This document shows positions 1 to 64,000 of a DNA stretch of 64,000 bases, piece by piece. Positions within the stretch are counted from its first letter, which is position 1; each line of letters begins with the position of its first letter. The notes under the pieces are model-generated. The model searched no databases. It was given only the letters and a program-made list of their open reading frames with translations, and was not told where the DNA came from. The translations under genes were made by a program, and so were the position numbers. Origin of the DNA: Candidatus Omnitrophota bacterium (lineage in GTDB: Bacteria > Omnitrophota > Gorgyraeia > Gorgyraeales > Gorgyraeaceae). The stretch spans positions 1,600-65,599 of the forward strand of contig JBDRJN010000003.1 in the NCBI GenBank assembly GCA_043814965.1. The letters are read 5' to 3'.

Positions 1-668
1 CTTTTTTTGCTGGAGCCAGAACCTATCCCGTATCTTTTCCCTAAAATAGAAACTTCGACAATGAAGTGTTTTTTATGGTCAGGGCCTACGGTGGATACGA
101 TGTTGTAAGACGGGATCGTCTTGTATCTTTTTAATACTATCTGTTGAAGGATGGATTTATAATCTTTGGACCCTTTCCCTTCTTTTACAAGCTGGAGTTC
201 TGACCTGAAGCTGGTTTTTATAAATTTAGCAGCTGATTTTATACCACCATCAATATACAGGGCGCCTATCATAGCTTCTAAGGCGCACAAGAGGTTTGAT
301 GGCTGGTTTCTTCCTCCCGAGGCATCCTCACCCTTCCCTAATAAAAGATAGTCCCCTATATGAAGTTTTTTTGCAACACGTTCAATGGTAGCTCCGCTTA
401 CAAGCTGGGATTTATAGCGTGTTAAAGCCCCCTCGTCTTTTTCGGGGTACTCATCGTATAATATCTTGCTGGTGACCAGCCCTAAGACAGAATCACCAAA
501 AAATTCCAAACGTTCATTGTCGCGAGGCTCGGATTTGTATTTTTCGTTTGCGTATGATTTATGGGTGAGCGCTTGATTTAAGAGCTGCTTGTTTTTGAAA
601 CGATAGCTTATTTTTCGTTCGAGTTCTTTGAGTTTTTTTAAGCGTTCTTTATCGGACCTTATTATCAT
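1..668 (-). CDS. rnc: Ribonuclease III (N-terminus at 668; C-terminal end runs off the window start)
   Basis: My own translation of the minus strand from the ATG at 668: MIIRSDKERLKKLKELERKISYRFKNKQLLNQALTHKSYANE...ERLEFFGDSVLGLV...GGIKSAAKF. This carries the RNase III signature (ERLEFLGDS-like) and dsRBD-like tail. There is a 4-nt ATGA overlap with the aroB stop. It is absent from the ORF track because it has no in-window stop. Confidence 0.85.
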   Translation of the reverse strand, partial: MIIRSDKERLKKLKELERKISYRFKNKQLLNQALTHKSYANEKYKSEPRDNERLEFFGDSVLGLVTSKILYDEYPEKDEGALTRYKSQLVSGATIERVAKKLHIGDYLLLGKGEDASGGRNQPSNLLCALEAMIGALYIDGGIKSAAKFIKTSFRSELQLVKEGKGSKDYKSILQQIVLKRYKTIPSYNIVSTVGPDHKKHFIVEVSILGKRYGIGSGSSKK

Positions 669-1756
669 AGCAGGTTTTTGATAGAGCCTTTTATAATAGT
701 TCTAGGTATATTTTCTTTTACCGCGGCTTTCCCTATCTTTACAGGCAGTACGAACCTGTTTTTACCATGGATGAATTTTTTGTCATGCTCCTGCATCGAA
801 AATATCTTGTCTATGTCGACTTTTTTTAATTTGACGGGCAGGCCTATCTTTTTGATCAATGACCTTATCCGCAAGTAATCAGCATCTTTTAACATACCCA
901 GTTCTTTTGATATATTAGAAGCTGATAGCATACCTAGCGCGACAGCTTCTCCGTGAGAATAGGCCTTGGTATAACTAGCGGCTGATTCAATGGCATGCCC
1001 GATAGTATGCCCCAGGTTCAATATCACTCGGATGCCTTTATTGTCCAGCTCATCTTTTTCTACGACCCTTGCTTTTATGAGACTGCAGTTATATACGATG
1101 TACTGAAGCAGTTTCTTATCGTAGTTTAATATCTTCGAAGACCTTTTTTCTATGGTGTTGAATAAAGAAGGAGATCTTATTATGCCATATTTTATGACCT
1201 CAGACAGTCCTGATACGAGGTCTCTCCTGGAAAGGCTTTTTAAAAAGCACATATCGCTGAAGACAAGCCTAGGTTGGTAGAAAGCCCCAGCCAGGTTTTT
1301 TCCTACCCTTAGGTCTATAGCAACCTTACCTCCTATCGCTGAGTCTACTTGGGCAAGGAGTGTCGTGGGGATCTGTATATAGGGGATGCCTCTTCTATAT
1401 ATGCTGGCAACAAATCCGGCCAGGTCACCTATGACCCCTCCCCCTAAAGCTATTATAAAGAGTCTTTTTTTTGAGCCATCAAACCTTGAAATATTATTGA
1501 GCAGTCTAAGGCAGTATTTTTCTGATTTTGCTTTTTCTGAATCAGGCACTATCTCTTCCCTTACATTGAAACCTGATTTCAGAAGGGACTTTTTTACTTT
1601 TTGCGAGTAGAGCTTTTTTATCACAGGGTTCGTTATTATAAAGGCATCCTGCCCTATTTTTAACTTTTTGAGGATAGAACCTAGCTTGGTTATTTGATCA
1701 TAAGAGACCATGATATCATAGCTTCTTTTTCCTAGGTTTACCTTTATAGTTTTCAT
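665..1756 (-). CDS. aroB: 3-dehydroquinate synthase
   Basis: 363 aa with the GGGVIGDLAGFVA...IPTTLLAQVDSAIGGK motifs typical of AroB. Confidence 0.9.
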   Translation of the reverse strand: MKTIKVNLGKRSYDIMVSYDQITKLGSILKKLKIGQDAFIITNPVIKKLYSQKVKKSLLKSGFNVREEIVPDSEKAKSEKYCLRLLNNISRFDGSKKRLFIIALGGGVIGDLAGFVASIYRRGIPYIQIPTTLLAQVDSAIGGKVAIDLRVGKNLAGAFYQPRLVFSDMCFLKSLSRRDLVSGLSEVIKYGIIRSPSLFNTIEKRSSKILNYDKKLLQYIVYNCSLIKARVVEKDELDNKGIRVILNLGHTIGHAIESAASYTKAYSHGEAVALGMLSASNISKELGMLKDADYLRIRSLIKKIGLPVKLKKVDIDKIFSMQEHDKKFIHGKNRFVLPVKIGKAAVKENIPRTIIKGSIKNLL

Positions 1757-2367
1757 GTAAGCACTCCTAACAGGCGCGCCAGAATGGTAGTAAGCGGCCA
1801 GATCACTTTTCCTATTATCCCTAGATACAGTAGTGCGATTATTATTATAAAACCATAGGGTTCTAGCGCGCTGTATTTTATGGCCATATTTCTTGGCAGC
1901 AACCCCATCATCACTCTTGAGCCGTCAAGAGGAGGTATCGGTATTATGTTAAATACTGCCAGTACAAGATTGATCAGTATAGCCGTGCTCAATAGTACCG
2001 GCACGATAGAATAGTCCTGGTTCAGGTTGGAAAGTTTTAGGAAAAAAGACAATATTATCGCGAATATTATATTAGCCAGCGGCCCGGCAAGTCCTACCCA
2101 TATCATATCTTTTTTTGGGTTGTTAAGTCCCCGAAAATTTACCGGAACAGGCTTTGCCCATCCAAAAACAAATGGAGACCTTGATAATATCAATAAAAGA
2201 GGAAGGAATATCGTACCTATAGGGTCTATATGCGCTATGGGGTTCAACGTGAGCCTCCCAGCGTCTTTTGCGGTATTATCCCCCAACTTCATGGCAACCC
2301 ATCCATGAGCGTATTCATGCACTATTACTGCTAGGAAAAAAAGAGTCAAGCTCAGGATAATAGTCAT
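1753..2367 (-). CDS. Site-2 protease family (peptidase M50) membrane metalloprotease
   Basis: HEYAHG (HExxH) sits in the first TM helix, a downstream LDGS motif is present, and the protein is polytopic. Confidence 0.75.
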   Translation of the reverse strand: MTIILSLTLFFLAVIVHEYAHGWVAMKLGDNTAKDAGRLTLNPIAHIDPIGTIFLPLLLILSRSPFVFGWAKPVPVNFRGLNNPKKDMIWVGLAGPLANIIFAIILSFFLKLSNLNQDYSIVPVLLSTAILINLVLAVFNIIPIPPLDGSRVMMGLLPRNMAIKYSALEPYGFIIIIALLYLGIIGKVIWPLTTILARLLGVLT

Positions 2368-2849
2368 ATTTCGTCAAGTTTAAAGACGGCCTGGTCCTTG
2401 TGGATCCACCCGGCTGTTTCAATGGTAGGCTCTATCTCATACCAACCATTTTCTTCGGAAATAATAGTTATTGTTTCTGGTTCTGAGGCCTGTCCTACTA
2501 CAGAACTGTTCAGACTTGGCCGTGCCCTTAGGTTTACGCGAGATGCTTTAAGGGTACCTGTATTCGGCTCACCTATATTCACAAAGTCAGTCTTGATGTA
2601 TATGTGGGCTTTTCTGGGCAATGCCACCTTGAACCAATCGTAATATTCCCCTATTATTTTTACAGGGTCGTTTTTTTTCAGTTTGTACAGGTTTTCAAAG
2701 TTTATATTATAGCCTGCTTTTATATTCACCTGGTCAGTTTTTATAAAGCCTGACTTAGGAAAAAGATTTTCTATATCTTCAGCAAAAGATACGCTGTTGT
2801 GGCATAGGATAATAAAAAGTACCAAGAGAGTCGGCCTTATAGATTTCAT
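2364..2849 (-). CDS. Secreted protein with two bacterial SH3 (SH3b)-like domains
   Basis: N-terminal signal peptide MKSIRPTLLVLFIILCHNSVSFA. There are two G..V..R.GPS....G.....GW..I-type SH3b-like segments. Confidence 0.5.
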   Translation of the reverse strand: MKSIRPTLLVLFIILCHNSVSFAEDIENLFPKSGFIKTDQVNIKAGYNINFENLYKLKKNDPVKIIGEYYDWFKVALPRKAHIYIKTDFVNIGEPNTGTLKASRVNLRARPSLNSSVVGQASEPETITIISEENGWYEIEPTIETAGWIHKDQAVFKLDEI

Positions 2850-2924
2850 AATCTGCGATCAATAACCTGCGTCTATATACCTGACAATCTATGGGCTAGG
2901 TTAAAGCCTATAGGTATATCATCG

Positions 2925-3206
2925 TCAGGATTTTTGTTTGGTCTCTTTTGCTGGCGTCTGTTTTCCTGGCGCGTCTTTTGCTGGCGTCTGCGCAGCCTGT
3001 ACTGCCTCACCTTCTTTTGGCTTTTCCTCGGCTTCTTTTTTCTTTATCTTTGTCCTTAAGATCTTTAACTTAGGCAGCCCATACACGGACGCGCCGTCTT
3101 TTAAAATACCTTTTTCTTTCAGGGCGGAAAACCTTTCGTATCTTTTTAATACAGTCCTTTGTTTGTTCCCTGTTTTTGAGCTTTTCAGACTAGGATGCTG
3201 CGACAT
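2925..3206 (-). CDS. Lys/Ala/Pro-rich small basic protein (hypothetical; histone-H1-like tail)
   Basis: 93 aa, very basic, with a C-terminal QTPAK(D/E) repeat. The repeat is encoded by a 17-nt direct repeat (2944-2960 and 2974-2990, spaced 30 nt). Confidence 0.4.
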   Translation of the reverse strand: MSQHPSLKSSKTGNKQRTVLKRYERFSALKEKGILKDGASVYGLPKLKILRTKIKKKEAEEKPKEGEAVQAAQTPAKDAPGKQTPAKETKQKS

Positions 3207-3248
3207 TGTTCCTCCTCCTTCTCCTTTGTTTTTTTTGAAAACTCCGAT

Positions 3249-3806
3249 CTAGAGCCTTGTTATATAACAGTCTTTATATGTCCTTGTCAGGTTATTGTAT
3301 AGTTTTTCCGCACTTTCTTTTGTTTTAAACACACCCAGGTATACCTGGTAATACTTCCCGGATTTTCTTACATGCGCTTTGTAGCCTTCTTTTACCAGCC
3401 TTTCTTTTTCATCGTAGGCGCTTGCCTCCTGGCTGAAAGAAGCCAGCCTTAGGATATATCCGTCTTTTTCTTCCGGCGCCTCTTCATATTTTTTAGCTAT
3501 AGATATGGTCTCCCTATTGTCGGGTTGGATAGCTATTGTTTCAGCGGCTTCGGGATATACAATGGTTTCCCCTCTTTTTGCTACCAAGGTGTCCTGTCTT
3601 CCTTTTTCAACACCCAATGAAAAGAATATAATAGAACCCATAATAAAGCTTACAATAAGAAATATGATATTTTCATAAGAGAGCGCGATGCTATTTTTTA
3701 ATTGCGGCAAAAGGAGTTTTACCTTTTTCCTCATTTTTTTTTCTGAGGCCTGCGCATGTTCAAACAGATCTATCTCTTTTTTGTCGTCCAGGAATTTTGC
3801 AGCCAT
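3249..3806 (-). CDS. SPOR-domain membrane protein (septal peptidoglycan binding)
   Basis: Single TM segment, followed by a C-terminal SPOR-like domain (ILRLASFSQEASAYDEKERL...YKAHV...YYQVYLGVFKTKESAEKLYNNL). Confidence 0.65.
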   Translation of the reverse strand: MAAKFLDDKKEIDLFEHAQASEKKMRKKVKLLLPQLKNSIALSYENIIFLIVSFIMGSIIFFSLGVEKGRQDTLVAKRGETIVYPEAAETIAIQPDNRETISIAKKYEEAPEEKDGYILRLASFSQEASAYDEKERLVKEGYKAHVRKSGKYYQVYLGVFKTKESAEKLYNNLTRTYKDCYITRL

Positions 3807-3809
3807 ATC

Positions 3810-4082
3810 TTAAGGGTTGATATTCTTTTTTATGTATTCTTCAATGGTTTTTGTTATTTTTCTATTATTTGTATATGAGTACGCGGTCGTAGAGACTGTT
3901 TTATGGTTTATCAGTATCCCATTTTTTAATAGTATTTTTAAGGAATCCTCTACTTCCTCCGGTTCATGGCCGATCCATATAGATATGCCCTTAGCAGTGT
4001 CTATTGAATGAGGGTTTTCATTAAAAAATATTATTACATTCTTTGTTACTTCGTTTTTGAATAATCTTTTCAGGTATTCCAT
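3810..4082 (-). CDS. Hypothetical small protein
   Basis: 90-aa ORF co-oriented and tightly packed with its neighbours. I recognise no motif. Confidence 0.3.
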   Translation of the reverse strand: MEYLKRLFKNEVTKNVIIFFNENPHSIDTAKGISIWIGHEPEEVEDSLKILLKNGILINHKTVSTTAYSYTNNRKITKTIEEYIKKNINP

Positions 4083-4086
4083 AATA

Positions 4087-5586
4087 TTATAAAAGCAGTT
4101 CCTTGATATCGGGTTTTCTTAATAGTTCCAGGAACGCATCCACGACCTCCGGGTCAAATTGCCTGCCTCTATTGCTTTCTATTTCTTTAAAAGCCTGGGT
4201 GATGCTTATCTTATCATTTTTATAAGGCCTTAAGGATATCATCGCTTCAAATGCTTCCGCAACAGCCATTATCCTTGCGCCTATTGGTATGGCGTTGCCT
4301 TTTAACCCGCTTGGATATCCAGCGCCATCATATCTTTCGTGGTGATACAGGATTATAGGTATACTGGGTTTTAAGAATTCCAGATGTTCGATTATCTTTA
4401 AGCTTTCAAGGTGTTGTTTCTTGATGATACTATATTCTTTTTTTGATAGACCGCCTTGTTTTTTTAATATTTCATCAGGGATGCTGAACTTGCCTGTATC
4501 CGGTAAAAGCGCAGCATAACGCAGGTTTCTTATGTCTTCTCGCTTCAGCTTCATCTCTTCAGCTATTGCCAGCACTATCCGCACAAACCTCTCGGAGTGA
4601 GTAAAGGTGTTTGGCGATTTTGCATCCAATAGCGCGCTGAGAGATTTTATGCTTCCGTAAGCCATCTTTTCCTGTTCTTCATATAGCTGCGCGTTTATTA
4701 TGGCTATCACTGCTTGTTCGGCAAGGGTAAGCATTATCTCAAGGTCGAATTTGTTAAAGGCCCGATCGTTCGTCTTATTTTTTACATATACTACTCCTAT
4801 GATATCCTCTTCTATAAGAGGTATGCAAAGCAGTTTTCTTGACATATGTATTTTGCCGGTCTTTGCGACTTTTCCCTCTATTCCAGAACCTATCCTTATC
4901 TTTTTAAATTTAACAGGGCCTTTGCCATTGTTGTTTTTTAGGTCTACCTTTGCTTTTGATATGAGGTATTTTTTAGAGTCATCCACGAGCATTATAGAGC
5001 AATAATTTACTCTCATGACCTGCGAACTAAGCCTGGCTATTCTTTCTATGAGTTCGTTTATATCAAGAGTAGAGCTCAAGAGCCTATGTATCGTATGGAT
5101 CGTTGACAGGGCTATTGCTCTAGGCCTGATAGTGCTATAGACCTTTTTTAGCTCCTGTTCTTTTTGATATTCTTTCAGTGATACATCTATGAAGAGTTTC
5201 ATGAAAGAAAGTTCTTTTTTGTCCAAAGGTCTTTTGAGGTCAGGCATCAGTGTAAAACCGTATAATGTGTCGCCTTGTATTATAGGGACAAGAAGGCATA
5301 GCTTGTTTTTTGACGCAATAAACTGTGTTATTTCCTTGGGTATATTTCTTTTTAGTTTTGCTATATGCTTTATGATATGCGGATTATACTTTTTTACATT
5401 CTCCAAAATGCTGAGCCTGTCGTCAAAATACAGGCAATTCCGGCCCTTTACCATCACATCCGAAAACATCTCTTTAAAGGATGTAATAGAGCTGGAATTA
5501 CAAAAATTCAATAAAAATTCTTTTTTTTCTTTTATGTCAGACTCTTTCATATGGATTAAAAAGTTTTTTGTATTCGTCCAGGGCAT
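4087..5586 (-). CDS. GAF domain / HD-GYP domain protein (c-di-GMP phosphodiesterase family), HD motif degenerate
   Basis: C-terminal HHERYDGAGYP (GYP motif) and an upstream THSERF His are present. The canonical LHDIGK is LPDTGK here (His->Pro). A central GAF-like segment is present. Confidence 0.8.
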   Translation of the reverse strand: MPWTNTKNFLIHMKESDIKEKKEFLLNFCNSSSITSFKEMFSDVMVKGRNCLYFDDRLSILENVKKYNPHIIKHIAKLKRNIPKEITQFIASKNKLCLLVPIIQGDTLYGFTLMPDLKRPLDKKELSFMKLFIDVSLKEYQKEQELKKVYSTIRPRAIALSTIHTIHRLLSSTLDINELIERIARLSSQVMRVNYCSIMLVDDSKKYLISKAKVDLKNNNGKGPVKFKKIRIGSGIEGKVAKTGKIHMSRKLLCIPLIEEDIIGVVYVKNKTNDRAFNKFDLEIMLTLAEQAVIAIINAQLYEEQEKMAYGSIKSLSALLDAKSPNTFTHSERFVRIVLAIAEEMKLKREDIRNLRYAALLPDTGKFSIPDEILKKQGGLSKKEYSIIKKQHLESLKIIEHLEFLKPSIPIILYHHERYDGAGYPSGLKGNAIPIGARIMAVAEAFEAMISLRPYKNDKISITQAFKEIESNRGRQFDPEVVDAFLELLRKPDIKELLL

Positions 5587-6691
5587 ACCTATCTGTCATG
5601 CCGGCTATATAGTCGCACACAGTCCTGTATAAACCATGCTCTTTTATCTTTTTCTGGTCCGAAGGAGATAACTGCTCCGGCTTGTCGATGTATACATTAA
5701 ACAGCTCCACTATAAACCTCTTGGCTTTATCTGACATGCGTGTGACCCTGAAGTGTGTATAGAGCCTTTCGGTCAAAAATCTCCTGAACTCCATCCTCTT
5801 GTCTTGCATGTCTTTTGAAAAACTTATCAGTTTCTCAGGGTTTTTTCTTACGTCAATGACTTTTTTTATCTTTGATCTTTTAAGGTTTTTTTCAGAAGAC
5901 CTTACAAGATCCTTTATGCTGGTGTCTATAATAAACCGTATTATCTGATATTTTTTTATCTTTTCAGGCAGGTTAGAGTAAGTCTTTTTGACAAGATTGC
6001 TCGCTTCTTTCCATAGACGCAGCCTGGACAGGGCCTTTTCATCGATCAGGCCTGATGTCAAGCCATCATCTATGTCGTGATTATCATAAGCTATCTCATC
6101 AGCCACATCTACTACCTGTGTCTCAAGCGGCGGAGACATGTCAGGCTCAAGTTCTACCAATCTTTCGGGCTTATCGAACATGGTCGTATGCTTGTTTATC
6201 CCCTCTCTTACTTCCCATGTAAGGTTAAGCCCTGGAAAAGACGGATATCTTAGCTCCAATTCGTCAACTACCCTCAATCCTTGGAGATTATGGTCAAATC
6301 CTCCTCTATCTTTCATGAGCACACTAAGGATCTCTTCTCCTGCATGGCCGAATGGAGGATGCCCTATATCGTGTGCCAGGGCAATAGCTTCAACGAGGTC
6401 TTCATTTAAGCTCATTTCCCTTGCTATGGACCTAGCTATCTGGCTTACCTCCAGAGTATGCGTAAGCCTTGTCCTGTAATAGTCACCCTCGTGGTTTACG
6501 AATACCTGGGTCTTGTATTCGAGCCTGCGAAAGGCTGTAGAATGTACGATCCTGTCCCTGTCTCTTTGATAACAAGACCTGTATTTTGCCTGCGGTTCCG
6601 GGTGTTTCCTGCCCTTTGTGTCTTTAGAATGCATGGCATAAGCTGCCAGTATCTTGTCTTCTCTTTTTTCTATGTCATTTCGTGTAAGCAT
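5537..6691 (-). CDS. dgt: dGTP triphosphohydrolase-like HD-domain protein
   Basis: RTRLTHTLEVSQIARSIA...LAHDIGHPPFGH is the dGTPase HD-domain signature. 384 aa. Confidence 0.8.
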   Translation of the reverse strand: MLTRNDIEKREDKILAAYAMHSKDTKGRKHPEPQAKYRSCYQRDRDRIVHSTAFRRLEYKTQVFVNHEGDYYRTRLTHTLEVSQIARSIAREMSLNEDLVEAIALAHDIGHPPFGHAGEEILSVLMKDRGGFDHNLQGLRVVDELELRYPSFPGLNLTWEVREGINKHTTMFDKPERLVELEPDMSPPLETQVVDVADEIAYDNHDIDDGLTSGLIDEKALSRLRLWKEASNLVKKTYSNLPEKIKKYQIIRFIIDTSIKDLVRSSEKNLKRSKIKKVIDVRKNPEKLISFSKDMQDKRMEFRRFLTERLYTHFRVTRMSDKAKRFIVELFNVYIDKPEQLSPSDQKKIKEHGLYRTVCDYIAGMTDRYALDEYKKLFNPYERV

Positions 6692-6692
6692 A

Positions 6693-7145
6693 TCAATCTT
6701 TCAGTATTTTATAAAGCTCTTTTAGTGATTGGGGGATTATTTTTGTATCAGAGATAATAGGCATAAAATTTGTGTCCCCGCTCCATCTGGGGACAATGTG
6801 TATATGTATATGATCTTTATAGCCAGCGCCCCCCGCTTCCCCTGTGTTGATGCCAATATTAAAACCATGGGGTTTTAGTTTTTTAGATATAAGGGCCTGT
6901 ATCTCTTTTGTAAGCTTGATCAGATCCAGGAGTTCCTGATCTTTTAGCCCAGTCAGGTCTTTTACATGCCTGGCAGGGGCTACCATCACATGACCATTAT
7001 TATATGGGTATATATTCAATAAAGCAAATGAGAATTTTGATTTTTTTATTATAAAGCCCTCTTTTTTATTAAAACAAAATATACAACGTCCTTTCTTCTT
7101 TTTTCTTACAAATTTACTTCTCCACGGGGCCCATAATTTATCCAT
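6693..7145 (-). CDS. HIT family nucleotide hydrolase/transferase
   Basis: Histidine triad HIHIHIVPR, with an N-terminal CxxC-type stretch. Confidence 0.75.
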   Translation of the reverse strand: MDKLWAPWRSKFVRKKKKGRCIFCFNKKEGFIIKKSKFSFALLNIYPYNNGHVMVAPARHVKDLTGLKDQELLDLIKLTKEIQALISKKLKPHGFNIGINTGEAGGAGYKDHIHIHIVPRWSGDTNFMPIISDTKIIPQSLKELYKILKD

Positions 7146-7159
7146 ACAAAGACCTTTCT

Positions 7160-7648
7160 CTAGAGTCTTTTTATCTCAGCTTTTATATTGTTTTTTGAAA
7201 GTTCTATTATGCCTATAGAGCGATAGGGGGCAAATACTATATCCGTAGCGCTTCCAGGGTTAAAATACAGCACTCCATTTATCTCTTCGTTCATCGGCAT
7301 GTGCGAATGGCCAAATATCACTATATCCGGCTTTTCTTTTAAAAACTCCTCTTCCAGGATATGGACTATATTTTTTGGGTGGCCATGGCCATGCATGATG
7401 CATATCTTTTTGTTCTCTAGTGTCAGCACTTTTTTGTCCGGCAGCATATCTTTTGTCCCGGCAGTGTCCATATTTCCATGCACTGCTTCTACCTTTGCTA
7501 TTTTCTCAAGGCACTCTATCACGCAGATATCTATCAGGTCGCCGGCATGTATTATTAGGTCGCATCCGTCGAGGATGCTGAAAACATTAGGGTCTATTTC
7601 GCACTTAGCCCCAGCTATATGTGTATCTGATATTACGCCTATCTTCAT
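7160..7648 (-). CDS. YfcE/MJ0936-family metallophosphoesterase
   Basis: MKIGVISDTHI...GDLID...GHSH calcineurin-like phosphoesterase motifs, 162 aa. Confidence 0.75.
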   Translation of the reverse strand: MKIGVISDTHIAGAKCEIDPNVFSILDGCDLIIHAGDLIDICVIECLEKIAKVEAVHGNMDTAGTKDMLPDKKVLTLENKKICIMHGHGHPKNIVHILEEEFLKEKPDIVIFGHSHMPMNEEINGVLYFNPGSATDIVFAPYRSIGIIELSKNNIKAEIKRL

Positions 7649-7651
7649 TAC

Positions 7652-9271
7652 TTAACCTATAAGGGGTTTACTGTAAAGCTCCATTAATATATTAAGGCTA
7701 TCCAGGCCCCACACCCAGAATTTGGCCTCTTTGGCCAAAAGATACGCATTTTCGTGTATCCCCGACAATGATATAAGTATGTTTCTACTGATATTGATCT
7801 CTTTTTTCTTTTTTTTAGCTTCTTCTATGATGCCCATTATATCGTTTTCTGTCACAAAGTCTTTTTTGATCGTACACAGCCATCTTGACCTATTGTTTAA
7901 GGCAAGGATGTTTGTGTGGTTGTAGGTGTTTTCCTCAAGTTTTTCTATTTTGTTGAAGGATATAAACTTATGCTTTCGGCCATTTAATTGTATGACATCA
8001 TTTTTAAAAAGCCTGAAGAGGTCTTCTATCCTGGATGAAAATTCTTTTTCAAATTCCTGCATGAATATGTTAAGTTCTACGGAGAGTTCTTTCTTGAAAT
8101 ACTCTTCCTCCAGGGCTTCATCGATACTAAAGGACATGATCCTTTTTAAATAGACGGATTTGAGCCAGAAAGAAAATAATTTGTCTTTAAATCTGTACAT
8201 AGACCCGTTTCGGGTGAGGATATCCATATCTATGAACCGGCTCAGGATCTTTGATACATCTTTATTTTGAAGCTTTGAGGCCTTGACTATATCATCCTGT
8301 TTTTTCTTATCGGATGATAATGCTATCAATATTGCCGCAGACTTTGAGATAAACTTACCCTCGGATATCCTTAAGAAAAAATTAGAGAAGGTCTGGTTTA
8401 TTATGCCGGTTTTCCTGAATATAGTATTTAGAAAACTGGTTATTATTAACCCTGCATGATTATTGGTCTCGATATCTTTTAAGAAAAAATTCCTTTTTAT
8501 CTCATCGCATATTGTCCTCATATAGAGCGGCTTGTTGCCGCAAAAAGAGGCAATAAAATCAATATGGGCCTGGGGGAGATTTACGCTCTTTAAGTTATCT
8601 TTGATGAATGTTCGGCTCATAGCTATATCAAAAGGAGGAAGCAATATCCTTTCAAAGTTTCCGAACAGCATTGATAGCTTCTCATCCAATATGCGCTGAC
8701 TAAATGCGTTCTTGGAGCTCAAGAGTATATACATAGTGTCTTTCTGTATCATTATTTTTCTTGCCAGGATACCAAAAGGATGCCTTAACATGAAATTATC
8801 AAGATTATGGAATTCATCCAGTATCAATAGAGGCCTTTTTTTGGTTTCCTCGTATATTGCTGACGTAAGGTCCATTATAAAGGAATAAGCCTCTTCAAGC
8901 CTCCCCTTTTCTATATCCTGCAGTACTCTTGCAGCTATCTGCGCTGTCTTTGGGTAGAGCCTTTCTATATCCTCTATAAGCAGTATTGTATCGTGAGAAG
9001 CGTTCAGGGTAGGGTTTATTTCGACTAGTTTAAAAAAAGCTGATTTTATAAATCGCTTGACGCAAAATTCAAAAGGCTCTATCTTTATTTCCAGGTATAT
9101 AGGTATAATGGTGTCTTTTTTTATATTTTCAGAATTAAGAAGGGTCTTTATAAGAGTGGTCTTGCCTATGGAAGGCTCTCCTATTATAGCAATATTTTGC
9201 CTATAGCCTTCTGAAAATGAATTTATGCGGTGCTCGAGTAAGCTTAATATATTGGATCTATCGTAAGACAT
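7652..9271 (-). CDS. AAA-type ATPase (archaeal-ATPase/ATPase_2-like P-loop domain) with uncharacterised C-terminal domain
   Basis: Walker A IAIIGEPSIGKTTL and Walker B LLILDEF are present. The start is reassigned to the internal Met (MSYDRSN...) at 9271, because the longer ORF to 9412 reads through the tRNA-like repeat. Confidence 0.55.
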   Translation of the reverse strand: MSYDRSNILSLLEHRINSFSEGYRQNIAIIGEPSIGKTTLIKTLLNSENIKKDTIIPIYLEIKIEPFEFCVKRFIKSAFFKLVEINPTLNASHDTILLIEDIERLYPKTAQIAARVLQDIEKGRLEEAYSFIMDLTSAIYEETKKRPLLILDEFHNLDNFMLRHPFGILARKIMIQKDTMYILLSSKNAFSQRILDEKLSMLFGNFERILLPPFDIAMSRTFIKDNLKSVNLPQAHIDFIASFCGNKPLYMRTICDEIKRNFFLKDIETNNHAGLIITSFLNTIFRKTGIINQTFSNFFLRISEGKFISKSAAILIALSSDKKKQDDIVKASKLQNKDVSKILSRFIDMDILTRNGSMYRFKDKLFSFWLKSVYLKRIMSFSIDEALEEEYFKKELSVELNIFMQEFEKEFSSRIEDLFRLFKNDVIQLNGRKHKFISFNKIEKLEENTYNHTNILALNNRSRWLCTIKKDFVTENDIMGIIEEAKKKKKEINISRNILISLSGIHENAYLLAKEAKFWVWGLDSLNILMELYSKPLIG

Positions 9272-9284
9272 AATTTTTATCCCA

Positions 9285-9318
9285 TGAAAACTCTGGAGCG
9301 GGTGATGGGAATCGGCGC
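9285..9318 (-). repeat. Partial duplicate of tRNA-Gly 3' end (T-loop to CCA plus about 11 nt trailer)
   Basis: 33/34-nt identity with 9413-9448 (cat[g/a]aaaactctggagcgggtgatgggaatcg). The 95 nt between the copies cannot be folded into a cloverleaf. Confidence 0.6.
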
Positions 9319-9427
9319 CCGCCTTTGGGCGGGTCGGCCACTCGTCCGCTAAACGTATACTCCTATTCGTCGTATACAGCGGACTCACTTCGATTCCACT
9401 TAACCGCTGCAAAAATCATAAAAACTC

Positions 9428-9501
9428 TGGAGCGGGTGATGGGAATCGAACCCACGCAGCGAGCTTGGGAAGCTCGTATTCTACCATTGAATCACACCCG
9501 C
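9428..9501 (-). tRNA. tRNA-Gly (anticodon CCC)
   Basis: Minus-strand sequence GCGGGTGTGATTCAATGGTAGAATACGAGCTTCCCAAGCTCGCTGCGTGGGTTCGATTCCCATCACCCGCTCCA folds as a 74-nt cloverleaf. It has a 7-bp acceptor, ATTC/GAAT D-stem, CGAGC/GCTCG anticodon stem, loop TTCCCAA, GTGGG/CCCAT T-stem, and an encoded CCA. Confidence 0.9.
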
Positions 9502-9512
9502 GAAAACCTTAC

Positions 9513-10418
9513 CTAACAGCTGATAAGCTTTTTTAATTTTTTATATCTATCAGCGACATCCTTTTTGCCTATCTTTAAGAACCTATCAATACTAAAATCT
9601 TCTACGGCGTAGGATGCCATAGTTGTGCCATATAGAAGCGCCTTTTTTGCAAGATCTATATTGATAGAACCGCTTTTTGCTATATATCCCATAAATCCGC
9701 CTGCGAAAGAATCGCCAGCGCCAGTAGGGTCCACTATATTTTCTAATAAAAGCGCGGGTATAGAAAAAATAGCCTCATTTTTTACAAAGAGTATAGCGCC
9801 ATACTCCCCCCTTTTTATTATAACGAACCTCGGGCCAAGAGAGAGTATATATCTGCCGGCTTTTAATATATTTTCTTCGCCTGAAAACAGCTTTGCCTCC
9901 ATGTCATTCAGGAACATGATGTGAACTTTTTTTAACAATGTCTTTAGAGATGAATGCTTATTTTGTATCCAGAAGTTCATAGAGTCACAGCCGATAAGTG
10001 AGTCCCCTGGGATCTCTTTTAGGATGTGCAGTTGCAGATCAGGGTCTATGTTTGCAAGGAAAGCCACCTTACTTTTTTTGTATTCCTTTGGTAGTGTGGG
10101 TTTAAAGTCCTTAAATACGTTCAGCTGGGTGTTTATTGTCTTGGCGCAGTTCATGTCTTCCACGTAAGACCCTTCCCATCGAAAGGTCAGGCCGTCTTTT
10201 GTCTCAAGGCCTTTTGTGTCTACTCCGAACGACCTTATAGTAGACAGGTGCTTTTTAGGAAAATCAGCGCCGATAGTAGCTACTACGCCTACTTTTGTAA
10301 AGAAACTGGAACTTATGGAAAAAAATGTCGCGGATCCTCCTAGGATATCTTTCTTGTAACCGCATGGGCTTTTTATGGTATCAAGCGCCATCGAGCCTAT
10401 GACTACTATATTATTCAT
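9513..10418 (-). CDS. PfkB-family carbohydrate kinase (ribokinase superfamily)
   Basis: C-terminal DPTGAGDSFAGGF motif and an N-terminal GG dipeptide region. Confidence 0.75.
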   Translation of the reverse strand: MNNIVVIGSMALDTIKSPCGYKKDILGGSATFFSISSSFFTKVGVVATIGADFPKKHLSTIRSFGVDTKGLETKDGLTFRWEGSYVEDMNCAKTINTQLNVFKDFKPTLPKEYKKSKVAFLANIDPDLQLHILKEIPGDSLIGCDSMNFWIQNKHSSLKTLLKKVHIMFLNDMEAKLFSGEENILKAGRYILSLGPRFVIIKRGEYGAILFVKNEAIFSIPALLLENIVDPTGAGDSFAGGFMGYIAKSGSINIDLAKKALLYGTTMASYAVEDFSIDRFLKIGKKDVADRYKKLKKLISC

Positions 10419-11692
10419 TTAAAGTACCTCTTTATTGTTTTCATCGAACAGAAATCACTGCACATAGTGCATACGTCCTCTTTTTTTGGAGTAGATGACT
10501 TCCTGTAACGTGTAGATTTTTCAGGGTCTATGGATTCTTTTATCTGCGCTTTCCAATCTCTCATCAAGCGATGTTTTGACATCTTTCTATCCCAGTTTAT
10601 AGCACCTGGAACGCGTTTAGCGATATCAGCTGCGTGCGCAGCTATCCTGGAGGCTATGACGCCATTTTTTACATCATCCTCATCTGGTATCCTGAGGTGC
10701 TCAGAAGGGGTCACATAACATAGGAAATCCGCCCCATAGTAAGCTGCCAGGGCGCCGCCTATCGCGCCTACTATATGGTCATAACCAGGCGCGATGTCAG
10801 TGACCAAAGGGCCCAATACATAAAAAGGCGCGTTCCCGCACATCTTTTTTTGTATCAGGACATTTGATTCGATCTCATCCAGGGGAATATGGCCAGGGCC
10901 TTCTATGATCACCTGTACATTTTGTTTTTTTGCTTTTTCAGCCAACTCACCCAGCAAAATAAGTTCTTGTATCTGAGCCCTGTCAGTAGCATCTACTAAT
11001 GTGCCTGGCCTCAAGCCATCTCCCAGGCTCAGGGTCACATCATATTCTTTTAAGATCTTTAATATATCATCAAAATATTCATATAGAGGGTTTTCTTTTT
11101 TATTCAGTATCATCCATTCTGCGAGAAACGAACCGCCCCTTGACACTATAGGTATCAATCTTTTTTTTCTTTTCAACCTGGTAAGTGTTCCCTGGGTCAC
11201 GCCGGAGTGTATAGTAAAAAAATCCACGCCATCTCTTGCTTGTTCGTAAAGGGCGTCCAATAGATCGTCTTTTGTCATCTTTGATATACTGCCTTTTTCT
11301 TTACATGCCTTGATAGCTGCCTGATAAATAGGGACAGTCCCTACTGGTATACTGGAATTCCTGACTATAGCCTTACGTATTTTGTTTATGTCCCCGCCCG
11401 TAGAAAGGTCCATTACCGCATCCGAGCCGTATTTTATTGCAGCGCGGAGTTTGTTTAGCTCAGTCTTAAGGCTTATTTTATCAAGGGATGTGCCAAGGTT
11501 CGCATTGACCTTTGTTCTCAGGCCTTCACCTACTGCGCAAGGGAGTATCTTTCTTTTTTTATTTTTAATAAGCACTACCCTGCCGTTTTTTATGAGAGTC
11601 TTTAACTTGTCTATTGGTATGCCCTCTTTTTTAGAGGTATACCTCATCTCAGCAGAGGTCCTATTGAGTTTAGCGGATTCTAATTGTGTCAT
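10415..11692 (-). CDS. thiC: Phosphomethylpyrimidine synthase
   Basis: 425 aa with the C-terminal CTMCSDFCSMK radical-SAM-like ThiC cluster motif and a conserved N-terminus. Confidence 0.85.
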   Translation of the reverse strand: MTQLESAKLNRTSAEMRYTSKKEGIPIDKLKTLIKNGRVVLIKNKKRKILPCAVGEGLRTKVNANLGTSLDKISLKTELNKLRAAIKYGSDAVMDLSTGGDINKIRKAIVRNSSIPVGTVPIYQAAIKACKEKGSISKMTKDDLLDALYEQARDGVDFFTIHSGVTQGTLTRLKRKKRLIPIVSRGGSFLAEWMILNKKENPLYEYFDDILKILKEYDVTLSLGDGLRPGTLVDATDRAQIQELILLGELAEKAKKQNVQVIIEGPGHIPLDEIESNVLIQKKMCGNAPFYVLGPLVTDIAPGYDHIVGAIGGALAAYYGADFLCYVTPSEHLRIPDEDDVKNGVIASRIAAHAADIAKRVPGAINWDRKMSKHRLMRDWKAQIKESIDPEKSTRYRKSSTPKKEDVCTMCSDFCSMKTIKRYFK

Positions 11693-11706
11693 ATATCCAT
11701 ATTATC

Positions 11707-12120
11707 CTATAGGGTATTTATTTTGTTGGAGAATTTTTTTTCAACATCATATGCATTGAACCTAAGTTTCCTATATTTCGGAGAAAGGCCTTTGTCCACA
11801 GCACTCGAACACTCTTCCAGGACCCTTAAGGATTCCTTGGCCCTTTGTATGTTAGACATGAATATCTTTGGTATATCTTTATTTTTTCTAAAGTCTACAA
11901 ATTTTGAAGGGTCTTTTTTTACATCTCTTTTGTCCACGAGTTTTCTCAAGCTTACTTTGTTTGAATCAAGTATGGCCTTGGTCGTATTATGCCTTATAAG
12001 TTTTAGCGACAGGCTGAGCTTTTTGTCTTTCAATGCAAACCTTGCTATGTCTTCGCACACCCTGAGGCCTTCTCTTACCCTGTTTAGATTAGCGTCGATA
12101 ATACACAATATATCTTTCAT
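11707..12120 (-). CDS. Hypothetical protein immediately upstream of thiC
   Basis: 137-aa ORF ending 14 nt before thiC. I recognise no confident motif. Confidence 0.35.
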   Translation of the reverse strand: MKDILCIIDANLNRVREGLRVCEDIARFALKDKKLSLSLKLIRHNTTKAILDSNKVSLRKLVDKRDVKKDPSKFVDFRKNKDIPKIFMSNIQRAKESLRVLEECSSAVDKGLSPKYRKLRFNAYDVEKKFSNKINTL

Positions 12121-12149
12121 GAGATCATGGATCCGGCAGGCGAGGCTTT

Positions 12150-12182
12150 AAAAAAGCCTTCTTTGTTTCTTTTTTTGAAGGC
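12150..12182 (-). terminator. Candidate rho-independent terminator after rfaE2
   Basis: Minus-strand GCCTTC-(15-nt loop)-GAAGGC followed by UUUUUU, sitting directly downstream of the rfaE2 stop. Confidence 0.4.
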
Positions 12183-12202
12183 CTCGTTTGCCGGAAAAAT
12201 AC

Positions 12203-12679
12203 CTAGCTGTTCCTTATCTTTTTAATAATATCTTTTGTAGAAAACCCTTTTATAAAAGGGAGGCTTTTTACTTTTCCCTTGTAGGTTCGGACAATGTCCG
12301 AACCTACAATATCTTTTATCTTCCAATCCCCGCCTTTTACAAGAACATCAGGCCTTATATTTTCTATTAGCTTAATAGGCGTAAGTTCATCGAATACTAC
12401 TACAAGATCTACGCTCTTAAGGGCCAGGAGGACATTTCCCCTGTCAGAGGCTTTTACTATAGGCCTGGAAGGGCCTTTTAATCTTTTGACAGAGTCATCA
12501 CTGTTCAGGCCTACGATCAGTATGTCTCCCAGGCTTTTGGCTTTTTGTAAATAACTTATATGCCCTACATGCAATATATCAAAACAGCCGTTAGTAAAGA
12601 CTATTTTTTTATTTTTATATGCCTTTTTTTTAAGCTCTTTTTTTAGGCTTGTAAGAGAGGTTATATTTTTATAAAGCAT
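12203..12679 (-). CDS. D-glycero-beta-D-manno-heptose 1-phosphate adenylyltransferase (RfaE domain II / HldE C-terminal)
   Basis: Cytidylyltransferase motif [19 protein letters not shown], 158 aa. Confidence 0.8.
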
Positions 12680-13244
12680 CTTCTATCAGTTCACAGAGTA
12701 TGTGTATTATAGTCCCATGGGACTCCTGTATCCTGGGCGTATCTTTGGAGGGGACGCTTATGATAGCGTCACTAAAATTTTCTATATCTTTTTTGTATTC
12801 TCCTATTAGGCAAGATGTCTTTAACCCCATTTCCTTTGCTTTTTTTAAGGCGCTTATCACATTTTTTGATCTTCCGCTTGTAGATATGCCTAGAGCGATA
12901 TCCCCCTTCTTCCCCAGGGCTTCGATCTGTCTCTCGAACACTTTATCGAAGCTATAGTCATTGCCTATACATGTCAATATCGAGGTGTTACTGGTCAAGG
13001 CCACTGCTGGTATGGCTTTTCTTTCTTTTTTGAACCTGCCTACGAGCTCAGCTGCCATATGAAGGCTATCCGATGCGCTTCCGCCGTTTCCAAAGACAAT
13101 GATCTTATTGCCGGATCTTACAACATCTATCATCAAGCTGGCTAGTCTTTTGATGCTATCGATCTCTTTTTCTATGACTAATTTTTTTACTTCAATGCTT
13201 TCCTTTAATGATCTTTCGATTTTTTTCTTCATAATATCATCCAA
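12669..13244 (-). CDS. gmhA: Phosphoheptose isomerase (SIS domain)
   Basis: [23 protein letters not shown] motif, 191 aa. Confidence 0.85.
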
Positions 13245-14283
13245 AGAATACCTGAGCTATTTTATATAGCTCCATATCTACCGTCTTTAGTTTGCATACA
13301 GCTTTTTCTAAAGAAACCGCGACCACTTTATTGCCTTGGAGCGCGGCCATTTTCCCGTAATCTTTATTTAGCACTAGTTCCATTGTCTTTATCCCAAAGC
13401 GAGTGCCAAGCACCCTATCAAATGCAGTTGGAGTCCCTCCGCGCTGTATATGGCCTAGTACAGTTACCCTTGTCTCAAATCCGGTCCTTTCCTCTATTAT
13501 TTCACCTAACCTGTGGCCTATACCGCCAAGTCTTATGTGTCCAAATGCATCCAGTTTTTCTTCCTGTTTTACGAGCTCGCCTTCCTTGAATTTGGCGCCT
13601 TCCGCTACAACGACTATGCTAAAACTTTTTCCTCTTTTGTGCCTCTTTTTTAAAATATCGCATACCTCTTTTATATCAATGGGCACCTCTGGTATGAGTA
13701 TGACATCAGCCCCCCCTGCTATGCCTGATTCTATCGCGATCCAGCCAGCATGCCTTCCCATGACCTCAGCTACCATGATCCTATGATGCGATTCTGCTGT
13801 TGTATGCAGCCTGTCTATCGCCTCCGTTGCTATATTGATGGCTGTATCAAATCCGAACGTGACATCAGTGCATGATAGGTCATTATCTATTGTCTTTGGC
13901 GCGCCAACTACATTCATACCTTCTTTATATAGTTTTGCTGCTACACCCAGGGTATCTTCCCCTCCTATGGCGATCAGGCATTCTAGGCCCAATTGTTTAA
14001 AATTTCTTTTTACCTTTGAGACATCACCATCATTTTTATAGGGGTTGGTCCTGGATGTCCCCAATATTGTTCCGCCTTTTGGCAATATACCCGATACTGC
14101 TGATAGGTCTAAGCGGGTGATATTTTTTTCTACCAGGCCTTTCCAGCCGTTTTTTATACCTATGACTTCGTAGCCTTCATTTATCGCGTATCTTACGACA
14201 GCCCTTATCACGGAATTTAACCCTGGGCAATCCCCGCCGCCTGTTAAGACCCCTATTTTTTTCTTAGAATTTTTATTTACCAT
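13237..14283 (-). CDS. pfkA: 6-phosphofructokinase
   Basis: GVLTGGGDCPGLNSVIRAVV and GGDGS-like motifs, 348 aa. Confidence 0.85.
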   Translation of the reverse strand: MVNKNSKKKIGVLTGGGDCPGLNSVIRAVVRYAINEGYEVIGIKNGWKGLVEKNITRLDLSAVSGILPKGGTILGTSRTNPYKNDGDVSKVKRNFKQLGLECLIAIGGEDTLGVAAKLYKEGMNVVGAPKTIDNDLSCTDVTFGFDTAINIATEAIDRLHTTAESHHRIMVAEVMGRHAGWIAIESGIAGGADVILIPEVPIDIKEVCDILKKRHKRGKSFSIVVVAEGAKFKEGELVKQEEKLDAFGHIRLGGIGHRLGEIIEERTGFETRVTVLGHIQRGGTPTAFDRVLGTRFGIKTMELVLNKDYGKMAALQGNKVVAVSLEKAVCKLKTVDMELYKIAQVFFG

Positions 14284-14285
14284 CT

Positions 14286-14900
14286 TTACCCTCCGTATTC
14301 GATCTCACCTTTAAACCCGCTTTCAGGGGTCTTTGTTGTCTTTTGTTCTTTTGTTGGATTCTCTTGCTGCACTATTTTAGCCACATGTATCTTTATGGTA
14401 GGCTTTTCTTCGATGCCTAACATCTCTTGCAGGTGCATCTTGATTATGTTCTGTATCTTCTCGGTGATCTCGGGTATATTGGCGCCGGAATAAAGCGATA
14501 CCCTCGTATTTACTTCAATGCCGGATTTAAGGGCTATTACGCTGGATCTGATCTCTTTTATCTCGCTGATCCTGCTGGTAAGTTTCTTTATGTAGTCTTC
14601 TATAGCTGCCAGAGATACCGTGACCTGTCCATAGGTATTGTCAAACGCGATGGTCTTTTCTTTTTGTATCTTGCCAAGGCTTAGCTGAGCTATAGATATA
14701 TTTATGAAAATTATTAAAAGCCCTGCTATACCGATACCAAGCCTGATATTGTTCGCGCTTTTTAGATAGTCGAATAAACTCACAAAGACATTGAAGGATT
14801 CCAGGCGAATAGAAAGCGCTATAAGGATAGCCCCTAGTATAGAAAACAAAAAGGTATATATAAGTATTAGAAAGATGTTTAGTATTTTCATATTGTGCAC
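14286..14900 (-). CDS. Membrane-anchored Asp23/Gls24-like protein (tentative)
   Basis: Two N-terminal TM helices, then a soluble region with weak Asp23-family resemblance. Confidence 0.35.
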   Translation of the reverse strand: MHNMKILNIFLILIYTFLFSILGAILIALSIRLESFNVFVSLFDYLKSANNIRLGIGIAGLLIIFINISIAQLSLGKIQKEKTIAFDNTYGQVTVSLAAIEDYIKKLTSRISEIKEIRSSVIALKSGIEVNTRVSLYSGANIPEITEKIQNIIKMHLQEMLGIEEKPTIKIHVAKIVQQENPTKEQKTTKTPESGFKGEIEYGG

Positions 14901-14915
14901 CTACCTTCCTTAAGG

Positions 14916-16262
14916 CTATTCGATCAGGTTCAGTTTTTCTACGTAATCAGTCGCGAAGTCTCCACGTAAAAATAACATATCGTTCATCACGTGTTTATGA
15001 AAAGGTATAGTAGTCTTTATAGGGTCTACTATAAACTCATCCAGCGCCCTTTTCATGGTCTTGATAGCGGATTGCCTGTCTTTTCCGTACGATATTAATT
15101 TTGCTATCATAGAGTCATAATACGGGACTATTGTATAACCTGAATAGACATGGCTATCTACTCTTATCCCTGGCCCTCCAGCAGGTAGAAATAAATTTAC
15201 TTTACCAGGGCACGGCATAAAATTGTTTTCGCTGTTTTCGGCATTTATCCTGCATTCTATAGCTACGCCTTTTATCTTTATATCATCCTGCTTGTATGAA
15301 AGCTTTGCGCCAGAGGCTATCTTTATCTGCTCTTTCACTATATCTACTCCGGTGACCATCTCTGTTATTGGATGCTCGACCTGTATCCTTGTATTTACTT
15401 CCAGAAAATAGAAATTTTTATTCTTATCGTACAAGAATTCTACTGTCCCGGCGTTTACGTAGTTGCAGGCCTTGACAGCTTTGATAGCCATGTCGCCTAC
15501 TTTTTTCCTTAGTTTTGAATCCAGCGCGGGAGATGGGCACTCTTCTATGAGTTTTTGATGGCGCCTTTGTATGGTGCAATCTCTTTCCCCTAGGTGTATT
15601 ATATGGCCATATTTATCAGCAAGTATCTGGACTTCTATGTGTCTCGGCCTTTCTATGTATTTTTCTAGATACACATCTGCATTGCCAAACGCGGCTTCAG
15701 CTTCTTGCTGCGCAGTGATAAAGGAGCTTATGAGCCTTACGTCATTATGGCAGACTCTCATGCCCTTGCCTCCCCCTCCAGCCGAGGCTTTTATTATTAT
15801 AGGATATCTTAATTTTTTAGCTACTTTTATAGCTTCTTCTTTTGTCTTTATAATATTTTCACTGCCAGGGATCACAGGAATGCCTATTCTTTCCATGGTC
15901 TTCCTTGCAGCCATTTTGTCTCCCAAAAGCCTCATATTCTCAGGTGTTGGCCCGATAAAGGCTATCTCGCAAGATTCGCATATCTCAGCAAAATGCGCGT
16001 TTTCCGCCAGGAAACCATAGCCAGGATGTATAGCGTCTACATCTGTTATTTCAGCAGCGCTTATTATAGCCGGTATATTCAGGTAACTCTCGGCAGGGCT
16101 TGCCGAGCCTATACAGACAGCTTCATCCGCGAGTTTGGCATGCAGGCTGTCAGCATCAGCTTCTGAATAGACAGCCACTGTCTTTATACCCATTTCCTTG
16201 CAGGCACGGATAACCCTTACAGCTACTTCACCCCTATTTGCTATTAGTATTTTTGAAAACAT
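14916..16262 (-). CDS. accC: Acetyl-CoA carboxylase, biotin carboxylase subunit
   Basis: 448 aa with ATP-grasp and biotin carboxylase motifs (GGGGKGMR, EVNTRIQVEH). Confidence 0.9.
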   Translation of the reverse strand: MFSKILIANRGEVAVRVIRACKEMGIKTVAVYSEADADSLHAKLADEAVCIGSASPAESYLNIPAIISAAEITDVDAIHPGYGFLAENAHFAEICESCEIAFIGPTPENMRLLGDKMAARKTMERIGIPVIPGSENIIKTKEEAIKVAKKLRYPIIIKASAGGGGKGMRVCHNDVRLISSFITAQQEAEAAFGNADVYLEKYIERPRHIEVQILADKYGHIIHLGERDCTIQRRHQKLIEECPSPALDSKLRKKVGDMAIKAVKACNYVNAGTVEFLYDKNKNFYFLEVNTRIQVEHPITEMVTGVDIVKEQIKIASGAKLSYKQDDIKIKGVAIECRINAENSENNFMPCPGKVNLFLPAGGPGIRVDSHVYSGYTIVPYYDSMIAKLISYGKDRQSAIKTMKRALDEFIVDPIKTTIPFHKHVMNDMLFLRGDFATDYVEKLNLIE

Positions 16263-16331
16263 ATTTTTTTACCCTTTATCTTTTAACCCTAATATCCCCC
16301 GTAACCCTTAACCCATTACCCGCAGCGCGTC

Positions 16332-16790
16332 TTATGCCGGCTCCACCATGAACAATATCTGGCCATACTCGACAGGCCCGGCGTTTTCAACAAGGACTTC
16401 CACTATCCTGCCTTTTACCTCTGATTTTATCTCATTCATCAATTTCATGGCCTCTATTATACAAATGGTCTGGCCTATCTCTATTATACTGCCTATTTCT
16501 ACATATGGTTTTGTGTCAGGTGAGGGGGCTCTATAGAAAGTGCCTACCATGGGTGTTTTTATGGTCAATAGGTTCTTCGAGGGTTCTTCTTTGATAGGAG
16601 CGGCTTCCGCAGTAGAAGGGCAAACTGTCTGGATGATCTTTGATCCGCCTCTTTCCTCGGACATTGCCTCGAAAGCCCCTGAGACAGATTTTTTTATCCT
16701 TATCCTTGTGCCTTCCCGCTCGATCTCTATTTCTCCGAGGTTGTTTTCATTCATTAGATTAATGATCTCTTTGATCTCTTTTAGGTTCAT
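16332..16790 (-). CDS. accB: Biotin carboxyl carrier protein
   Basis: C-terminal biotinyl-lysine motif EAMKLMNEI, 152 aa. Confidence 0.85.
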   Translation of the reverse strand: MNLKEIKEIINLMNENNLGEIEIEREGTRIRIKKSVSGAFEAMSEERGGSKIIQTVCPSTAEAAPIKEEPSKNLLTIKTPMVGTFYRAPSPDTKPYVEIGSIIEIGQTICIIEAMKLMNEIKSEVKGRIVEVLVENAGPVEYGQILFMVEPA

Positions 16791-16874
16791 GATAAGCTCC
16801 TTAAAATATTGAGTTTCGCTTCTTTAAAGTCATGGATTAAGGCTGATCCGGTCTAAGGCTGATGAATAGATAAT

Positions 16875-17450
16875 TCACGCCCTTCCGATATATTCCCCTG
16901 TCCGGGTGTCTATTTTTACTATGTCCCCTTCGTTTATAAAAAGAGGGACTAAAATATTTAGGCCTGTCTCTAGTGCTGCGGGTTTTGTGCCAGCTTTGGA
17001 TGTATCGCCTCTTACTCCCGGTTCAGTTGAAACTATTTTGAGTTCTATGGAGATCGGCAACTCTACTGTTATGACCTTGTTTTCATGCGTCAGGGCTATT
17101 ACCTCTATGTTTTCTTTTAAGTAGTTTACAGCGTCTTTTATCTGGTCTTTGTGCAGCGCTATCTGGTCATAAGTGCTGCAATCCATAAATTCGTACATGT
17201 CATGATTTGAATAAAGATATTGAAGGGTCTTTTTTTCCATATAGGCAAGCTCTACTTTTTCATCGGGCCGATAGGTCCTGTCTATGACCGTACCTAGTTT
17301 TATGTTTTTTAATTTCACCCTGACATAAGCCCCGCCCTTACCTGGTTTGTGGTGATCTTTTTCAATAATAAAATACAAGTTCCCGTCCAATATTATACTA
17401 TGTCCTTTTTTAGTCTGATTGATACCTATCTGCATGATGTTTTGTTGCAC
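16875..17450 (-). CDS. efp: Elongation factor P (true start possibly the Met at 17435)
   Basis: KPGKGGAYVRVKLKN and conserved KOW/OB segments. It sits in the conserved aroQ-pepP-efp arrangement. Confidence 0.85.
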   Translation of the reverse strand: MQQNIMQIGINQTKKGHSIILDGNLYFIIEKDHHKPGKGGAYVRVKLKNIKLGTVIDRTYRPDEKVELAYMEKKTLQYLYSNHDMYEFMDCSTYDQIALHKDQIKDAVNYLKENIEVIALTHENKVITVELPISIELKIVSTEPGVRGDTSKAGTKPAALETGLNILVPLFINEGDIVKIDTRTGEYIGRA

Positions 17451-18505
17451 CCCTTTGTAAGCACTTCGCAGCCTTTATTTGTTATTAATATGTCGTCCTC
17501 TATCCTTATGCCGCCCCAGCCTGGTATATATAGCCCAGGCTCTATAGTTATGGCCATGTTTTCTTCTAATATAGCATTGGAGTTCTTTGATATAGAAGGG
17601 TTTTCGTGTACCTCCAGGCCTATGCCATGCCCAAGGCTATGGATAAAATATCTTCCAAGGCCTTTATGATTTATATAGTTCCTAGATATATTATCTATAT
17701 AGCTGGCCTTTAAGCCGGGCCTTATGCTCTCTATCGCCTTTTTTTGAGCGTCCAAGACTATATTATACAACTTTAGATACTTGCGGTCAATTCTACCTAA
17801 ATAAATCGTTCTTGTCAAGTCTGAATTGTACCCGCAACTCATTGCGCCTAAATCTATTAGGGCCATCTCGCCATTCTTGAGCCTCTTATCGCTTATAGCA
17901 GCATGCGGCTTTGATGAATTTTTCCCGGAAGCTACTATTATATCGAAACCCGCTTTTATAAAAGACCGTTTTATCATAAAAGAATCTATCTTGAATTTTA
18001 CGTCTTTTTCAGTTAAAGAAGGCCTCAGCGCCTTCATGGCATAGTTCATTATTGTTACACCTTTATTGCAGGCGTTTCTCAATGCCCTTATTTCTTCTGT
18101 GTCTTTTATGGCTCTTAATTTTTCTATTAATCCCGGCCTCGCTTTTAAATATGCATTACTTAAAGATTTTTTAAATTTTATATAGCTATCGTAAGTAAAG
18201 GCGTGGGATTCAAATCCTATGTTCTTCCATTTTTTTGAACTGCATATTGATGATATAAGCGTATAAATATCCGCAGCGCCTTTTATGATATTTAATCTAT
18301 AAAGGGGTTTTTTGGGAGCGTATTCTTCCATGTATCTGGGGTCTGTCACTAATATGAATTTATCTTTAGAGCATATCAGTAAACTACTCTCTCCTTTTAC
18401 ACCAGTAAGATAAGCTATATTCTTTTCTTTTTTTACTAGGAGAGCGTCCAGGGAATGTTTTTCCAGTAAAGTTATTAAATTTTTTTGTCTTTTTATGTAA
18501 TCCAT
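17426..18505 (-). CDS. pepP: Xaa-Pro aminopeptidase (M24B)
   Basis: HGIGLEVHE metal-binding motif, 359 aa. Confidence 0.8.
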   Translation of the reverse strand: MDYIKRQKNLITLLEKHSLDALLVKKEKNIAYLTGVKGESSLLICSKDKFILVTDPRYMEEYAPKKPLYRLNIIKGAADIYTLISSICSSKKWKNIGFESHAFTYDSYIKFKKSLSNAYLKARPGLIEKLRAIKDTEEIRALRNACNKGVTIMNYAMKALRPSLTEKDVKFKIDSFMIKRSFIKAGFDIIVASGKNSSKPHAAISDKRLKNGEMALIDLGAMSCGYNSDLTRTIYLGRIDRKYLKLYNIVLDAQKKAIESIRPGLKASYIDNISRNYINHKGLGRYFIHSLGHGIGLEVHENPSISKNSNAILEENMAITIEPGLYIPGWGGIRIEDDILITNKGCEVLTKGCNKTSCR

Positions 18506-18532
18506 ATCCAGTTATCCAATACCCTTAAGTGT

Positions 18533-18973
18533 CTATTTGTTTGCCGCTAATTCAATAGCTGCTTGGAGGCCGTATATGTAACTATTTATCCCAAAACCGG
18601 ATATCTGGCCTTTTACAGCCGATGAAATAAGAGAGATATGCCTAAAGTCCTCTCTCGCGTATATATTGGAAAGGTGTACTTCTACGGTAGGTATGCCAGT
18701 TGCTAAGATAGCGTCGCGTATAGCAACGCTTGTATGGGTGTATGCAGCAGGGTTTATAAGAAGCGCGGCGTATTTGTCCTTTGATTTACCTATTTTATCG
18801 ACTATTTCTCCCTCATGGTTTGACTGGAATATATCCAGAGCCACCTTTTCATCTTTAGCTATAGAAGTGAGTTTTTTGTTTATATCTTCTATTGTGAATT
18901 TTCCGTATATATCAGGTTCTCTTTTGCCTAAGAGGTTCAGATTTGGCCCATGTATGATTAGTATCTTTTTCAT
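18533..18973 (-). CDS. aroQ: 3-dehydroquinate dehydratase, type II
   Basis: MKKILIIHGPNLNLLGKREPDIYG N-terminus, 146 aa. Confidence 0.9.
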   Translation of the reverse strand: MKKILIIHGPNLNLLGKREPDIYGKFTIEDINKKLTSIAKDEKVALDIFQSNHEGEIVDKIGKSKDKYAALLINPAAYTHTSVAIRDAILATGIPTVEVHLSNIYAREDFRHISLISSAVKGQISGFGINSYIYGLQAAIELAANK

Positions 18974-19021
18974 AAACCGTCTCCTTTTTTACTGGTCACT
19001 GTTGGCTGATCTTAAGGCTTG

Positions 19022-19177
19022 TTATTCTTCCGCCTCTTCTATTAACATTATAGGTATTCCGTCCCTGACAGGGTAAGATCTGCCGCATTTAGAGCAATAT
19101 ATCTTATCTTCTTTTAACTCTACTCCGGTCTTACAGGCCGGGCATGCCAGGATATCCAATAGTTTTTTATCGATCAT
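19022..19177 (-). CDS. Trm112/YcaR-like small zinc-ribbon protein (UPF0434)
   Basis: My translation: [51 protein letters not shown]. This shows the LACPxCKxxL...CxxCxxxYPIxDGIPxML pattern. It is 51 aa, below the ORF-track cutoff, and its start overlaps the upstream membrane-protein stop. Confidence 0.6.
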
Positions 19178-20147
19178 AGTTTTCCTCCATGTCTTTTTTT
19201 GTCTTTATGGGATATAGCAGATGCAGGACGCCTCCCACAAAGCTGAACAGTATTATAAGCCCTAGCCATAGAAGCGAGACTGAAAAGGCAAGGTCCGCTC
19301 CTATGTCAGGTTTTAAAAAATATATAAAAGCCCCTTCTCTTACGCCTAACCCATTGATCGAAGGTAACATGCTGACAGTCCAGATAAGCGGGATAACAAG
19401 GAATAGTTTTAATATAGAGATATTGCCGCCAACGCATAATATGAAGAAGTATATGGATATTACAGTAAAGACCTGCATGATCGTAGTAAGCGCGTATGAT
19501 ATAAAAAGTATCTTTTTCTTATCCCTGTAGGAATTTATAGCGTCATACAGTTTGAGTATTTTTTCTTTTATTTTACGGATCGGGCTGGCCGTGGTCTTGT
19601 TATTTACTTGGAACGGTGCTTTTTTCCTGAAAAGAAAGTACATCAAAGCAATAACAATACCCAGCATGCCCAACGTACCGGTCAAAAGTACTTTATCGTT
19701 CTGGATGCCTTTCCCCATAAAAATAAGCCCTATCCCAGCCAGAGAGAACACGCCTAGAAAACCAGCGATCCTGTCTACGACTATTGCTGCATAAGAGCCT
19801 GCCTTGTTGTTGCTTTTTTTATAGGCATAATAAGCCTTGGCAATGTCTCCCCCGATCGATGTAGGAAAAAAATTATTGAAAAAATAACCTATAAAAGTCA
19901 AATATATATAATCTTTTAAGGGCAGTTTTATACCCTGAGCTTCCATGAGTATCTTTAATCTTATGGAGAGCGCGACAGAAAGAGGTATACTTATACATAA
20001 TGACATAGCCAGATAGAACATGTTGGCATTTTTCAAAGTATGCAGTATCTTTCCTATGTCATTTCTCATTAGCCATGAAAGAGCCAAGATAAGGCCCAGG
20101 CTTACAGAGATGCGCAATATGAGCAGTATATTTTTTTTATTTACCAT
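19167..20147 (-). CDS. Polytopic membrane protein of the lysylphosphatidylglycerol-synthase-TM / flippase-like family (UPF0104)
   Basis: 326 aa with 7-8 predicted TM helices and a Gly-rich loop pattern like LPG_synthase_TM proteins. Confidence 0.5.
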
Positions 20148-20947
20148 AGGATCAGCCCTGCGTACCCGACAACTGAAGAGTAATCTCCTGATACATCACC
20201 GCTTGTCTGGTATTTTACGAGGCCTGCTTTTTTAGCCCCGATATTTTTACAAATAGCGATAAGCGTACATGTCGGAGCGGCCCCGCACATTGAGATAGTG
20301 TTATCTCTCACTGTATTATACAGCTTTTCTTCATCTAAAGATAGTATTGCTTCTATGGCAAGACCGTCCTTCTTCTCAGCTAGATCGCTTTTTTCATAAT
20401 GCGTAAAGTCAGTGCTTGCTATAAAAAAGGCGCTCCGGCCTATTTTTTTATATCCGCGCGCTATCTCTTGTCCCAGGAGTTTTAGTTCATCAAGGCCGGA
20501 CATACCGACTGTTATAGGTACTATCTTTATATCTTTTTTTAGGTACTGCAGGAATGGCAGTTCTACCTCGATAGAATGTTCATATAAGTGCGATTCGACA
20601 TCCTCCTTTAATAAAGAGCTTTCTTTTAATATAGCCTCAGCTATCTCTGTATCTATCTTGACATCCCCCAGCGGTGTGTTCCAGCTTCCATGCGTCATGA
20701 TGCTGAATTTTGCGCCAGTCAGCGTGTGGTTTGTGCCTAGTATGACAGCAGTATTTTTTATATCGACCTTGGAAAGCGTCTTTCCAGCGACTCCTCCTGA
20801 ATATATATATCCAGCATGCGGCAGAACCAGGCCTAAGGCGTCTTCTTTTTCAGGATCCTTGATATCTATCAGCTTGGAAAGAAGATCCTTTAGGCTTTTC
20901 TCGGTCTGTGGGTAAAATTGGCCGCTTACAACAGGTTTTCTTATCAT
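20141..20947 (-). CDS. MEMO1-family protein (AmmeMemoRadiSam system protein B-like)
   Basis: VLPHAGYIYSGGVAG motif, 268 aa. Confidence 0.8.
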   Translation of the reverse strand: MIRKPVVSGQFYPQTEKSLKDLLSKLIDIKDPEKEDALGLVLPHAGYIYSGGVAGKTLSKVDIKNTAVILGTNHTLTGAKFSIMTHGSWNTPLGDVKIDTEIAEAILKESSLLKEDVESHLYEHSIEVELPFLQYLKKDIKIVPITVGMSGLDELKLLGQEIARGYKKIGRSAFFIASTDFTHYEKSDLAEKKDGLAIEAILSLDEEKLYNTVRDNTISMCGAAPTCTLIAICKNIGAKKAGLVKYQTSGDVSGDYSSVVGYAGLILW

Positions 20948-23535
20948 TCTTTACCTTTTAGGACAACTATAGCTGTCTTTTCTAGGTCCAGGATCTTTTT
21001 GGCTATATCTTTTATATTTTCTTGCGTAACCTTGCCCACCCTTTTATTATAATCTATATAATTATCATATCCTAAACCATAAAGCTCATCCAGCGAGACC
21101 GAGAATATGAAACTTGAGTTCGTGTGCAGCCTCATCTCGTTGACAGCTTTTAGGTGGTTTTTGGATCTCTCAAGCTCTTCTTCCGGCGGGCCATTTTTTT
21201 TAAAAGATCTTATCTCGCTAAAGACCAGGCCTTTTACTTTATCTATGTCTTTTTTAGAAGTAAGTGCATAAATAGCAATGTATCCTGGGTCTACGCCCAT
21301 CATCTGGAATGCTCCCTGGGCATAAGAAAGCGCGTTTTCCCCTCGTATGTTTTGAAAGATGACCCCTGATTCTCTTGACAGCATATCGGACATGACATCA
21401 AACGCCGCTTTATCTTTGTCATATATAGAGATCCCATGGAAACCTATGAGTACAAGAGACTGTGTTTTGTCTGTGGCTATCTCAAGGCTTCTTGGATTTT
21501 CGATAGGCCTTTCTTTTAAGGGACTTTGAAAGACAGATTTTTTGTAAGGTATCTTTGAAAAATATTTTTTAGCAAGTTCTTCTATTGTGGAGGTATCGAT
21601 ATCGCCTGATATACCTACGGCCATGTTCTCAGAAGACACAACATTTTTTAAAAAACCTGACACATCTTCTCTTTTGATGTTTTCAATACTTTTTTGTTCT
21701 CCTATGACCTGGAATCTGTAGCTATGATCCTTAAAAAGTTCTTTTTTCAGGAGCCTGCTGCCATATGTGAAGATATCATCATCTTGCATGGATATTGCCG
21801 TAGAGACCTCATTTTTTTCTCTCCCGAATTCTTCTTCAGGGACATTTGACCCCATGAGTATGGTAGACAAAAATTGCAATGCATCCTCGGTATATTCCTT
21901 AAGGCTTGTCAGGGTGATACCCAGGCTGTTATTGCCGGAGTAAGTTTCTACGGACATGCCTTTTGATTCATATAGGTCTATGACCTCTTTTCTGGGCATG
22001 GCCTCTGTGCCTGATATTAACATATTACTAGCGAGATTAGATATACCGTTATTGTCTTTATTCTCTATTCTTACCCCGCCCTTAAGGACTACTGAGATCG
22101 CTATAATAGGAAGCGAATCATCTTTTGATATAAGGATAGGCAGGTTATTCTCAAGCACTATTTTTTTTATAGCCCTATCCTGTTTTTCCGCGGCTTTGTT
22201 TATGTCAAGGGCTAGGGCCTGTCCCGATCTGCTTAGTACAGCTATGGTCATATTCTCGCTGGTAAGGTATTTTTTAGAAACTCTTGCTATATCTTCTTTT
22301 GTCACGGACCTTATTTTTTCTATATAAGTGTCAAAAAAATTACAGTCTCCCATCGAGAGGCTTCCTATAGCCAGATCATTCGATCTGGAAGCAAAGCTTT
22401 CTTTTTCGCGTATATATCCGGATAAGAAATTATTTTTTGCCCTTTCAAGCTCTTTTTCGGTTACAGCGCCTTCTCTCAATAGTTCTAGCTGATCCAGGAG
22501 TTCCTTTAAGGCCTCATTGACTTTTTCTTCTTTAAGGACGCATGAGATGACAAAAAGGCCTGGTTCGCAAGGCGTGTAATTATAGCTTGATACGGACAGG
22601 ACTATCTTTTTGTCTATACGCAAAGATTCATTCAATCTGGATCCTTCACCCTGGCCCAGCAAAAAAGAAAGCACATCCATGGCATAGAGATCATCATTGG
22701 CCATTGATGTAGAATGGAAAGCCATATTCAGGTACGCGCCGTCAAAGATCGCCTTTTGTTCCACGTAACGCGTAGAAAGCTGTTTGGGCTCTTTTGGATT
22801 TGAGACGATCTTATCAGGCCCTCTTTTTTTTCGGCCGAACCTGTCGTTTAATTCCTTGGCAATAGCGCCGCTATCTATGTCACCGACTATCGCTATGACT
22901 ATCTTTTGAGGTATATAGTTCTCTTTAAAAAAAGTCATAACGTCTTTTTGGCCAAGCGCGGCAAAGGTTTCTTTGTAGCCGATTATTGGTATTTTGTAAG
23001 GGTGCCGGTTGTATGCGGTAGAGAAAGTCAGTCTTGATATCTTTTTGCCGGGATCGTCATCTCCAAGCGCCATCTCCCTCTCTATTACATCTTTTTCTTT
23101 TAAAAGCTCATTTTTATTAAAAGTAGGCTCGGACAGCATGTCTTCTAAAATATCAAGGGCTATGGATACATGTTCTTTTAGGATAGTTATCCTTATCCCA
23201 GTATAGTCATAGGACGTAAAAGCATTTATATCTCCCCCGCACTGATGTAATGTGCTTTCTATGGAGTTGGCGGGATAATTCTTGGTACCCTTGAACAGCA
23301 TATGCTCTATTAGATGGCTTATGCCGCTCCCGAGATATTGAGCTTCTTTGCTTGATCCCACATCTATGAAACTGGATATGGATACGATAGGACTTTTGTG
23401 GTTTTCTTCTATGATAACTTTGAGGCCGTTATCAAAGGTCTTTATATCCTGGGCATTTATTACATCAGGCTCAAAAAACACGCCAAAAATAAAAAATGCC
23501 AAGATTAATATAGAGTTTTTAGTGATCTTGGACAC
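20944..23535 (-). CDS. Secreted two-module M16 (pitrilysin/insulinase) family peptidase
   Basis: Signal peptide is present. The HxxEH-type motif HLIEHMLFKGT appears in the first module and a second M16 half follows. 863 aa. Confidence 0.75.
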   Translation of the reverse strand: MSKITKNSILILAFFIFGVFFEPDVINAQDIKTFDNGLKVIIEENHKSPIVSISSFIDVGSSKEAQYLGSGISHLIEHMLFKGTKNYPANSIESTLHQCGGDINAFTSYDYTGIRITILKEHVSIALDILEDMLSEPTFNKNELLKEKDVIEREMALGDDDPGKKISRLTFSTAYNRHPYKIPIIGYKETFAALGQKDVMTFFKENYIPQKIVIAIVGDIDSGAIAKELNDRFGRKKRGPDKIVSNPKEPKQLSTRYVEQKAIFDGAYLNMAFHSTSMANDDLYAMDVLSFLLGQGEGSRLNESLRIDKKIVLSVSSYNYTPCEPGLFVISCVLKEEKVNEALKELLDQLELLREGAVTEKELERAKNNFLSGYIREKESFASRSNDLAIGSLSMGDCNFFDTYIEKIRSVTKEDIARVSKKYLTSENMTIAVLSRSGQALALDINKAAEKQDRAIKKIVLENNLPILISKDDSLPIIAISVVLKGGVRIENKDNNGISNLASNMLISGTEAMPRKEVIDLYESKGMSVETYSGNNSLGITLTSLKEYTEDALQFLSTILMGSNVPEEEFGREKNEVSTAISMQDDDIFTYGSRLLKKELFKDHSYRFQVIGEQKSIENIKREDVSGFLKNVVSSENMAVGISGDIDTSTIEELAKKYFSKIPYKKSVFQSPLKERPIENPRSLEIATDKTQSLVLIGFHGISIYDKDKAAFDVMSDMLSRESGVIFQNIRGENALSYAQGAFQMMGVDPGYIAIYALTSKKDIDKVKGLVFSEIRSFKKNGPPEEELERSKNHLKAVNEMRLHTNSSFIFSVSLDELYGLGYDNYIDYNKRVGKVTQENIKDIAKKILDLEKTAIVVLKGKE

Positions 23536-23543
23536 TGGATAAG

Positions 23544-23714
23544 TTAATATTTGCTGCTAGTTGATCTTGATTTTCTTCTCTTTTTTTCGCTGGGCTTTTC
23601 GTAGTGCTTGCGTGCCTTTAATTGCTTAAGCACACCTTCACGCTCTATTTTTTTCTTAAAACGCCTTAGGGCTTTTTCTAAAGGTTCTCCCGGAGCAATA
23701 TCTATACGTGACAT
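23544..23714 (-). CDS. rpsU: 30S ribosomal protein S21
   Basis: My translation: MSRIDIAPGEPLEKALRRFKKKIEREGVLKQLKARKHYEKPSEKKRRKSRSTSSKY. This is the S21 pattern (ALRRFKR...GVL...YEKP..(K/R)-rich). 56 aa, below the ORF-track cutoff. Confidence 0.8.
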   Translation of the reverse strand: MSRIDIAPGEPLEKALRRFKKKIEREGVLKQLKARKHYEKPSEKKRRKSRSTSSKY

Positions 23715-23762
23715 CAGTTTATTTCACCCCTTTTTCGGTTAGTTGTTCATTTATATCAATGT

Positions 23763-23791
23763 ATTTTATCCAAATTCTGGATTTATGTCAA
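23763..23791 (-). promoter_or_regulatory. Candidate sigma70 promoter for rpsU
   Basis: Minus strand reads TTGACA-17nt-TAAAAT, about 50 nt upstream of the rpsU ATG. Confidence 0.4.
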
Positions 23792-23836
23792 GATATAATA
23801 TCTATATTACATCTACATACTATACACTACATACTG

Positions 23837-23986
23837 AATACTGCTTTTACTCCTTATCGTCGTCCTTCAGGCCTTTTTTGAATTCCTTTATCCCTTTTGC
23901 CAGGTTTTTTGTTATCTCGGGCAATCTTGCGGCTCCGAACACCAGAAGGCATATAAGAAGTATCAATAAAAGTTCAGGCATGCCAA
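23837..23986 (-). CDS. tatA: Twin-arginine translocase TatA/E
   Basis: My translation: [49 protein letters not shown]. 49 aa with a TM helix plus amphipathic helix, the classic TatA architecture. Confidence 0.8.
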
Positions 23987-24004
23987 TACCAAACATAAGA
24001 CCTC

Positions 24005-25108
24005 CTACAGTTTTTTTAGTATTTTATCTATATCTACGTATTTTTCTACTAGTTTAGTGGCCAGCAGCATCTTTTCTTTATCTTTAGGACCTATTTTTAT
24101 TGCTAGGTCATGTATCTTGGAAGCAGTGAGATATGTATGGTTTTTACTTAATAGTACTGGTATTTTAGCTTTTTCTATCAGTGTCATTATGCTTTTCTTT
24201 GGTACGATCCCTCCAGTAAGCACTATGCCGGCTATGGATATGTCCCTATCGTTCTTTTTTAAGAGATGAGCGCTAAGAAGCGTCATGAGCATGTCTTCCC
24301 TGTCGCCAGGGGTTATAAGAAGAGAACCGTTTTCAATATACATAAGCGCGTCATGCGGCTCCATGGCGCCTATAAGTATTTTTTTTATTTTGTTTCTCAT
24401 GCCAGTTTTTTTAGATATCAATTTCATGTCCGTCTCTTCCAGTATATGCTGTATCAAGGGCATCGAGAGCATGGGCGTATAAGGTATGACCCCTAAAAGA
24501 TCTATGCCTCTACTTTTAAGCCCCAACTTTACCACTCTTCTTACTTTGTTGAATTTTTCCGGCCTTACTTTATTGACAATAGCTCCTATTACCTCAACGC
24601 CCTCTTTTTCGAACAGTGCCATATTGAGTTCTATCTCGTCGATAGGTTTGCCTATGCCTCCAGCAGCTATTAGTATGACCTTTGCGTCCAGCATCCTTGC
24701 GACCTTCGCATTGGAGAGGTCAAAGACAGATCCCACGCCTGCATGCCCTGTTCCTTCTATGACTATCAGCTCCTTACCTTTGGATATGCGTTCAAAAGAA
24801 GAGATTATCTCATTGCTCAGTTTTTTGCTGCGCCCTTTCATGATATATTTTTCTGTAAAACCTTTTTCTATAGCTATAGGGCTCATATCCTTCAGGCGAG
24901 CCTTCATACCATAGACCTTTTCCATCAAGACAGAGTCTTCATCGATCTTATAACCTTCTTCTATTACATAGCGCTGGCCGACAGGTTTTATAAAACCGAC
25001 TCTTCTGAATTTTTTCTTGAAGGCGTTTATCAAGCCGAGAGATAGGGTTGTTTTTCCGTTATTTTGCTTTGTAGCAGCTATAAATATCTTTTTTACTTTT
25101 TTTCCCAT
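24005..25108 (-). CDS. Standalone phosphotransacetylase-N-terminal-like protein (BioD/CobQ-like ATPase fold plus DRTGG domain)
   Basis: N-terminal [20 protein letters not shown] and the KPVGQ...IEGTG pattern, followed by [11 protein letters not shown] (DRTGG-like). 367 aa. Confidence 0.55.
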
Positions 25109-26409
25109 TTTAAAAGCTCCGTTACTTTTGCGAGAGTGCTTCCGTCGTCTATTTCTTTACGCAGGCGGTCTTCGGCTTCAAGAACGCTCATCGCCCTGTT
25201 GGCGACTTCTACTATATGGCCTTTCGGTATTACCATGACCCCGTCATCATCCCCAATGATATAATCCCCGGGGAATATCCTTCTATTGTCGATCATTATC
25301 GGTACATTGATCTCTCCAAAGCCTTTTGGTTCTCCAGCAGAAGACATGATAAGTTTTGTAAATATAGGAAATCTTACTTTTTTGATCTCTTCGACATCTC
25401 TTATAGCGCCATACACTACACATCCTGCTACTTTTTTTTGTATCGCGCCATGCGTAGCAAGCTCTCCCCATATAGCAGGGCCTACACCTCCTGAATCTAT
25501 GACGATGACTTCTCCTGGTTGAGCGCTGTCAATAGCCTCTACTGGCTTTGACCAATCCCCTGGATATGTCCTTACAGTTATAGCTGGGCCAAACATCTTT
25601 ATACCAGGCAATATTGAAAAAATGCCTTCCAAAGGCCTGATCCTGTGCATTGCATCTGAGACATTGGCGGATGATACGCGGTTTAATATCGATGTTATAT
25701 CTTTGAGGGAGGACCTTTTAAAGAGATCCGTTTTTATTGCCTTAAGTGTTGTGATAGACTTTTTTATTTTTTGAGCAGCTTCTTTAGCGTCCTTTGATTT
25801 ATTAAGAGCTCCTCCTACTATTACAATAGAAGCCCCTGATTTTATTGCCAGAGGCGCTGTCTCTGAATTGATACCTCCTGCTACAGCTATAGGTAAAGAT
25901 GTTATCTTGGATATCTCTTTTAATTCTAAAAAAGGGTCCTTTGCGTGCATCTGGTCATCAATAGAACAATGTATCCCTATATAGTCCACTCCCAGTTTTT
26001 CTACGGCTTTTACCCGGTTTTTTATGTCTTTTACAGCAATAAGGTCTACTTGTATCTTTGCCCCGTAGTTATGCGCTGCTTCGACGCATTCTTTTATTGT
26101 AGCATCGCTTGCTGCGCCAAGTACGCATACTACATTGGCGCCTGATTTTGCAGCTATCTCTACTTCTGTGCGGCCGGCATCCATGATCTTCATATCAGCG
26201 ACAATAGTCTTTTTGGGAAATAGCTTTCTTAAGCTCCTTACAGCATTCAGGCCTTCGCTTTTTATTAGAGGCGTCCCTGCCTCTATCCAGTCCGCGCCTC
26301 CGCTGACAGCTTCACCTGCGCACTTTAGGGCTCTTTTTAGGTCTATAAAATCCAAAGCTACCTGTAATACTGGTTTCATGACGCTACCTTTTTTTGTTTT
26401 TTGGCACAC
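25093..26409 (-). CDS. Fusion protein: 3-hexulose-6-phosphate synthase (OMPDC-family) N-domain plus RraA/DlpA-like C-domain
   Basis: N-terminal MKPVLQVALDFIDL...ADWIEAGTPLI...DMKIMDAG is the HPS/KGPDC pattern. The C-terminal region resembles RraA-like proteins (GDWSKPVEAI...VIDSGGV...GELAT). Confidence 0.7.
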   Translation of the reverse strand: MCQKTKKGSVMKPVLQVALDFIDLKRALKCAGEAVSGGADWIEAGTPLIKSEGLNAVRSLRKLFPKKTIVADMKIMDAGRTEVEIAAKSGANVVCVLGAASDATIKECVEAAHNYGAKIQVDLIAVKDIKNRVKAVEKLGVDYIGIHCSIDDQMHAKDPFLELKEISKITSLPIAVAGGINSETAPLAIKSGASIVIVGGALNKSKDAKEAAQKIKKSITTLKAIKTDLFKRSSLKDITSILNRVSSANVSDAMHRIRPLEGIFSILPGIKMFGPAITVRTYPGDWSKPVEAIDSAQPGEVIVIDSGGVGPAIWGELATHGAIQKKVAGCVVYGAIRDVEEIKKVRFPIFTKLIMSSAGEPKGFGEINVPIMIDNRRIFPGDYIIGDDDGVMVIPKGHIVEVANRAMSVLEAEDRLRKEIDDGSTLAKVTELLKWEKK

Positions 26410-26488
26410 TGAAGTGTGCCCTACAAATTTGCCGCAGCGGCCTTCATAAGCAGGCGCATTAAAATACGCCTATTCTCGGCCTTTGCAA

Positions 26489-26905
26489 TCATTCTCCCAC
26501 GATTTGTACGACTAATTCCCTGGACCTAGGCCTATTGTCAAAATCTATAAATATTATCTGCTGCCATGTCCCGAGCATCATAGAACCATCTGTAAAAGGC
26601 ACTGCTATGCTAGGGCCTAAAAGACTTGCTCTTACATGGCCATAACCATTGCCGTCATTCCAGCGGATATTGTGCTGGTAAGCTGCTTTCTCAGGGATTA
26701 TCTTTTCAAAAAATACTTTCAAGTCTTCTACCAGCCCAGGCTCGTACTCAACAGTGGTCAGCCCTCCTGTTGAACCAGAGACAAATACAGTGAGGATGCC
26801 TTTTTTTAATTTTGTGGATGAAAGAGCGCTAGCTACCTCACTGGTTATATCTATGATGTCCGTAGAACCCTTTGTTTTGAGTTTTATTTTTTTTGTTATC
26901 ACCAT
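26489..26905 (-). CDS. YjbQ-family protein (UPF0047)
   Basis: 138 aa with the YjbQ-like GILTVFVSGSTGGLTTVEYEPGLVEDL pattern. Confidence 0.75.
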   Translation of the reverse strand: MVITKKIKLKTKGSTDIIDITSEVASALSSTKLKKGILTVFVSGSTGGLTTVEYEPGLVEDLKVFFEKIIPEKAAYQHNIRWNDGNGYGHVRASLLGPSIAVPFTDGSMMLGTWQQIIFIDFDNRPRSRELVVQIVGE

Positions 26906-26907
26906 AG

Positions 26908-27702
26908 TTATTTCTTTCTGTATGCCTCAAGGAACGAGTCGCAATAAAGCTGTTTTTCCATAATAAGTTCCGCAGTTATCACTGCATCCATAAGATCTTT
27001 ATCTCCTACATCCATTATAGCTGCGTCCAGGCCTGAAGATATAGCCATAACAAGGAAAGTTCTATTGATAAGTTCTTTGTATTGTCCAAGAGAGCCTTGA
27101 GACACATTTGATAAACCCAGGACTGTTTTAGGCGCTGGGTCTGAAAGCATCTTTGAATCCCTGATAGTCTTTAGGACCTCTTTTCCATGGCCTTGAGCAA
27201 CATTTACAGGCAGTATTACTGCGTCTAGATACAGCTCTGATATATCAATGCCATGCTCCAAGCACCCTGCTACTATCTTTATCGCGAGCTCCAATCTGCC
27301 CTCGCTGTCATTAGGTATGCCTGATTTATCCATAGTAAGCCCTATTATGGATGTATTGTATTTTTTTGCCAAAGGGAATAAAGTATCCATCTTATCCTGA
27401 TTGGCATTTACAGAATTTATTATAGGTTTTGATTTGCAGAGTTTAAGCCCTGCTTCCATGACATCAGGTTTTGTGGTATCTATGGCAAGCCGCGCATCAG
27501 TCACTTCTGTAATAGTCTTTACAAGCCACTCCATAGCGTCTTTTGGGTCAGCTGAAGCTGGCCCTACATTGACGTCAAGAGCTGATGCTCCGAGCGAGAC
27601 CTGTTTTTTCGCGAGGTCCTGTATCACGGATTTATTTTTAGTTATTATGGCTTCTTTGACATCTTTGAACATGCCATTTATTCTTTCACCTATCATGAAC
27701 AT
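26908..27702 (-). CDS. acsE: Methyltetrahydrofolate:corrinoid/iron-sulfur protein methyltransferase (pterin-binding)
   Basis: MFMIGERINGMF...LDVNVGPA...LGLSNVSQG, close to Moorella AcsE along its length. 264 aa. Confidence 0.8.
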   Translation of the reverse strand: MFMIGERINGMFKDVKEAIITKNKSVIQDLAKKQVSLGASALDVNVGPASADPKDAMEWLVKTITEVTDARLAIDTTKPDVMEAGLKLCKSKPIINSVNANQDKMDTLFPLAKKYNTSIIGLTMDKSGIPNDSEGRLELAIKIVAGCLEHGIDISELYLDAVILPVNVAQGHGKEVLKTIRDSKMLSDPAPKTVLGLSNVSQGSLGQYKELINRTFLVMAISSGLDAAIMDVGDKDLMDAVITAELIMEKQLYCDSFLEAYRKK

Positions 27703-27792
27703 CCTTATCTCCTCCTATCTTGTATCACTTAACCCGCTTGCCCTCCGTAGCCTTGGCGTAGGAGGGTACCCCGTAACCCATTGCCCGTAACC

Positions 27793-28761
27793 CTAGCAGC
27801 CGACTTTACACAAGTCTCTTATCGCTTCTTTTGTCTTTTTCACTGCTTTTGGATGATTCATCACAAGTATGTCGCAGCCTGCATTTAGATATGAAAGCGC
27901 TGTCGCGGTCTCAAGAAGAGCTCCCCTGTCTTTTGGGCCTCCCCATTCCTTGGATGCCTCTCCCCCTGTCTTTGCTTCTTTTGTACGCCAGACCTCATGG
28001 CCTATAAAATTTATCATAGGCATTGAAAGCATCTTATCTCCTGATAGTCCTGCAAGCCGCGTCCTCTCCATTATAGAGTAGGTATATTCCAGGCCGTACC
28101 CCAGAGCGCCTGTCGCGTGATGTATCACGATCTTATCTTTCGGGAATTGCATATCGCATATAAGTATATTGAGCTGTTTTGCGATATTTATGTCTATAGG
28201 GGCCTCTGCTATTATAGAATGTCCTGCGCTTAATGCCGCAGCAGTCAGGGTCTTATAGTTTTCTTGTGAGGCTATTCCGAATAAACAATTCTCGCCTTTT
28301 GCAACATCAGTGCAGTGTATCATGACATCATTGTCTTTTTCAGGAGAAGAAGAGCCTATCACTATGAGAGGAACTGATATATTCTTAAGCATGTTCTCCA
28401 AGACTTTTCCCGCGTCATCTACTGATGTATTTTTTGTATCAGGATGAGTGCTCGCCAGCCTCAAACATATAAGGTCAGCATTGTATTTTTCTACACATAG
28501 CTTTGCCCATTGTACAGGGTCTTTAAGAGCATTTCCGAAGTTCTCTTTTAAGGCCTCTGACCATGCTTCTCCAGGATCCATGTCCCATACTTCCATAGCA
28601 ACAACCGGAGGGTTTGGGCATTTATCCTCATCATTTATAAAAAATATACCTGTTTCTCCACCGACTTTTATTGTCTTTGACCTTGAGCCGCCCTCTTCCT
28701 TGGCTGCTCCTATTTTGACCTCACTTATTCTGTCCTGCCATTTATCCATGACCCTATCCAT
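27793..28761 (-). CDS. acsD: Corrinoid iron-sulfur protein small (delta) subunit
   Basis: 322 aa with the TIM-barrel CFeSP small-subunit pattern. It is in synteny with acsE and cooC. Confidence 0.8.
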   Translation of the reverse strand: MDRVMDKWQDRISEVKIGAAKEEGGSRSKTIKVGGETGIFFINDEDKCPNPPVVAMEVWDMDPGEAWSEALKENFGNALKDPVQWAKLCVEKYNADLICLRLASTHPDTKNTSVDDAGKVLENMLKNISVPLIVIGSSSPEKDNDVMIHCTDVAKGENCLFGIASQENYKTLTAAALSAGHSIIAEAPIDINIAKQLNILICDMQFPKDKIVIHHATGALGYGLEYTYSIMERTRLAGLSGDKMLSMPMINFIGHEVWRTKEAKTGGEASKEWGGPKDRGALLETATALSYLNAGCDILVMNHPKAVKKTKEAIRDLCKVGC

Positions 28762-29505
28762 TCATACCCCCGCTTTTTTTGATATCTTGTCGATTATCTT
28801 TGATAAGCCTTCAGCGTCTTCCGTAGGCTTTACTTCAATACCTTGTTCACTATCTATGGCAATAGATTCATTGTAAGAAAAATAACCATCTAATGCAAGC
28901 CCGGAATCTTTGATCAGTTTTAATTTGCTTTCTTCCAGAAGCGCCTTGGCCTTATTTACAATAAGTGATATATCTTTTACTTTCAGGCCGGCTGACCTTG
29001 CTGTATTGAACGCGTGTATAGCTGAGTCAAGGCCGACCTTTGTAGTGTCACTTACAAGTAAAAGCAGGTCTATCTCGTTTGCGGTCCTTCGGCTCAAGTG
29101 TTCCATGCCAGCTTCATTGTCTATTATGATAAATCTGTAATTTTTTCCAAGCCTCACCAGGTAATCTCTCAACATGTTGTTTACCGCGCAATAGCATCCG
29201 CTGCCCTCGGGACGCCCCATGACAAGTAGGTCCACGCCTTTTCCTTCCGAGACAGCCTCTTCTATCTTGAGGTTGAAGAAATCGCTTTTTGATAGGCCTT
29301 TTGACTCGAGAGACCTTGCTTCTTCCCTGATATCAGCTATGGTCTCGTCATAAGAAAGTCCTAACGCAATATCTAAATTGGAGTTCGGATCTGCGTCGAC
29401 CGCAAGGATAGGGCTATCAATTTTTAAAAGCAGTCTTATCAAAATAGAAGATATCGTGGTCTTGCCTACTCCGCCTTTTCCTGCGACTGCGATCGTGTAT
29501 GCCAT
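28762..29505 (-). CDS. cooC: CooC/AcsF-type Ni-insertion ATPase (MinD/ParA fold)
   Basis: MAYTIAVAGKGGVGKTTISS deviant Walker A, 247 aa. Confidence 0.8.
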   Translation of the reverse strand: MAYTIAVAGKGGVGKTTISSILIRLLLKIDSPILAVDADPNSNLDIALGLSYDETIADIREEARSLESKGLSKSDFFNLKIEEAVSEGKGVDLLVMGRPEGSGCYCAVNNMLRDYLVRLGKNYRFIIIDNEAGMEHLSRRTANEIDLLLLVSDTTKVGLDSAIHAFNTARSAGLKVKDISLIVNKAKALLEESKLKLIKDSGLALDGYFSYNESIAIDSEQGIEVKPTEDAEGLSKIIDKISKKAGV

Positions 29506-29536
29506 ATGTAATTTGTTGCGCGTTATCCGTAACCCT

Positions 29537-31483
29537 TTACCCTTTACCCGTCAATGCCTTCTTCACTGATGGAAATATCTCTATGTCAGTATGCGGCAAA
29601 AAAAGCGACGCGCTATAGTTATTCATAAAAGACGCATTTGTGCTTAGGTCTATATAAGTGGTCTTATTGGCTATAGCATAAGCTTCCTCCATTGCGTCGC
29701 TTGAAAGCAGAGCTAACTTTGCGCCGCTTATAGATGTGTTACCTAAAAACTCGAATATTCCTTCATCCATATCCGGCAAGAGCCCTATATTAATGCTTGA
29801 ACGTATATCAAGGGCAGTCCCCAGCCCTCCTGCTATATAGACATGCTTTATATCGGATCTTTTACAGCCTATTTCTTTTAAGACCGTCTCTATGCCTGTA
29901 AAGATAGCGCCTTTTGAGTTTATGATGTTTTTTATATCATTCTCTGTTATCACTATGTCTTTTTTGACAGCTGAATCTTTTTTATCGCAGAGGACCACTT
30001 CTTTTGAGCCATCTTCGGATATTCTAGTCTTAAGGATAGAATTGTCTTTTATTTTACCTGAGCGGTCTATTACCTTATTTTCAAGGAAAACACTTATTGC
30101 ATCTATCGCCCCAGAACCGCATATACCTTTTGGCAGAGCATCACCGATAGTCTCGAGGACTAATCTTTTATTTTTTATGGACACTTTTTGTATAGCGCCT
30201 TTCATCGCGCGGATACCAGAAGCTAATCCGCCTCCCTCGAAACAAGGCCCTGCAGAAGTAGAGCATGCGACAAAATAATCTTTATTCCCTATAGCGACCT
30301 CTCCATTTGTGCCAAGGTCTATAAATAAAGATGTCTCTTTTAACCTGTTCATCCCGGAGGCAAGTATCCCGCCTACGATATCCCCTCCTACATAACTTCC
30401 TACGCAGGGCAGGCATGCCAGAAGCCCTCTTGGGTTTATTTTTATACCAGCTTCGATAGCGCGTATTACAGGCATAAAACTCACTGCAGGGATATAAGGG
30501 TCTTTACGTATGTACTCGGGGTTTATTTTTAAAAGAAGATGCAGCATGGTAGTGTTTCCAGCTGACATGCAGGCTGTTATATCATTAAGCGTGATCTTGT
30601 GTTCTTCTGTAAGTCCGCCTATCAACACATTTATCGTATCTATTACAGCGTGATGCAGCCTCTCAAGCCCTGCTTCTTCTTTTGCGTATATGATCCTCGA
30701 TATCACGTCCTCGCCAAAATCTACCTGGGGATTATAACTTGCTTTTGCCCCGAGCACTTTTTGGGTCTTTAGGTCAACGAGATAACATACTATTGTAGTC
30801 GTACCTATATCCAATGCTATTCCAAGGTTTTTGTTGGATTTATCGCCTGGTTCTATGAGGACTATCTCTGTAGTGCCGTTCCTATTGCCGAGGGTAACTG
30901 TCACTTCCCAGTCAGATTCCCTAAGAAGCCTCGGGAGTTTTTTGATATTAGCGAGGCCTATCTGCATTATAGATATATTTCTCCCATCTTTTATAGCTCT
31001 GAATACTCTCTCTACATCAGAGATACTGTCATCAAGTGTCGGAGGTTTTAATTTTAGAAATAACTTTGTTGAAAGCGGGCCGTGCTTAAAGATCGTTTTT
31101 TCTTTTTTATAAAGAGCTTCTTCTATCTCTTCAGCAGGCGTATAGAGGCCGGCTAAACGCTTCTTTTTAGCCTCACCTGTGAGCACCTCAAGGTCTCCCA
31201 ACCTTGATTCTTCCGGTATAAGTACCTCTAGATTGGATTCTGGGAATGTCCTACAAGCGAGCACATAGCCTTTGGAGCGCTCTTTCTGGGATATCCTGCC
31301 GCTTTGCTCTGTGGTGTAGTCGCCTTTTTTTATTATGGCCTTGCATCTCCCGCAGACACCATCTCCCCCACAGCTATTATATATATGTATGCCGGATTTA
31401 ATACTAGCTGTTAATAGATCCGTGCCTTTCTGGACCTTGATAGACCTGTTTTCAGGTAGGAATTTTATTATAAATTCTTCCAT
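29537..31483 (-). CDS. RACo-type reductive activator of corrinoid Fe-S protein (2Fe-2S ferredoxin N-domain plus ASKHA ATPase, DUF4445)
   Basis: N-terminal CGGDGVCGRCK 2Fe-2S motif and a C-terminal ASKHA-like region. 648 aa, directly upstream of acsF-acsD-acsE. Confidence 0.7.
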   Translation of the reverse strand: MEEFIIKFLPENRSIKVQKGTDLLTASIKSGIHIYNSCGGDGVCGRCKAIIKKGDYTTEQSGRISQKERSKGYVLACRTFPESNLEVLIPEESRLGDLEVLTGEAKKKRLAGLYTPAEEIEEALYKKEKTIFKHGPLSTKLFLKLKPPTLDDSISDVERVFRAIKDGRNISIMQIGLANIKKLPRLLRESDWEVTVTLGNRNGTTEIVLIEPGDKSNKNLGIALDIGTTTIVCYLVDLKTQKVLGAKASYNPQVDFGEDVISRIIYAKEEAGLERLHHAVIDTINVLIGGLTEEHKITLNDITACMSAGNTTMLHLLLKINPEYIRKDPYIPAVSFMPVIRAIEAGIKINPRGLLACLPCVGSYVGGDIVGGILASGMNRLKETSLFIDLGTNGEVAIGNKDYFVACSTSAGPCFEGGGLASGIRAMKGAIQKVSIKNKRLVLETIGDALPKGICGSGAIDAISVFLENKVIDRSGKIKDNSILKTRISEDGSKEVVLCDKKDSAVKKDIVITENDIKNIINSKGAIFTGIETVLKEIGCKRSDIKHVYIAGGLGTALDIRSSINIGLLPDMDEGIFEFLGNTSISGAKLALLSSDAMEEAYAIANKTTYIDLSTNASFMNNYSASLFLPHTDIEIFPSVKKALTGKG

Positions 31484-31493
31484 AATAGATTAA

Positions 31494-31522
31494 ATTGTAA
31501 CATGTAAGGAAAATCGGGTCAA
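31494..31522 (-). promoter_or_regulatory. Candidate sigma70 promoter for the RACo-acsF-acsD-acsE unit
   Basis: Minus strand reads TTGACC-17nt-TACAAT. The -10 ends about 10 nt from the RACo ATG and there is no SD, so the transcript may be leaderless. Confidence 0.4.
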
Positions 31523-31565
31523 GGGAAATGGTGGGAATGATGCTTTTTTACAATATACGGAATAT

Positions 31566-31601
31566 ACAACGTAGGGGAGCTTTAAAGCTCCCCTACGTTG
31601 T
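31566..31601. repeat. GTAG...TTAA...CTAC palindromic hairpin, copy H1 (36-nt perfect palindrome)
   Basis: acaacGTAGGGGAGCTTTAAAGCTCCCCTACgttgt, downstream of the lipoprotein gene. There is no U-tract. Confidence 0.6.
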
Positions 31602-31627
31602 ATGTCAGATAATATTATAGAATACTA

Positions 31628-31930
31628 TTACTTCTGTTTTACTTTTAACTCTGTTCCGCAATTTGGGCAATACTGTACGCCTGATGAAAAATCTGCTCCG
31701 CAATCAGGGCAGAACTTTGTATCCATCGCATCGCCTACCAATGCTCCTCCAGCTGCGCCAGCTGCTCCTCCTATAAGAGCGCCTTCAGCAGCATGTCCTG
31801 ACTGATGGCCTATTATAGCCCCAGCCCCGGCGCCTATCAAAGTACCTATACCAGCGCCTTTTTGCGTGCCAGTGCAGCCGACTACGAAAGCCAGCAATAA
31901 CAGGATAACTAAAACTGTATATTTTTTCAT
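31628..31930 (-). CDS. Lipoprotein with glycine-zipper region fused to a C-terminal zinc-ribbon (CPDCG...CPNCG)
   Basis: Start reassigned to the second ATG, which is preceded by SD AAGGAGGAG. There is a lipobox AFVVGC, a GxxxG-rich segment and CxxC...CxxC. Confidence 0.6.
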   Translation of the reverse strand: MKKYTVLVILLLLAFVVGCTGTQKGAGIGTLIGAGAGAIIGHQSGHAAEGALIGGAAGAAGGALVGDAMDTKFCPDCGADFSSGVQYCPNCGTELKVKQK

Positions 31931-31957
31931 GTTGCTCCTCCTTTTCAATAATTTCAT

Positions 31958-31985
31958 ATTATAGCATCTATTTTTGTATAATCAA
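31958..31985 (-). promoter_or_regulatory. Candidate sigma70 promoter for the lipoprotein gene
   Basis: Minus strand reads TTGATT-16nt-TATAAT, followed by a strong SD. Confidence 0.4.
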
Positions 31986-32019
31986 GTTTATTTGTGAAGC
32001 CAAAAAAAGAGAGGGCGCG

Positions 32020-32421
32020 TTATTGTTTTTCCAGGGAAAACTTTTTTTGAGGATAATTCACGGTAAGGATGAAATTGTTCAAGAAACTTCTCACACCTAA
32101 AAGCGGGACATAAAGGTTGGGCATAAAGTCTATGAGAGTTTCTTTAATAACAATACCTGATATCTCAATGCGCACAGTATGAGAATATGCTGTGGTTTTC
32201 CCGTTACCGGTATTTATCTCCTTAGCTGTGCCTGCCTGAAGATTATGGCCTAATATAGCAGCATAAGATGCTGGCAAAGCGCATTCATCTGCTCCTGTAT
32301 CGATCAACCCTAATACTTTAACCTTTTTATTAGAATGCGGATTAACTATAGTAACAGGCAGCCATGGCCTTGAAATGTCATCAGAGCTTAGCTTTGTAAA
32401 AGGAATGCTTGAAAGTTCCAT
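32020..32421 (-). CDS. Retropepsin-like (clan AA) aspartic protease
   Basis: VLGLIDTGADECALP contains the D(T/S)GA catalytic motif. 133 aa. Confidence 0.6.
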   Translation of the reverse strand: MELSSIPFTKLSSDDISRPWLPVTIVNPHSNKKVKVLGLIDTGADECALPASYAAILGHNLQAGTAKEINTGNGKTTAYSHTVRIEISGIVIKETLIDFMPNLYVPLLGVRSFLNNFILTVNYPQKKFSLEKQ

Positions 32422-32609
32422 TAATATATCTGGACCATGTCCTTGGTAGGAATAAATAGTATTACAGGATCAGGATATCCTTGTTTTACTGCTTTATCGT
32501 ATACTTCCTTAGGGTCTTTACCTGTAGCTATAACAACGCTATCGCCAAAATCCTTTATCGCTACATAACTGCCATTATATTTGTTTTCTTTTATAAGTAC
32601 TTGTTCCAT
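32421..32609 (-). CDS. Small hypothetical protein translationally coupled to the aspartic protease
   Basis: 62-aa ORF with an SD AGAGAGGT and a 1-nt stop/start overlap (TAATG) with the downstream gene. Confidence 0.4.
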   Translation of the reverse strand: MEQVLIKENKYNGSYVAIKDFGDSVVIATGKDPKEVYDKAVKQGYPDPVILFIPTKDMVQIY

Positions 32610-32658
32610 GCCATACCTCTCTTTTGTGTTGATATAATGTTACCATGCCCTGCCTTGT

Positions 32659-32701
32659 ATAGCAAGGTAAAAAAAGCGGAGCGCGTTATCCTGTTTTCTT
32701 A
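32659..32701 (-). terminator. Rho-independent terminator (minus strand)
   Basis: 12-bp stem CGGgGCGCGTTA / TAACGCGCtCCG with one G.U pair and an 11-nt loop, followed directly by CUUUUUUU. Confidence 0.5.
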
Positions 32702-32752
32702 ACGCGCCCCGATATTTGCTACTCTATTGCCTCCTGCCTACTTATCCACATT

Positions 32753-32778
32753 GTAGGGGACACTTAAGTGCCCCCTAC
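32753..32778. repeat. GTAG...TTAA...CTAC palindromic hairpin, copy H2
   Basis: GTAGGGGACACTTAAGTGCCCCCTAC, 25/26 palindromic. Confidence 0.55.
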
Positions 32779-32962
32779 ATCTCGTTGTTACCCCTGTTTT
32801 ATCCCTCGCCGCATCATGTCATTACCCCTCGTTTCGTAATGTCGTTCAAGGGAAACTCGGGGTTATTTTTTGAGCTTACGCTCAAAAAATAAAAAAACCG
32901 AACCCTTTCAAATAAAAGGCTCTGCCATAAATAAAAATAACTTTCTTGGCAACCCGGCTGTC

Positions 32963-32988
32963 CTGATCAATTGTAGCAGACACTTAAG
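32963..32988. repeat. GTAG...TTAA...CTAC palindromic hairpin, copy H3 (compensatory stem variant)
   Basis: GTAGCAGACACTTAAGTGTCTGCTAC is a perfect palindrome. The inner stem GGGA/TCCC of other copies is replaced by CAGA/TCTG. Confidence 0.55.
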
Positions 32989-33224
32989 TGTCTGCTACCT
33001 CATAATTGAGGACCCGTGGCTTTGCGTCCTGTGATTGCTCACAGTTTGCCCTTTTACTGAAAGTAAAAGTATAATTCAATATTCAGTTGTCATGTTGGAA
33101 AATTTAGTTTGCCTCCTTATTATTAAGTACTTCTGATCCTAATATAAATATACCATAGGTTTATGAGGATTCAATAGCAATTGGGTAAAAATCTTAGGTA
33201 TTTTTAGAAATTTCAGGTATTTTA

Positions 33225-33309
33225 GCCAAGAAAACGGTTACTAAAGGGAAAACCGTATCAGATCCCGCATCTTAATAGTAAAAATAACTACTTCTATAGA
33301 TGCGGGATC
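33225..33309 (-). terminator. Two hairpins immediately downstream of lepB (candidate lepB terminator region)
   Basis: A 12-bp perfect stem GATCCCGCATCT...AGATGCGGGATC (33261-33309) begins 4 nt after the lepB stop. A second hairpin ACGGTT...AACCGT (33234-33256) is followed on the minus strand by UUUUCUU. On the plus strand the first hairpin is followed by TTATTTATTTTAT, so it could act bidirectionally. Confidence 0.4.
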
Positions 33310-33313
33310 TTAT

Positions 33314-33880
33314 TTATTTTATAAGGCGGATCCTTGAGATCGGCCAGTAGATCAGAAATGCCTTTCCTAACAGGTATTTTTGAGGCATAAAACCCCAGTA
33401 TCTACTGTCTCTACTTGATATACTATTGTCTCCGAGCATGTAGTATGCGTCGCCTGGTATCTCAAGGTCCTTGCCTTCTTCTGCAAAATCCCCTCTATTG
33501 TAGTAGTATATCTCATTTATTATCGAACCTTTTTCAACTGCCCTGTCATTTATGAGTATTGTGCCATTTGATATCTTTAGATTTTCACCTGGAAGGCCAA
33601 CGACCCTTTTTATAAAATCTTTTTTCTTGTCCTCCGGAGAGATAAATACTGCGACATCTCCTCTTTCTGGATTTTTAAATTTGTAGATAAACTTATTGAC
33701 CAATATCCTATCACCCTCTATTAAGGTCGGCCTCATAGAGCCTGTAGGTATCTTAAAAGCCTGGACAACAAAGGTCCTTATAATGAGAGCGAGGAGCACT
33801 GCTATGATTATTGGTTCTATCCATTCTTTCATCAAGTATCGCATTTTTTCATTTTTATACAGTAAACTCTTAATATTCAT
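33314..33880 (-). CDS. lepB: Signal peptidase I
   Basis: GDNSISSRDSRYWGFMPQ box E region and an N-terminal TM helix. 188 aa. Confidence 0.85.
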   Translation of the reverse strand: MNIKSLLYKNEKMRYLMKEWIEPIIIAVLLALIIRTFVVQAFKIPTGSMRPTLIEGDRILVNKFIYKFKNPERGDVAVFISPEDKKKDFIKRVVGLPGENLKISNGTILINDRAVEKGSIINEIYYYNRGDFAEEGKDLEIPGDAYYMLGDNSISSRDSRYWGFMPQKYLLGKAFLIYWPISRIRLIK

Positions 33881-33891
33881 AGTTACCTTTC

Positions 33892-35685
33892 TTATATCTT
33901 TAGAGCTGCTAAAAATGCTTCCTGGGGGATCTGGACCTTACCAAACTGCTTGAGGCGTTTTTTTCCTTGTTTTTGTTTTTCCCAAAGCTTTCTTTTACGT
34001 GTTATGTCTCCGCCGTAGCATTTGCTGGTGACGTCTTTGCCTAGGGGTTTTACTCTTGAGCGCGCTAATATCTTGCTTCCTATAGCAGCCTGTATTATTA
34101 CTTCAAATAACTGCCTTGGGATAAGCTCTTTTAGTTTTTCTGCCAGAGCCCTGCCCTTGAAATCCGCCTTATCTCTATGCGCTATGGAAGAAAGAGCTTC
34201 ACATATCTGTCCATTTATCAATATGTCCAGCTTTATGAGGTCGCTTGTCCTGTAGCCTATGACTTCATAATCTAAAGACCCATACCCACGCGTCATTGAT
34301 TTTATCTTGTCATAAAAATCTACTATTATCTCAGATAAAGGCATCTCAAAGACAAGTTTTATTTTGTCCAAAGACAAGTATTCTGTTGACTGGTATTCTC
34401 CTCTTTTTGACTTACACAGCTCTATGACCATGCTTAAGCTATCTTGAGGTATCATGATATATGTTACTACATAGGGCTCTTTGATCTCTAATATGTTTTG
34501 AGGGTCAGGGATCTTATTTGGATTGTCCACTTCAAATTCCTTGCCTTTTTTATCAGTGACTCTATAGACTACGCTGGGTGTAGTGAGGACAAGGTCAAGG
34601 TCGTATTCTCTCTCAAGCCTTTCCTGCACTATTTCCATATGCAGAAGCCCTAAAAATCCGCACCTATAGCCGAATCCCAGAGATTGAGAGCTTTCTATTT
34701 CATATATGAATGAAGCATCGCTTAACTTAAACTTAGCTACAGCTGCTTTTAGTTCATCAAAATCACCCGCGTTTACTGGATAGATACCGCAAAATACCAT
34801 TGGTTTTATCTGCTTGTAGCCCGGAAGGGGCTTACTGGCAGGGTTTTTTGCGCTAGTTATAGTGTCTCCATCAGTGACGTCTTTGGCTTCTTTGAGCTGA
34901 CATGTGATATAACCTACCTCTCCTGAAGAAAGTTCTTCGATAGGCTCCATTGTAGGCTTAAAAATACCCACTTCCTGAATCTCATATTTTTTTGAAGAAA
35001 ACATCATCTGTATATGCATACCTTTCCTGAGGACGCCATTTACTACCCTTATATAGACTATCACCCCTCTATAGCTATCGTACATAGAATCAAAGATAAG
35101 CGCTTGCAAGGGGTCTTGAATGTTTCCTGTCGGAGGCGGTACATCCTTTACTATCCTTTCCAATATGTCTTCAGTGCCAATACCTTCTTTGGCGCTGGCA
35201 AGGATTATATGTTCGTCCTCTATTTTTAATATGCTTTTGACTTCTTCCAGGACCCTTTCAGGTTCGGCGTTTTGCAGGTCGATCTTGTTTAAGACAGGGA
35301 TTATTACAAGATTCTTTTCCTGCGCCTGCTGTAGGTTTGCCACGGTCTGAGCTTCTACGCCCTGCGCAGCGTCTACTAGGAGTATCGCGCCTTCGCATGC
35401 AGAAAGAGATTTTGCTACTTCATAACTAAAATCAACGTGTCCGGGTGTGTCTATGAGGTTGAGTTCATAAGTAACCCCGTCTTTTGCCTTGTAAGACAAT
35501 CTTACTGCGCTCGCCTTTATGGTGATCCCGCGTTCTCTCTCGAGGTCCATGTCATCCAGCATCTGGGCCCTGAACTGCCTATCATTTACAGTATGAGTAA
35601 ACTGAATGAGCCTGTCAGCCAGGGTAGACTTGCCATGGTCTATGTGAGCGATTATGCAAAAGTTTCTGATCTTGCTGTTTTCCAT
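33892..35685 (-). CDS. lepA: Elongation factor 4 (LepA)
   Basis: NFCIIAHIDHGKSTLADRL G-domain and the LepA-specific C-terminus. 597 aa. Confidence 0.9.
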   Translation of the reverse strand: MENSKIRNFCIIAHIDHGKSTLADRLIQFTHTVNDRQFRAQMLDDMDLERERGITIKASAVRLSYKAKDGVTYELNLIDTPGHVDFSYEVAKSLSACEGAILLVDAAQGVEAQTVANLQQAQEKNLVIIPVLNKIDLQNAEPERVLEEVKSILKIEDEHIILASAKEGIGTEDILERIVKDVPPPTGNIQDPLQALIFDSMYDSYRGVIVYIRVVNGVLRKGMHIQMMFSSKKYEIQEVGIFKPTMEPIEELSSGEVGYITCQLKEAKDVTDGDTITSAKNPASKPLPGYKQIKPMVFCGIYPVNAGDFDELKAAVAKFKLSDASFIYEIESSQSLGFGYRCGFLGLLHMEIVQERLEREYDLDLVLTTPSVVYRVTDKKGKEFEVDNPNKIPDPQNILEIKEPYVVTYIMIPQDSLSMVIELCKSKRGEYQSTEYLSLDKIKLVFEMPLSEIIVDFYDKIKSMTRGYGSLDYEVIGYRTSDLIKLDILINGQICEALSSIAHRDKADFKGRALAEKLKELIPRQLFEVIIQAAIGSKILARSRVKPLGKDVTSKCYGGDITRKRKLWEKQKQGKKRLKQFGKVQIPQEAFLAALKI

Positions 35686-35690
35686 ATTTA

Positions 35691-37091
35691 TTATGCGTTC
35701 AACGCGAACTTTTTTCCGAATTCAAGATATGATGCCACTAGCTCGTCCGAAGAAGCCTCAGCATATATCCTTAAGATCGGTTCTGTGCCGGAAAGCCTCA
35801 ATACAAGCCAACTGTCATCCTCGAGTATAAACTTATATCCGTCGTAGGACTTGACCTCTTTTACGGTTTTTCCCAACATCTCCTTGGGAGGGCTTTCTTT
35901 TAGGACCTTCATCAACTTCTTTTTCTTGTCATCAGAATATTCCATGTCTATCCTGTCGTAGCAGAACTTTCCATATTCTTTTTCAACATCTTCTATGATA
36001 TCAAGGAGTTTCTTTTTTCTATGGGCCATCATCTCTATAAGAAGTATGCCTAGCAGTATACCGTCTCTTTCGGGAATATACCCTTTGACGCCTATACCTC
36101 CTGATTCTTCGCCTCCCATCAATACATCTTCCTCCAGCATTATCTTACAGACATACTTGAACCCAACAGGGGTTTCGTGGAGTTTTATATTGTATTTTTT
36201 TGTAATAAGTTCTATCAAGGTAGTGTTTGTAAGTGTCTTTACCACTGAACCTGTCCATTTTTTATCCTCTATAAAATGCAGCAAGAGCAGCGACATGATC
36301 TTTCCAGCTCCAAAAAACTCTCCCTTGGGTGTCACAGCGCAGATCCTATCCGCATCACCGTCATTTACTATAGCCAGGTCATACCCGCCTTTTTTCATCT
36401 TCTCGCAGGTCTCTTTGATGTACATCGGTATTGGTTCTGGACTGCCTCCTCCAAAAAGAGGGTCTCTGTTGCTTCTAAATTGCGTTATTTTCAAGCTAGT
36501 ATCTTTCAGTATCTCTTTTATGTAGCCATCTCCTACGCCATGCATGCAGTCTACTAATATATTGAAGTCAGCTTTTTTAAGAGAGACTTTGTCTATATAC
36601 GAATCTATGAATCTCATATAATCAGGCTTGAGGTCTACCATCTCTACCAGGCCCTTTTTAATAGCTTCTTCTATGGGCATGATCTTGACGCTGTTTTTTC
36701 CTAATAGGTCCTCTACGCCTTTAGTGATGCTTTCATCCGCAGTAGAGGCATAGTGGGCTTTTATTTTTATGCCATTGTAACTTGGTGGATTGTGACTTGC
36801 TGTCACAGCTACCCCACCTGATAATTTTTTATTTTTTATAGCTAAACTTACAAATGGCGTAGGCGTAGCTTTGTCGGACAAAAATACCTTTATGCCGTTA
36901 GCAGCCAGGACACCAGCTACTAATTCAGCGTATTTTTCAGATAAGAATCTCCTGTCATAACCTACTGCAAGAGCTGAGCCGTCTTTTTTGTAGTAATCCG
37001 CTATTGCCTGTGAGACTATCTTTACGTTATCAAAAGTAAACTCCTCCGATATTATCGCTCTCCAACCATCTGTTCCGAATTTTATAGACAT
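35691..37091 (-). CDS. Phosphoglucomutase/phosphomannomutase family (alpha-D-phosphohexomutase)
   Basis: FGTDGWRA N-terminus and active-site TASHNPPSYNGIKI. 466 aa. Confidence 0.8.
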   Translation of the reverse strand: MSIKFGTDGWRAIISEEFTFDNVKIVSQAIADYYKKDGSALAVGYDRRFLSEKYAELVAGVLAANGIKVFLSDKATPTPFVSLAIKNKKLSGGVAVTASHNPPSYNGIKIKAHYASTADESITKGVEDLLGKNSVKIMPIEEAIKKGLVEMVDLKPDYMRFIDSYIDKVSLKKADFNILVDCMHGVGDGYIKEILKDTSLKITQFRSNRDPLFGGGSPEPIPMYIKETCEKMKKGGYDLAIVNDGDADRICAVTPKGEFFGAGKIMSLLLLHFIEDKKWTGSVVKTLTNTTLIELITKKYNIKLHETPVGFKYVCKIMLEEDVLMGGEESGGIGVKGYIPERDGILLGILLIEMMAHRKKKLLDIIEDVEKEYGKFCYDRIDMEYSDDKKKKLMKVLKESPPKEMLGKTVKEVKSYDGYKFILEDDSWLVLRLSGTEPILRIYAEASSDELVASYLEFGKKFALNA

Positions 37092-37099
37092 TCTTAAAC

Positions 37100-37254
37100 C
37101 CCCTCTTAGAAAATATTAAATATTAAAAATTAAATATCAAAATTACAAATTAAAATGTAAATATTTTTTGGTTATAAGTCTTTGTTTTTAAATTTTGAAT
37201 TTTAATATGTAATTTTAATTTTTGCATTTTGATTTTTGATATTACAATGTTATG
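37100..37254. repeat. AT-rich imperfect palindrome containing the shared 20-mer AAATATTAAATATTAAAAAT (element A)
   Basis: The 20-mer at 37110-37129 is identical to 60554-60573. The right half (TTTTGCATTTTGATTTTTGATATT) is roughly the reverse complement of the left half. It lies directly upstream of the pgm SD AGAGGGGG. Confidence 0.5.
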
Positions 37255-37983
<729 letters not shown>

Positions 37984-37994
37984 AAAAACTCCCT

Positions 37995-39263
37995 CTATAT
38001 ATGAAGTAGTCTTTCCAGGTTATTTTTTTCTTTATCTTTGACAGGGCCTACGACAGCTAGATTTAGCCCCTCGTCCTTAAAGACATCTTTTGCGACACGC
38101 TGTAGATCCTGGCTGGATACCCTATCAATGTTCTTTATGATCCTGTCTTTATCCGGGAGAGAATCTTTCATTATGACCTTTTCTCCAAGCCACAACATGT
38201 GGTCCATAGTATCTTCCAGGGAAAGAAGGGTCTGGACCTTGAAAAATTCTTTAGCTCTTTTAAGTTCCTTAGCCGGTACAATATGGTCTTTTATGTTTTT
38301 TAATTCTTTTAAGGCCAGGCGAAGCACCTCCTCGGCCTTTTTGTGCTCCATGCCGGCGTTTATAATAAAACTGCCTGTCTCATCATATCTTTTTACCTCG
38401 GTATATATCTCGTAAGCCAGGCCTCTTTTTTCGCGTATATTCTCAAAAAGCCTTGAAGACATATTTGCGCCAAGTAAGATATGTAAGAGGCTCATGGCAT
38501 ATCTATCTTTGTGAAATCTTCCAGAACTGCGCAGTCCCAGGCACATGTGGGTCTGGGCAGTTCTTTTGGGCGCTATCTTTATACAAGGACTGCTTTGAGG
38601 ACTTTTAAATTCCGCGATAGCCTGTGGGAGAAGCGCATTCTCAAAGGAGAGCAATCCCTTAGCTTTTTTTATTACATGGTCTTTTTTTAAGTTCCCACAC
38701 AAGACAATAGCAGTATTTTTTGGTATATAGTTTTTTCTTTTATAACTAGCTATATCCTCTCTAGATATAGAACTTACTGTCTGGATGCTGCCCGCGATAT
38801 TTCTGCCGAGAGAATGCCCAGGCCACATCAATTCATATAATGCATCGTGTACAAGATGGCCTGGCAGGTCTTTGTACATCTTGATCTCTTCGATTATGAC
38901 GGTCCTCTCTTTTTCTATTTCTTTTTTATCCAGAGATGCATTCAATACCATATCAGAAAGCACGTCCATCGCTATATCTACATGACGCGAACTTACCTTT
39001 ACAAGATAGCAGGTGATCTCTTCAGAGGTAAAGCCGTTTAACGAACCGCCCCTGCCTTCTATCTCTTCTTTTATCTTTCGTGAATTACGAGAAGGGCTGC
39101 CCTTAAATATCATATGCTCCAGAAAATGGGATATGCCTGATATCTTTTTTTCTTCGTTTCTGGAGCCGGTCTTGAGCCATATACCCAGGCTGGCTGATTC
39201 CATATTTGGCATATGGTTGAGCACCAGTCTTGAGCCGTTATCTAAGGTTATCTTTTTATACAT
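37995..39263 (-). CDS. M16-family zinc peptidase (single module)
   Basis: HxxEH motif HFLEHMIFKGS, 422 aa. Confidence 0.75.
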   Translation of the reverse strand: MYKKITLDNGSRLVLNHMPNMESASLGIWLKTGSRNEEKKISGISHFLEHMIFKGSPSRNSRKIKEEIEGRGGSLNGFTSEEITCYLVKVSSRHVDIAMDVLSDMVLNASLDKKEIEKERTVIIEEIKMYKDLPGHLVHDALYELMWPGHSLGRNIAGSIQTVSSISREDIASYKRKNYIPKNTAIVLCGNLKKDHVIKKAKGLLSFENALLPQAIAEFKSPQSSPCIKIAPKRTAQTHMCLGLRSSGRFHKDRYAMSLLHILLGANMSSRLFENIREKRGLAYEIYTEVKRYDETGSFIINAGMEHKKAEEVLRLALKELKNIKDHIVPAKELKRAKEFFKVQTLLSLEDTMDHMLWLGEKVIMKDSLPDKDRIIKNIDRVSSQDLQRVAKDVFKDEGLNLAVVGPVKDKEKNNLERLLHI

Positions 39264-39669
39264 TTGTCTCGAGGTATGTCTGCAAGATTATCTGGGCAGC
39301 TATCTTATCTATAGAAAGCTTTCTTTTCCTTCTTGATACATCTGCTTCAAGAAGGACTCTCTCGCCTTGAAGCGTTGAAAGCCTTTCATCGACAAATTCT
39401 ATTGGTATAGCCAGTTCTTTTTTTAAAGACTCGGTAAAGTCCTCTACAAGTCCTGAACTCGGGCCTTTTGTCCCGTTCATGTTTAGGGGCATCCCGATGA
39501 TTATCTTGGAGATGTTATATTGCGTCACTAAAGACTTTATCTCTTTTAAATAAGTGGTGTCGTCTTTTCTCTCTACTACGCATACTCCCTGGGCTGTCAT
39601 GTTCAATTCATCGCTGACCGCTATGCCTAATCGTTTTTTTCCAAAATCTATAGCAAGTATCCTCGGCAT
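39256..39669 (-). CDS. ruvX: Holliday junction resolvase-like RuvX/YqgF
   Basis: MPRILAIDFGKKRLGIAVSD RNase H-like N-terminus, 137 aa. Confidence 0.85.
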   Translation of the reverse strand: MPRILAIDFGKKRLGIAVSDELNMTAQGVCVVERKDDTTYLKEIKSLVTQYNISKIIIGMPLNMNGTKGPSSGLVEDFTESLKKELAIPIEFVDERLSTLQGERVLLEADVSRRKRKLSIDKIAAQIILQTYLETNV

Positions 39670-39670
39670 G

Positions 39671-40720
39671 CTAGAAGTTTCTAACGAGGGTCTTTACCTC
39701 CTGAGCCCTATTTTTATTGCATATCAAGGTCCCTGAATGTGTCTGGACCACTATGATATTCTGCAGGCCTATGATGCCTATCTTATGGTCCTGTTCTCCT
39801 ATTATAATGGAATCTTTTACATCCAAAAGGCCAGAGTTGGATAATACAATATTCCCTGAGGCATCCTTGTCGTATATCTCTTCTACGCTGGACCACGAAC
39901 CTATATCCACCCAGTCAAATCCGCCTTTTATGCAGAATATCTTAAGGGTCTTATTTTTGGCTGTGGGTTCCATGACAGCATAATCTATCGAAACAGGCTT
40001 TATGTCCCGATAAGAGTTTGACAGTTTCATAGAATACCCTCTTTTGCCATCAAACCTGACAACATCCTTTAAATTGTAATATAGGTTAGGGGTGTATCTT
40101 TTTAAAGCATTTAGTATTGAATCGACTTTCCATACAAATACTCCGCTGTTCCAAAGAAAATCTTTTTTCTTGGAGAAGAGTTCCGCGTTTTTCTTGTTAG
40201 GTTTTTCAACGAATCTTTTGACTATATATGAGTCTTTTGCTTTCGTCCCGATATTTATATATCCATAACCTATTGAAGCATATTTAGGCTTTATTCCTAT
40301 CGTTACTAGACAAGGAGAACTATCAGTAGCTACCTTTTCACCGGTCAAGAGATCATTAAAGAACATCTTGGAATTTTTTATTATATGGTCAGCTGGAAGT
40401 ATCGCCATGGCTTGATTGCCGAATCTCTTTTGTATGGTAAGCGCAGCAAGGCATACAGCGCATGCAGTGTCTTTTCCTTCTGGTTCCAGTATGATATTTT
40501 TCTTAAGAAGCATGGACGTATAGGGCCTTAATGTCGAATACTGGCTTTTTGTCGTAACAAGGAATATTTTATCTATATCCAGGTTCTCACTAAGCCTTTT
40601 TATGGTCTCTTTTATCATCACATTTCTTGTGCCAAATGTGAGAGTGTGCTTTGCTTTGCCCTTTGCGGTTTTTGGCCACAATCTCTCGCCTTTCCCCCCT
40701 GCCATTATTACAGCGTACAT
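39671..40720 (-). CDS. Mannose-1-phosphate guanylyltransferase (nucleotidyltransferase domain only)
   Basis: MYAVIMAGGKGERLWP NTP-transferase motif, 349 aa. Confidence 0.8.
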   Translation of the reverse strand: MYAVIMAGGKGERLWPKTAKGKAKHTLTFGTRNVMIKETIKRLSENLDIDKIFLVTTKSQYSTLRPYTSMLLKKNIILEPEGKDTACAVCLAALTIQKRFGNQAMAILPADHIIKNSKMFFNDLLTGEKVATDSSPCLVTIGIKPKYASIGYGYINIGTKAKDSYIVKRFVEKPNKKNAELFSKKKDFLWNSGVFVWKVDSILNALKRYTPNLYYNLKDVVRFDGKRGYSMKLSNSYRDIKPVSIDYAVMEPTAKNKTLKIFCIKGGFDWVDIGSWSSVEEIYDKDASGNIVLSNSGLLDVKDSIIIGEQDHKIGIIGLQNIIVVQTHSGTLICNKNRAQEVKTLVRNF

Positions 40721-40745
40721 AGTTTTAGGTCTCCTTGCCCTGTCC

Positions 40746-41561
40746 TTAGGTTTTAAAACTCAAAGTCTTTACAAAACTACCCACATCTTTTATTAAACTT
40801 TTTTTACCCCTATTCTCCTCTATTATTTTTATAATAGCGCTTCCTACGATCACTCCATCAGCTGACTTTGATATGGACCTGACCTGTTCCCTGGAAGATA
40901 TGCCGAATCCAACACAAATAGGTTTTTTAATGAGCTCCTTGGCTTCTTTTAGGTTTTTGAATATCTCTTTCGAGAGTGCTTTTCTAGCGCCAGTCGTCCC
41001 TGTAAGAGATACATAATATACAAATCCGGTTGAGGCGGTTCCGATCATCTTTAATCTCTTCTTTGAGCTGGTAGGAGCAGCCAGATGTATAAGTGAAAAA
41101 TTGTATTTTTTTGAGATCTTTCTTAATTCATAAGATTCTTCAATAGGCAGGTCAGGTACGACTATACCATCTACACCTGAAGAAGACATCTTTTTTATGG
41201 ATCTTTCAAGGCCATAATAGTGTAAGAGATTATAATATATAAGAAATACTATGGGAGTGTCGGATATTTTCCTAACATCTTTTACCATGTTGGATGCAGA
41301 ATCCAGATTCGCGCCTTTTTTCAACGCTCTTTCTGATGAGCGCTGTATAGTAGGCCCGTCTGCGAGAGGGTCAGAAAAAGGTATCCCAAGCTCTATTATA
41401 TCTGTGCCATTTTTCTCTAATTCAAATATCAGCTTTTTGGTCGTAGGTAGATCCGGGTCGCCAGCCATTATAAATGATATAAAAACCTTACGTTTATTTT
41501 TCTTCAAGTCTCTGAATTTTTTATCTATACGGTTCATATTTTTACTTGTGGCTTGTGTCAT
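40746..41561 (-). CDS. trpA: Tryptophan synthase alpha chain
   Basis: 271 aa with TrpA TIM-barrel motifs ([18 protein letters not shown]). Confidence 0.85.
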
Positions 41562-42742
41562 GTGACTTGCGTCATGTGGCTCTTAATTATGTCTATATCC
41601 TTGTCCCCTCTTCCAGAGAGACACACCACTATGATCTTATTTTTCTTTAACTTTGGGGCTAGTTTTTCTACTGCGTAATATATCGCATGGCTTGGCTCAA
41701 GCGCAGGTATGATACCCTCGATCCTGCTTAACATGTTAAAACCAATAAGCGCTTCTTTGTCAGTGATAGCTACGTAGTTCGCTCTCTTTATCTTTTTATA
41801 ATACGAGTGTTCAGGTCCAACTCCAGGATAATCAAGGCCAGCGGATATTGAATGAGCTATCCTTATCTGACCATAGTCGTCCTGTAATAGATAGCTTTTG
41901 GAGCCATGCAATATTCCTGGCTCTCCTTTACAGAGAGCAGCGCCATGTTTTTTTGTATTAAGGCCCAGGCCCCCTGCCTCAACTCCGATGAGATTCACTT
42001 TTGTATTAAAAAAATCATGAAAGATCCCCATGGCATTACTTCCTCCGCCAACGCATGCAACAACATAGTCAGGCAATCTTCCTTCATATTTCAGTATATC
42101 TTTTTTGGTCTCCCTGCCTATTACTGACTGAAAGTCCCTTACGATCATTGGATAAGGATGAGGCCCTACTACAGAGCCTATTATATAATGAGTTGTGCGG
42201 ACATTTGTCACCCAGTCTCGTATTGCTTCATTGGTAGCGTCTTTCAATGTTTTGCTGCCAGAAGATACTGGTACTACTCTAGCGCCAAGTAGTTTCATCT
42301 TGAATACATTCAGCGCCTGGCGATGTATATCCTCCACCCCCATATACACTTCACAAGGAAGCCCGAATACAGCTGCTGCAGTGGCTGTTGCAACACCATG
42401 CTGTCCTGCGCCTGTCTCAGCTATAATGCGCTTTTTACCCATCTTTACAGCTAAAAGCGCTTGGCCCAGGGTGTTATTTATTTTATGAGCACCTGTATGG
42501 AGAAGATCCTCTCTTTTTAGATAGATATTTGTATTAGTTTTTTTAGATAAATTTTTGGCAAAATAAAGCGGAGTAGGCCTTCCAGCATATAGCTCTAGAA
42601 GCTTTTTAAGGTCTTTTTTGAAAGAGATGTTCTTAATAGCTTTTTTGTACTCTTTTTCAAGCTCTTCCAGGGCTATCATGAGAGTCTCTGGCACGAACTT
42701 ACCGCCAAATTCCAAAAACTTGCCTTTTTTGTCAGGTATCAT
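41558..42742 (-). CDS. trpB: Tryptophan synthase beta chain
   Basis: [10 protein letters not shown]...[12 protein letters not shown] motifs. 394 aa with a 4-nt overlap with trpA. Confidence 0.9.
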
Positions 42743-42768
42743 AACTATATCTCCAATATAGGATATAA

Positions 42769-42797
42769 ATTATATATTATAAATAGCTTTGTGTCAA
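42769..42797 (-). promoter_or_regulatory. Consensus sigma70 promoter upstream of trpB
   Basis: Minus strand reads TTGACA-17nt-TATAAT exactly, about 30 nt upstream of the trpB ATG, followed by SD GGAGAT. No leader peptide or attenuator is apparent. Confidence 0.5.
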
Positions 42798-42959
42798 CCT
42801 GCAAAATAGGAGATATGTCACTTGGGAACACGTTACTGATATTTAAGGTAGAACAGGTTTAAGATTGGCTCAAGAATCATCTCTGGAAGACTTATCCATG
42901 ACACTTTCCCGATTGGGAAAAGGGCGGTTTCCTTCACAGCTTGGAAAACGTCTCTGGGT

Positions 42960-44921
42960 TTAGTCTATGATCGTTTCGCACTCGGGGATCGAGTTTAGGA
43001 AAGTCTGGCCGTATGGTTTGTCTATTATGCGGCTATCGAGGATGGCTATTATGCCTGTGTCGGATTTACTTCTTATGAGCCTTCCGAACCCTTGTTTGAA
43101 CCTCAACACTGCTTCAGGTAAACTATACTCCAAAAATGCATCCCTGCCTTTATTTTTTATGTCATCCATCCTGGCCTGTGTTATCGGGTGGTCAGGGACC
43201 TGGAAAGGCAGTTTTGTTATTATGACATTAGAGAGCGCTTCGCCCTGGACATCCACTCCCTGCCAAAAACTGTCAACGCCAAAAAGAATAGACCCTTTTT
43301 GTTTTTTAAAATCCCTCAACATCTTGCTCCTATCAAGCCCATTGTCTTGCTTTAACACGTTAAACTTTTTCTCTGCAAAAAAATCCTCAAGCTCTTCATA
43401 GACCATGTTCATGAGAGAATAACTTGTAAAAAGCACAAATGCGTTTCCGCTGGTAAGCCCTACCAGCTTTTTGATCTTTTGGGATGATGCCCTGGCAAAA
43501 TCTACCAAGTGATTAGGGTTTGGCATGCCCTTGGCTATATACATCCGGACCTGTTTTTTGTAATCAAATGATGAGCCTAGCTTTAGTTCCCTGGCATTTT
43601 TTATGCCTAAGCGGCTCTTGAAATACAAAAAAGAAGCATTGTCTATGGAAAGCGTAGCGCTTGTAAATATCGTGGCCTTTTCCATAGAATAAAGCCTTTC
43701 TTCCATTATCTCGCCTATATTTACTGGCGCAATATTGATAGAGACCTTGCTGGACCTATCTTTTCCTGAACACTCCATCCAATAGACATGATTATCGAGG
43801 TCATGCCTCAATATGATATCAAGGGACGTCTTTATGTCGCTTATCTTTTTTATAAGGGACGTTAATTCTACCTGCCCTTCTTTATCGTCAGTATCTTTCT
43901 TGGAATCCATAAGGCTCTCTATCAGCTTTGTCAAAGGCGCCTGGAGGCTGTTTTCTATAAAATCCGGGGTATTGATCATCATGGAATCAGATTTATTGTC
44001 TTTTGCATGGCTTTCGAAATATTTCTTTATTTTTTTAAAAAAACTTTCACTTTTTTTCCGTACTGCCTGCGACCATTCCATGGAATCCTGGGAACCTACG
44101 GTAAGCAAGATACCTTTTTGTTTTTGAGGATTGAATAAAAGGTCCATGAGATATCTTATATAAGAATTGGATACGCTTAAGCCCAGGTGCTCTGTAGCTA
44201 CGTTCTCTATAGAATGCGCTTCGTCAAAGACAATAGTATCATAGTCAGGCAATATAGATTTACTTTCTTCGCTCATGGCTAAATTTGAAAAGAACAGGCT
44301 GTGATTGATGACCAATATCTTTGCATTATCTATCTTTTCCCTGGCATTTTGAAAAAAACAGGCCTTAAAATAAGGGCAGGCCTTTCCCATGCAGTTTTCT
44401 GGATCCGATGAGACCATGTCCCATACTTTTCTATCTATCTTTTCGTCCAGGTCATAGAGCGAGCCATCGGATGTCCTGTAAGACCATGCTGTTACCCTGG
44501 CAAACTGCATCACCTCGTTCTCGTCTGAAAAAAGGTCTTTTTGCTTAAAATCAGACCTTCTCAGCCTTCTAAGGCATAGATAATTCCCTCTGCCTTTTAC
44601 AAGTACTGCCTTAAAATCAATACCCAGGGCGTTTTCTAAAAAAGGTATGTCCTTATGTATGATCTGTTCCTGTAGATTGATCGTGTTTGTGGATATGACG
44701 GCTACGGAGTCTTTTTTTAGCGTGTATTGCGCTATAGGGATAAGATATGAAAAGCTTTTTCCGACACCAGTACCAGCCTCGACAATAAGCGTCTCGGATC
44801 TAGAGATAGCATCTTTTATTGCCTCTGCCATCTCGACCTGTTCAGGCCTCTTTTCATAGCCTGGCAAAACTTTCGCTATAGGCCCTGATTCATCGAATAT
44901 ATTTTCTATATAATTACTCAT
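42960..44921 (-). CDS. dinG: DinG/Rad3-family ATP-dependent DNA helicase
   Basis: GTGVGKS Walker A, DEAH box (VFDEAHSIE) and the C-terminal helicase motifs. 653 aa. Confidence 0.75.
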   Translation of the reverse strand: MSNYIENIFDESGPIAKVLPGYEKRPEQVEMAEAIKDAISRSETLIVEAGTGVGKSFSYLIPIAQYTLKKDSVAVISTNTINLQEQIIHKDIPFLENALGIDFKAVLVKGRGNYLCLRRLRRSDFKQKDLFSDENEVMQFARVTAWSYRTSDGSLYDLDEKIDRKVWDMVSSDPENCMGKACPYFKACFFQNAREKIDNAKILVINHSLFFSNLAMSEESKSILPDYDTIVFDEAHSIENVATEHLGLSVSNSYIRYLMDLLFNPQKQKGILLTVGSQDSMEWSQAVRKKSESFFKKIKKYFESHAKDNKSDSMMINTPDFIENSLQAPLTKLIESLMDSKKDTDDKEGQVELTSLIKKISDIKTSLDIILRHDLDNHVYWMECSGKDRSSKVSINIAPVNIGEIMEERLYSMEKATIFTSATLSIDNASFLYFKSRLGIKNARELKLGSSFDYKKQVRMYIAKGMPNPNHLVDFARASSQKIKKLVGLTSGNAFVLFTSYSLMNMVYEELEDFFAEKKFNVLKQDNGLDRSKMLRDFKKQKGSILFGVDSFWQGVDVQGEALSNVIITKLPFQVPDHPITQARMDDIKNKGRDAFLEYSLPEAVLRFKQGFGRLIRSKSDTGIIAILDSRIIDKPYGQTFLNSIPECETIID

Positions 44922-44958
44922 AATTTATTCCTTGCCAACCAAGAACAAATAAAGCTGC

Positions 44959-45120
44959 ATCCTGCCTGTCTGTGAGTGCTGTTTGAGAGGCCTTTTTCTT
45001 TTGAGCGGGCACGGTTCGCCCTTATGTATATCAGGCGGGAGCGAAAAAGAAAACGGAGTAAAATTTCCACGCCGGGGAAATTTTACGTCCTCGAGAACAG
45101 TACTCACAGGCAGGCAGGAT
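44959..45120 (+). repeat. Structured repeat element, copy 1 (about 162 nt) closed by a 25-bp terminal inverted repeat
   Basis: TIR ATCCTGCCTGTCTGTGAGTGCTGTT / AACAGTACTCACAGGCAGGCAGGAT (23/25). The internal core is about 90% identical to the reverse complement of 55692-55844. It abuts the plsY stop codon. Confidence 0.6.
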
Positions 45121-45752
45121 CATCTCTTACTTTTACTAAAGAGCTTTATTTTTCTTTCTTCGCCTTCTTTTAGGCGTTTTATGTTGGAGCGGTGCTTATA
45201 TACTATCACTATGCATAATAGTGACATCACGACCACTATTTCTGTGCTTTTATTGAATAAGAACGTCAGGATAGGTATTGCGATAGCTGCTACGATAGAA
45301 GCCAGCGACACATAACCTGTTACACCAAACACAACCGCCCATACAATAAAGCCAAGTATAAAGATCTTCGGTATAAGCCCTACTATCACGCCTGCGCTGG
45401 TTGCTACGCCTTTTCCGCCTTTGAACCTAAGGAACACTGTCCAGTTATGGCCTGCTATCACTGATAGGCCCATGAGTACTTTATATAATTCTGGCCTTGT
45501 AAAAGGAGCTATATACATAAATAGATCTGCAAGATAAGTTACCGCGATATAGCCTTTTAGCATATCTGCTAGGAGGACTACGATACCAGGGGCTTTACCA
45601 ACAACCCTGAATGTATTGGTAGCGCCTATATTACCGCTTCCGAACTGCCTTATATCAATACCTTTTACGATCTTTCCAGCAATATAGGCAGTAGGTATAG
45701 AGCCTATGATGTATGTTACCAACAGGCCTAAAGATAATACAAGATATGACAT
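45120..45752 (-). CDS. plsY: Glycerol-3-phosphate acyltransferase PlsY
   Basis: SGNIGATNTFRVVG motif, 210 aa, polytopic. Confidence 0.85.
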   Translation of the reverse strand: MSYLVLSLGLLVTYIIGSIPTAYIAGKIVKGIDIRQFGSGNIGATNTFRVVGKAPGIVVLLADMLKGYIAVTYLADLFMYIAPFTRPELYKVLMGLSVIAGHNWTVFLRFKGGKGVATSAGVIVGLIPKIFILGFIVWAVVFGVTGYVSLASIVAAIAIPILTFLFNKSTEIVVVMSLLCIVIVYKHRSNIKRLKEGEERKIKLFSKSKR

Positions 45753-45801
45753 AACTGCTCCTTATAAGTTTGACTTCGCAGCCAACTTATTAAAAACAAC
45801 A

Positions 45802-46362
45802 TCACGAGGCTTCACTCAATTCCTTTGAACCTCTCCAGATATAGTCCAGCCCTGAGAAAAAAGTAAGGACCACTGCCGGATAGAGAAAAAATTTATTAAA
45901 ACTAACGGGTATTAGTATAGCCATAATAGCTATCATCTGAAAAAAGGTCGTTATCTTACCGAGGATACTGGGCCTTATTTTTACAGTCCCTTTTATGAAA
46001 TATATTATCAGTGCTCCCAGGACTATGATAATATCACGGCTAAGGACTATCAGGACTATCCATGCGGGTATTTTTAAGTCTATGGGTAGGTTTTTTATAG
46101 CAGAAAGTGAAATAAATGCGCTTATTATAAGTATTTTATCAGCTATGGGGTCCAGGATCACTCCTAGTTCTGTTATCTGATCCCTGCTTCTAGCTATCCC
46201 GCCGTCTATGGCATCTGTGAGGCTGGCTAATGCGAATATGCCAAAGGCTATGAGTCTGAGATAACTACTTCTATTGTAATACAACATGCACGCTATAAAA
46301 AATGGCGCTGTCAAAAGCCGGATCATAGTAATCTTATTTGCCAGGTTCATAAATGAGCTCAC
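45802..46362 (-). CDS. pgsA: CDP-diacylglycerol--glycerol-3-phosphate 3-phosphatidyltransferase (CDP-alcohol phosphatidyltransferase family)
   Basis: DAIDGGIAR...ILDPIADK CDP-OH-P motif, 186 aa. Confidence 0.8.
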   Translation of the reverse strand: MSSFMNLANKITMIRLLTAPFFIACMLYYNRSSYLRLIAFGIFALASLTDAIDGGIARSRDQITELGVILDPIADKILIISAFISLSAIKNLPIDLKIPAWIVLIVLSRDIIIVLGALIIYFIKGTVKIRPSILGKITTFFQMIAIMAILIPVSFNKFFLYPAVVLTFFSGLDYIWRGSKELSEAS

Positions 46363-46438
46363 AATTTACGCAACTGAAAGGAGAGTAAATTGTATGAGCG
46401 AATTTATCCCGAGTCCCTCGCGTCACACATTATTCAAT

Positions 46439-46458
46439 AAAGACCCTCGGGACGAGGG
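46439..46458 (-). terminator. Weak hairpin/terminator candidate after acsC
   Basis: CCCTCG-UCC-CGAGGG followed by UCUUUAUU on the minus strand, 10 nt after the acsC stop. Confidence 0.3.
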
Positions 46459-46467
46459 ATACGTGGT

Positions 46468-47808
46468 TTAGTTACTCCATACTTCCTTTAAATACTTAGG
46501 GATCGATGAAGCCTCTTTTGGACCGACAAGCACTTTCCAGCCGGACGTATCTTCTAATTTACCGCTTATGACTGATACGTACCCAGGTATTATTATCTTC
46601 CTGTGCGACACTGCTTCTTCTGCGCCAAATTTTTTGAGCGTATCAGCTATGATCTCCGGTGTAAATTTTTCTGCTGCCCATGCTGTCAAGACGCTCATCC
46701 CTTCGCTATCAGTCACCAATAGATACGCTGCCATCTTGCTGGATTCTATCTCAGGAGAGACAGTATAAAATGTGAGTGAGAAATTTGTCGTAACTAAAAT
46801 AGGAGAGTTTTTATCAACAGCTCCAAATGAGTATAGCTTTGGCTCTACTGTAATAGGCTTTTGGGGGTCTGTGTATATGTTCTGACGAAGCGTCAGTATT
46901 GGTAAAAGTACGTCTTTGTCCAAAGAATCTATCACTATAATACCAGCGTATTTAGCGATACAAAGAGAAGCCTTGCTGACTATATCGTATTTATCAGCTC
47001 CTTTTATAAAAGATATTACAGGATACCCCAAGGCTCTATAATTTTTCTTTAGAGAAAGCCTTCTTATCTGGGTAAAGTCATTTACAGCCCTGTTCAATGA
47101 ATCAGGCTGACTATCCAACACTATCTCCTCTACTCCCAGGGATATCGCTTCATTTGATAATCTATCAAGCTCCTCGAGATCCGAAGCCTTAAGAGCGATC
47201 GGCACCTTAAAAGACTTGGCTATCCCTGAGATCTCTTTTATGTTTTCTGTAGTTGCTGCGTATACAAGAGGCCTTCTGTCAGCGCATTTTTTTAATGCCT
47301 CTTCAATGGTCTTATGATCGCTGCTGACAAGTATCAGGGCTTTTTTTGAATTTGCCAGGATATTATCAAGAGCTTTTAAGAAAGCTCCACTCGAAGCGCT
47401 CTTATTGACCAGGGCTATAGCGTCCAAAGTGATGTGGAGCCCCACTCTTTCAAAAGATGTTCCTTCTATAGCCTTTATCCTATCCAGTAGAGCCTTTTCA
47501 TCAAGAGTATCCTCGACGCTGACAGAGATGACAGTCTGGTTATAAAACGTCTTTTCATGACGAAAAAGCACTGTCTCTCCGCCCGCATTTAGTTTTTCTT
47601 CGCCAGAACCAATGCTTATTGTAGCTATCGGCGGTTTTGAGGCCTGGTCAAGAGATAGTTTTGCTTCTTCTGATATGTCAGGACATTCGCTTAATGACGC
47701 TTTTTTCATAGCAAGCTTCATCGCGAACGCAAGGCATGTCGGGGAACCGCATTTCTTACAATTTGTCTTAGGCAATAACTTATAGATGTCTAAACCTGAT
47801 AGAGCCAT
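46468..47808 (-). CDS. acsC: Corrinoid iron-sulfur protein large (gamma) subunit
   Basis: N-terminal Cx2Cx4C...C 4Fe-4S motif (CKKCGSPTCLAF...SECP) and a B12-binding C-terminus. 446 aa, as in Moorella AcsC. Confidence 0.85.
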   Translation of the reverse strand: MALSGLDIYKLLPKTNCKKCGSPTCLAFAMKLAMKKASLSECPDISEEAKLSLDQASKPPIATISIGSGEEKLNAGGETVLFRHEKTFYNQTVISVSVEDTLDEKALLDRIKAIEGTSFERVGLHITLDAIALVNKSASSGAFLKALDNILANSKKALILVSSDHKTIEEALKKCADRRPLVYAATTENIKEISGIAKSFKVPIALKASDLEELDRLSNEAISLGVEEIVLDSQPDSLNRAVNDFTQIRRLSLKKNYRALGYPVISFIKGADKYDIVSKASLCIAKYAGIIVIDSLDKDVLLPILTLRQNIYTDPQKPITVEPKLYSFGAVDKNSPILVTTNFSLTFYTVSPEIESSKMAAYLLVTDSEGMSVLTAWAAEKFTPEIIADTLKKFGAEEAVSHRKIIIPGYVSVISGKLEDTSGWKVLVGPKEASSIPKYLKEVWSN

Positions 47809-47883
47809 GATATATCCTTTCTATATTTATATCTTATTTACCCGCCTACGCAATAATAAACTGAATAATAGTTCTGCTACGGC

Positions 47884-48032
47884 GGATAAATTCGGACAGT
47901 GACTTACATTCACTCCGCCCGGCCTGCTGTTAAGCAAGCTCCGTAAACATTATACAGAATTATTATCCCTCGACATACAGTGTCATGCGATTATGGCTCG
48001 GGATAAATTCGGACAGTGACTTACATTCACTC
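47884..48032. repeat. Two 32-nt direct repeats (47884-47915 and 48001-48032) in the acsB-acsC spacer, plus a 10-bp hairpin at 48017-48055
   Basis: GGATAAATTCGGACAGTGACTTACATTCACTC occurs twice, 117 nt apart. GTGACTTACA (48017-48026) pairs with TGTAAGTCAC (48046-48055). Confidence 0.55.
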
Positions 48033-48063
48033 GCTCCGCTCGTTCTGTAAGTCACGTCCTCAT

Positions 48064-50241
48064 TTACATAACTGCTTCCATTGTAAGCGCTGGATGTCCT
48101 GATTTTTCTAGAAATGGCAGTAATTCTTCCATACTCGTAGCTACAGTCTCATCCGCGATCTTGCCTACCAATCCAGGGTCTCCTAGTTCTTGGGCCCTGC
48201 GCTCAAGCTTGTCTTTTAACGCTTCTTTTAATTCCTTGGGCATCCACACAACTCTTTTTAACCCGCCTTCAGCAGAAATAAATTTCTTACTCGCTAGATA
48301 CAATCTACCTACCCCCATGAACCCGGGTGTCTGAGAGCCTCCTCCGATGCTTCCTGCAAGAGTCGAGAAACCCATGCCAGCGGGAGTCGAACCAGCATAC
48401 TCTCTATTTACTACCATAAAACCATTGGCTTCCGGCAGTATAGCGATAATACATTCAAAACATCCGCAGCTGGTCTCAGGAGAATCTATTATAGAATAAC
48501 CGCAGAATCTTTCAAGTGTACGATTTGATTTTTGGAATATCACTTCGTTCACGCCTTTCCATTCACCTTTTGCGGGATCAAGGCACTCGCCTTTTTTTAT
48601 AGGCTGGTTCGGGCCGGATGGATTGAGCTCATAACTTGCCTTGGCATCAAGCCAGTTGTAGGCGCCGCAAAGGCCAAGCCTCTCGGGCTTTATTACACAT
48701 AGATGATTTGGCGCAAAACTTTGACAGAGAGTACAGCTCCAGAATATATCGACACTCTCATCCGTCATATTTGCGACCCTTTCATCTCTTTCTTCATAGG
48801 AGACTTTGGCCTCACCGATCCTCTTGTCGACCTCTTCCTGTTTTGTCACTATAGTGACCTCTACTTTATCAGCGATACTGCTAAAAACATCATGAAATCT
48901 CGCGTGCAATATTACGCCAAGATGTTCTAATTTAAAACCTTTATTTTTCGCATCTTTAGATATCCTCATCCAGCACATATCCCGCTGGCCCATATGAAAG
49001 ACCCCCATAGCCTCGTTCAGGAAACTATGTATCTGTCTTTCAAGTATTGGTTCAAAGTCTTTCTGCATCTTTCTGCCAGCGACTTCTACTATTATCCCTA
49101 AAGGAGAAGCGCCTCCTTCTTTTATCTCATCAAGTTCAGGGCCTATGACCTTTATCTTGCCGTCCTCTATCTTATCTATATCAACCATCTTTACATACTC
49201 GAATGCATCTGAGTATTTCCCGCCAAATTGAGCGAACATCTGTTCTCTTCTTACCCTTTCTCCCTCGAAAGCAGGAGAATACGATACTGGAATAGGTATC
49301 TCTGATACCTTTAATTTTATCCCTCTTAGTTCTATTGCTTTGGGTACTATCTTTTTGTGGTCCAGCTCCCTGATGACATGTTCATATGTACAGATACCCG
49401 TCGGCCTTATCTCAGGGATAAAAGTATCTGCTATTATAGGGAAACCCATATTTATAGCGCCCGCGCCTGTAGCATATTTTATATCATCAAGTTCTCCCAG
49501 CACCATGCCAAATGCAAATACCCTGTTCTGGCAATATTTAAGGCATTTCAAAGCCTCGCCTTTTTTGTGGCCTCCAAAAGTCAGGGCACCTCTTATAGCC
49601 CAATTAAGCGGGTATATAGCGCTGATCGTATCCCTTCCGTAAGGTACTATATAGGTATCCCAGCCCATCTCGACTTTTTCTTCTAAGAGTTGATCTATAA
49701 TGCTTCTCCCCTTGACCGAACTACCGACAAATGTCATTATGCTTCTTTTTTGCAGTTCCCTTACTATGTATACAGCTGTTTTATTGTCCGGGGCTGCGCC
49801 TAATATAGCAGCAAAACCAGGCATCCTGCCGTCTACAAGCTGTATGCCTAATGTGCGGAGTATAGTATCAGAGAAAAAACCATTGCAGTCTTTCTGGGGC
49901 TCTTGGTTATAAAGGTATCTTAATGCCATGATCAGTTCTTCGCAAAGTAAAGCTGCTATACCTGAATCCAATGTATTGCCTAGATAAGGCAGCCATATCT
50001 TCTCTGTAGGTTCATCATGTAGAAGGTTCCTTGAAAAATCCAGGACATCCAGGCCATCCTTCAATGTCTTTACTTCCTTGCCTAAAAGCGCGTATGCCAT
50101 CGGGAGATAAAAAGCTGTTTCCGGGAATTTGAGTTCTTTTGACTCAGAATTTTCTTTGATAGCTTTTGCGAGCAATTCCCCTGCCTGTTTATATATCTGT
50201 CTTGCGCCCCTTATGGCAGCTGAAGCGATTATCTTTGACAT
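48064..50241 (-). CDS. acsB: Acetyl-CoA synthase (CODH/ACS alpha subunit)
   Basis: 725 aa with the ACS A-cluster Cys motif (CGCFEC), collinear with Moorella AcsB. Confidence 0.85.
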   Translation of the reverse strand: MSKIIASAAIRGARQIYKQAGELLAKAIKENSESKELKFPETAFYLPMAYALLGKEVKTLKDGLDVLDFSRNLLHDEPTEKIWLPYLGNTLDSGIAALLCEELIMALRYLYNQEPQKDCNGFFSDTILRTLGIQLVDGRMPGFAAILGAAPDNKTAVYIVRELQKRSIMTFVGSSVKGRSIIDQLLEEKVEMGWDTYIVPYGRDTISAIYPLNWAIRGALTFGGHKKGEALKCLKYCQNRVFAFGMVLGELDDIKYATGAGAINMGFPIIADTFIPEIRPTGICTYEHVIRELDHKKIVPKAIELRGIKLKVSEIPIPVSYSPAFEGERVRREQMFAQFGGKYSDAFEYVKMVDIDKIEDGKIKVIGPELDEIKEGGASPLGIIVEVAGRKMQKDFEPILERQIHSFLNEAMGVFHMGQRDMCWMRISKDAKNKGFKLEHLGVILHARFHDVFSSIADKVEVTIVTKQEEVDKRIGEAKVSYEERDERVANMTDESVDIFWSCTLCQSFAPNHLCVIKPERLGLCGAYNWLDAKASYELNPSGPNQPIKKGECLDPAKGEWKGVNEVIFQKSNRTLERFCGYSIIDSPETSCGCFECIIAILPEANGFMVVNREYAGSTPAGMGFSTLAGSIGGGSQTPGFMGVGRLYLASKKFISAEGGLKRVVWMPKELKEALKDKLERRAQELGDPGLVGKIADETVATSMEELLPFLEKSGHPALTMEAVM

Positions 50242-50365
50242 ATTTTCTCCTCTTAAACGAGCAGATAATTTATGGAACGATAGTGAACATAAATTATAAG
50301 CCGTTGGTTGTCTGCGAATTTAATCCCGAGTTGCCCTTGTTTGCATTATATAGCGAGGGACCAAA

Positions 50366-51655
50366 TTATAATGTCATAATAGTTTCTTTGAATTCAGCAT
50401 CCTTAAAACCTGTTTTTGAAGCCTTTATAAGCTTTACTATTTTGCCGTAATCAAAATAATCTTCAAGTATGATATCTTTTATGCTAGAAACATCTACCTT
50501 GTTCTTTATAAGCGCTCCTACTACTCCTATATTATCGACCTTGTTCAGGAACACGCATCCGACTATCACATTGTCTTTTAATATTATTTTTTTGTATATG
50601 GAATTTTCTTCGTCGAGTTTATAGATCTCTTCGTGTATGTCTTTTTTTGGTTTTGTAATGCCGATCGAGATCACTGGAAGGCCAAAGAACTCTATGGAGT
50701 TCATAGCTAGGCTCCCGTCATATGCCGTCTTTACGCCAGCCATATTTAAACCAGCGATCCTTCCCTGCTCGCATGCAGCAGGCCAGATAGCATTGATAGA
50801 ACTCTCGCCCAAGGCTATATCAAAAGATTCTGCCACATCGCCGGCTGCAAAGATGTCTTTATTGGATGTTGCCTGATATTTATCCACCAATATTCCCCAG
50901 TTGGTCTTTATGCCTATGTCTTTAGCAAGGCCAATATTGGAGTTGACACCTTTACCGACTATAATAAGTTCGCAATCATACTTTGATCTATCACTCAATA
51001 GAAGCCCCTTTACTGACTTATCTCCCAGCACCTCTTTTGCAGAGATACCAGTCTTGACGATAATACCTTTCTTTTCAATGTGACTGCGCATGATCTTTGC
51101 TGATATCTCATCTATTATCTGGGAAAGCACTTGAGGGCTTCTGACGAATACAGTTACTTTTTTACCCTGAGCGTTAAGGGCATAGGCTGCCCTAAGGCCT
51201 ATCAATCCGCCTCCCAGTATAGCTACGTTCTTTACTTTAGGAAGCAGTTTCTGGATATTTTCTGTATGAGACAATGTCCTAAGAGGAAAGACCCTTTCTT
51301 TATCTATGCCAGGGATGTCTTCCATTTTTGGAGAAGAGCCGCTGGCAATAAGTAATTTGTCAAATTTTATTTTTTTCTTGCTGTTTAAAACTACTTCTTT
51401 TTTCTTTGGGTCTATCTTTTCCGCTTTTACTCCTAATACAGATTCTACTGAATTATCCTTAAAAAAACTGTCTTTTCTGTACCATATCTTTTCTTTTGAT
51501 ATAGTGCCTGCCAGGAGATACGATATTAGACACCTTGAATAAAGAGGCCTTGCTTCATCGCTTATTACAATTATCTTGGATGTTTTGTCTTTTGTCCTGA
51601 TGGCTTCGACTGCATTTATCCCGGCAGCGCTGGAGCCTAAAATTATGTATTGCAT
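50366..51655 (-). CDS. FAD/NAD(P)-binding pyridine nucleotide-disulfide oxidoreductase family protein
   Basis: N-terminal GSSAAG dinucleotide fold and a second Rossmann (GGGLIG). 429 aa, overlapping the cooF-like gene start. Confidence 0.7.
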   Translation of the reverse strand: MQYIILGSSAAGINAVEAIRTKDKTSKIIVISDEARPLYSRCLISYLLAGTISKEKIWYRKDSFFKDNSVESVLGVKAEKIDPKKKEVVLNSKKKIKFDKLLIASGSSPKMEDIPGIDKERVFPLRTLSHTENIQKLLPKVKNVAILGGGLIGLRAAYALNAQGKKVTVFVRSPQVLSQIIDEISAKIMRSHIEKKGIIVKTGISAKEVLGDKSVKGLLLSDRSKYDCELIIVGKGVNSNIGLAKDIGIKTNWGILVDKYQATSNKDIFAAGDVAESFDIALGESSINAIWPAACEQGRIAGLNMAGVKTAYDGSLAMNSIEFFGLPVISIGITKPKKDIHEEIYKLDEENSIYKKIILKDNVIVGCVFLNKVDNIGVVGALIKNKVDVSSIKDIILEDYFDYGKIVKLIKASKTGFKDAEFKETIMTL

Positions 51656-52110
51656 ATTTTCCTCTCATGTTCTTTCAGTGTCCCAAGCATCAATGCGCCA
51701 GTAGGGCATGCCTCAACACACGCAGGTACATCTCTATCCGGGCAAAGATCACATTTTACGACTATCTTTTCTTTTGGCTGTCTGGTAAGGGCTCCGAATG
51801 GACAACTCATGATGCACATCCAGCACCCGACGCATTTTTCTTTATCGTGCAATGTCTGGCCTGTTGACCTATCTTTATACATACTGCCTGACATGCACGC
51901 CTCTACGCATAGCGCATTCTCGCAGTGATGACACCCTGTAGATATCGCAAAGCCCTTTGAAATAAATTCAGCTTTTCTTCTCTTGATAGGCAAGCTGTCT
52001 TCTTTTATTGAACTCTCGAGCTTCTTGGTCTTTGAGTGTTCTACTGCGCATGCGATCTCGCAGGAACCGCAGCCAAGACACTTTTTTATATCACAATATA
52101 TTTTTTTCAT
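51643..52110 (-). CDS. CooF-like 4Fe-4S ferredoxin
   Basis: 155 aa with four CxxCxxCxxxCP-type cluster motifs. Confidence 0.75.
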   Translation of the reverse strand: MKKIYCDIKKCLGCGSCEIACAVEHSKTKKLESSIKEDSLPIKRRKAEFISKGFAISTGCHHCENALCVEACMSGSMYKDRSTGQTLHDKEKCVGCWMCIMSCPFGALTRQPKEKIVVKCDLCPDRDVPACVEACPTGALMLGTLKEHERKICNT

Positions 52111-52112
52111 AG

Positions 52113-54020
52113 CTACACCTTTTGGTACATAAGAGGCTGCAGTTTAAGGGCCTTTCTTTTTTTATCAATATGCTCTATCATAAGCTTTGCTGCTTTTACA
52201 GGGTCTCCTTCAAAAGCCCATTTTCCTCCGACTATCGGCTCTATCTCTTTGGTTATGTATTCAGTGACATTTTTGCTTCCCAGGACCCTTAGAGGAGAAC
52301 CTATTACTACAAATATCCCGCTAGCAACAAAATACCAGCCAATAGCAATTGCTTTTTCTGACATCCATTCAGGCGCAGCGCCTGCAACAGGGAGCTCATC
52401 TATGGAATTTCCTATACCTCCCTCTTTGACCATCTCACAGCATGCTGTGAGTATCCTGGTATTGTCAACGCAGGAGCCTGTATGAAGGACCGGTGGCATG
52501 CCTACTGTTTCGCATATCTCTTTTAAACCTTCTCCTGCAAACTTGACAGCGCTTTCCGGTGTAAGAAGCCCTGCTTTTCCGCAAGCACCAGCGCTGCATC
52601 CTGTCTGAACTACTAATACATCATTTTTGATAAGATGTTTTACCATGTCTATATGACAAAGGCTTGACTCGTTCTTCGGGTTATCGCATCCTACTACGCC
52701 TGCTACGCCTCTGATCCTCCCACTTATTATTGCATCATTTAAAGGCCTATAACTGGGCCTGAATTTACCTCCTAGATTATAAAATACATTCTCGGTAGTA
52801 AATCCCGCGACTATGGTGGTCTTTTGCTTCGGGATATTCAGTTTGGACTTATCCCTGTTCTTATAGTTCTCTATAGCTATCCTTAGGATCTTTTTTGCTA
52901 TACTAAGGGCGTCTTTTTCATGAAATTCTATATGTTCCATTCCTTTGAATTTTGCCTTCTGAGAGGTGGATATGAGTTTTGTATGGAAATTTTTTGCTAC
53001 TTCAGACAACGCCGGCATAATACATTGTATGTCCACGACCATTGCTTCAACCGCCCCGGTTATTATTGCAAGTTCCTGCTGGAGAAAATTCCCAGCCATT
53101 GATACGCCATGCCTCATCAATACTTCTGCAGCTGTACAGCAGATACCAGCCAGGTTTATGCCTTTTGCGCCGTTTTTCTTTGCCAGATCCAATAGCTCCT
53201 TATCTTGACTAGCAGTGACTATTATGTCTGATAGCGTAGGCTCATGACCATGTATAAGGATATTTACCTCATCAGCTTTTAATACACCAAGATCTACCTC
53301 TGCTCTTACAGGCTGAGGAGACCCAAACAATATATCGCTTAGGTCAGTTGCTATCATGGAGCCGCCCCATCCATCAACCAAAGACGTCTTTATAGCACAT
53401 TCTATAAGATGCTTATATTCATTATCAACCCCTACATGCGTGCGAGCCATTGTCTCGACCACTTCTATATCTATACCCTTGGGGTAGACATTCAACTTTT
53501 TCCAATTGTCTATCTGTTTTTTTGGAGCTCTTTTTATAAGAGTAAGTTCTCCCTCCTGCTGGCCATATTCTTTTAATATCCTTTCCCCTAATTCCTCAGC
53601 TATCTTTATATCGGTCTTTCCTTCTATCTTCAGGCCAAATTCCTGGGCAAAACGATGTAATTTTTGAGGGTCTTTTATTGAGTAATCTTTTGCATGGCCT
53701 CTTCCAAGTTCAAGTATGGTCCTTGCCAGGTCTCTTCCATGGTCAGAGTGGCACGCAGCTCCGCCTGCTGTATTACGCGCAAGGTTCCTGGCAGATATAG
53801 TATCGCTATCAGCTCCGCATACCCCGCATTGGGCGCCTCCTCCAAAAGGGTCTATTCTACAAGGCCCGAGATTACAGAGCTTGCAGCATACGCCTAGGGT
53901 CCCGAATCCACATTTGGGTTCCTGCTCCATAAAACGGTCCCAGACAGTTTTTATATTGTTCTTTTTTGCGATACTTTTTAATTGCTCATCAACAGACTTA
54001 GCTGATTTTGATGACATCAA
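52113..54020 (-). CDS. cooS: Anaerobic carbon-monoxide dehydrogenase catalytic subunit
   Basis: N-terminal CGFGTLGVCCKLCNLGPC cluster motifs and the HCP/CODH fold. 635 aa. Confidence 0.9.
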   Translation of the reverse strand: MMSSKSAKSVDEQLKSIAKKNNIKTVWDRFMEQEPKCGFGTLGVCCKLCNLGPCRIDPFGGGAQCGVCGADSDTISARNLARNTAGGAACHSDHGRDLARTILELGRGHAKDYSIKDPQKLHRFAQEFGLKIEGKTDIKIAEELGERILKEYGQQEGELTLIKRAPKKQIDNWKKLNVYPKGIDIEVVETMARTHVGVDNEYKHLIECAIKTSLVDGWGGSMIATDLSDILFGSPQPVRAEVDLGVLKADEVNILIHGHEPTLSDIIVTASQDKELLDLAKKNGAKGINLAGICCTAAEVLMRHGVSMAGNFLQQELAIITGAVEAMVVDIQCIMPALSEVAKNFHTKLISTSQKAKFKGMEHIEFHEKDALSIAKKILRIAIENYKNRDKSKLNIPKQKTTIVAGFTTENVFYNLGGKFRPSYRPLNDAIISGRIRGVAGVVGCDNPKNESSLCHIDMVKHLIKNDVLVVQTGCSAGACGKAGLLTPESAVKFAGEGLKEICETVGMPPVLHTGSCVDNTRILTACCEMVKEGGIGNSIDELPVAGAAPEWMSEKAIAIGWYFVASGIFVVIGSPLRVLGSKNVTEYITKEIEPIVGGKWAFEGDPVKAAKLMIEHIDKKRKALKLQPLMYQKV

Positions 54021-54738
54021 ATACCTCCTCCAATTCTTTTACAAAAACTGAGCCCTCATGGATCTTTCCTCTGGACTTTAATATATTATTATCCATATTT
54101 ATAAAACAATTTACACTTAAATCTTTGATATTTTTTCTTATAAAATCCTTATCGTCCTCTCCTTTGATCTTATTGGCAACGATGACAATGTCTTTTATCT
54201 TTAGGTTACTAGCAAGCTCTATTATTTTAAAAGCAGTATCTATAGATGTCAGATTAGGCTCTATCACTATTATGAATTTATCTACAGCCTGAGCAGTGCC
54301 CCTGCCAAGATGCTCTATACCCGCTTCCATATCCACTATGACTACCTCGTCCCTATTTATAAAGATATGGCTTAAAAGCGTCTTTAAAAACGCGCTTTCC
54401 GGACACACGCATCCTGCCCCGCCTTTTTTTACTGTACCCATCTCTATAAGCCTGATATTATCTTTGGACCTTGAGAACTTGTCCGGGATATCATCTACTT
54501 TTGGATTTAATTTAAAAAAACCTCCGACCTCCCCGCATCTTTCAAGTATTAGCTTTTTAAGGCCTGATATTGGTTCTGGACGCTCTTCTTTGGAAAAACC
54601 AAGAGCTGTTGCAAGATTGGAGTCAGGATCCGCATCGATCGCTATGACCTTTGAGCCTTTTTTCTTGAACAAAAAAGCCAAGGCTGCTGAAATAGATGTC
54701 TTTCCTACGCCGCCTTTTCCAGTAATAGCTATTTTCAT
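53998..54738 (-). CDS. cooC: CooC-type Ni-insertion ATPase (second copy)
   Basis: MKIAITGKGGVGKTSIS deviant Walker A, 246 aa. Confidence 0.8.
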   Translation of the reverse strand: MKIAITGKGGVGKTSISAALAFLFKKKGSKVIAIDADPDSNLATALGFSKEERPEPISGLKKLILERCGEVGGFFKLNPKVDDIPDKFSRSKDNIRLIEMGTVKKGGAGCVCPESAFLKTLLSHIFINRDEVVIVDMEAGIEHLGRGTAQAVDKFIIVIEPNLTSIDTAFKIIELASNLKIKDIVIVANKIKGEDDKDFIRKNIKDLSVNCFINMDNNILKSRGKIHEGSVFVKELEEVFDVIKIS

Positions 54739-55625
54739 AACCCAGCTGCCTCTAACACCAAAGGAACTTTTTTATCCCATCCGATAGGCATTATGTGAAT
54801 ACCTTGGGAAATCCCTTTAAGTTCACTTATTAAGCGGGCTGCTATCTCGATTGATTTAGCGCTCTTATCCTGCGCCTTGTCTATCTCTTCTATCAGGTTG
54901 TCTGGCACAAAGACACCGCTCACATTTTTATTCATGAACTTTGCCATACCAGCTGACTTTAGAAGAACTATGCCTGCCAGGATCGTTGTCTTCAGGTGTT
55001 TTGAGGCATCCAGGAACCTCTTAAATAGATCAATGTCATATATTTCCTGCGTCTGGAAAAATTTGGCTCCTGTTGCGATCTTCTTTTCCATCTTTATGAT
55101 CTCCGGCTCCAATGGATCTGCGCCAGGATTTACCACTGCGCCTACGCAAAAATCAGGTTTACCCTTAAGTTCTTTTCCTGCAAGGTCCTTACCAGATTCT
55201 AATATTCTTATAGTATCAAGAAGCTGCATTGAATCAAGGTCAAATACAGGCTTTGCTTCGGGGTGATCTCCCAAAGTAGTATGGTCTCCTGTTAAGGCAA
55301 GAACATTTTTTATGCCAAATACATAAGCGGATAATAGATCTGATTGTAGGGCAAGTCTATTTCTATCACGGCATGTAATCTGGAACACCGGCTCTATGCC
55401 GCGTTCTATTAAAAGTTTACATATTGCAAGAGATCCTACTCTCATCACTGAACTTTGTAGGTCCGTAACATTGATAGCATCGACCTTACCCTTGATAAGA
55501 TCAGCATCTTTAAGGGTCTCTTCTATATCGGTTCCTTTGGGGGGCCCTATCTCGGAAGTCAGTATAAATTTTCCCTGCTCTATCTTATCGCAAAGTGACA
55601 TCGTTAGTCCTTTCTTTTTATCCAC
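54735..55625 (-). CDS. metF: Methylenetetrahydrofolate reductase
   Basis: 296 aa with the MTHFR TIM-barrel pattern (SEIGPPKG...DAINVTD). Confidence 0.8.
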   Translation of the reverse strand: MDKKKGLTMSLCDKIEQGKFILTSEIGPPKGTDIEETLKDADLIKGKVDAINVTDLQSSVMRVGSLAICKLLIERGIEPVFQITCRDRNRLALQSDLLSAYVFGIKNVLALTGDHTTLGDHPEAKPVFDLDSMQLLDTIRILESGKDLAGKELKGKPDFCVGAVVNPGADPLEPEIIKMEKKIATGAKFFQTQEIYDIDLFKRFLDASKHLKTTILAGIVLLKSAGMAKFMNKNVSGVFVPDNLIEEIDKAQDKSAKSIEIAARLISELKGISQGIHIMPIGWDKKVPLVLEAAGL

Positions 55626-55667
55626 CAGCCTGTTAGGCCTTTAAAAAAACGTTCTACAAGCTTAAGT

Positions 55668-55868
55668 CTTGTCTGCTTATAGGGTACTGTTTTCGAGGAC
55701 GTAAAATTTCACCAGCGTTGAAATTTTACTCCGTTTTCTTTTTCGCTCTCGCCTAAACCCTATCTACGGTAGGGGAGCCTTAAGGCTCCCCTACTAGTTT
55801 TTGAGAGGGCGAACCATGCCCTCTCAAAAGAAAAAGGCCTCTCAAACAGTACCCTATAAGCAGACAAA
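55668..55868 (-). repeat. Structured repeat element, copy 2 (about 201 nt; inverted relative to copy 1) with its own 24-bp terminal inverted repeat and an inserted GTAG...CTAC hairpin (55769-55794)
   Basis: TIR CTTGTCTGCTTATAGGGTACTGTT / AACAGTACCCTATAAGCAGACAA (23/24). The core matches copy 1. There is an extra 26-nt perfect palindrome GTAGGGGAGCCTTAAGGCTCCCCTAC. Confidence 0.6.
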
Positions 55869-55898
55869 TCCAAACTTGAACCTTACCCTAAAAAAACA

Positions 55899-56765
55899 TC
55901 AAACTTGCTTTTTAAAGATCTCTACCAGGTTCCTCATAAGCATGGCGACTGTGAGCGGGCCTACGCCTCCTGGTACAGGAGTGATGTAGCTTGCTTTTTC
56001 CTTTGCCTTGTCAAACTCCACATCACCAACTATCTTGTCGCCGACCCTATTGATACCCACATCTATTACGATAGCCCCCTCTTTTATCCAATCGCCTTTT
56101 ACAAGGCAAGCTTTTCCACAAGCTACTATCAATATCTCAGCCTTTTTTACAAACTCAGGGAGATCCCCTCTTTCTCCTGTCGCTATATGGCACACTGTAG
56201 TAGTGACAAATTTATTTAACAGCATAAGCGCCAGCGGCTTTCCAACTATTTCGCTATGCCCTACCACAACTGCTTCTTTTCCGTAAAGCTTTATGTCAGG
56301 TATTGAATTCAAAAGTTCCATACAGCTCGCCGCAGTACATGGCCTTACTGTCTCCCTGCCAAACACTATCTCACCCATATTCTGAGGGTGTACTGCCTCA
56401 ACATCCTTTGAAGGCGATATATATCTAGATATCAATTTTGCATCTATGTGAGACGGTAGAGGCATCTGCACTATTATGCCATTGACTGAACTGTCATTAT
56501 TGAGTACACCTATAGCTCTTATCAATCCTTCCTGGCCTATGTCTTGGCTTAATTTTTCAAGATGATATTCTATACCTAAAGACTCAGCGCTCTTTATCTG
56601 GGATTTTAGGTATACGCTCGAAGCCTCGTTCTCTCCTACCTGCACACTTACAAGTTTTGGAGATCTCCCATATTTGGCTTTTAACGCTTCTACCTCTTTT
56701 TGTATGCTTTCTTTTATGCTTTTTGCAAGCACCTTGCCGTCTAATAGTTGAGCAGACATGGTCAC
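55899..56765 (-). CDS. folD: Bifunctional methylene-THF dehydrogenase / methenyl-THF cyclohydrolase
   Basis: 288 aa with FolD motifs (VQVGENEASSVY, GHSEIVGKPLA). Confidence 0.9.
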   Translation of the reverse strand: MTMSAQLLDGKVLAKSIKESIQKEVEALKAKYGRSPKLVSVQVGENEASSVYLKSQIKSAESLGIEYHLEKLSQDIGQEGLIRAIGVLNNDSSVNGIIVQMPLPSHIDAKLISRYISPSKDVEAVHPQNMGEIVFGRETVRPCTAASCMELLNSIPDIKLYGKEAVVVGHSEIVGKPLALMLLNKFVTTTVCHIATGERGDLPEFVKKAEILIVACGKACLVKGDWIKEGAIVIDVGINRVGDKIVGDVEFDKAKEKASYITPVPGGVGPLTVAMLMRNLVEIFKKQV

Positions 56766-57361
56766 CTCATCTTTTCTTCGGTTCTAATGATCGTCTCTTT
56801 GTATATGCCTGATAATTCTTTTTTTAATCCTTCGATAAGGTTCTTTTCTCTCTCAGTGAATATCTCGTCCTTTATACCCTTCAGGTTTATCTTTGCGTTA
56901 AAGACAGCTGAATTAAAACACGCCTCTATCAGTTCTGCGCCGCACCCGACATCTGTTATCAGATTAGGGTTTGTCTTATCTGGCAGTTCGTTCGCTATAT
57001 TCATCGCTTTTATGGAAAGTTTGCATATCTTGATAGAGACAACATAACCTTCTCTCAAGGCCTCATCGATATTCCTTGCGTCTTTGGACCTAAAGGCATT
57101 TTTTATTGCTAGATACACCCTTACGTCCTCGTCTATTGCCTTCTCAAAACAAGCCCTTATGTCTTTTAATTCCGCCAGGTATCTTTTCACGTTATTTTCG
57201 AACTCTTTATATTTTTCGTTCCCGATCGTAAAATTACACGTCATCTCAAGAAGCGCTGCGCCCATCGCACCAGACACGCCGGATGAACTGCCTCCACCTG
57301 GAACAGGCTGTTTGGCTGCCAGATCCGCTATATATTTCTCAATAGGTTCGTTTATGTACAT
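56762..57361 (-). CDS. fchA: Cyclodeaminase/cyclohydrolase (FtcD C-domain-like) family protein
   Basis: 199-aa helical protein (PVPGGGSSSGVSGAMGAALLEM) typical of FchA/FtcD-C. Confidence 0.7.
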   Translation of the reverse strand: MYINEPIEKYIADLAAKQPVPGGGSSSGVSGAMGAALLEMTCNFTIGNEKYKEFENNVKRYLAELKDIRACFEKAIDEDVRVYLAIKNAFRSKDARNIDEALREGYVVSIKICKLSIKAMNIANELPDKTNPNLITDVGCGAELIEACFNSAVFNAKINLKGIKDEIFTEREKNLIEGLKKELSGIYKETIIRTEEKMR

Positions 57362-57392
57362 ATCTTAACCTTCTTCATTTTAATATCAAATA

Positions 57393-59102
57393 TTAAAACA
57401 AACCTTTTATCTTCCCAGATTCATCTATGTCTACTTTTGTACCCGCGGGGACACTCGGAAGCCCTGGCATAGTACGCATCGTACCGCAAAGAGGATATAA
57501 AAACCCAGCGCCTGCTGAAAGCCTTATATCTCTTACAGGCAAAGTAAACCCTTCGGGCCTTGCTTTAAGTTTTGGGTCGTGGGACAGAGAAAGGTGTGTC
57601 TTTGCCATATTTATAGGAAGTTTATCATAGCCTAGTTTTGTATAGTAGGCTATTTTTTTATTAGCCTCTTCGGAATACTCCACGTCTTTTGCCCCATAGA
57701 TCTTCTTTGCAATGGCCTCTATTTTTTCCTTTATAGGAATATCTAATTCGTATAAAAATTTAAAATTGGACTTTTCTTCGCACATCCTTACGACTGACTC
57801 TGCCAGGGCCTTGCCGCCTTCACCGCCTTTTTCCCACACTTCACTCAATACCACGTCATACGCGCCAGCTTTTTTGGCTACGTCTCTTATGATGTCTATC
57901 TCTTTTTCAGTATCGTATAAGAACCTATTTATAGCTACGACTACCGGGACACCAAAAGACTTCATATTCTCTATATGTTTTGCAAGATTACCAGAACCCT
58001 TTATTACAGCTTCGACATTTTCTTTTTTGATGAGGTTTTCGTCTAAAGCCCTGCCTGGGATCGCCTCAAAACCGCCTCCGTGCATCTTTAAGGCCTTGAC
58101 AGTACATACAAGCACTATCCCGTCAGGCGGTTTAAGCCCTTCAGCCCTGCATTTTATATCCAGGAACTTTTCAGCCCCGCAATCAGCTCCAAAACCGCTT
58201 TCTGTGACTACATAATCAGCTAGTTTCAGCGCTATCAGGTCTGCCAACACTGAATTATTGCCATGAGCGATGTTGGCAAAAGGCCCTGCATGCATAATGC
58301 AAGGAGTATTCTCCGTTGTCTGGACAAGATTAGGCTTTAAGGCATCCTTTAAAAGCACTGTCATGGCACCAGCGCATTGTACATCCTCAGCTGTTATGAT
58401 CGCGCCGTCCTTACTGGAAGCTATTACCATCATTCCAAGCCTTTTTCTGAGGTCTTTGAGAGAAGTAGCAAGGGCTAATATAGCCATTACCTCGCTCGCG
58501 ACAGTTATATCAAAGCCAGTCTCTCTTTCTATGCCGTTTTCCGGGCCTCCAAGGCCTATCTTTATTTGTCTCAATGCCCTATCACTTATATCTACCACTC
58601 TTCTAGTGATTATCGTATCAGGATCTATGTTTAATTTATTGCCTTTCATGAGATGATTGTCTATAAAAGCTGCCAATAGATTATTCGCAGCGCCTACTGC
58701 ATGTATATCTCCTGTAAAGTGAAGATTTATGTCTTCCATCGGAAGGACTTGAGAATATCCTCCTCCGGCTGCGCCTCCCTTGATACCAAACACAGGGCCC
58801 ATAGATGGCTGCCTTAATGTAGTTATGATCTTTTTGCCTATCTTTGCCAGCCCCAGGCTTAGGCCTATAGTAGTGACGGTCTTCCCTTCCCCGAGAGGAG
58901 TTGGAGTTATGGCAGTCACATCTATATATTTACCTTGTTTTCTATCTTTGAGGCGGCCTAGTATGGAAAGGGTTATCTTGGCTTTATAGTTTCCGTATAG
59001 CTCTAATTCGTCTTCTTTTATTCCTATATCACTTGCGATCTCCGTTATGTGCCTTAATTTTGCGCTTTGGGCTATTTCGAGGTCACTAGGTACTTTTTTC
59101 AA
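57393..59102 (-). CDS. fhs: Formate--tetrahydrofolate ligase
   Basis: 569 aa with FTHFS motifs (TPTPLGEGKTTT, GFDITVASE). Confidence 0.9.
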   Translation of the reverse strand: MKKVPSDLEIAQSAKLRHITEIASDIGIKEDELELYGNYKAKITLSILGRLKDRKQGKYIDVTAITPTPLGEGKTVTTIGLSLGLAKIGKKIITTLRQPSMGPVFGIKGGAAGGGYSQVLPMEDINLHFTGDIHAVGAANNLLAAFIDNHLMKGNKLNIDPDTIITRRVVDISDRALRQIKIGLGGPENGIERETGFDITVASEVMAILALATSLKDLRKRLGMMVIASSKDGAIITAEDVQCAGAMTVLLKDALKPNLVQTTENTPCIMHAGPFANIAHGNNSVLADLIALKLADYVVTESGFGADCGAEKFLDIKCRAEGLKPPDGIVLVCTVKALKMHGGGFEAIPGRALDENLIKKENVEAVIKGSGNLAKHIENMKSFGVPVVVAINRFLYDTEKEIDIIRDVAKKAGAYDVVLSEVWEKGGEGGKALAESVVRMCEEKSNFKFLYELDIPIKEKIEAIAKKIYGAKDVEYSEEANKKIAYYTKLGYDKLPINMAKTHLSLSHDPKLKARPEGFTLPVRDIRLSAGAGFLYPLCGTMRTMPGLPSVPAGTKVDIDESGKIKGLF

Positions 59103-59123
59103 CTCAACACCTCCGTTGTCCTA

Positions 59124-59495
59124 TCAACATGTCATCTGGAAAGCATTCTTGATCAAGTTTATTTTTGGTGAAGCGCTATTTATGCCGAGCACAGCAACAA
59201 CATCAAACCTGCAGGGTTTGTCCTCCATTTTCTTATTCTTTATATAAAAAAGAGCCGCTCTTATAAGCTTTGAGCGTTTTTTTATGTCTATGGATTCTTC
59301 CGGAGACCCAAATCTAGTGTTCTCCCTGGAACGTACCTCTATAAAAGAACAGTACCTCCCATCCATACCTATTATATCTATTTCTCCCAGCTTTGTCTTA
59401 TAATTTTTTTCTAATATCTTATAACCCTGCTTTTTTAAATAACCCAGGGCTAGTTCTTCTCCTTTTTTGCCGGACTCTTTCCTGGAAAGGTTCAT
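59124..59495 (-). CDS. yraN: YraN-family endonuclease (UPF0102)
   Basis: KKGEELA...GEIDIIG...RFDVV pattern, 123 aa. Confidence 0.75.
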
Positions 59496-60152
59496 ACATA
59501 TCTTATAGGCGCGAAAGATCTCCTATGTATAGGGCAAGGCCCGAATCTCTTTATTGCCCCTAGGTGAAGCCTTGTGCCGTATCCTTTGTGTTTTGAAAAT
59601 CCATACTCAGGAAACAGCTTGTCATATAAAAGCATCATATTGTCTCTTATAGTCTTTGCTATGATGCTGGCTGATGCGATAGAAAGACTTTTTGAATCCC
59701 CTTTCACGATAGAGATAGTCTTGTATGGCAAACCCAGGTCGAGCTTGCCGTCTACGAGTACGCATATATTTTTTCTGATTTTTTTTTTCATCTAGATCGT
59801 GGAGCCTGCAGTATTTTCTTAGAAGGGCCTTTAATGCCTTTTTCATAGCTAGGAGCGTGGCCTGGTATATATTATGTTTATCTATGATCTTCTCATCTTT
59901 TAGTCCGATAGCAAACAGTGTCTTTCCTGACAGTTCTAAGAACGCCTTTTTTCTCTGACCCTCGCTCAGCTTCTTGGAGTCATCCAGCCTTGATCTGTAT
60001 TTCGGAAAAGAAAATCTTTTTTTCAAAGGATATGGGTTCAAAAGACAGGCACAGGCAACTACAGGGCCAGCCAATGGGCCGCGTCCAACCTCGTCTATGC
60101 CTATTATTATATTATATCCCTTAAGAAACGCCTCCTTCTCCCAAAGAAGCAT
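59492..60152 (-). pseudogene. rnhB: Ribonuclease HII interrupted by a frameshift in a 10-nt homopolymer (59779-59788)
   Basis: N-terminal ORF (59622-60203) carries GIDEVGRGPLAGPVV...DSKKLS. C-terminal ORF (59492-59791) carries VDGKLDLG...[17 protein letters not shown]. Removing one A from the A10 run on the coding strand gives continuous ...[18 protein letters not shown].... Confidence 0.7.
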
Positions 60153-60510
60153 CTTCTTTTGGCTCAGACGTTCTTTTTTCTTCGATCTTAGTATCTTTAC
60201 CAATCTTTCCCTTCAGGTAATAGAGCTTTGCTTTCTTTACCTTGCCTTTTTTTAGGACCTTGACAGAATCTACGAGAGGAGAGTGCAATTGAAAGACCCT
60301 TTCGATCCCCTCCCCATATGATATACGGCGTACTGTAAAAGTCTCTCTCATCCCGGAGCCTCTTTTAGCGATAACAGTACCCTCGTATCCCTGGAGACGG
60401 GTCTTGTCGCCTTCTTTTATCTTTACAAAGACTTTTACAGTATCGCCGACATTGAAACATGGGATATCTTTTTTCATAAAATCTTTTTCTATTTCGTTGA
60501 TCTTGTTCAT
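60121..60510 (-). CDS. rplS: 50S ribosomal protein L19
   Basis: Start reassigned to the internal Met (MNKINEIEK...), which is preceded by SD AAGGGGG. VGDTVKV...RLQ.YEG L19 motifs. Confidence 0.85.
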   Translation of the reverse strand: MNKINEIEKDFMKKDIPCFNVGDTVKVFVKIKEGDKTRLQGYEGTVIAKRGSGMRETFTVRRISYGEGIERVFQLHSPLVDSVKVLKKGKVKKAKLYYLKGKIGKDTKIEEKRTSEPKEDASLGEGGVS

Positions 60511-60639
60511 CTTGTTCCCCCTTTTGTTCGTTATATAACTTTCTTTTAAAATCAAATATTAAATATTAAAAATCAAAATGCTACATATTAAGATTTAAAA
60601 TTAAAATTGCATTATAGCTGTATTTTGGATTTTGATATG
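60511..60639. repeat. AT-rich imperfect palindrome containing the shared 20-mer AAATATTAAATATTAAAAAT (element B) in the trmD-rplS spacer
   Basis: The 20-mer at 60554-60573 is identical to 37110-37129. The right half contains CATTTTGCATTTTG / ATTTTGATAT, mirroring the left half. Confidence 0.5.
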
Positions 60640-61359
60640 TCATTTTGCATTTTGGTCTTTTAATTTTAATTTATTGTTTAATAAGTCCGGCCTGTTATTT
60701 TTTGTTATCTTCAAGGATTCTTTTTTGCGCCATTTCTCTATTTTTCCATGGTCCCCTGAGATAAGCACATCCGGGACCTTCATGTCCTTATATACAGCTG
60801 GCCTTGTATATTGAGGGTATTCTAAAAGATCCCTGGAAAAAGATTCATCTTTATGAGAATCCTTGTTACCGAGAACGCCTGGTACCAGTCTTATAAGCGC
60901 GTCTATCATCACCATGGCAGGCAATTCTCCCCCGGTCAATACAAAATCTCCTATGGATATCTCTTCATCTATCAAGTACTCCCGGACCCTTTCATCAACT
61001 CCTTCATAATGGCCGCATAATAGCACTATATGCTCATATTTTGACATCTTTAAAGCTTTCTTCTGGTTGAACGTCTTTCCTTTTGGGCTCATAAGGATGA
61101 CTCTAGTCTTGAGCCTGGCGTCCTTGGTCTTTTTTCTTATATAGTTCATCGCTTCAAAAAAAGGCTCTAGATTCATTATCATGCCAGGGCCTCCGCCAAA
61201 AGGCCTGTCATCCACTTTTTTATGCTTGTCTTTTGAAAAGACCCTAAGGTCTATTACATCAATAGAGACCAATTCTTTTTCTATAGCCCTTTTTATAATA
61301 GATTCTCCCAGGATCCCATCGAACATCCCTGGAAAGATAGTGACTACGTCTATTTGCAT
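60640..61359 (-). CDS. trmD: tRNA (guanine37-N1)-methyltransferase
   Basis: 239 aa with SPOUT/TrmD motifs (DDRPFGGGPGM, LLCGHYEGVDER). Confidence 0.9.
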   Translation of the reverse strand: MQIDVVTIFPGMFDGILGESIIKRAIEKELVSIDVIDLRVFSKDKHKKVDDRPFGGGPGMIMNLEPFFEAMNYIRKKTKDARLKTRVILMSPKGKTFNQKKALKMSKYEHIVLLCGHYEGVDERVREYLIDEEISIGDFVLTGGELPAMVMIDALIRLVPGVLGNKDSHKDESFSRDLLEYPQYTRPAVYKDMKVPDVLISGDHGKIEKWRKKESLKITKNNRPDLLNNKLKLKDQNAK

Positions 61360-61423
61360 AGTTTGACCCGCTTATTTTTCATAGCTATCCCTTGATATCT
61401 ATGAATTGTGTAATATAACCTAA

Positions 61424-61666
61424 TTAAATAACGCCCTGTTTTTTTAAGATCACTCTTACTGTCTCAGATGGTGTCGCACCGTTAGATATCCAATATTTAG
61501 CCCTATCTTTATCCAGGGTCAAAAAAGTGGGTGTCCTTGACGGGTCATAACTACCTATCTCCTCTATTGTCTTACCGTCCCTAGGGCTTTTTTTATTACA
61601 GACTACGATCCTGCAATGAGGTTTTTTCTTTGTCCCAAATCTTTTCAATCTTATCCTTACTGACAT
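61424..61666 (-). CDS. rpsP: 30S ribosomal protein S16
   Basis: MSVRIRLKRFGTKKKPHCRIVV, 80 aa. Confidence 0.9.
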   Translation of the reverse strand: MSVRIRLKRFGTKKKPHCRIVVCNKKSPRDGKTIEEIGSYDPSRTPTFLTLDKDRAKYWISNGATPSETVRVILKKQGVI

Positions 61667-61713
61667 TTGTTCCTCCTTGTTTTTTATCGAACGAAGTATG
61701 TTTATATACTCCT

Positions 61714-62979
61714 TTATTCTTCTTTTTCCCGTCTTATCTTAGCGCCCAGGGCTTCTAATTTTTCTTTTATCTTATGATAGCCCCTATCTATATGATATAT
61801 CCTTGATATCTCGGTCTCGCCCTTGCCTACAAGGCCTGCCAAGATCAATGCTGCGCTGGCCCTTAAGTCTGATGCCATGACAGGAGCGCCGCTCAGTCTT
61901 AATACGCCTTTTACTATAGCCCTGGGGCGTTCGATCATTATCTCTGCCCCCATCCTGGCCAGTTCACTGACATGCATGAACCTCTCTGGATATATCTTTT
62001 CTGTTATTACGCTTATACCTTTTGTTATGCTCATCAATACCATCATCTGAGCCTGCATATCTGTTGGAAATCCAGGATACGGCAGTGTCGTGACATCAAC
62101 CGGCCTTAAAGACCTTACATTTTTCACGTGCAGGCCTTCTTTTACTTTCGTGATCTTCACGCCTGCATTATCCAGCTTATCTATCAAGGCCCCTAAATGA
62201 TCGATAGAGGCATGTTTTACCATCAGGTCTCCTCCTGTTATAGCAGATGCTATCATAAAAGTACCCGCCTCTATCCTGTCATATATAATAGAATAATCTG
62301 TTCCATGGAGATGCTTTACGCCTTCTATTTCAATAACAGGTGTCCCATGCCCTTTTATCTTAGCCCCCATCTTTATAAGGAACTTTGCAAGGTCATCTAT
62401 CTCTGGTTCGCATGCTGCATTTTCAATAACAGTAGTCCCTTTAGCTAATGTCGATGCCATCATGACATTTGCTGTTGCGAGCACGCTTGAACCAAAATTC
62501 CCTCCAAGATATATCCTTCCCCCTTTAAGCTGTTTTGCGGAAGCGATGATATAACCATGCTCTATTTTTATATCAGCTCCTATAGCCCGCAGCCCCTTGA
62601 TGTGAAGATCTATAGGCCTAGAGCCTATTACGCATCCTCCTGGCATAGAAACCTCAGCATGTTTTAGTTTGGCAAGGATCGGGCCAAGTACGCATACAGA
62701 AGCTCTCATAGTGCTTACTAATTTATAAGGCGCTTGGTATCCTGTGTAACCTCTGGGCTCAACAGTCACTACATTATCTTCCATGTTCACTTTAACTCCC
62801 AATACACGCATTATCCTAAGCATGGTATATACATCCCTTAAGGGAGGGACATTCCTGATAATGCTTTTGGAATCCGTAAGGAGCGTAGCAGCCAAAATAG
62901 GCAAAGCCGCGTTCTTTGAACCGCTAAGCTCGACCGTGCCTTTTAATTTTACGCCGCCCTCTATTATAAACCTATCCAT
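61714..62979 (-). CDS. murA: UDP-N-acetylglucosamine 1-carboxyvinyltransferase
   Basis: 421 aa with the EPSP-synthase fold and MurA motifs (KLKGTVELSGSKNAALPILAA). Confidence 0.9.
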   Translation of the reverse strand: MDRFIIEGGVKLKGTVELSGSKNAALPILAATLLTDSKSIIRNVPPLRDVYTMLRIMRVLGVKVNMEDNVVTVEPRGYTGYQAPYKLVSTMRASVCVLGPILAKLKHAEVSMPGGCVIGSRPIDLHIKGLRAIGADIKIEHGYIIASAKQLKGGRIYLGGNFGSSVLATANVMMASTLAKGTTVIENAACEPEIDDLAKFLIKMGAKIKGHGTPVIEIEGVKHLHGTDYSIIYDRIEAGTFMIASAITGGDLMVKHASIDHLGALIDKLDNAGVKITKVKEGLHVKNVRSLRPVDVTTLPYPGFPTDMQAQMMVLMSITKGISVITEKIYPERFMHVSELARMGAEIMIERPRAIVKGVLRLSGAPVMASDLRASAALILAGLVGKGETEISRIYHIDRGYHKIKEKLEALGAKIRREKEE

Positions 62980-63791
62980 ACTACCCTCTCTATGCCTTGA
63001 AAATCTTTTTTTGTTCTTTTGATCTTATATGACCATTGCTTAAATATGTCTTCTATATATAATAATTGATCTTTACCTATTTCCAGGACTAAAGAACCTT
63101 TTTCCCCTAGATATCTACGGCTATTCTGCGCTAAGTACCTATAGAACATAAGCCCATCTTCTCCTCCATCCAAAGCAGGTTTTGGCTCTTGCCTGACCTC
63201 TTCCTGCAAAAAATCCAGTTCACTGCTTTTTATGTAAGGGGGGTTGCACACTATTATATCAAATTTATTATTTTTATCAAATGATAAAGCTTTAAAAAGG
63301 TCGCCTACATAAAATTTTATTTTTTCTTCTACATGATGCGTGACAGCATTTCTACGCGCTATATTTATTGCCTTATCTGATATGTCAGTTGCGGATATCG
63401 ATATATCCGGCAAAGCCAATGCCAGGCTGACAGCTATATTACCTGAACCTGTGCATAGGTCTAAAATATTAGCCGTGAACCGTGAGCCGTGAATCGTGAG
63501 TATCTCGGTGACCAGGAGCTCTGTCTCAGGCCTTGGTATAAGAACATCCTCGTTGACAAAGAAGTCTCTTTCCATAAATCTAGCTGATCTTGTTATATGC
63601 TGTAACGGCACTCTCTTTAGAAGTCTCTTTATCGAGACATCATAGCTGGATTCTATATCTTCGGTTATCTCTATATTCTTTACAAAAAGGTCTTTTCTTT
63701 TGCAATTTAGAATATCTGCTAGTATAAGCTCTTTTTCTATAGCTGCGGGAGACCCTGTATATTTATTTAAAAGCTGTATAGTGTTTTTCAT
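62964..63791 (-). CDS. prmC: Release factor glutamine N5-methyltransferase (HemK/PrmC)
   Basis: IVCNPPY motif and a SAM-binding DLCTGSG. 275 aa. Confidence 0.85.
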
Positions 63792-64000
63792 TTTTCTTTA
63801 CCAAGCTTCAGTCTTTTTTCAGCCTGCATCAAGGCCTCCAGGATCTCGCCCAGCTCTCCCTCGATAACCCTGTCAAGTTTATGTATAGTAAAGCCTATTC
63901 TATGATCTGTTATGCGCCTATCCGGAAAATTATATGTACGTATCTTTTCGCTGCGGTCTCCAGAGCCGACCTGCTTTTTCCTGTCACTTGCCTGTTTTTT
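63788..64000 (-). CDS. prfA: Peptide chain release factor 1 (C-terminal part; N-terminus beyond window end)
   Basis: My translation of the minus strand: ...[59 protein letters not shown]. This is the RF1 C-terminus. There is a 4-nt ATGA overlap with prmC. Confidence 0.8.

Follow-up and report, generated by a model that had tools for sequence, protein, structure and literature searches.

GTAG-tagged palindromic hairpins in an Omnitrophota genome are very probably REP elements served by a RAYT

Four palindromes of 26 nt lie in a 64-kb window of an Omnitrophota genome (the window being the whole stretch of DNA that was analyzed), and we asked what kind of element they represent. An earlier note on this DNA had listed four full copies. 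In agreement with that count, a search for GTAG-N7-TTAA-N7-CTAC with at most one mismatch returned exactly four matches in the window, against a mean of 0.21 in dinucleotide shuffles, none of 100 of which reached four. A score scan of the window gave six matches at 15 of 19 or better, compared with 0.2 in simulations. The window shuffles, the score scan, and the genome scan described below all speak against a chance origin of the palindromes, which we rejected. The sequences quoted earlier for the copies were correct. The third copy had been placed at 32963-32988, which is 10 nt too low; it actually occupies 32973-32998, so a finding that ends at 32988 cuts through it.

Copy 1 (GTAGGGGAGCTTTAAAGCTCCCCTAC, 31571-31596, strand-symmetric) was recovered by the pattern search and forms the center of a perfect palindrome of 40 nt (31564-31603). 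It lies 3' of a Gly-zipper/zinc-ribbon lipoprotein gene (31628-31957, minus strand) and upstream of the RACo gene (29537-31483, minus strand). Copy 2 (32753-32778) reads GTAGGGGGCACTTAAGTGTCCCCTAC on the minus strand, where it has one G.T wobble, and stands between the terminator of a riboswitch and a second terminator. Copy 3 (GTAGCAGACACTTAAGTGTCTGCTAC, strand-symmetric), separated from copy 2 by 220 nt, lies in the P1b apical loop of that riboswitch. Copy 4 (GTAGGGGAGCCTTAAGGCTCCCCTAC, 55769-55794, strand-symmetric) is inside a larger structured repeat between folD-like (55899-56765, minus strand) and metF-like (54735-55625, minus strand) genes. All four full copies fall outside ORFs, as had been claimed, copy 3 being intergenic yet within a riboswitch aptamer. 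The reported lack of a U-tract also held for all four, on either strand; an intrinsic-terminator scan of 31400-33400 did not call copies 1-3, and the flanks of all four copies are without T-runs. The stems had been described as strictly compensatory, which is accurate for copies 1, 3, and 4 but not for copy 2, whose plus strand carries an A8.C19 mismatch (the G.T wobble of the minus strand). At the gathering threshold, Rfam yielded no family for the hairpins themselves anywhere in the window. A search at a laxer E-value covered 32600-33320, and a Spy1786666 match over copy 2 was dismissed as noise (20 bits; gathering score 64).

The degenerate copy listed in the earlier note is real. It occupies 26399-26424 on the minus strand (GTAGGGCACACTTCAGTGTGCCAAAA, read from 26424 to 26399) and consists of GTAG followed by GGCACAC-TTCA-GTGTGCC, the 3' CTAC having been lost. 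It matches the family at 19 of its first 22 positions and carries a compensatory swap from G-C to C-G at pair 7/20. The spacer that holds it (26380-26490) measures 111 nt in the window and 8 nt in a syntenic relative (L030). Membership is uncertain for a GTAG...CTAC palindrome that had been missed earlier (12281-12307, minus strand; GTAGGTTCGGACAATGTCCGAACCTAC). It has 27 nt, a 12-bp stem, and a 3-nt loop, and lies within a cytidylyltransferase-like coding sequence (12203-12679, minus strand) without forming an insertion relative to homologues. The membership of a score-scan match at 27542-27567 is doubtful; it lies in a coding sequence of the same length as in L030.

The genome-wide pattern search proposed in the earlier note revealed a large family. 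Scanning species-representative genomes, we found the GGGA/CCCC form of the motif in at least 108 stretches from about 44 assemblies, where about two stretches would be expected by chance by our own estimate for a motif of 19 fixed bases and 596 Gb of sequence. Nearly all of the matches listed were labelled Omnitrophota (MAGs or SAGs). Across 188 loci plus the window, and counting the window copies, there were 199 GTAG...CTAC palindromes of 26 nt with a TTAA center and at most one stem mismatch. The hairpin has an 11-bp stem, and 92% of cells were paired over 45 distinct variants. Base pairing had been proposed to be under selection, and covariation bore this out: over the 45 variants, all seven variable stem pairs showed double-sided changes, with 84 compensated cells compared to 26 in shuffles, and none of 500 shuffles reached the observed score. 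GTAG/CTAC and the TTAA center were invariant across the family. The invariant GTAG always has a CTAC opposite it at the 3' end. The tag is thus base-paired and can be read on either strand, such that a REP equals its inverted REP. A cluster of restriction sites (CTTAAG or TTTAAA centers) was rejected as an explanation because invariance reaches out to GTAG/CTAC, the stems show covariation, and the hairpins have a RAYT partner.

This partner came from a search for a RAYT/IS200-like gene, which the earlier note had also suggested. With E. coli RayT as query, tblastn returned ORFs in three loci (L023, L027, and L034), each between two hairpins, and a metagenome scan with a RAYT alignment added 22 further close homologues. 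In these 25 loci from related genomes and metagenomes, all outside the 64-kb window, a 163-aa Y1/HuH protein is encoded between two such hairpins. A strict pattern scan placed a hairpin upstream in 23 loci and downstream in 20; those failing the scan have an imperfect or truncated copy, and in L023 the hairpin lies beyond the scan window. The layout at these loci is hairpin, 2-3 nt, TGTGGATAAC, ATG...stop, GTTATCCACA, 2-3 nt, hairpin. The protein matched Pfam Y1_Tnp (PF01797) at E-values of 1e-9 to 1e-13. With 117 bits it also passed the cut-off of 80 for the NCBIfam equivalog NF047646, 'REP-associated tyrosine transposase', but it scored 20-34 bits on the IS200 equivalog, below the cut-off of 55. 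Among solved structures, E. coli TnpA-REP (4ER8) is its best relative (E 7.5e-10, full length). HLH aligns on HMH and Tyr on Y115, so the HuH motif and catalytic Tyr are kept, and protein identity to E. coli RayT is only about 25%.

A comM/yifB-like gene is directly upstream of the RAYT gene in all 22 loci having enough upstream sequence. ComM identities across those loci range from 52% to 100%, and the comM-RAYT order is kept even at 52-58%. This constant position just downstream of comM/yifB suggests that the RAYT is vertically inherited and domesticated. More distant RAYT relatives (L133, L134, L137, and L138) have the classical one-sided GTAG form. In the 64-kb window itself there is no RAYT (the best tblastn match with E. 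coli RayT had E = 1, and there was none with the Omnitrophota RAYT). Hence, the window hairpins are linked to a RAYT in the source genome by homology with relatives. Copy 4 has exactly the sequence of the L023 hairpins that flank the RAYT gene, and L109 contains one hairpin of that sequence as well.

Many copies, copy 4 included, form the center of longer inverted repeats, and the flank TGTGGATAAC starts with TGT, a start common among DDE transposon ends. These observations would suit a DDE-type insertion sequence whose terminal inverted repeats had left MITE-like remnants moved by a classical transposase, an origin to which we give almost no credence. The Y1 RAYT is the only gene consistently bracketed by hairpins, and on reading the loci we noticed, in passing, no DDE transposase beside them. 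Furthermore, it is the center of the palindrome rather than its outer ends that is conserved, and the outer inverted repeats differ between genomes.

In our assessment, the 26-nt palindromes are very probably GTAG-tagged REP elements, the non-autonomous DNA hairpins of an Omnitrophota REPtron. The earlier likening to REP/BIME elements stands in its REP part, given the clade-wide family, covariation, RAYT, and turnover, but BIME-type alternating REP/iREP arrays were not seen. Neither BIME arrays nor REPIN-like doublets, which are often considered the mobile unit, are evident in the window. Its copies are singletons, and with a self-complementary unit it makes no sense to speak of inverted pairs. 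By analogy with the TnpA-REP of E. coli, Stenotrophomonas, and Marinomonas, a RAYT encoded elsewhere in the source genome would bind the hairpin in single-stranded DNA, read the 5' GTAG as a guide, and cut at CT or CA beside the stem. The CT would here always be provided by the 3' CTAC. The RAYT would then form a 5'-phosphotyrosine link and join the strand elsewhere, and copies would spread in this manner. Both DNA strands would offer the same substrate because GTAG...CTAC is self-complementary.

The sequences compared show that copies are gained and lost at orthologous and paralogous sites alike. The earlier suggestion that the hairpin is independently mobile or independently recruited gained from both kinds of site, as spacers of relatives are without copies and the structured repeat occurs with and without a REP. 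Orthologous spacers, whose comparison had been recommended, differed in hairpin content from two relatives (L030 and L012). In the L030 spacer, the place of copy 1 is taken by an unrelated terminator (A-run, hairpin, and T-run). Elsewhere, a hairpin of L030 belongs to an insert of 152 nt at a site that spans 10 nt in the window, and a hairpin in L012 has no counterpart in the window. The paralogous comparison concerns the structured repeat, which is roughly 170-200 nt long with a 24-30-bp closing stem and internal hairpins (z = -10.2). As had been noticed, one hairpin (REP copy 4) is inside copy 2 of this repeat (55669-55867, minus strand); copy 1 of the repeat (44959-45120, plus strand) is without it. 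The whole repeat at 44959-45120 is missing from the orthologous spacer of L012, and no counterpart of the repeat, apart from the REP itself, appeared in any locus retrieved. The observed insertions included no clean 26-nt events with recognizable target duplications; REP copy 4, for instance, lies in a 51-nt segment in place of 10 nt of repeat copy 1.

The site of copy 3 is a c-di-GMP-I-GGC riboswitch aptamer (32944-33059, minus strand; RF03167, 62.6 bits against a gathering score of 59), after which comes a terminator-like hairpin with a T-run (32922-32900, minus strand). Copy 3 lies inside a 36-nt insertion in the apical loop of P1b, the second hairpin of the aptamer. Both aptamer hairpins are kept in the predicted fold of the riboswitch with copy 3, and a homologous riboswitch in L096 is without a REP at this place. 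Structured context conserved around hairpins in five other loci (L017, L028, L043, L048, and L101) had no Rfam match.

Spacer types, the distribution of which had been another proposed check, were assigned for 147 copies. Most lie in tandem spacers (90), with 9 in convergent and 7 in divergent spacers; 13 overlap an ORF edge, and 13 are at locus ends where one neighbor gene is not visible. The other 15 fall within ORFs predicted at 90 aa or longer; in each case the hairpin is read in the one frame that is open and gives xRGGLNLPY or xRGHLSVPY. In a dTDP-glucose 4,6-dehydratase, the hairpin is an 8-aa insertion relative to 1BXK.

The 90 copies between tandem genes could be taken to mean that the hairpins serve above all as RNA signals of the host (terminators lacking a U-tract, attenuators, or stabilizers of mRNA 3' ends), selected site by site, with the RAYT association incidental. 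Copy 1 is exactly at the place of the L030 terminator, some variants have G.T pairs on the strand having the DnaA-box-like 9-mer (see below) 3' of the hairpin, and E. coli REPs have been credited with such roles (PMC8266576). We nevertheless consider this quite improbable. No U-tract follows any window copy, and the self-complementarity is perfect even in the 4-nt center, which is unexpected for an RNA loop. Copies are found inside ORFs, a riboswitch stem, and another repeat, and are lacking from orthologous spacers of relatives. Finally, the RAYT lies between hairpins or their recognizable remnants in all 25 loci. Secondary use of some copies by the host is compatible with an RNA role, but not as the origin of the family. 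Having settled as a REP element, a copy could possibly act as a stable stem-loop in DNA or RNA, such as a 3'-end stabilizer or attenuator, and this may apply to copy 1, at the place of an intrinsic terminator in a relative.

A perfect match to a DnaA-box-like 9-mer, TTATCCACA, lies at 32742-32750 on the plus strand, 2 nt from the foot of copy 2, and is the sole perfect occurrence in the window. Its geometry is the same as at RAYT gene ends in relatives, where a perfect 9-mer is present downstream in 24 and upstream in 18 of the 25 loci. Over 816 kb, 44 of 64 perfect 9-mers sit 2-3 nt from a hairpin. Counted by hairpin, the perfect 9-mer adjoins about a quarter of the dispersed copies and is absent on both sides of 108 of 147. 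This proximity, together with the perfect dyad symmetry and the invariant GTAG/CTAC and TTAA center, might indicate that the palindromes are duplex sites for a dimeric protein, forming a DnaA-related or nucleoid-organizing set instead of mobile DNA. We regard such a role as highly improbable. The stem between the invariant blocks varies freely while pairing is kept, which points to recognition of the folded strand and not of duplex sequence. Moreover, the 108 hairpins are without a perfect box, some copies are in frame inside genes, and the RAYT association explains enough.

With the hairpins read as REP elements, the 9-mer could be a working DnaA site that couples REP/RAYT activity or RAYT expression to the replication initiator, which we view as rather unlikely. 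If true, opening of the duplex by DnaA could present the hairpin in single-stranded form, or the REP population could serve as a dispersed DnaA-titrating reservoir. Combined with the strand-symmetric GTAG...CTAC, this would represent a mechanistically distinct REPtron variant. Searching the 188 loci and the window by tblastn with DnaA domain IV revealed no dnaA gene. Another idea, that hairpin plus box donates a promoter or ribosome-binding site, was dropped because a co-oriented ORF start within 100 nt was present for 21 of 43 oriented units, which is about chance in a 90%-coding genome.

Known REPs are 20-50-nt palindromes preceded by GTAG, which guides the choice of CT/CA cleavage site; their RAYT genes are single-copy and REP-flanked, and REPs inside genes are known (PMC3733652, PMC8266576, PMC5581495). 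GTAG REPs occur in the PVC superphylum, including Opitutus terrae and Rhodopirellula baltica, and Omnitrophota is not among the taxa listed by Di Nocera et al. 2013 (PMC3733652). In common with that GTAG-tagged superfamily, the Omnitrophota hairpins are short GC-rich stem-loops with a conserved GTAG, form sub-families set apart by complementary stem changes, lie mostly between unidirectional genes with some copies inside genes, and flank RAYT genes. They differ in that the GTAG is paired with a 3' CTAC in a perfect 26-nt palindrome without orientation, whereas the published tag is described as unpaired at one end (PMC3733652). The TTAA center is also invariant, and the TTATCCACA 9-mer often adjoins the hairpin.

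In E. coli, the TnpA-REP (RayT/YafM, 4ER8) that is the best solved relative of the Omnitrophota RAYT belongs to a group 2 REPtron and is encoded by a single-copy gene flanked by REPs, as the Omnitrophota RAYT apparently is too. GTAG, shared by the Omnitrophota hairpins, is essential there (PMC8266576). However, the palindromes of E. coli REPs are longer and imperfect, with a bulge that is obligatory and a GTAG that stays unpaired; these REPs are organized in BIMEs, and TnpA-REP takes REP but not iREP as substrate. Group 3 REPtrons of Stenotrophomonas maltophilia and Marinomonas MWYL1 (Corneloup et al. 2021, PMC8266576) have short perfectly paired stems, as here, and mismatches abolish cleavage there. 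Their GTAG is the guide selecting CT or CA cleavage sites, and their loop (TTTA in Marinomonas) is read by sequence, as the invariant TTAA of the Omnitrophota hairpins may be. They differ in having 5-bp stems, with 2 nt between stem and GTAG in Marinomonas, and in lacking a 3' CTAC and a DnaA-box-like flank. As with REPINs (Bertels and Rainey 2011, PMC3116915; PMC5581495), the repeats apparently form a non-autonomous population that depends on a single-copy RAYT passed on vertically, and the RAYT gene has a conserved neighbor, which is comM in Omnitrophota. A REPIN, however, is a doublet of two inverted REPs plus a spacer, whereas the Omnitrophota repeat is one self-complementary hairpin, which in some genomes tops a longer hairpin specific to that genome.

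Two features of the Omnitrophota hairpins are unusual: the pairing of GTAG with CTAC, and the perfect DnaA-box 9-mer 2-3 nt from many of them. Rickettsia palindromic elements are in-frame palindromic insertions of 100-150 bp in genes, and have no known RAYT partner. As with those elements, copies are tolerated in frame (here xRGGLNLPY) and in structured RNAs (here the riboswitch P1b loop). The outside end of IS50/Tn5, a DDE transposon that works on duplex DNA, has a DnaA box. The Omnitrophota hairpins share with it the placement of a consensus-like DnaA box, in their case a putative one, in the end of a transposable element.

The hairpins and their RAYT are apparently a known kind of element that was not yet described in Omnitrophota; the literature searched held no paper tying REP/RAYT to the phylum. 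The window hairpins are ordinary selfish or domesticated repeat DNA and no new regulatory system. These results add Omnitrophota, whose members are known almost exclusively from metagenomes, to the range of REP/RAYT systems and provide GTAG-N7-TTAA-N7-CTAC as a simple annotation signature for the phylum. The signature explains odd 8-9-residue protein inserts (xRGGLNLPY) and extra stems in structured RNAs of Omnitrophota. The self-complementary design, in which REP and inverted REP are the same, is a natural test of how a RAYT uses the GTAG guide, and the tight link between hairpin and consensus DnaA box is a lead on possible host-factor involvement.

Searching the window for GTAG-N7-TTAA-N7-CTAC with up to one mismatch returned exactly four sites, the number of full copies claimed in the earlier note, whose quoted sequences were correct. 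Copies 1 (31571-31596), 3 (32973-32998) and 4 (55769-55794) are perfect palindromes, with copy 3 lying 10 nt further along than the 32963-32988 originally given. Copy 2 (32753-32778) contains one A.C mismatch on the forward strand, equivalent to a G.T pair on the reverse strand, so the compensation described as strict holds for the three perfect palindromes and not for copy 2. Chance expectation for the pattern was a mean of 0.21 sites, with none of 100 dinucleotide-preserving shuffles reaching four, and a position-by-position score scan identified six window sites at ≥ 15/19 versus 0.2 in simulated sequence. None of the four full copies overlapped an ORF, none had a T-run 3' of it, and a terminator scan called none of copies 1-3, in agreement with their description as intergenic and lacking a U-tract. 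The proposed degenerate half-copy reads GTAGGGCACACTTCAGTGTGCC on the reverse strand, agrees with the family at 19 of its first 22 positions, has lost the 3' CTAC, and has pair 7/20 switched from G-C to C-G, a compensatory change. Judged by its sequence, it is a true relative of the hairpin family.

The genome-wide search suggested earlier was performed on one genome per GTDB species (596 Gb) using the pattern GTAGGGGANNNTTAANNNNCCCCTAC, which has 19 fixed bases. It returned at least 108 stretches, with about 44 assemblies among the matches listed and approximately two hits estimated by chance. Labels among the matches listed were almost all Candidatus Omnitrophota or Omnitrophica, with a few 'uncultured Planctomycetia'. 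A relaxed pattern occurred 147 times in the listed loci and the window, 71 of these being the dominant form GTAGGGGAGGTTTAAACCTCCCCTAC. Across the window and 188 loci fetched from related genomes and metagenomes, there were 199 GTAG...CTAC palindromes of 26 nt centred on TTAA with no more than one stem mismatch; very few palindromes had another length. At the gathering threshold over the window, the 26-nt hairpins had no Rfam match. Stem covariation, as claimed, was evident in 45 distinct variants at variable positions free of scan-pattern constraint: all seven variable stem pairs showed double-sided changes, 92% of cells were paired, and 84 cells were compensated versus 26 in column shuffles (0 of 500 reaching the observed value). 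Sliding the partner columns destroyed this signal.

The earlier note had proposed looking for a RAYT/IS200-like gene (RAYT, REP-associated tyrosine transposase). There is no RAYT within the 64-kb window. Using the E. coli RayT/YafM sequence as a tblastn query against the loci, we obtained three ORFs (E-values of 1e-10 to 3e-8), each between two hairpins: L034 6301-6789, L023 3366-3854, and L027 1235-1723. The encoded 163-aa proteins contain Pfam Y1_Tnp and score 117 bits with the NCBI equivalog 'REP-associated tyrosine transposase', above its cut-off of 80, but fall short of the cut-off for the IS200 model. Among solved structures, the best match is 4ER8 (E. coli TnpA-REP), which aligns over the full length so that the HuH motif and the catalytic tyrosine (Y115) coincide. 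As an independent test, JGI/ENA metagenome contigs were scanned with an alignment of the three proteins, yielding 22 further loci with close homologues (≥ 63% identity) and thus 25 related loci with a RAYT between hairpins or their remnants. The layout, the same for every close homologue, is hairpin, 2-3 nt, TGTGGATAAC, 2-4 nt, ATG through stop, GTTATCCACA, 2-3 nt, and second hairpin. A strict pattern scan found the upstream hairpin in 23 of 25 loci and the downstream hairpin in 20; where it failed, the copy was imperfect or truncated, or lay outside the scan window (L023). Downstream, a variant hairpin is common, either distinct or imperfect (for example GTAGCTGACG... or GTAGATACCG...), and copy 4 of the window is base-for-base identical to a hairpin flanking the RAYT in L023. 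A second Y1_Tnp protein of 228 aa (L064 1617-2303) scored 61 bits against the RAYT model cut-off of 80 and, because it is not flanked by 26-mers, is a different Y1 element of the same MAG.

A comM/yifB-like gene lies immediately upstream of the RAYT in all 22 close-homologue loci with enough upstream sequence, and this adjacency persists at ComM identities as low as 52-58%. Such synteny matches that published for a domesticated RAYT passed on vertically (PMC5581495). More distant RAYTs (35-46% identity; L133, L134, L137, L138) are flanked by classical one-sided pairs of REP and inverted REP (iREP), consisting of GTAG, stem, and TTCA loop without a 3' CTAC. Therefore, from these flanks, the symmetric GTAG...CTAC hairpin looks derived within the clade of close homologues.

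Comparison of orthologous spacers, another suggested check, revealed presence/absence differences. The window is syntenic with two scan loci at about 70% nucleotide identity, L030 (over window 25954-35305) and L012 (over window 42964-49704), and therefore derives from an Omnitrophota genome. The spacer with the degenerate copy (26380-26490) is 111 nt in the window versus 8 nt in L030. Conversely, L030 has a hairpin within 152 nt of inserted sequence where the window separates the two genes by 10 nt (26897-26906), and the hairpin of L012 has no counterpart in window spacer 46216-46474. Because window 31966-33342 corresponds to only 69 nt in L030, it represents an indel island between a lipoprotein gene and lepB; its contents are a riboswitch, copies 2 and 3, and two small genes, one for a DUF5678 protein and one for a retropepsin-like aspartyl protease. 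In L030, an unrelated A-run/hairpin/T-run terminator takes the place of copy 1. Short (GTA)n runs directly precede the hairpin GTAG in some loci, e.g. GTAGTAGTAGTAGTAGTA-GTAGGGG (L012 4890-4930; L051 290-300), and may reflect slippage or repeated processing at GTAG.

Some copies are nested in other elements. As the earlier note observed, copy 4 sits inside one copy of a larger, strongly structured repeat of roughly 170-200 nt (55669-55867, reverse strand), in a 51-nt segment replacing 10 nt, and the other copy (44959-45120, forward strand) has no REP, making this a within-genome case of presence/absence. The closing stem of 24-30 bp differs between the two repeats with pairing kept, inner segments are 93-95% identical, and 55669-55867 has an RNA fold z of -10. 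The repeat had no Rfam match, no counterpart in the fetched loci, and is absent from the orthologous L012 spacer; it may represent a MITE or a family of small RNA genes. Copy 3 lies within a c-di-GMP-I-GGC riboswitch aptamer (RF03167, 62.6 bits versus a gathering score of 59), at the apical loop of the aptamer's second hairpin. Minus the 26-mer, this stem would end TCAATT-ATGAG-AATTGA, and one homologous riboswitch, in L096, is REP-free at that place. The predicted fold keeps both aptamer hairpins, the second merely being longer. On the reverse strand of 32672-33059, downstream of the riboswitch come a terminator (32922-32900), some 190 ORF-free nt that hold copy 2, and a second, canonical terminator (~32712-32672), all of them ahead of the DUF5678 gene (32421-32609) and its promoter region. 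The riboswitch may control a non-coding transcript or be an orphan. Elsewhere, the hairpin caps a longer, conserved one, GTAACAGATTAGCGTAGAGAAGTATC...GGCTAATCTATTAC (L017 4495, L028 5799, L043 678, L048 4512, L101 7359), which is found in several copies and in three different MAGs, lacks an Rfam match, and may be a REPIN-like composite. It is also central in another long inverted repeat, GGGGACGGTTCTATTTTT...AAAAATAGAACCGTCCCC (L002, L013, L058, L060, L093, L096, L103), suggesting nested or composite palindromic elements.

Of the 147 hairpins in the listed loci and window, 15 fell within ORFs predicted at 90 aa or longer, in genomes other than the window's. Several are short ORFs or reading frames that simply extend across the hairpin; long, conserved genes provide the persuasive cases. 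Real genes with an in-frame hairpin were seen at L064 5073, L078 6235, L091 1334, L074 1624, L047 3777, L071 2092, and L102 1306. The hairpin is always in its sole stop-free frame, encoding xRGGLNLPY or xRGHLSVPY. Hosts include giant proteins, an MtnA-like isomerase, a GT1 glycosyltransferase, and a dTDP-glucose 4,6-dehydratase (L064, also L078), in which the REP is an 8-residue insertion relative to E. coli structure 1BXK. One site shared by homologous giant genes of L047 and L071 holds a different hairpin variant in each, the two differing by a compensatory change. Within the window, a weak REP-like site (27542-27567), reading GTAGGGCCAGCTTCAGCTGACCC on the reverse strand in a pterin-binding gene (CDS 26908-27702, reverse strand), is probably not an insertion because its length is the same in L030. 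A perfect GTAG...CTAC palindrome with a 12-bp stem and AAT loop (12281-12307) lies in a cytidylyltransferase (HldE domain II-like) CDS (12203-12679, reverse strand). Its length is far beyond chance, and its stem sequence occurred in 0 of 188 loci. It is not an insertion, since the encoded VGSDIVRTY aligns gap-free with homologous residues of 5X9Q. Two other repeats were apparent in the window. A 32-nt direct repeat (9283-9314 and 9417-9448, 97% identical) covers the 3' part of a tRNA-Gly(CCC) gene (9428-9501, reverse strand); because only one tRNA was called, the second repeat represents a partly duplicated tRNA such as integrative elements leave behind. The other direct repeat, also of 32 nt, is exact (47884-47915 and 48001-48032) and has 117-nt spacing.

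Many hairpins adjoin a 9-mer, TTATCCACA/TGTGGATAA, identical to the consensus DnaA box. There are 64 perfect 9-mers in 816 kb of loci and window, 44 of which are 2-3 nt from a hairpin, and 39 of 147 hairpins have an adjoining 9-mer (34 on one side, 5 on both). The sole perfect 9-mer of the window adjoins copy 2. At RAYT gene ends the 9-mer is nearly invariant, being perfect downstream in 24 of 25 loci and upstream in 18. It may simply be part of an extended stem or of the RAYT recognition site; a candidate DnaA site is a possibility. No dnaA locus was among the fetched sequences, and no paper was found combining the 9-mer with REP or RAYT terms. Box-bearing units did not point preferentially to gene starts: a co-oriented ORF began within 100 nt in 21 of 43 oriented units, close to the chance level for a 90%-coding genome.

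The REP-like reading of the earlier note is borne out by stem covariation, a RAYT partner in relatives, and copy turnover between relatives, alongside the observed hairpin anatomy and synteny. These elements have the defining features of GTAG-tagged REPs and RAYTs, except that GTAG is paired and on both strands, whereas the tag of published families is described as unpaired at one end (PMC3733652). Eight phyla are already on record as having GTAG REPs, with the PVC superphylum among the taxa, and copies within genes have precedent (PMC3733652). The papers searched, a 2026 survey of 176 complete genomes among them, made no mention of REPs or RAYTs in Omnitrophota. In Marinomonas REPs, a TTTA loop is read by sequence, and the invariant TTAA centre is reminiscent of it. 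By analogy with published TnpA-REP work (PMC8266576, PMC3733652), the RAYT would bind the hairpin as a folded single strand, the 5' GTAG would guide the choice of a CT or CA dinucleotide for cleavage, and the 5'-phosphotyrosine intermediate would be resolved by strand transfer. Every hairpin has a CT at its foot, provided by the 3' CTAC, which is exactly complementary to the GTAG guide. Because the hairpin is self-complementary, both strands offer the same substrate, in contrast to E. coli, where processing is confined to REP and excludes iREP. Secondary host use is possible, such as putative 3'-end stabilising at copy 1. Strand symmetry and the DnaA-box-like flank are two unusual traits of Omnitrophota REPs.

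Follow-up and report, generated by a model that had tools for sequence, protein, structure and literature searches.

We describe here a family of short, non-coding foldback repeats from Omnitrophota, with a unit of about 160 nt, which is on balance probably a non-autonomous mobile element of the MITE/REPIN kind. The family is previously undescribed and is found in no Rfam family and in none of the plasmid and phage collections searched. Its members share a maintained structure, lie in both orientations, occupy sites that are empty in relatives, are flanked by direct repeats and take part in nesting. Their common fold consists of a closing stem (P1) of 24-30 bp, free in sequence yet always paired, an arm (P2) in which the cap GGGC-AYGGUUC-GCC stands beside a stretch that tolerates large nested insertions, and a hairpin (P3) with the loop CGCYGG.

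Two copies of a branched foldback repeat

The window, a stretch of 64 kb (64,000 nt) from a Candidatus Omnitrophota MAG, has all of its genes on the - strand and holds two copies of the element, in opposite orientations and at unrelated loci. The copies and their parts, with the strand that carries the core, are as follows.

44959..45120, +: copy 1, complete foldback element (alignment, fold, covariance model 188 bits)
44959..44984, +: copy 1, 5' arm of P1, 26 pairs with 45095-45120, 3 of them G.U on the + strand
44991..45056, +: copy 1, arm P2, with a U-rich/A-rich stem of 44991-45002 paired with 45044-45056
45058..45086, +: copy 1, hairpin P3, stem of 11-12 bp, loop with the conserved CGCYGG
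45095..45120, +: copy 1, 3' arm of P1, the last base being the first base (on +) of the plsY stop codon
55668..55868, -: copy 2, complete foldback element (alignment, fold, covariance model 163 bits)
55701..55729, -: copy 2, hairpin P3 (fold and alignment)
55769..55794, no strand assigned: copy 2, 26-nt GTAG...CTAC perfect palindrome GTAGGGGAGCCTTAAGGCTCCCCTAC, nested in the P2 apex (sequence)
55799..55829, -: copy 2, extended P2a hairpin, GAGAGGGC-ATGGTTC-GCCCTCTC

The coordinates and the conserved core proposed in the first-pass annotation of this DNA were borne out. Blocks of 27, 29 and 18 nt are identical between copy 1 (+) and the reverse complement of copy 2, and 22- and 27-nt words of the core occur at these two places only in the window, where none would be expected (none in shuffled sequence). 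Compared with shuffled sequences, the core strand folds with -84 kcal/mol in copy 1 (z = -9.3) and -107 kcal/mol in copy 2 (z = -12.2); the complementary strands of both copies also fold well. The fold common to both copies is a three-way junction closed by P1, which passes through a 2x2 GA/GA internal loop and continues as GAGG/CCUC. The P2 arm has a U9/A9 stem capped by GGGC-AYGGUUC-GCCC (GGGC-ACGGTTC-GCCC in copy 1, at 45007-45021) and a variable stretch, and P3 is formed by GUAAAAUUUC...GAAAUUUUAC, with a compensated transversion at its apical pair (C-G to A-U). The GTAAAATTTC hairpin predicted earlier is present, and the long closing stems were confirmed, with 26 bp including 3 G.U in copy 1 and 24-25 bp including 1 G.U in copy 2. 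About 40 extra bases swell the P2 apex of copy 2, among them the palindrome GTAGGGGAGCCTTAAGGCTCCCCTAC, which is confined to this copy as first reported.

The arms of P1 had been described as completely different between the copies, and this proved incorrect. Once an indel of one base pair is allowed the two stems align; five pairs differ on both sides (G-C to A-U) and four on one side, each of the latter giving G.U on the core strand. All of these differences are transitions, with no transversion, and pairing is kept throughout; a random 22-mer aligns to the copy 1 arm without transversions at a frequency of about 3.5e-5. When the window was scanned with the copy 1 arm, the copy 2 arms were among only seven matches. 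A search of the window for solo arm palindromes, which allowed up to 3 mismatches and also used R/Y-degenerate patterns, returned nothing beyond the copies themselves. The shared arm motif CAGGCAG/CTGCCTG was not relied on: it occurs 14 times in the window against about 4 expected, is fairly common in coding DNA and is found in both arm orientations as well.

Copy 1 abuts the stop codon of plsY and reaches towards the start of a DinG-like helicase gene; its core strand (+) is antisense to both genes. Copy 2 lies between folD and the MTHFR gene (metF) in the Wood-Ljungdahl cluster with its core strand (-) in the sense orientation. This context, with gene labels taken from Pfam, agrees with the first description. 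Another repeat is present in a Wood-Ljungdahl spacer: a perfect 32-nt direct repeat (47884-47915 and 48001-48032, 117 nt apart) within the 255-nt spacer between CdhD-like and CdhC-like acetyl-CoA synthase genes.

Neither copy could be assigned to a known family or to a gene. Rfam (15) gave no match at gathering thresholds for the window copies and five related loci, and generic hairpin matches alone appeared below threshold; BLAST against plasmids and phages gave no match to the copies. The six-frame peptides of both copies, concatenated, matched nothing among 5.8 billion proteins, and the copies showed no conserved open reading frame and no coding signal. 6S RNA, Y RNA and riboswitches were dropped for lack of an Rfam signal or a defining neighbour. 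Retron msr-msd regions have flanking a1/a2 inverted repeats and an adjacent reverse transcriptase gene; the neighbours here are plsY, dinG, folD and metF, with no reverse transcriptase at any copy. Integron attC sites have conserved outer RYYYAAC...GTTRRRY sequences around a variable centre and lie in cassette arrays; the present family has, the other way round, variable outer ends and a conserved centre, and its sites are housekeeping operons.

Relatives in other Omnitrophota and the case for a structured RNA

Homologues of PlsY and FolD gave access to orthologous loci, amounting to about 270 kb of related sequence, which were searched with covariance models built from the copies. This search, which the first-pass annotation had called for, uncovered relatives in other Omnitrophota (L022, L024, L025 and L030). 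One family copy lies in the sense orientation in the folD-metF spacer of L022/L023 (10865-11025; 108 bits, then 163 bits), and the same element, also counted with the sense copies downstream of folD but with a broken 3' arm beside a different gene, was found in L024. A second occupies the folD-metF spacer of L025 in antisense (10887-11079; 54 bits), and a third the spacer between NuoF-like and ferredoxin genes of L030/L031 (12095-12455; 76 bits). The family is thus present in the folD-metF spacer of three lineages (window, L022 and L025). Exact-word scans, with a 22-mer in 185,579 species genomes, a 20-mer in JGI metagenomes and 27-mers in viral contigs, gave chance matches or none; they missed the family because its relatives differ by a few substitutions inside those words. 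The absence of the core elsewhere in the clade, which had been named as an outcome that would speak against an element family, was therefore apparent in these scans only.

Kept across the lineages are UUUGAGAGGCC, GCGGGCACGGUUCGCC, GCGAGAGC, AAAACGGAG, the P3 loop CGCYGG and GUCCUCGA. P1 and P3, and in L030 P2 too, are rewritten in sequence with their pairing preserved, and the outer arms differ between all lineages. Among six family sequences, compensatory changes were found in 38 of 58 pairs and 95.5% of cells are paired, compared with 42-52% in slid controls and with 0 of 500 shuffles reaching the observed values, in an alignment that was fitted to the covariance model and is biased toward the structure. 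The earlier proposal of a structured element family with a covarying closing stem is supported in both respects by these figures. Six clear wobble pairs are G.U on the core strand, against at most one of the opposite type, A.C; this bias is no more than suggestive.

Such a pattern would also be expected of a host-functional structured RNA, either a small RNA gene or an operon element acting in cis on processing, stability or attenuation, whose structure is kept by selection and whose copies are paralogues. The strong covariation in P1, P2 and P3, the invariant loops and junctions (AYGGUUC, CGCYGG, AAACGGAG and GUCCUC), the near-exclusive G.U wobble pairs, the transitions-only divergence of P1 in the window copies, which is the route through G.U intermediates, and the sense orientation between folD and metF in both the window and L022 all fit this explanation. 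Set against it, copy 1 and the L025 copy are antisense to their operons, and no promoter-like site precedes copy 1 on the core strand; the promoter/terminator scan yielded no convincing small-RNA promoter and only a weak hairpin with a U-tract, on the anti-core strand. DNA-level copying from arm to arm can, moreover, mimic covariation. Together with the occupancy, nesting and direct repeats reported below, these points make a host-functional RNA rather unlikely as the origin of the family. A role as RNA recruited by the host is compatible with mobility and is itself unlikely, to a similar degree.

Filled and empty sites

Three insertions could be resolved against empty sites in relatives. The plsY/dinG site carries neither element nor hairpin in L004, L022, L023, L026 and L027, where the two genes overlap or abut (TAATG in L004, ATGA in L022, and an overlap also in L023, L026 and L027). 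In the window, ATGA stands at both sides of a 198-nt block that contains copy 1, and 37 extra bases separate the stem from the second ATGA. The features at this site are listed below.

44918..44921, no strand assigned: TCAT (ATGA on the gene strand), including the dinG start codon; direct-repeat copy flanking the inserted block
45120..45123, no strand assigned: TCAT (ATGA on the gene strand), including the plsY stop codon; second direct-repeat copy
44941..44956, no strand assigned: spacer segment that repeats 45142-45156 of the plsY reading frame in inverted form, 15/16 bases agreeing (p about 0.001 in comparison with shuffled flank)
45142..45156, -: last part of the plsY reading frame, encoding ERKIKL (which the relative has kept), pairing with 44941-44956 as an inverted duplication

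Sixteen of the 37 extra bases thus invert the ERKIKL codons of plsY, so that the stem reaches into the gene. The L030 site is empty in L020, whose genes simply overlap there by ATGA, and in L030 itself (A)ATGA flanks a 365-nt block. The L022 site is empty in L026-L028, where FolD shares 89.5% identity with the protein of the filled L022; these loci have a 12-nt spacer, TAG-AAAGGAAGTAAA-ATG, and the 172-nt block of L022 has ATAG(A) on either side. The inverted repeat of the L022 and L030 insertions nearly reaches the direct repeats, and the block termini differ from copy to copy. Direct repeats of 4-5 nt therefore mark all three resolvable insertions. Two of the three are the functionally required ATGA; since only insertions that duplicate ATGA leave both genes intact, selection rather than mechanism may partly explain these repeats. 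Copy 2 and a weak outward extension of its stem, GGTTCAAG/CTTGTAGAAC, are bracketed by a 9-nt direct repeat, TAAAAAAAC (on +; 55642-55650 and 55889-55897), which could represent a target duplication or have arisen by chance in T-rich sequence.

The occupants of the folD-metF spacer vary. Whereas the window, L022 and L025 carry the family, the closest relative (GCA_043821705.1; FolD 85% identical) has two unrelated hairpin elements at this spot (L019), and L020 and L026 have almost nothing. This patchy occupancy fits invasion and not an inherited regulatory RNA.

The filled and empty sites also bear on the origin of the arms. The first-pass annotation had considered a small mobile element that enters the loops of pre-existing host hairpins, so that the conserved core would be the element and the arms would be host-derived. 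Nested hairpins do exist: one GTAG palindrome is lodged in the P2 apex of copy 2 and another in the variable loop of a c-di-GMP riboswitch, and in L030 a family copy occupies the P2a loop region of another, as a 223-nt insert after GCGGGCACGGU that is an inverted relative resembling the L025 copy, with perfect 26-bp arms. Precedents for such insertion are the REPs that serve as insertion targets (PMC1525189) and the REPs embedded in longer palindromes (PMC3733652). But the simple hairpin that this explanation places at empty sites was found at none of the three (ATGA or TAATG overlaps and a 12-nt spacer), the arms of copies 1 and 2 are homologous and differ by transitions only, no solo arm palindrome exists in the window, and L022 and L029, which carry different elements at one locus, have arms without significant similarity. 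Because the empty sites are free of hairpins and the arms of the copies are homologous, the arms are not inherited from host hairpins. A hairpin-loop origin of the arms is refuted for copy 1, L022 and L030, and as a general account of the family it is highly improbable. Of the earlier suggestion of a small mobile element, the mobility is supported by polymorphic insertions and short direct repeats, and the derivation of the arms from pre-existing host hairpins fails.

The element shares its surroundings with other hairpin repeats, which in relatives occupy spacers of similar kinds. The window contains five perfect GTAG...CTAC palindromes, 26-27 nt long, which constitute a family separate from the 160-nt element. 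Their positions, assigned from sequence and without strand, are:

12281-12307
31564-31603
32753-32778
32973-32998
55769-55794

One of them is part of a longer perfect palindrome of 40 nt. The five have unlike stems around a centre that is usually CTTAAG, and they too are variable but self-complementary. The riboswitch interrupted by the palindrome at 32973-32998 is a c-di-GMP-I-GGC riboswitch at window 32944-33059 (-), scoring 62.6 bits against a gathering score of 59. Further intergenic hairpin-repeat families, R1, R2 and an AT-rich AAATGAC family, were noted in the closest relative (L019 9050-9411, 178-290 and 12930-13054; L004 1281-1377, 3599-3700 and 10187-10272). R1 (L019 9050-9151 and L004 1281-1377), which is unrelated to the present family, resembles it in two respects, the copy-specific arms and the reach into a flanking gene: it has a core conserved at 90% and outer arms that are different but self-complementary, one of which mirrors the folD stop region. 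A further repeat, which we call 'Family B' (L029 1685-1880 and L025 11080-11330; about 190-250 nt), has the core GGGGTCTGARGCRCATTAGA...GGCAAAAGTCCGC and different outer arms, occupies the folD-metF spot in two lineages (L029 and L025) and has no match in Rfam; it folds as a rod and was rejected as a member of the three-way-junction family.

Three other observations concern repeats and junctions in this DNA. In L024 (1600-1629), within one metagenome, the copy downstream of folD ends inside its 3' arm and is joined to an H+-pyrophosphatase gene, either because the DNA was rearranged at the palindrome or because the assembly is chimeric. A 32-nt direct repeat in the window (9283-9314 and 9417-9448; 97% identical, 134 nt apart) overlaps the 3' part of a tRNA (9431-9501, -) and resembles the tRNA-end duplication that integrating elements leave behind. 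Between two genes, at window 37111-37237, lies an imperfect AT-rich inverted repeat whose 51-nt arms are 71% complementary.

Known mobile repeats and a proposed mode of movement

The element resembles several described repeats without matching any of them. Classical MITEs, such as Correia/NEMIS of Neisseria and ERIC/IRU (PMC3184786), are likewise 100-200 nt long and non-coding, end in inverted repeats, lie in spacers of co-transcribed genes in either orientation and form long RNA hairpins on transcription. The family is short, non-coding and dispersed, with two copies in the window and further ones at two additional loci of relatives. MITE termini, however, are conserved in sequence and match a parent IS, whereas the arms here differ between lineages and no parent IS was found nearby; the branched conserved core is unusual as well. 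MITEs also duplicate their target site at a fixed length; the possible counterparts here are the direct repeats of 4-5 nt at the resolved insertions, which at copy 1 enclose 37 extra bases, and at copy 2 only the 9-nt T-rich repeat.

REPINs are hairpin-forming REP doublets that owe their mobility to RAYT tyrosine transposases (Bertels and Rainey, 2011; PMC3116915). In a REP-RAYT system the RAYT gene is present once and has the repeat on its flanks. The family is like them in being short, non-coding, intergenic and multi-copy, in forming long single-strand hairpins, in its compensatory changes and in its persistence in lineages (PMC3116915), and REPINs are the closest concept to it. In REPINs, though, the REP arms are conserved and the spacer varies, whereas here the three-way-junction core is conserved and the arms vary; moreover, neither a GTAG-tagged arm nor a cognate RAYT was found in the 64-kb window, and direct repeats flank the insertions. 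The 26-27-nt GTAG...CTAC palindromes of the window do fit the tag and size of GTAG-tagged REPs (Di Nocera et al., 2013; PMC3733652), but they are a separate, smaller repeat and the 160-nt element has no GTAG tag of its own. Palindrome-targeting insertion sequences, namely IS1397/ISKpn1 in palindromic units of E. coli and ISPpu9, ISPa11 and others in REPs (PMC1525189), similarly place a conserved insert between palindrome halves, and the nested hairpins of these genomes are similar; unlike their targets, the empty sites here hold no palindrome and the arms belong to the element. These insertion sequences, and the REPs in longer palindromes (PMC3733652), are precedents for nesting and not for the origin of the arms.

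A derivation from IS200/IS605, which the first-pass annotation named for comparison, or mobilisation by a RAYT, would make the family a PATE or REPIN whose hairpins are recognised by a Y1 HUH transposase. Recognition of structure would explain the non-conserved termini, REPIN hairpins likewise show compensatory changes (PMC3116915), and the five GTAG-tagged palindromes of the window are of a RAYT-associated type (PMC3733652). The closest relative does have a RAYT-like Y1 transposase gene (Y1_Tnp, PF01797) in its dinG-trpB interval (L004 8324-8809). The imperfect inverted repeats on either side of this gene are unrelated to the family, and the gene is absent from the syntenic site in the window. 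A tblastn search for Y1 transposases in the 64-kb window found none. The three resolved insertions carry 4-5-nt direct repeats, and IS200/IS605 elements are not known to make a target duplication. The REPIN layout of conserved arms and variable middle is reversed in the family, and the window copies lie in opposite orientations on a replichore-like stretch with all genes on the - strand. PATEs have subterminal hairpins and neither terminal inverted repeats nor a target duplication, and insert 3' of a fixed tetra- or pentanucleotide; the PATE assignment was rejected, given the long terminal stem, the flanking direct repeats and flanking tetranucleotides that differ (ATGA vs ATAG). The IS200/IS605-like origin is thus not supported, and we regard mobilisation by a Y1 transposase as very unlikely.

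Non-autonomous mobility remains the explanation we favour, and several points count against it. No transposase, reverse transcriptase or other partner gene was seen in the window or, from the gene tables, beside any copy. The block termini are not conserved, which a classical DDE transposase would not tolerate between copies. The ATGA overlap itself accounts for two of the three direct repeats, and the recurrence at folD-metF in three lineages, the strong core conservation and the G.U bias (6 vs 0-1) also fit an RNA used by the host. It had been expected that termini recognised by a transposase would be conserved; the termini differ between copies, and mobility is nonetheless supported by the polymorphic insertions.

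Copies have come to lie in tiny spacers or in the 4-base overlaps of co-transcribed genes, in either orientation, and the 4-5-base direct repeat on both sides of the inserted block restores stop and start codons. The mover may recognise the conserved junction and loops rather than the ends; recognition is placed in the core because the ends are not conserved between copies. Complementarity of the arms could be kept by selection on a folded single strand, or by DNA-level arm-to-arm copying through template switching or quasi-palindrome correction. Arm copying would account as well for stems that run on into neighbouring coding sequence, and the inverted flank duplications favour some DNA-level copying. 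In an operon transcript, the 25-30-bp duplex would be a potential processing or stability site, and a copy in antisense orientation would appear as a hairpin followed by a U-tract. In its most specific form, this account would have the element move via the folded single-stranded three-way junction and not via its ends, yet with 4-5-nt target duplications, often at ATGA overlaps, and with arms regenerated or extended from the opposite arm or the flank; we offer it as a speculation that is quite unlikely to be correct in full. If it were true, junction-recognising transposition, whether DNA- or RNA-mediated, would be a mode not described for bacterial MITEs, and it would explain why several unrelated hairpin families here have a conserved core and a copy-specific stem.

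The family is grouped with MITEs and REPINs in kind, but its branched core, free termini and flanking duplications form a combination without a known mechanism, one that lies outside the standard MITE/REPIN models and points to an undescribed mobilising activity. The palindromes can break assemblies, as the truncated 3' arm of the L024 copy illustrates, and are relevant to MAG quality. For the uncultivated Omnitrophota, these results suggest that tightly packed operons, the Wood-Ljungdahl cluster included, have repeatedly been invaded by structured hairpin elements, which split overlapping genes while stop and start codons are restored and which may place long double-stranded RNA inside operon transcripts, with relevance for expression.
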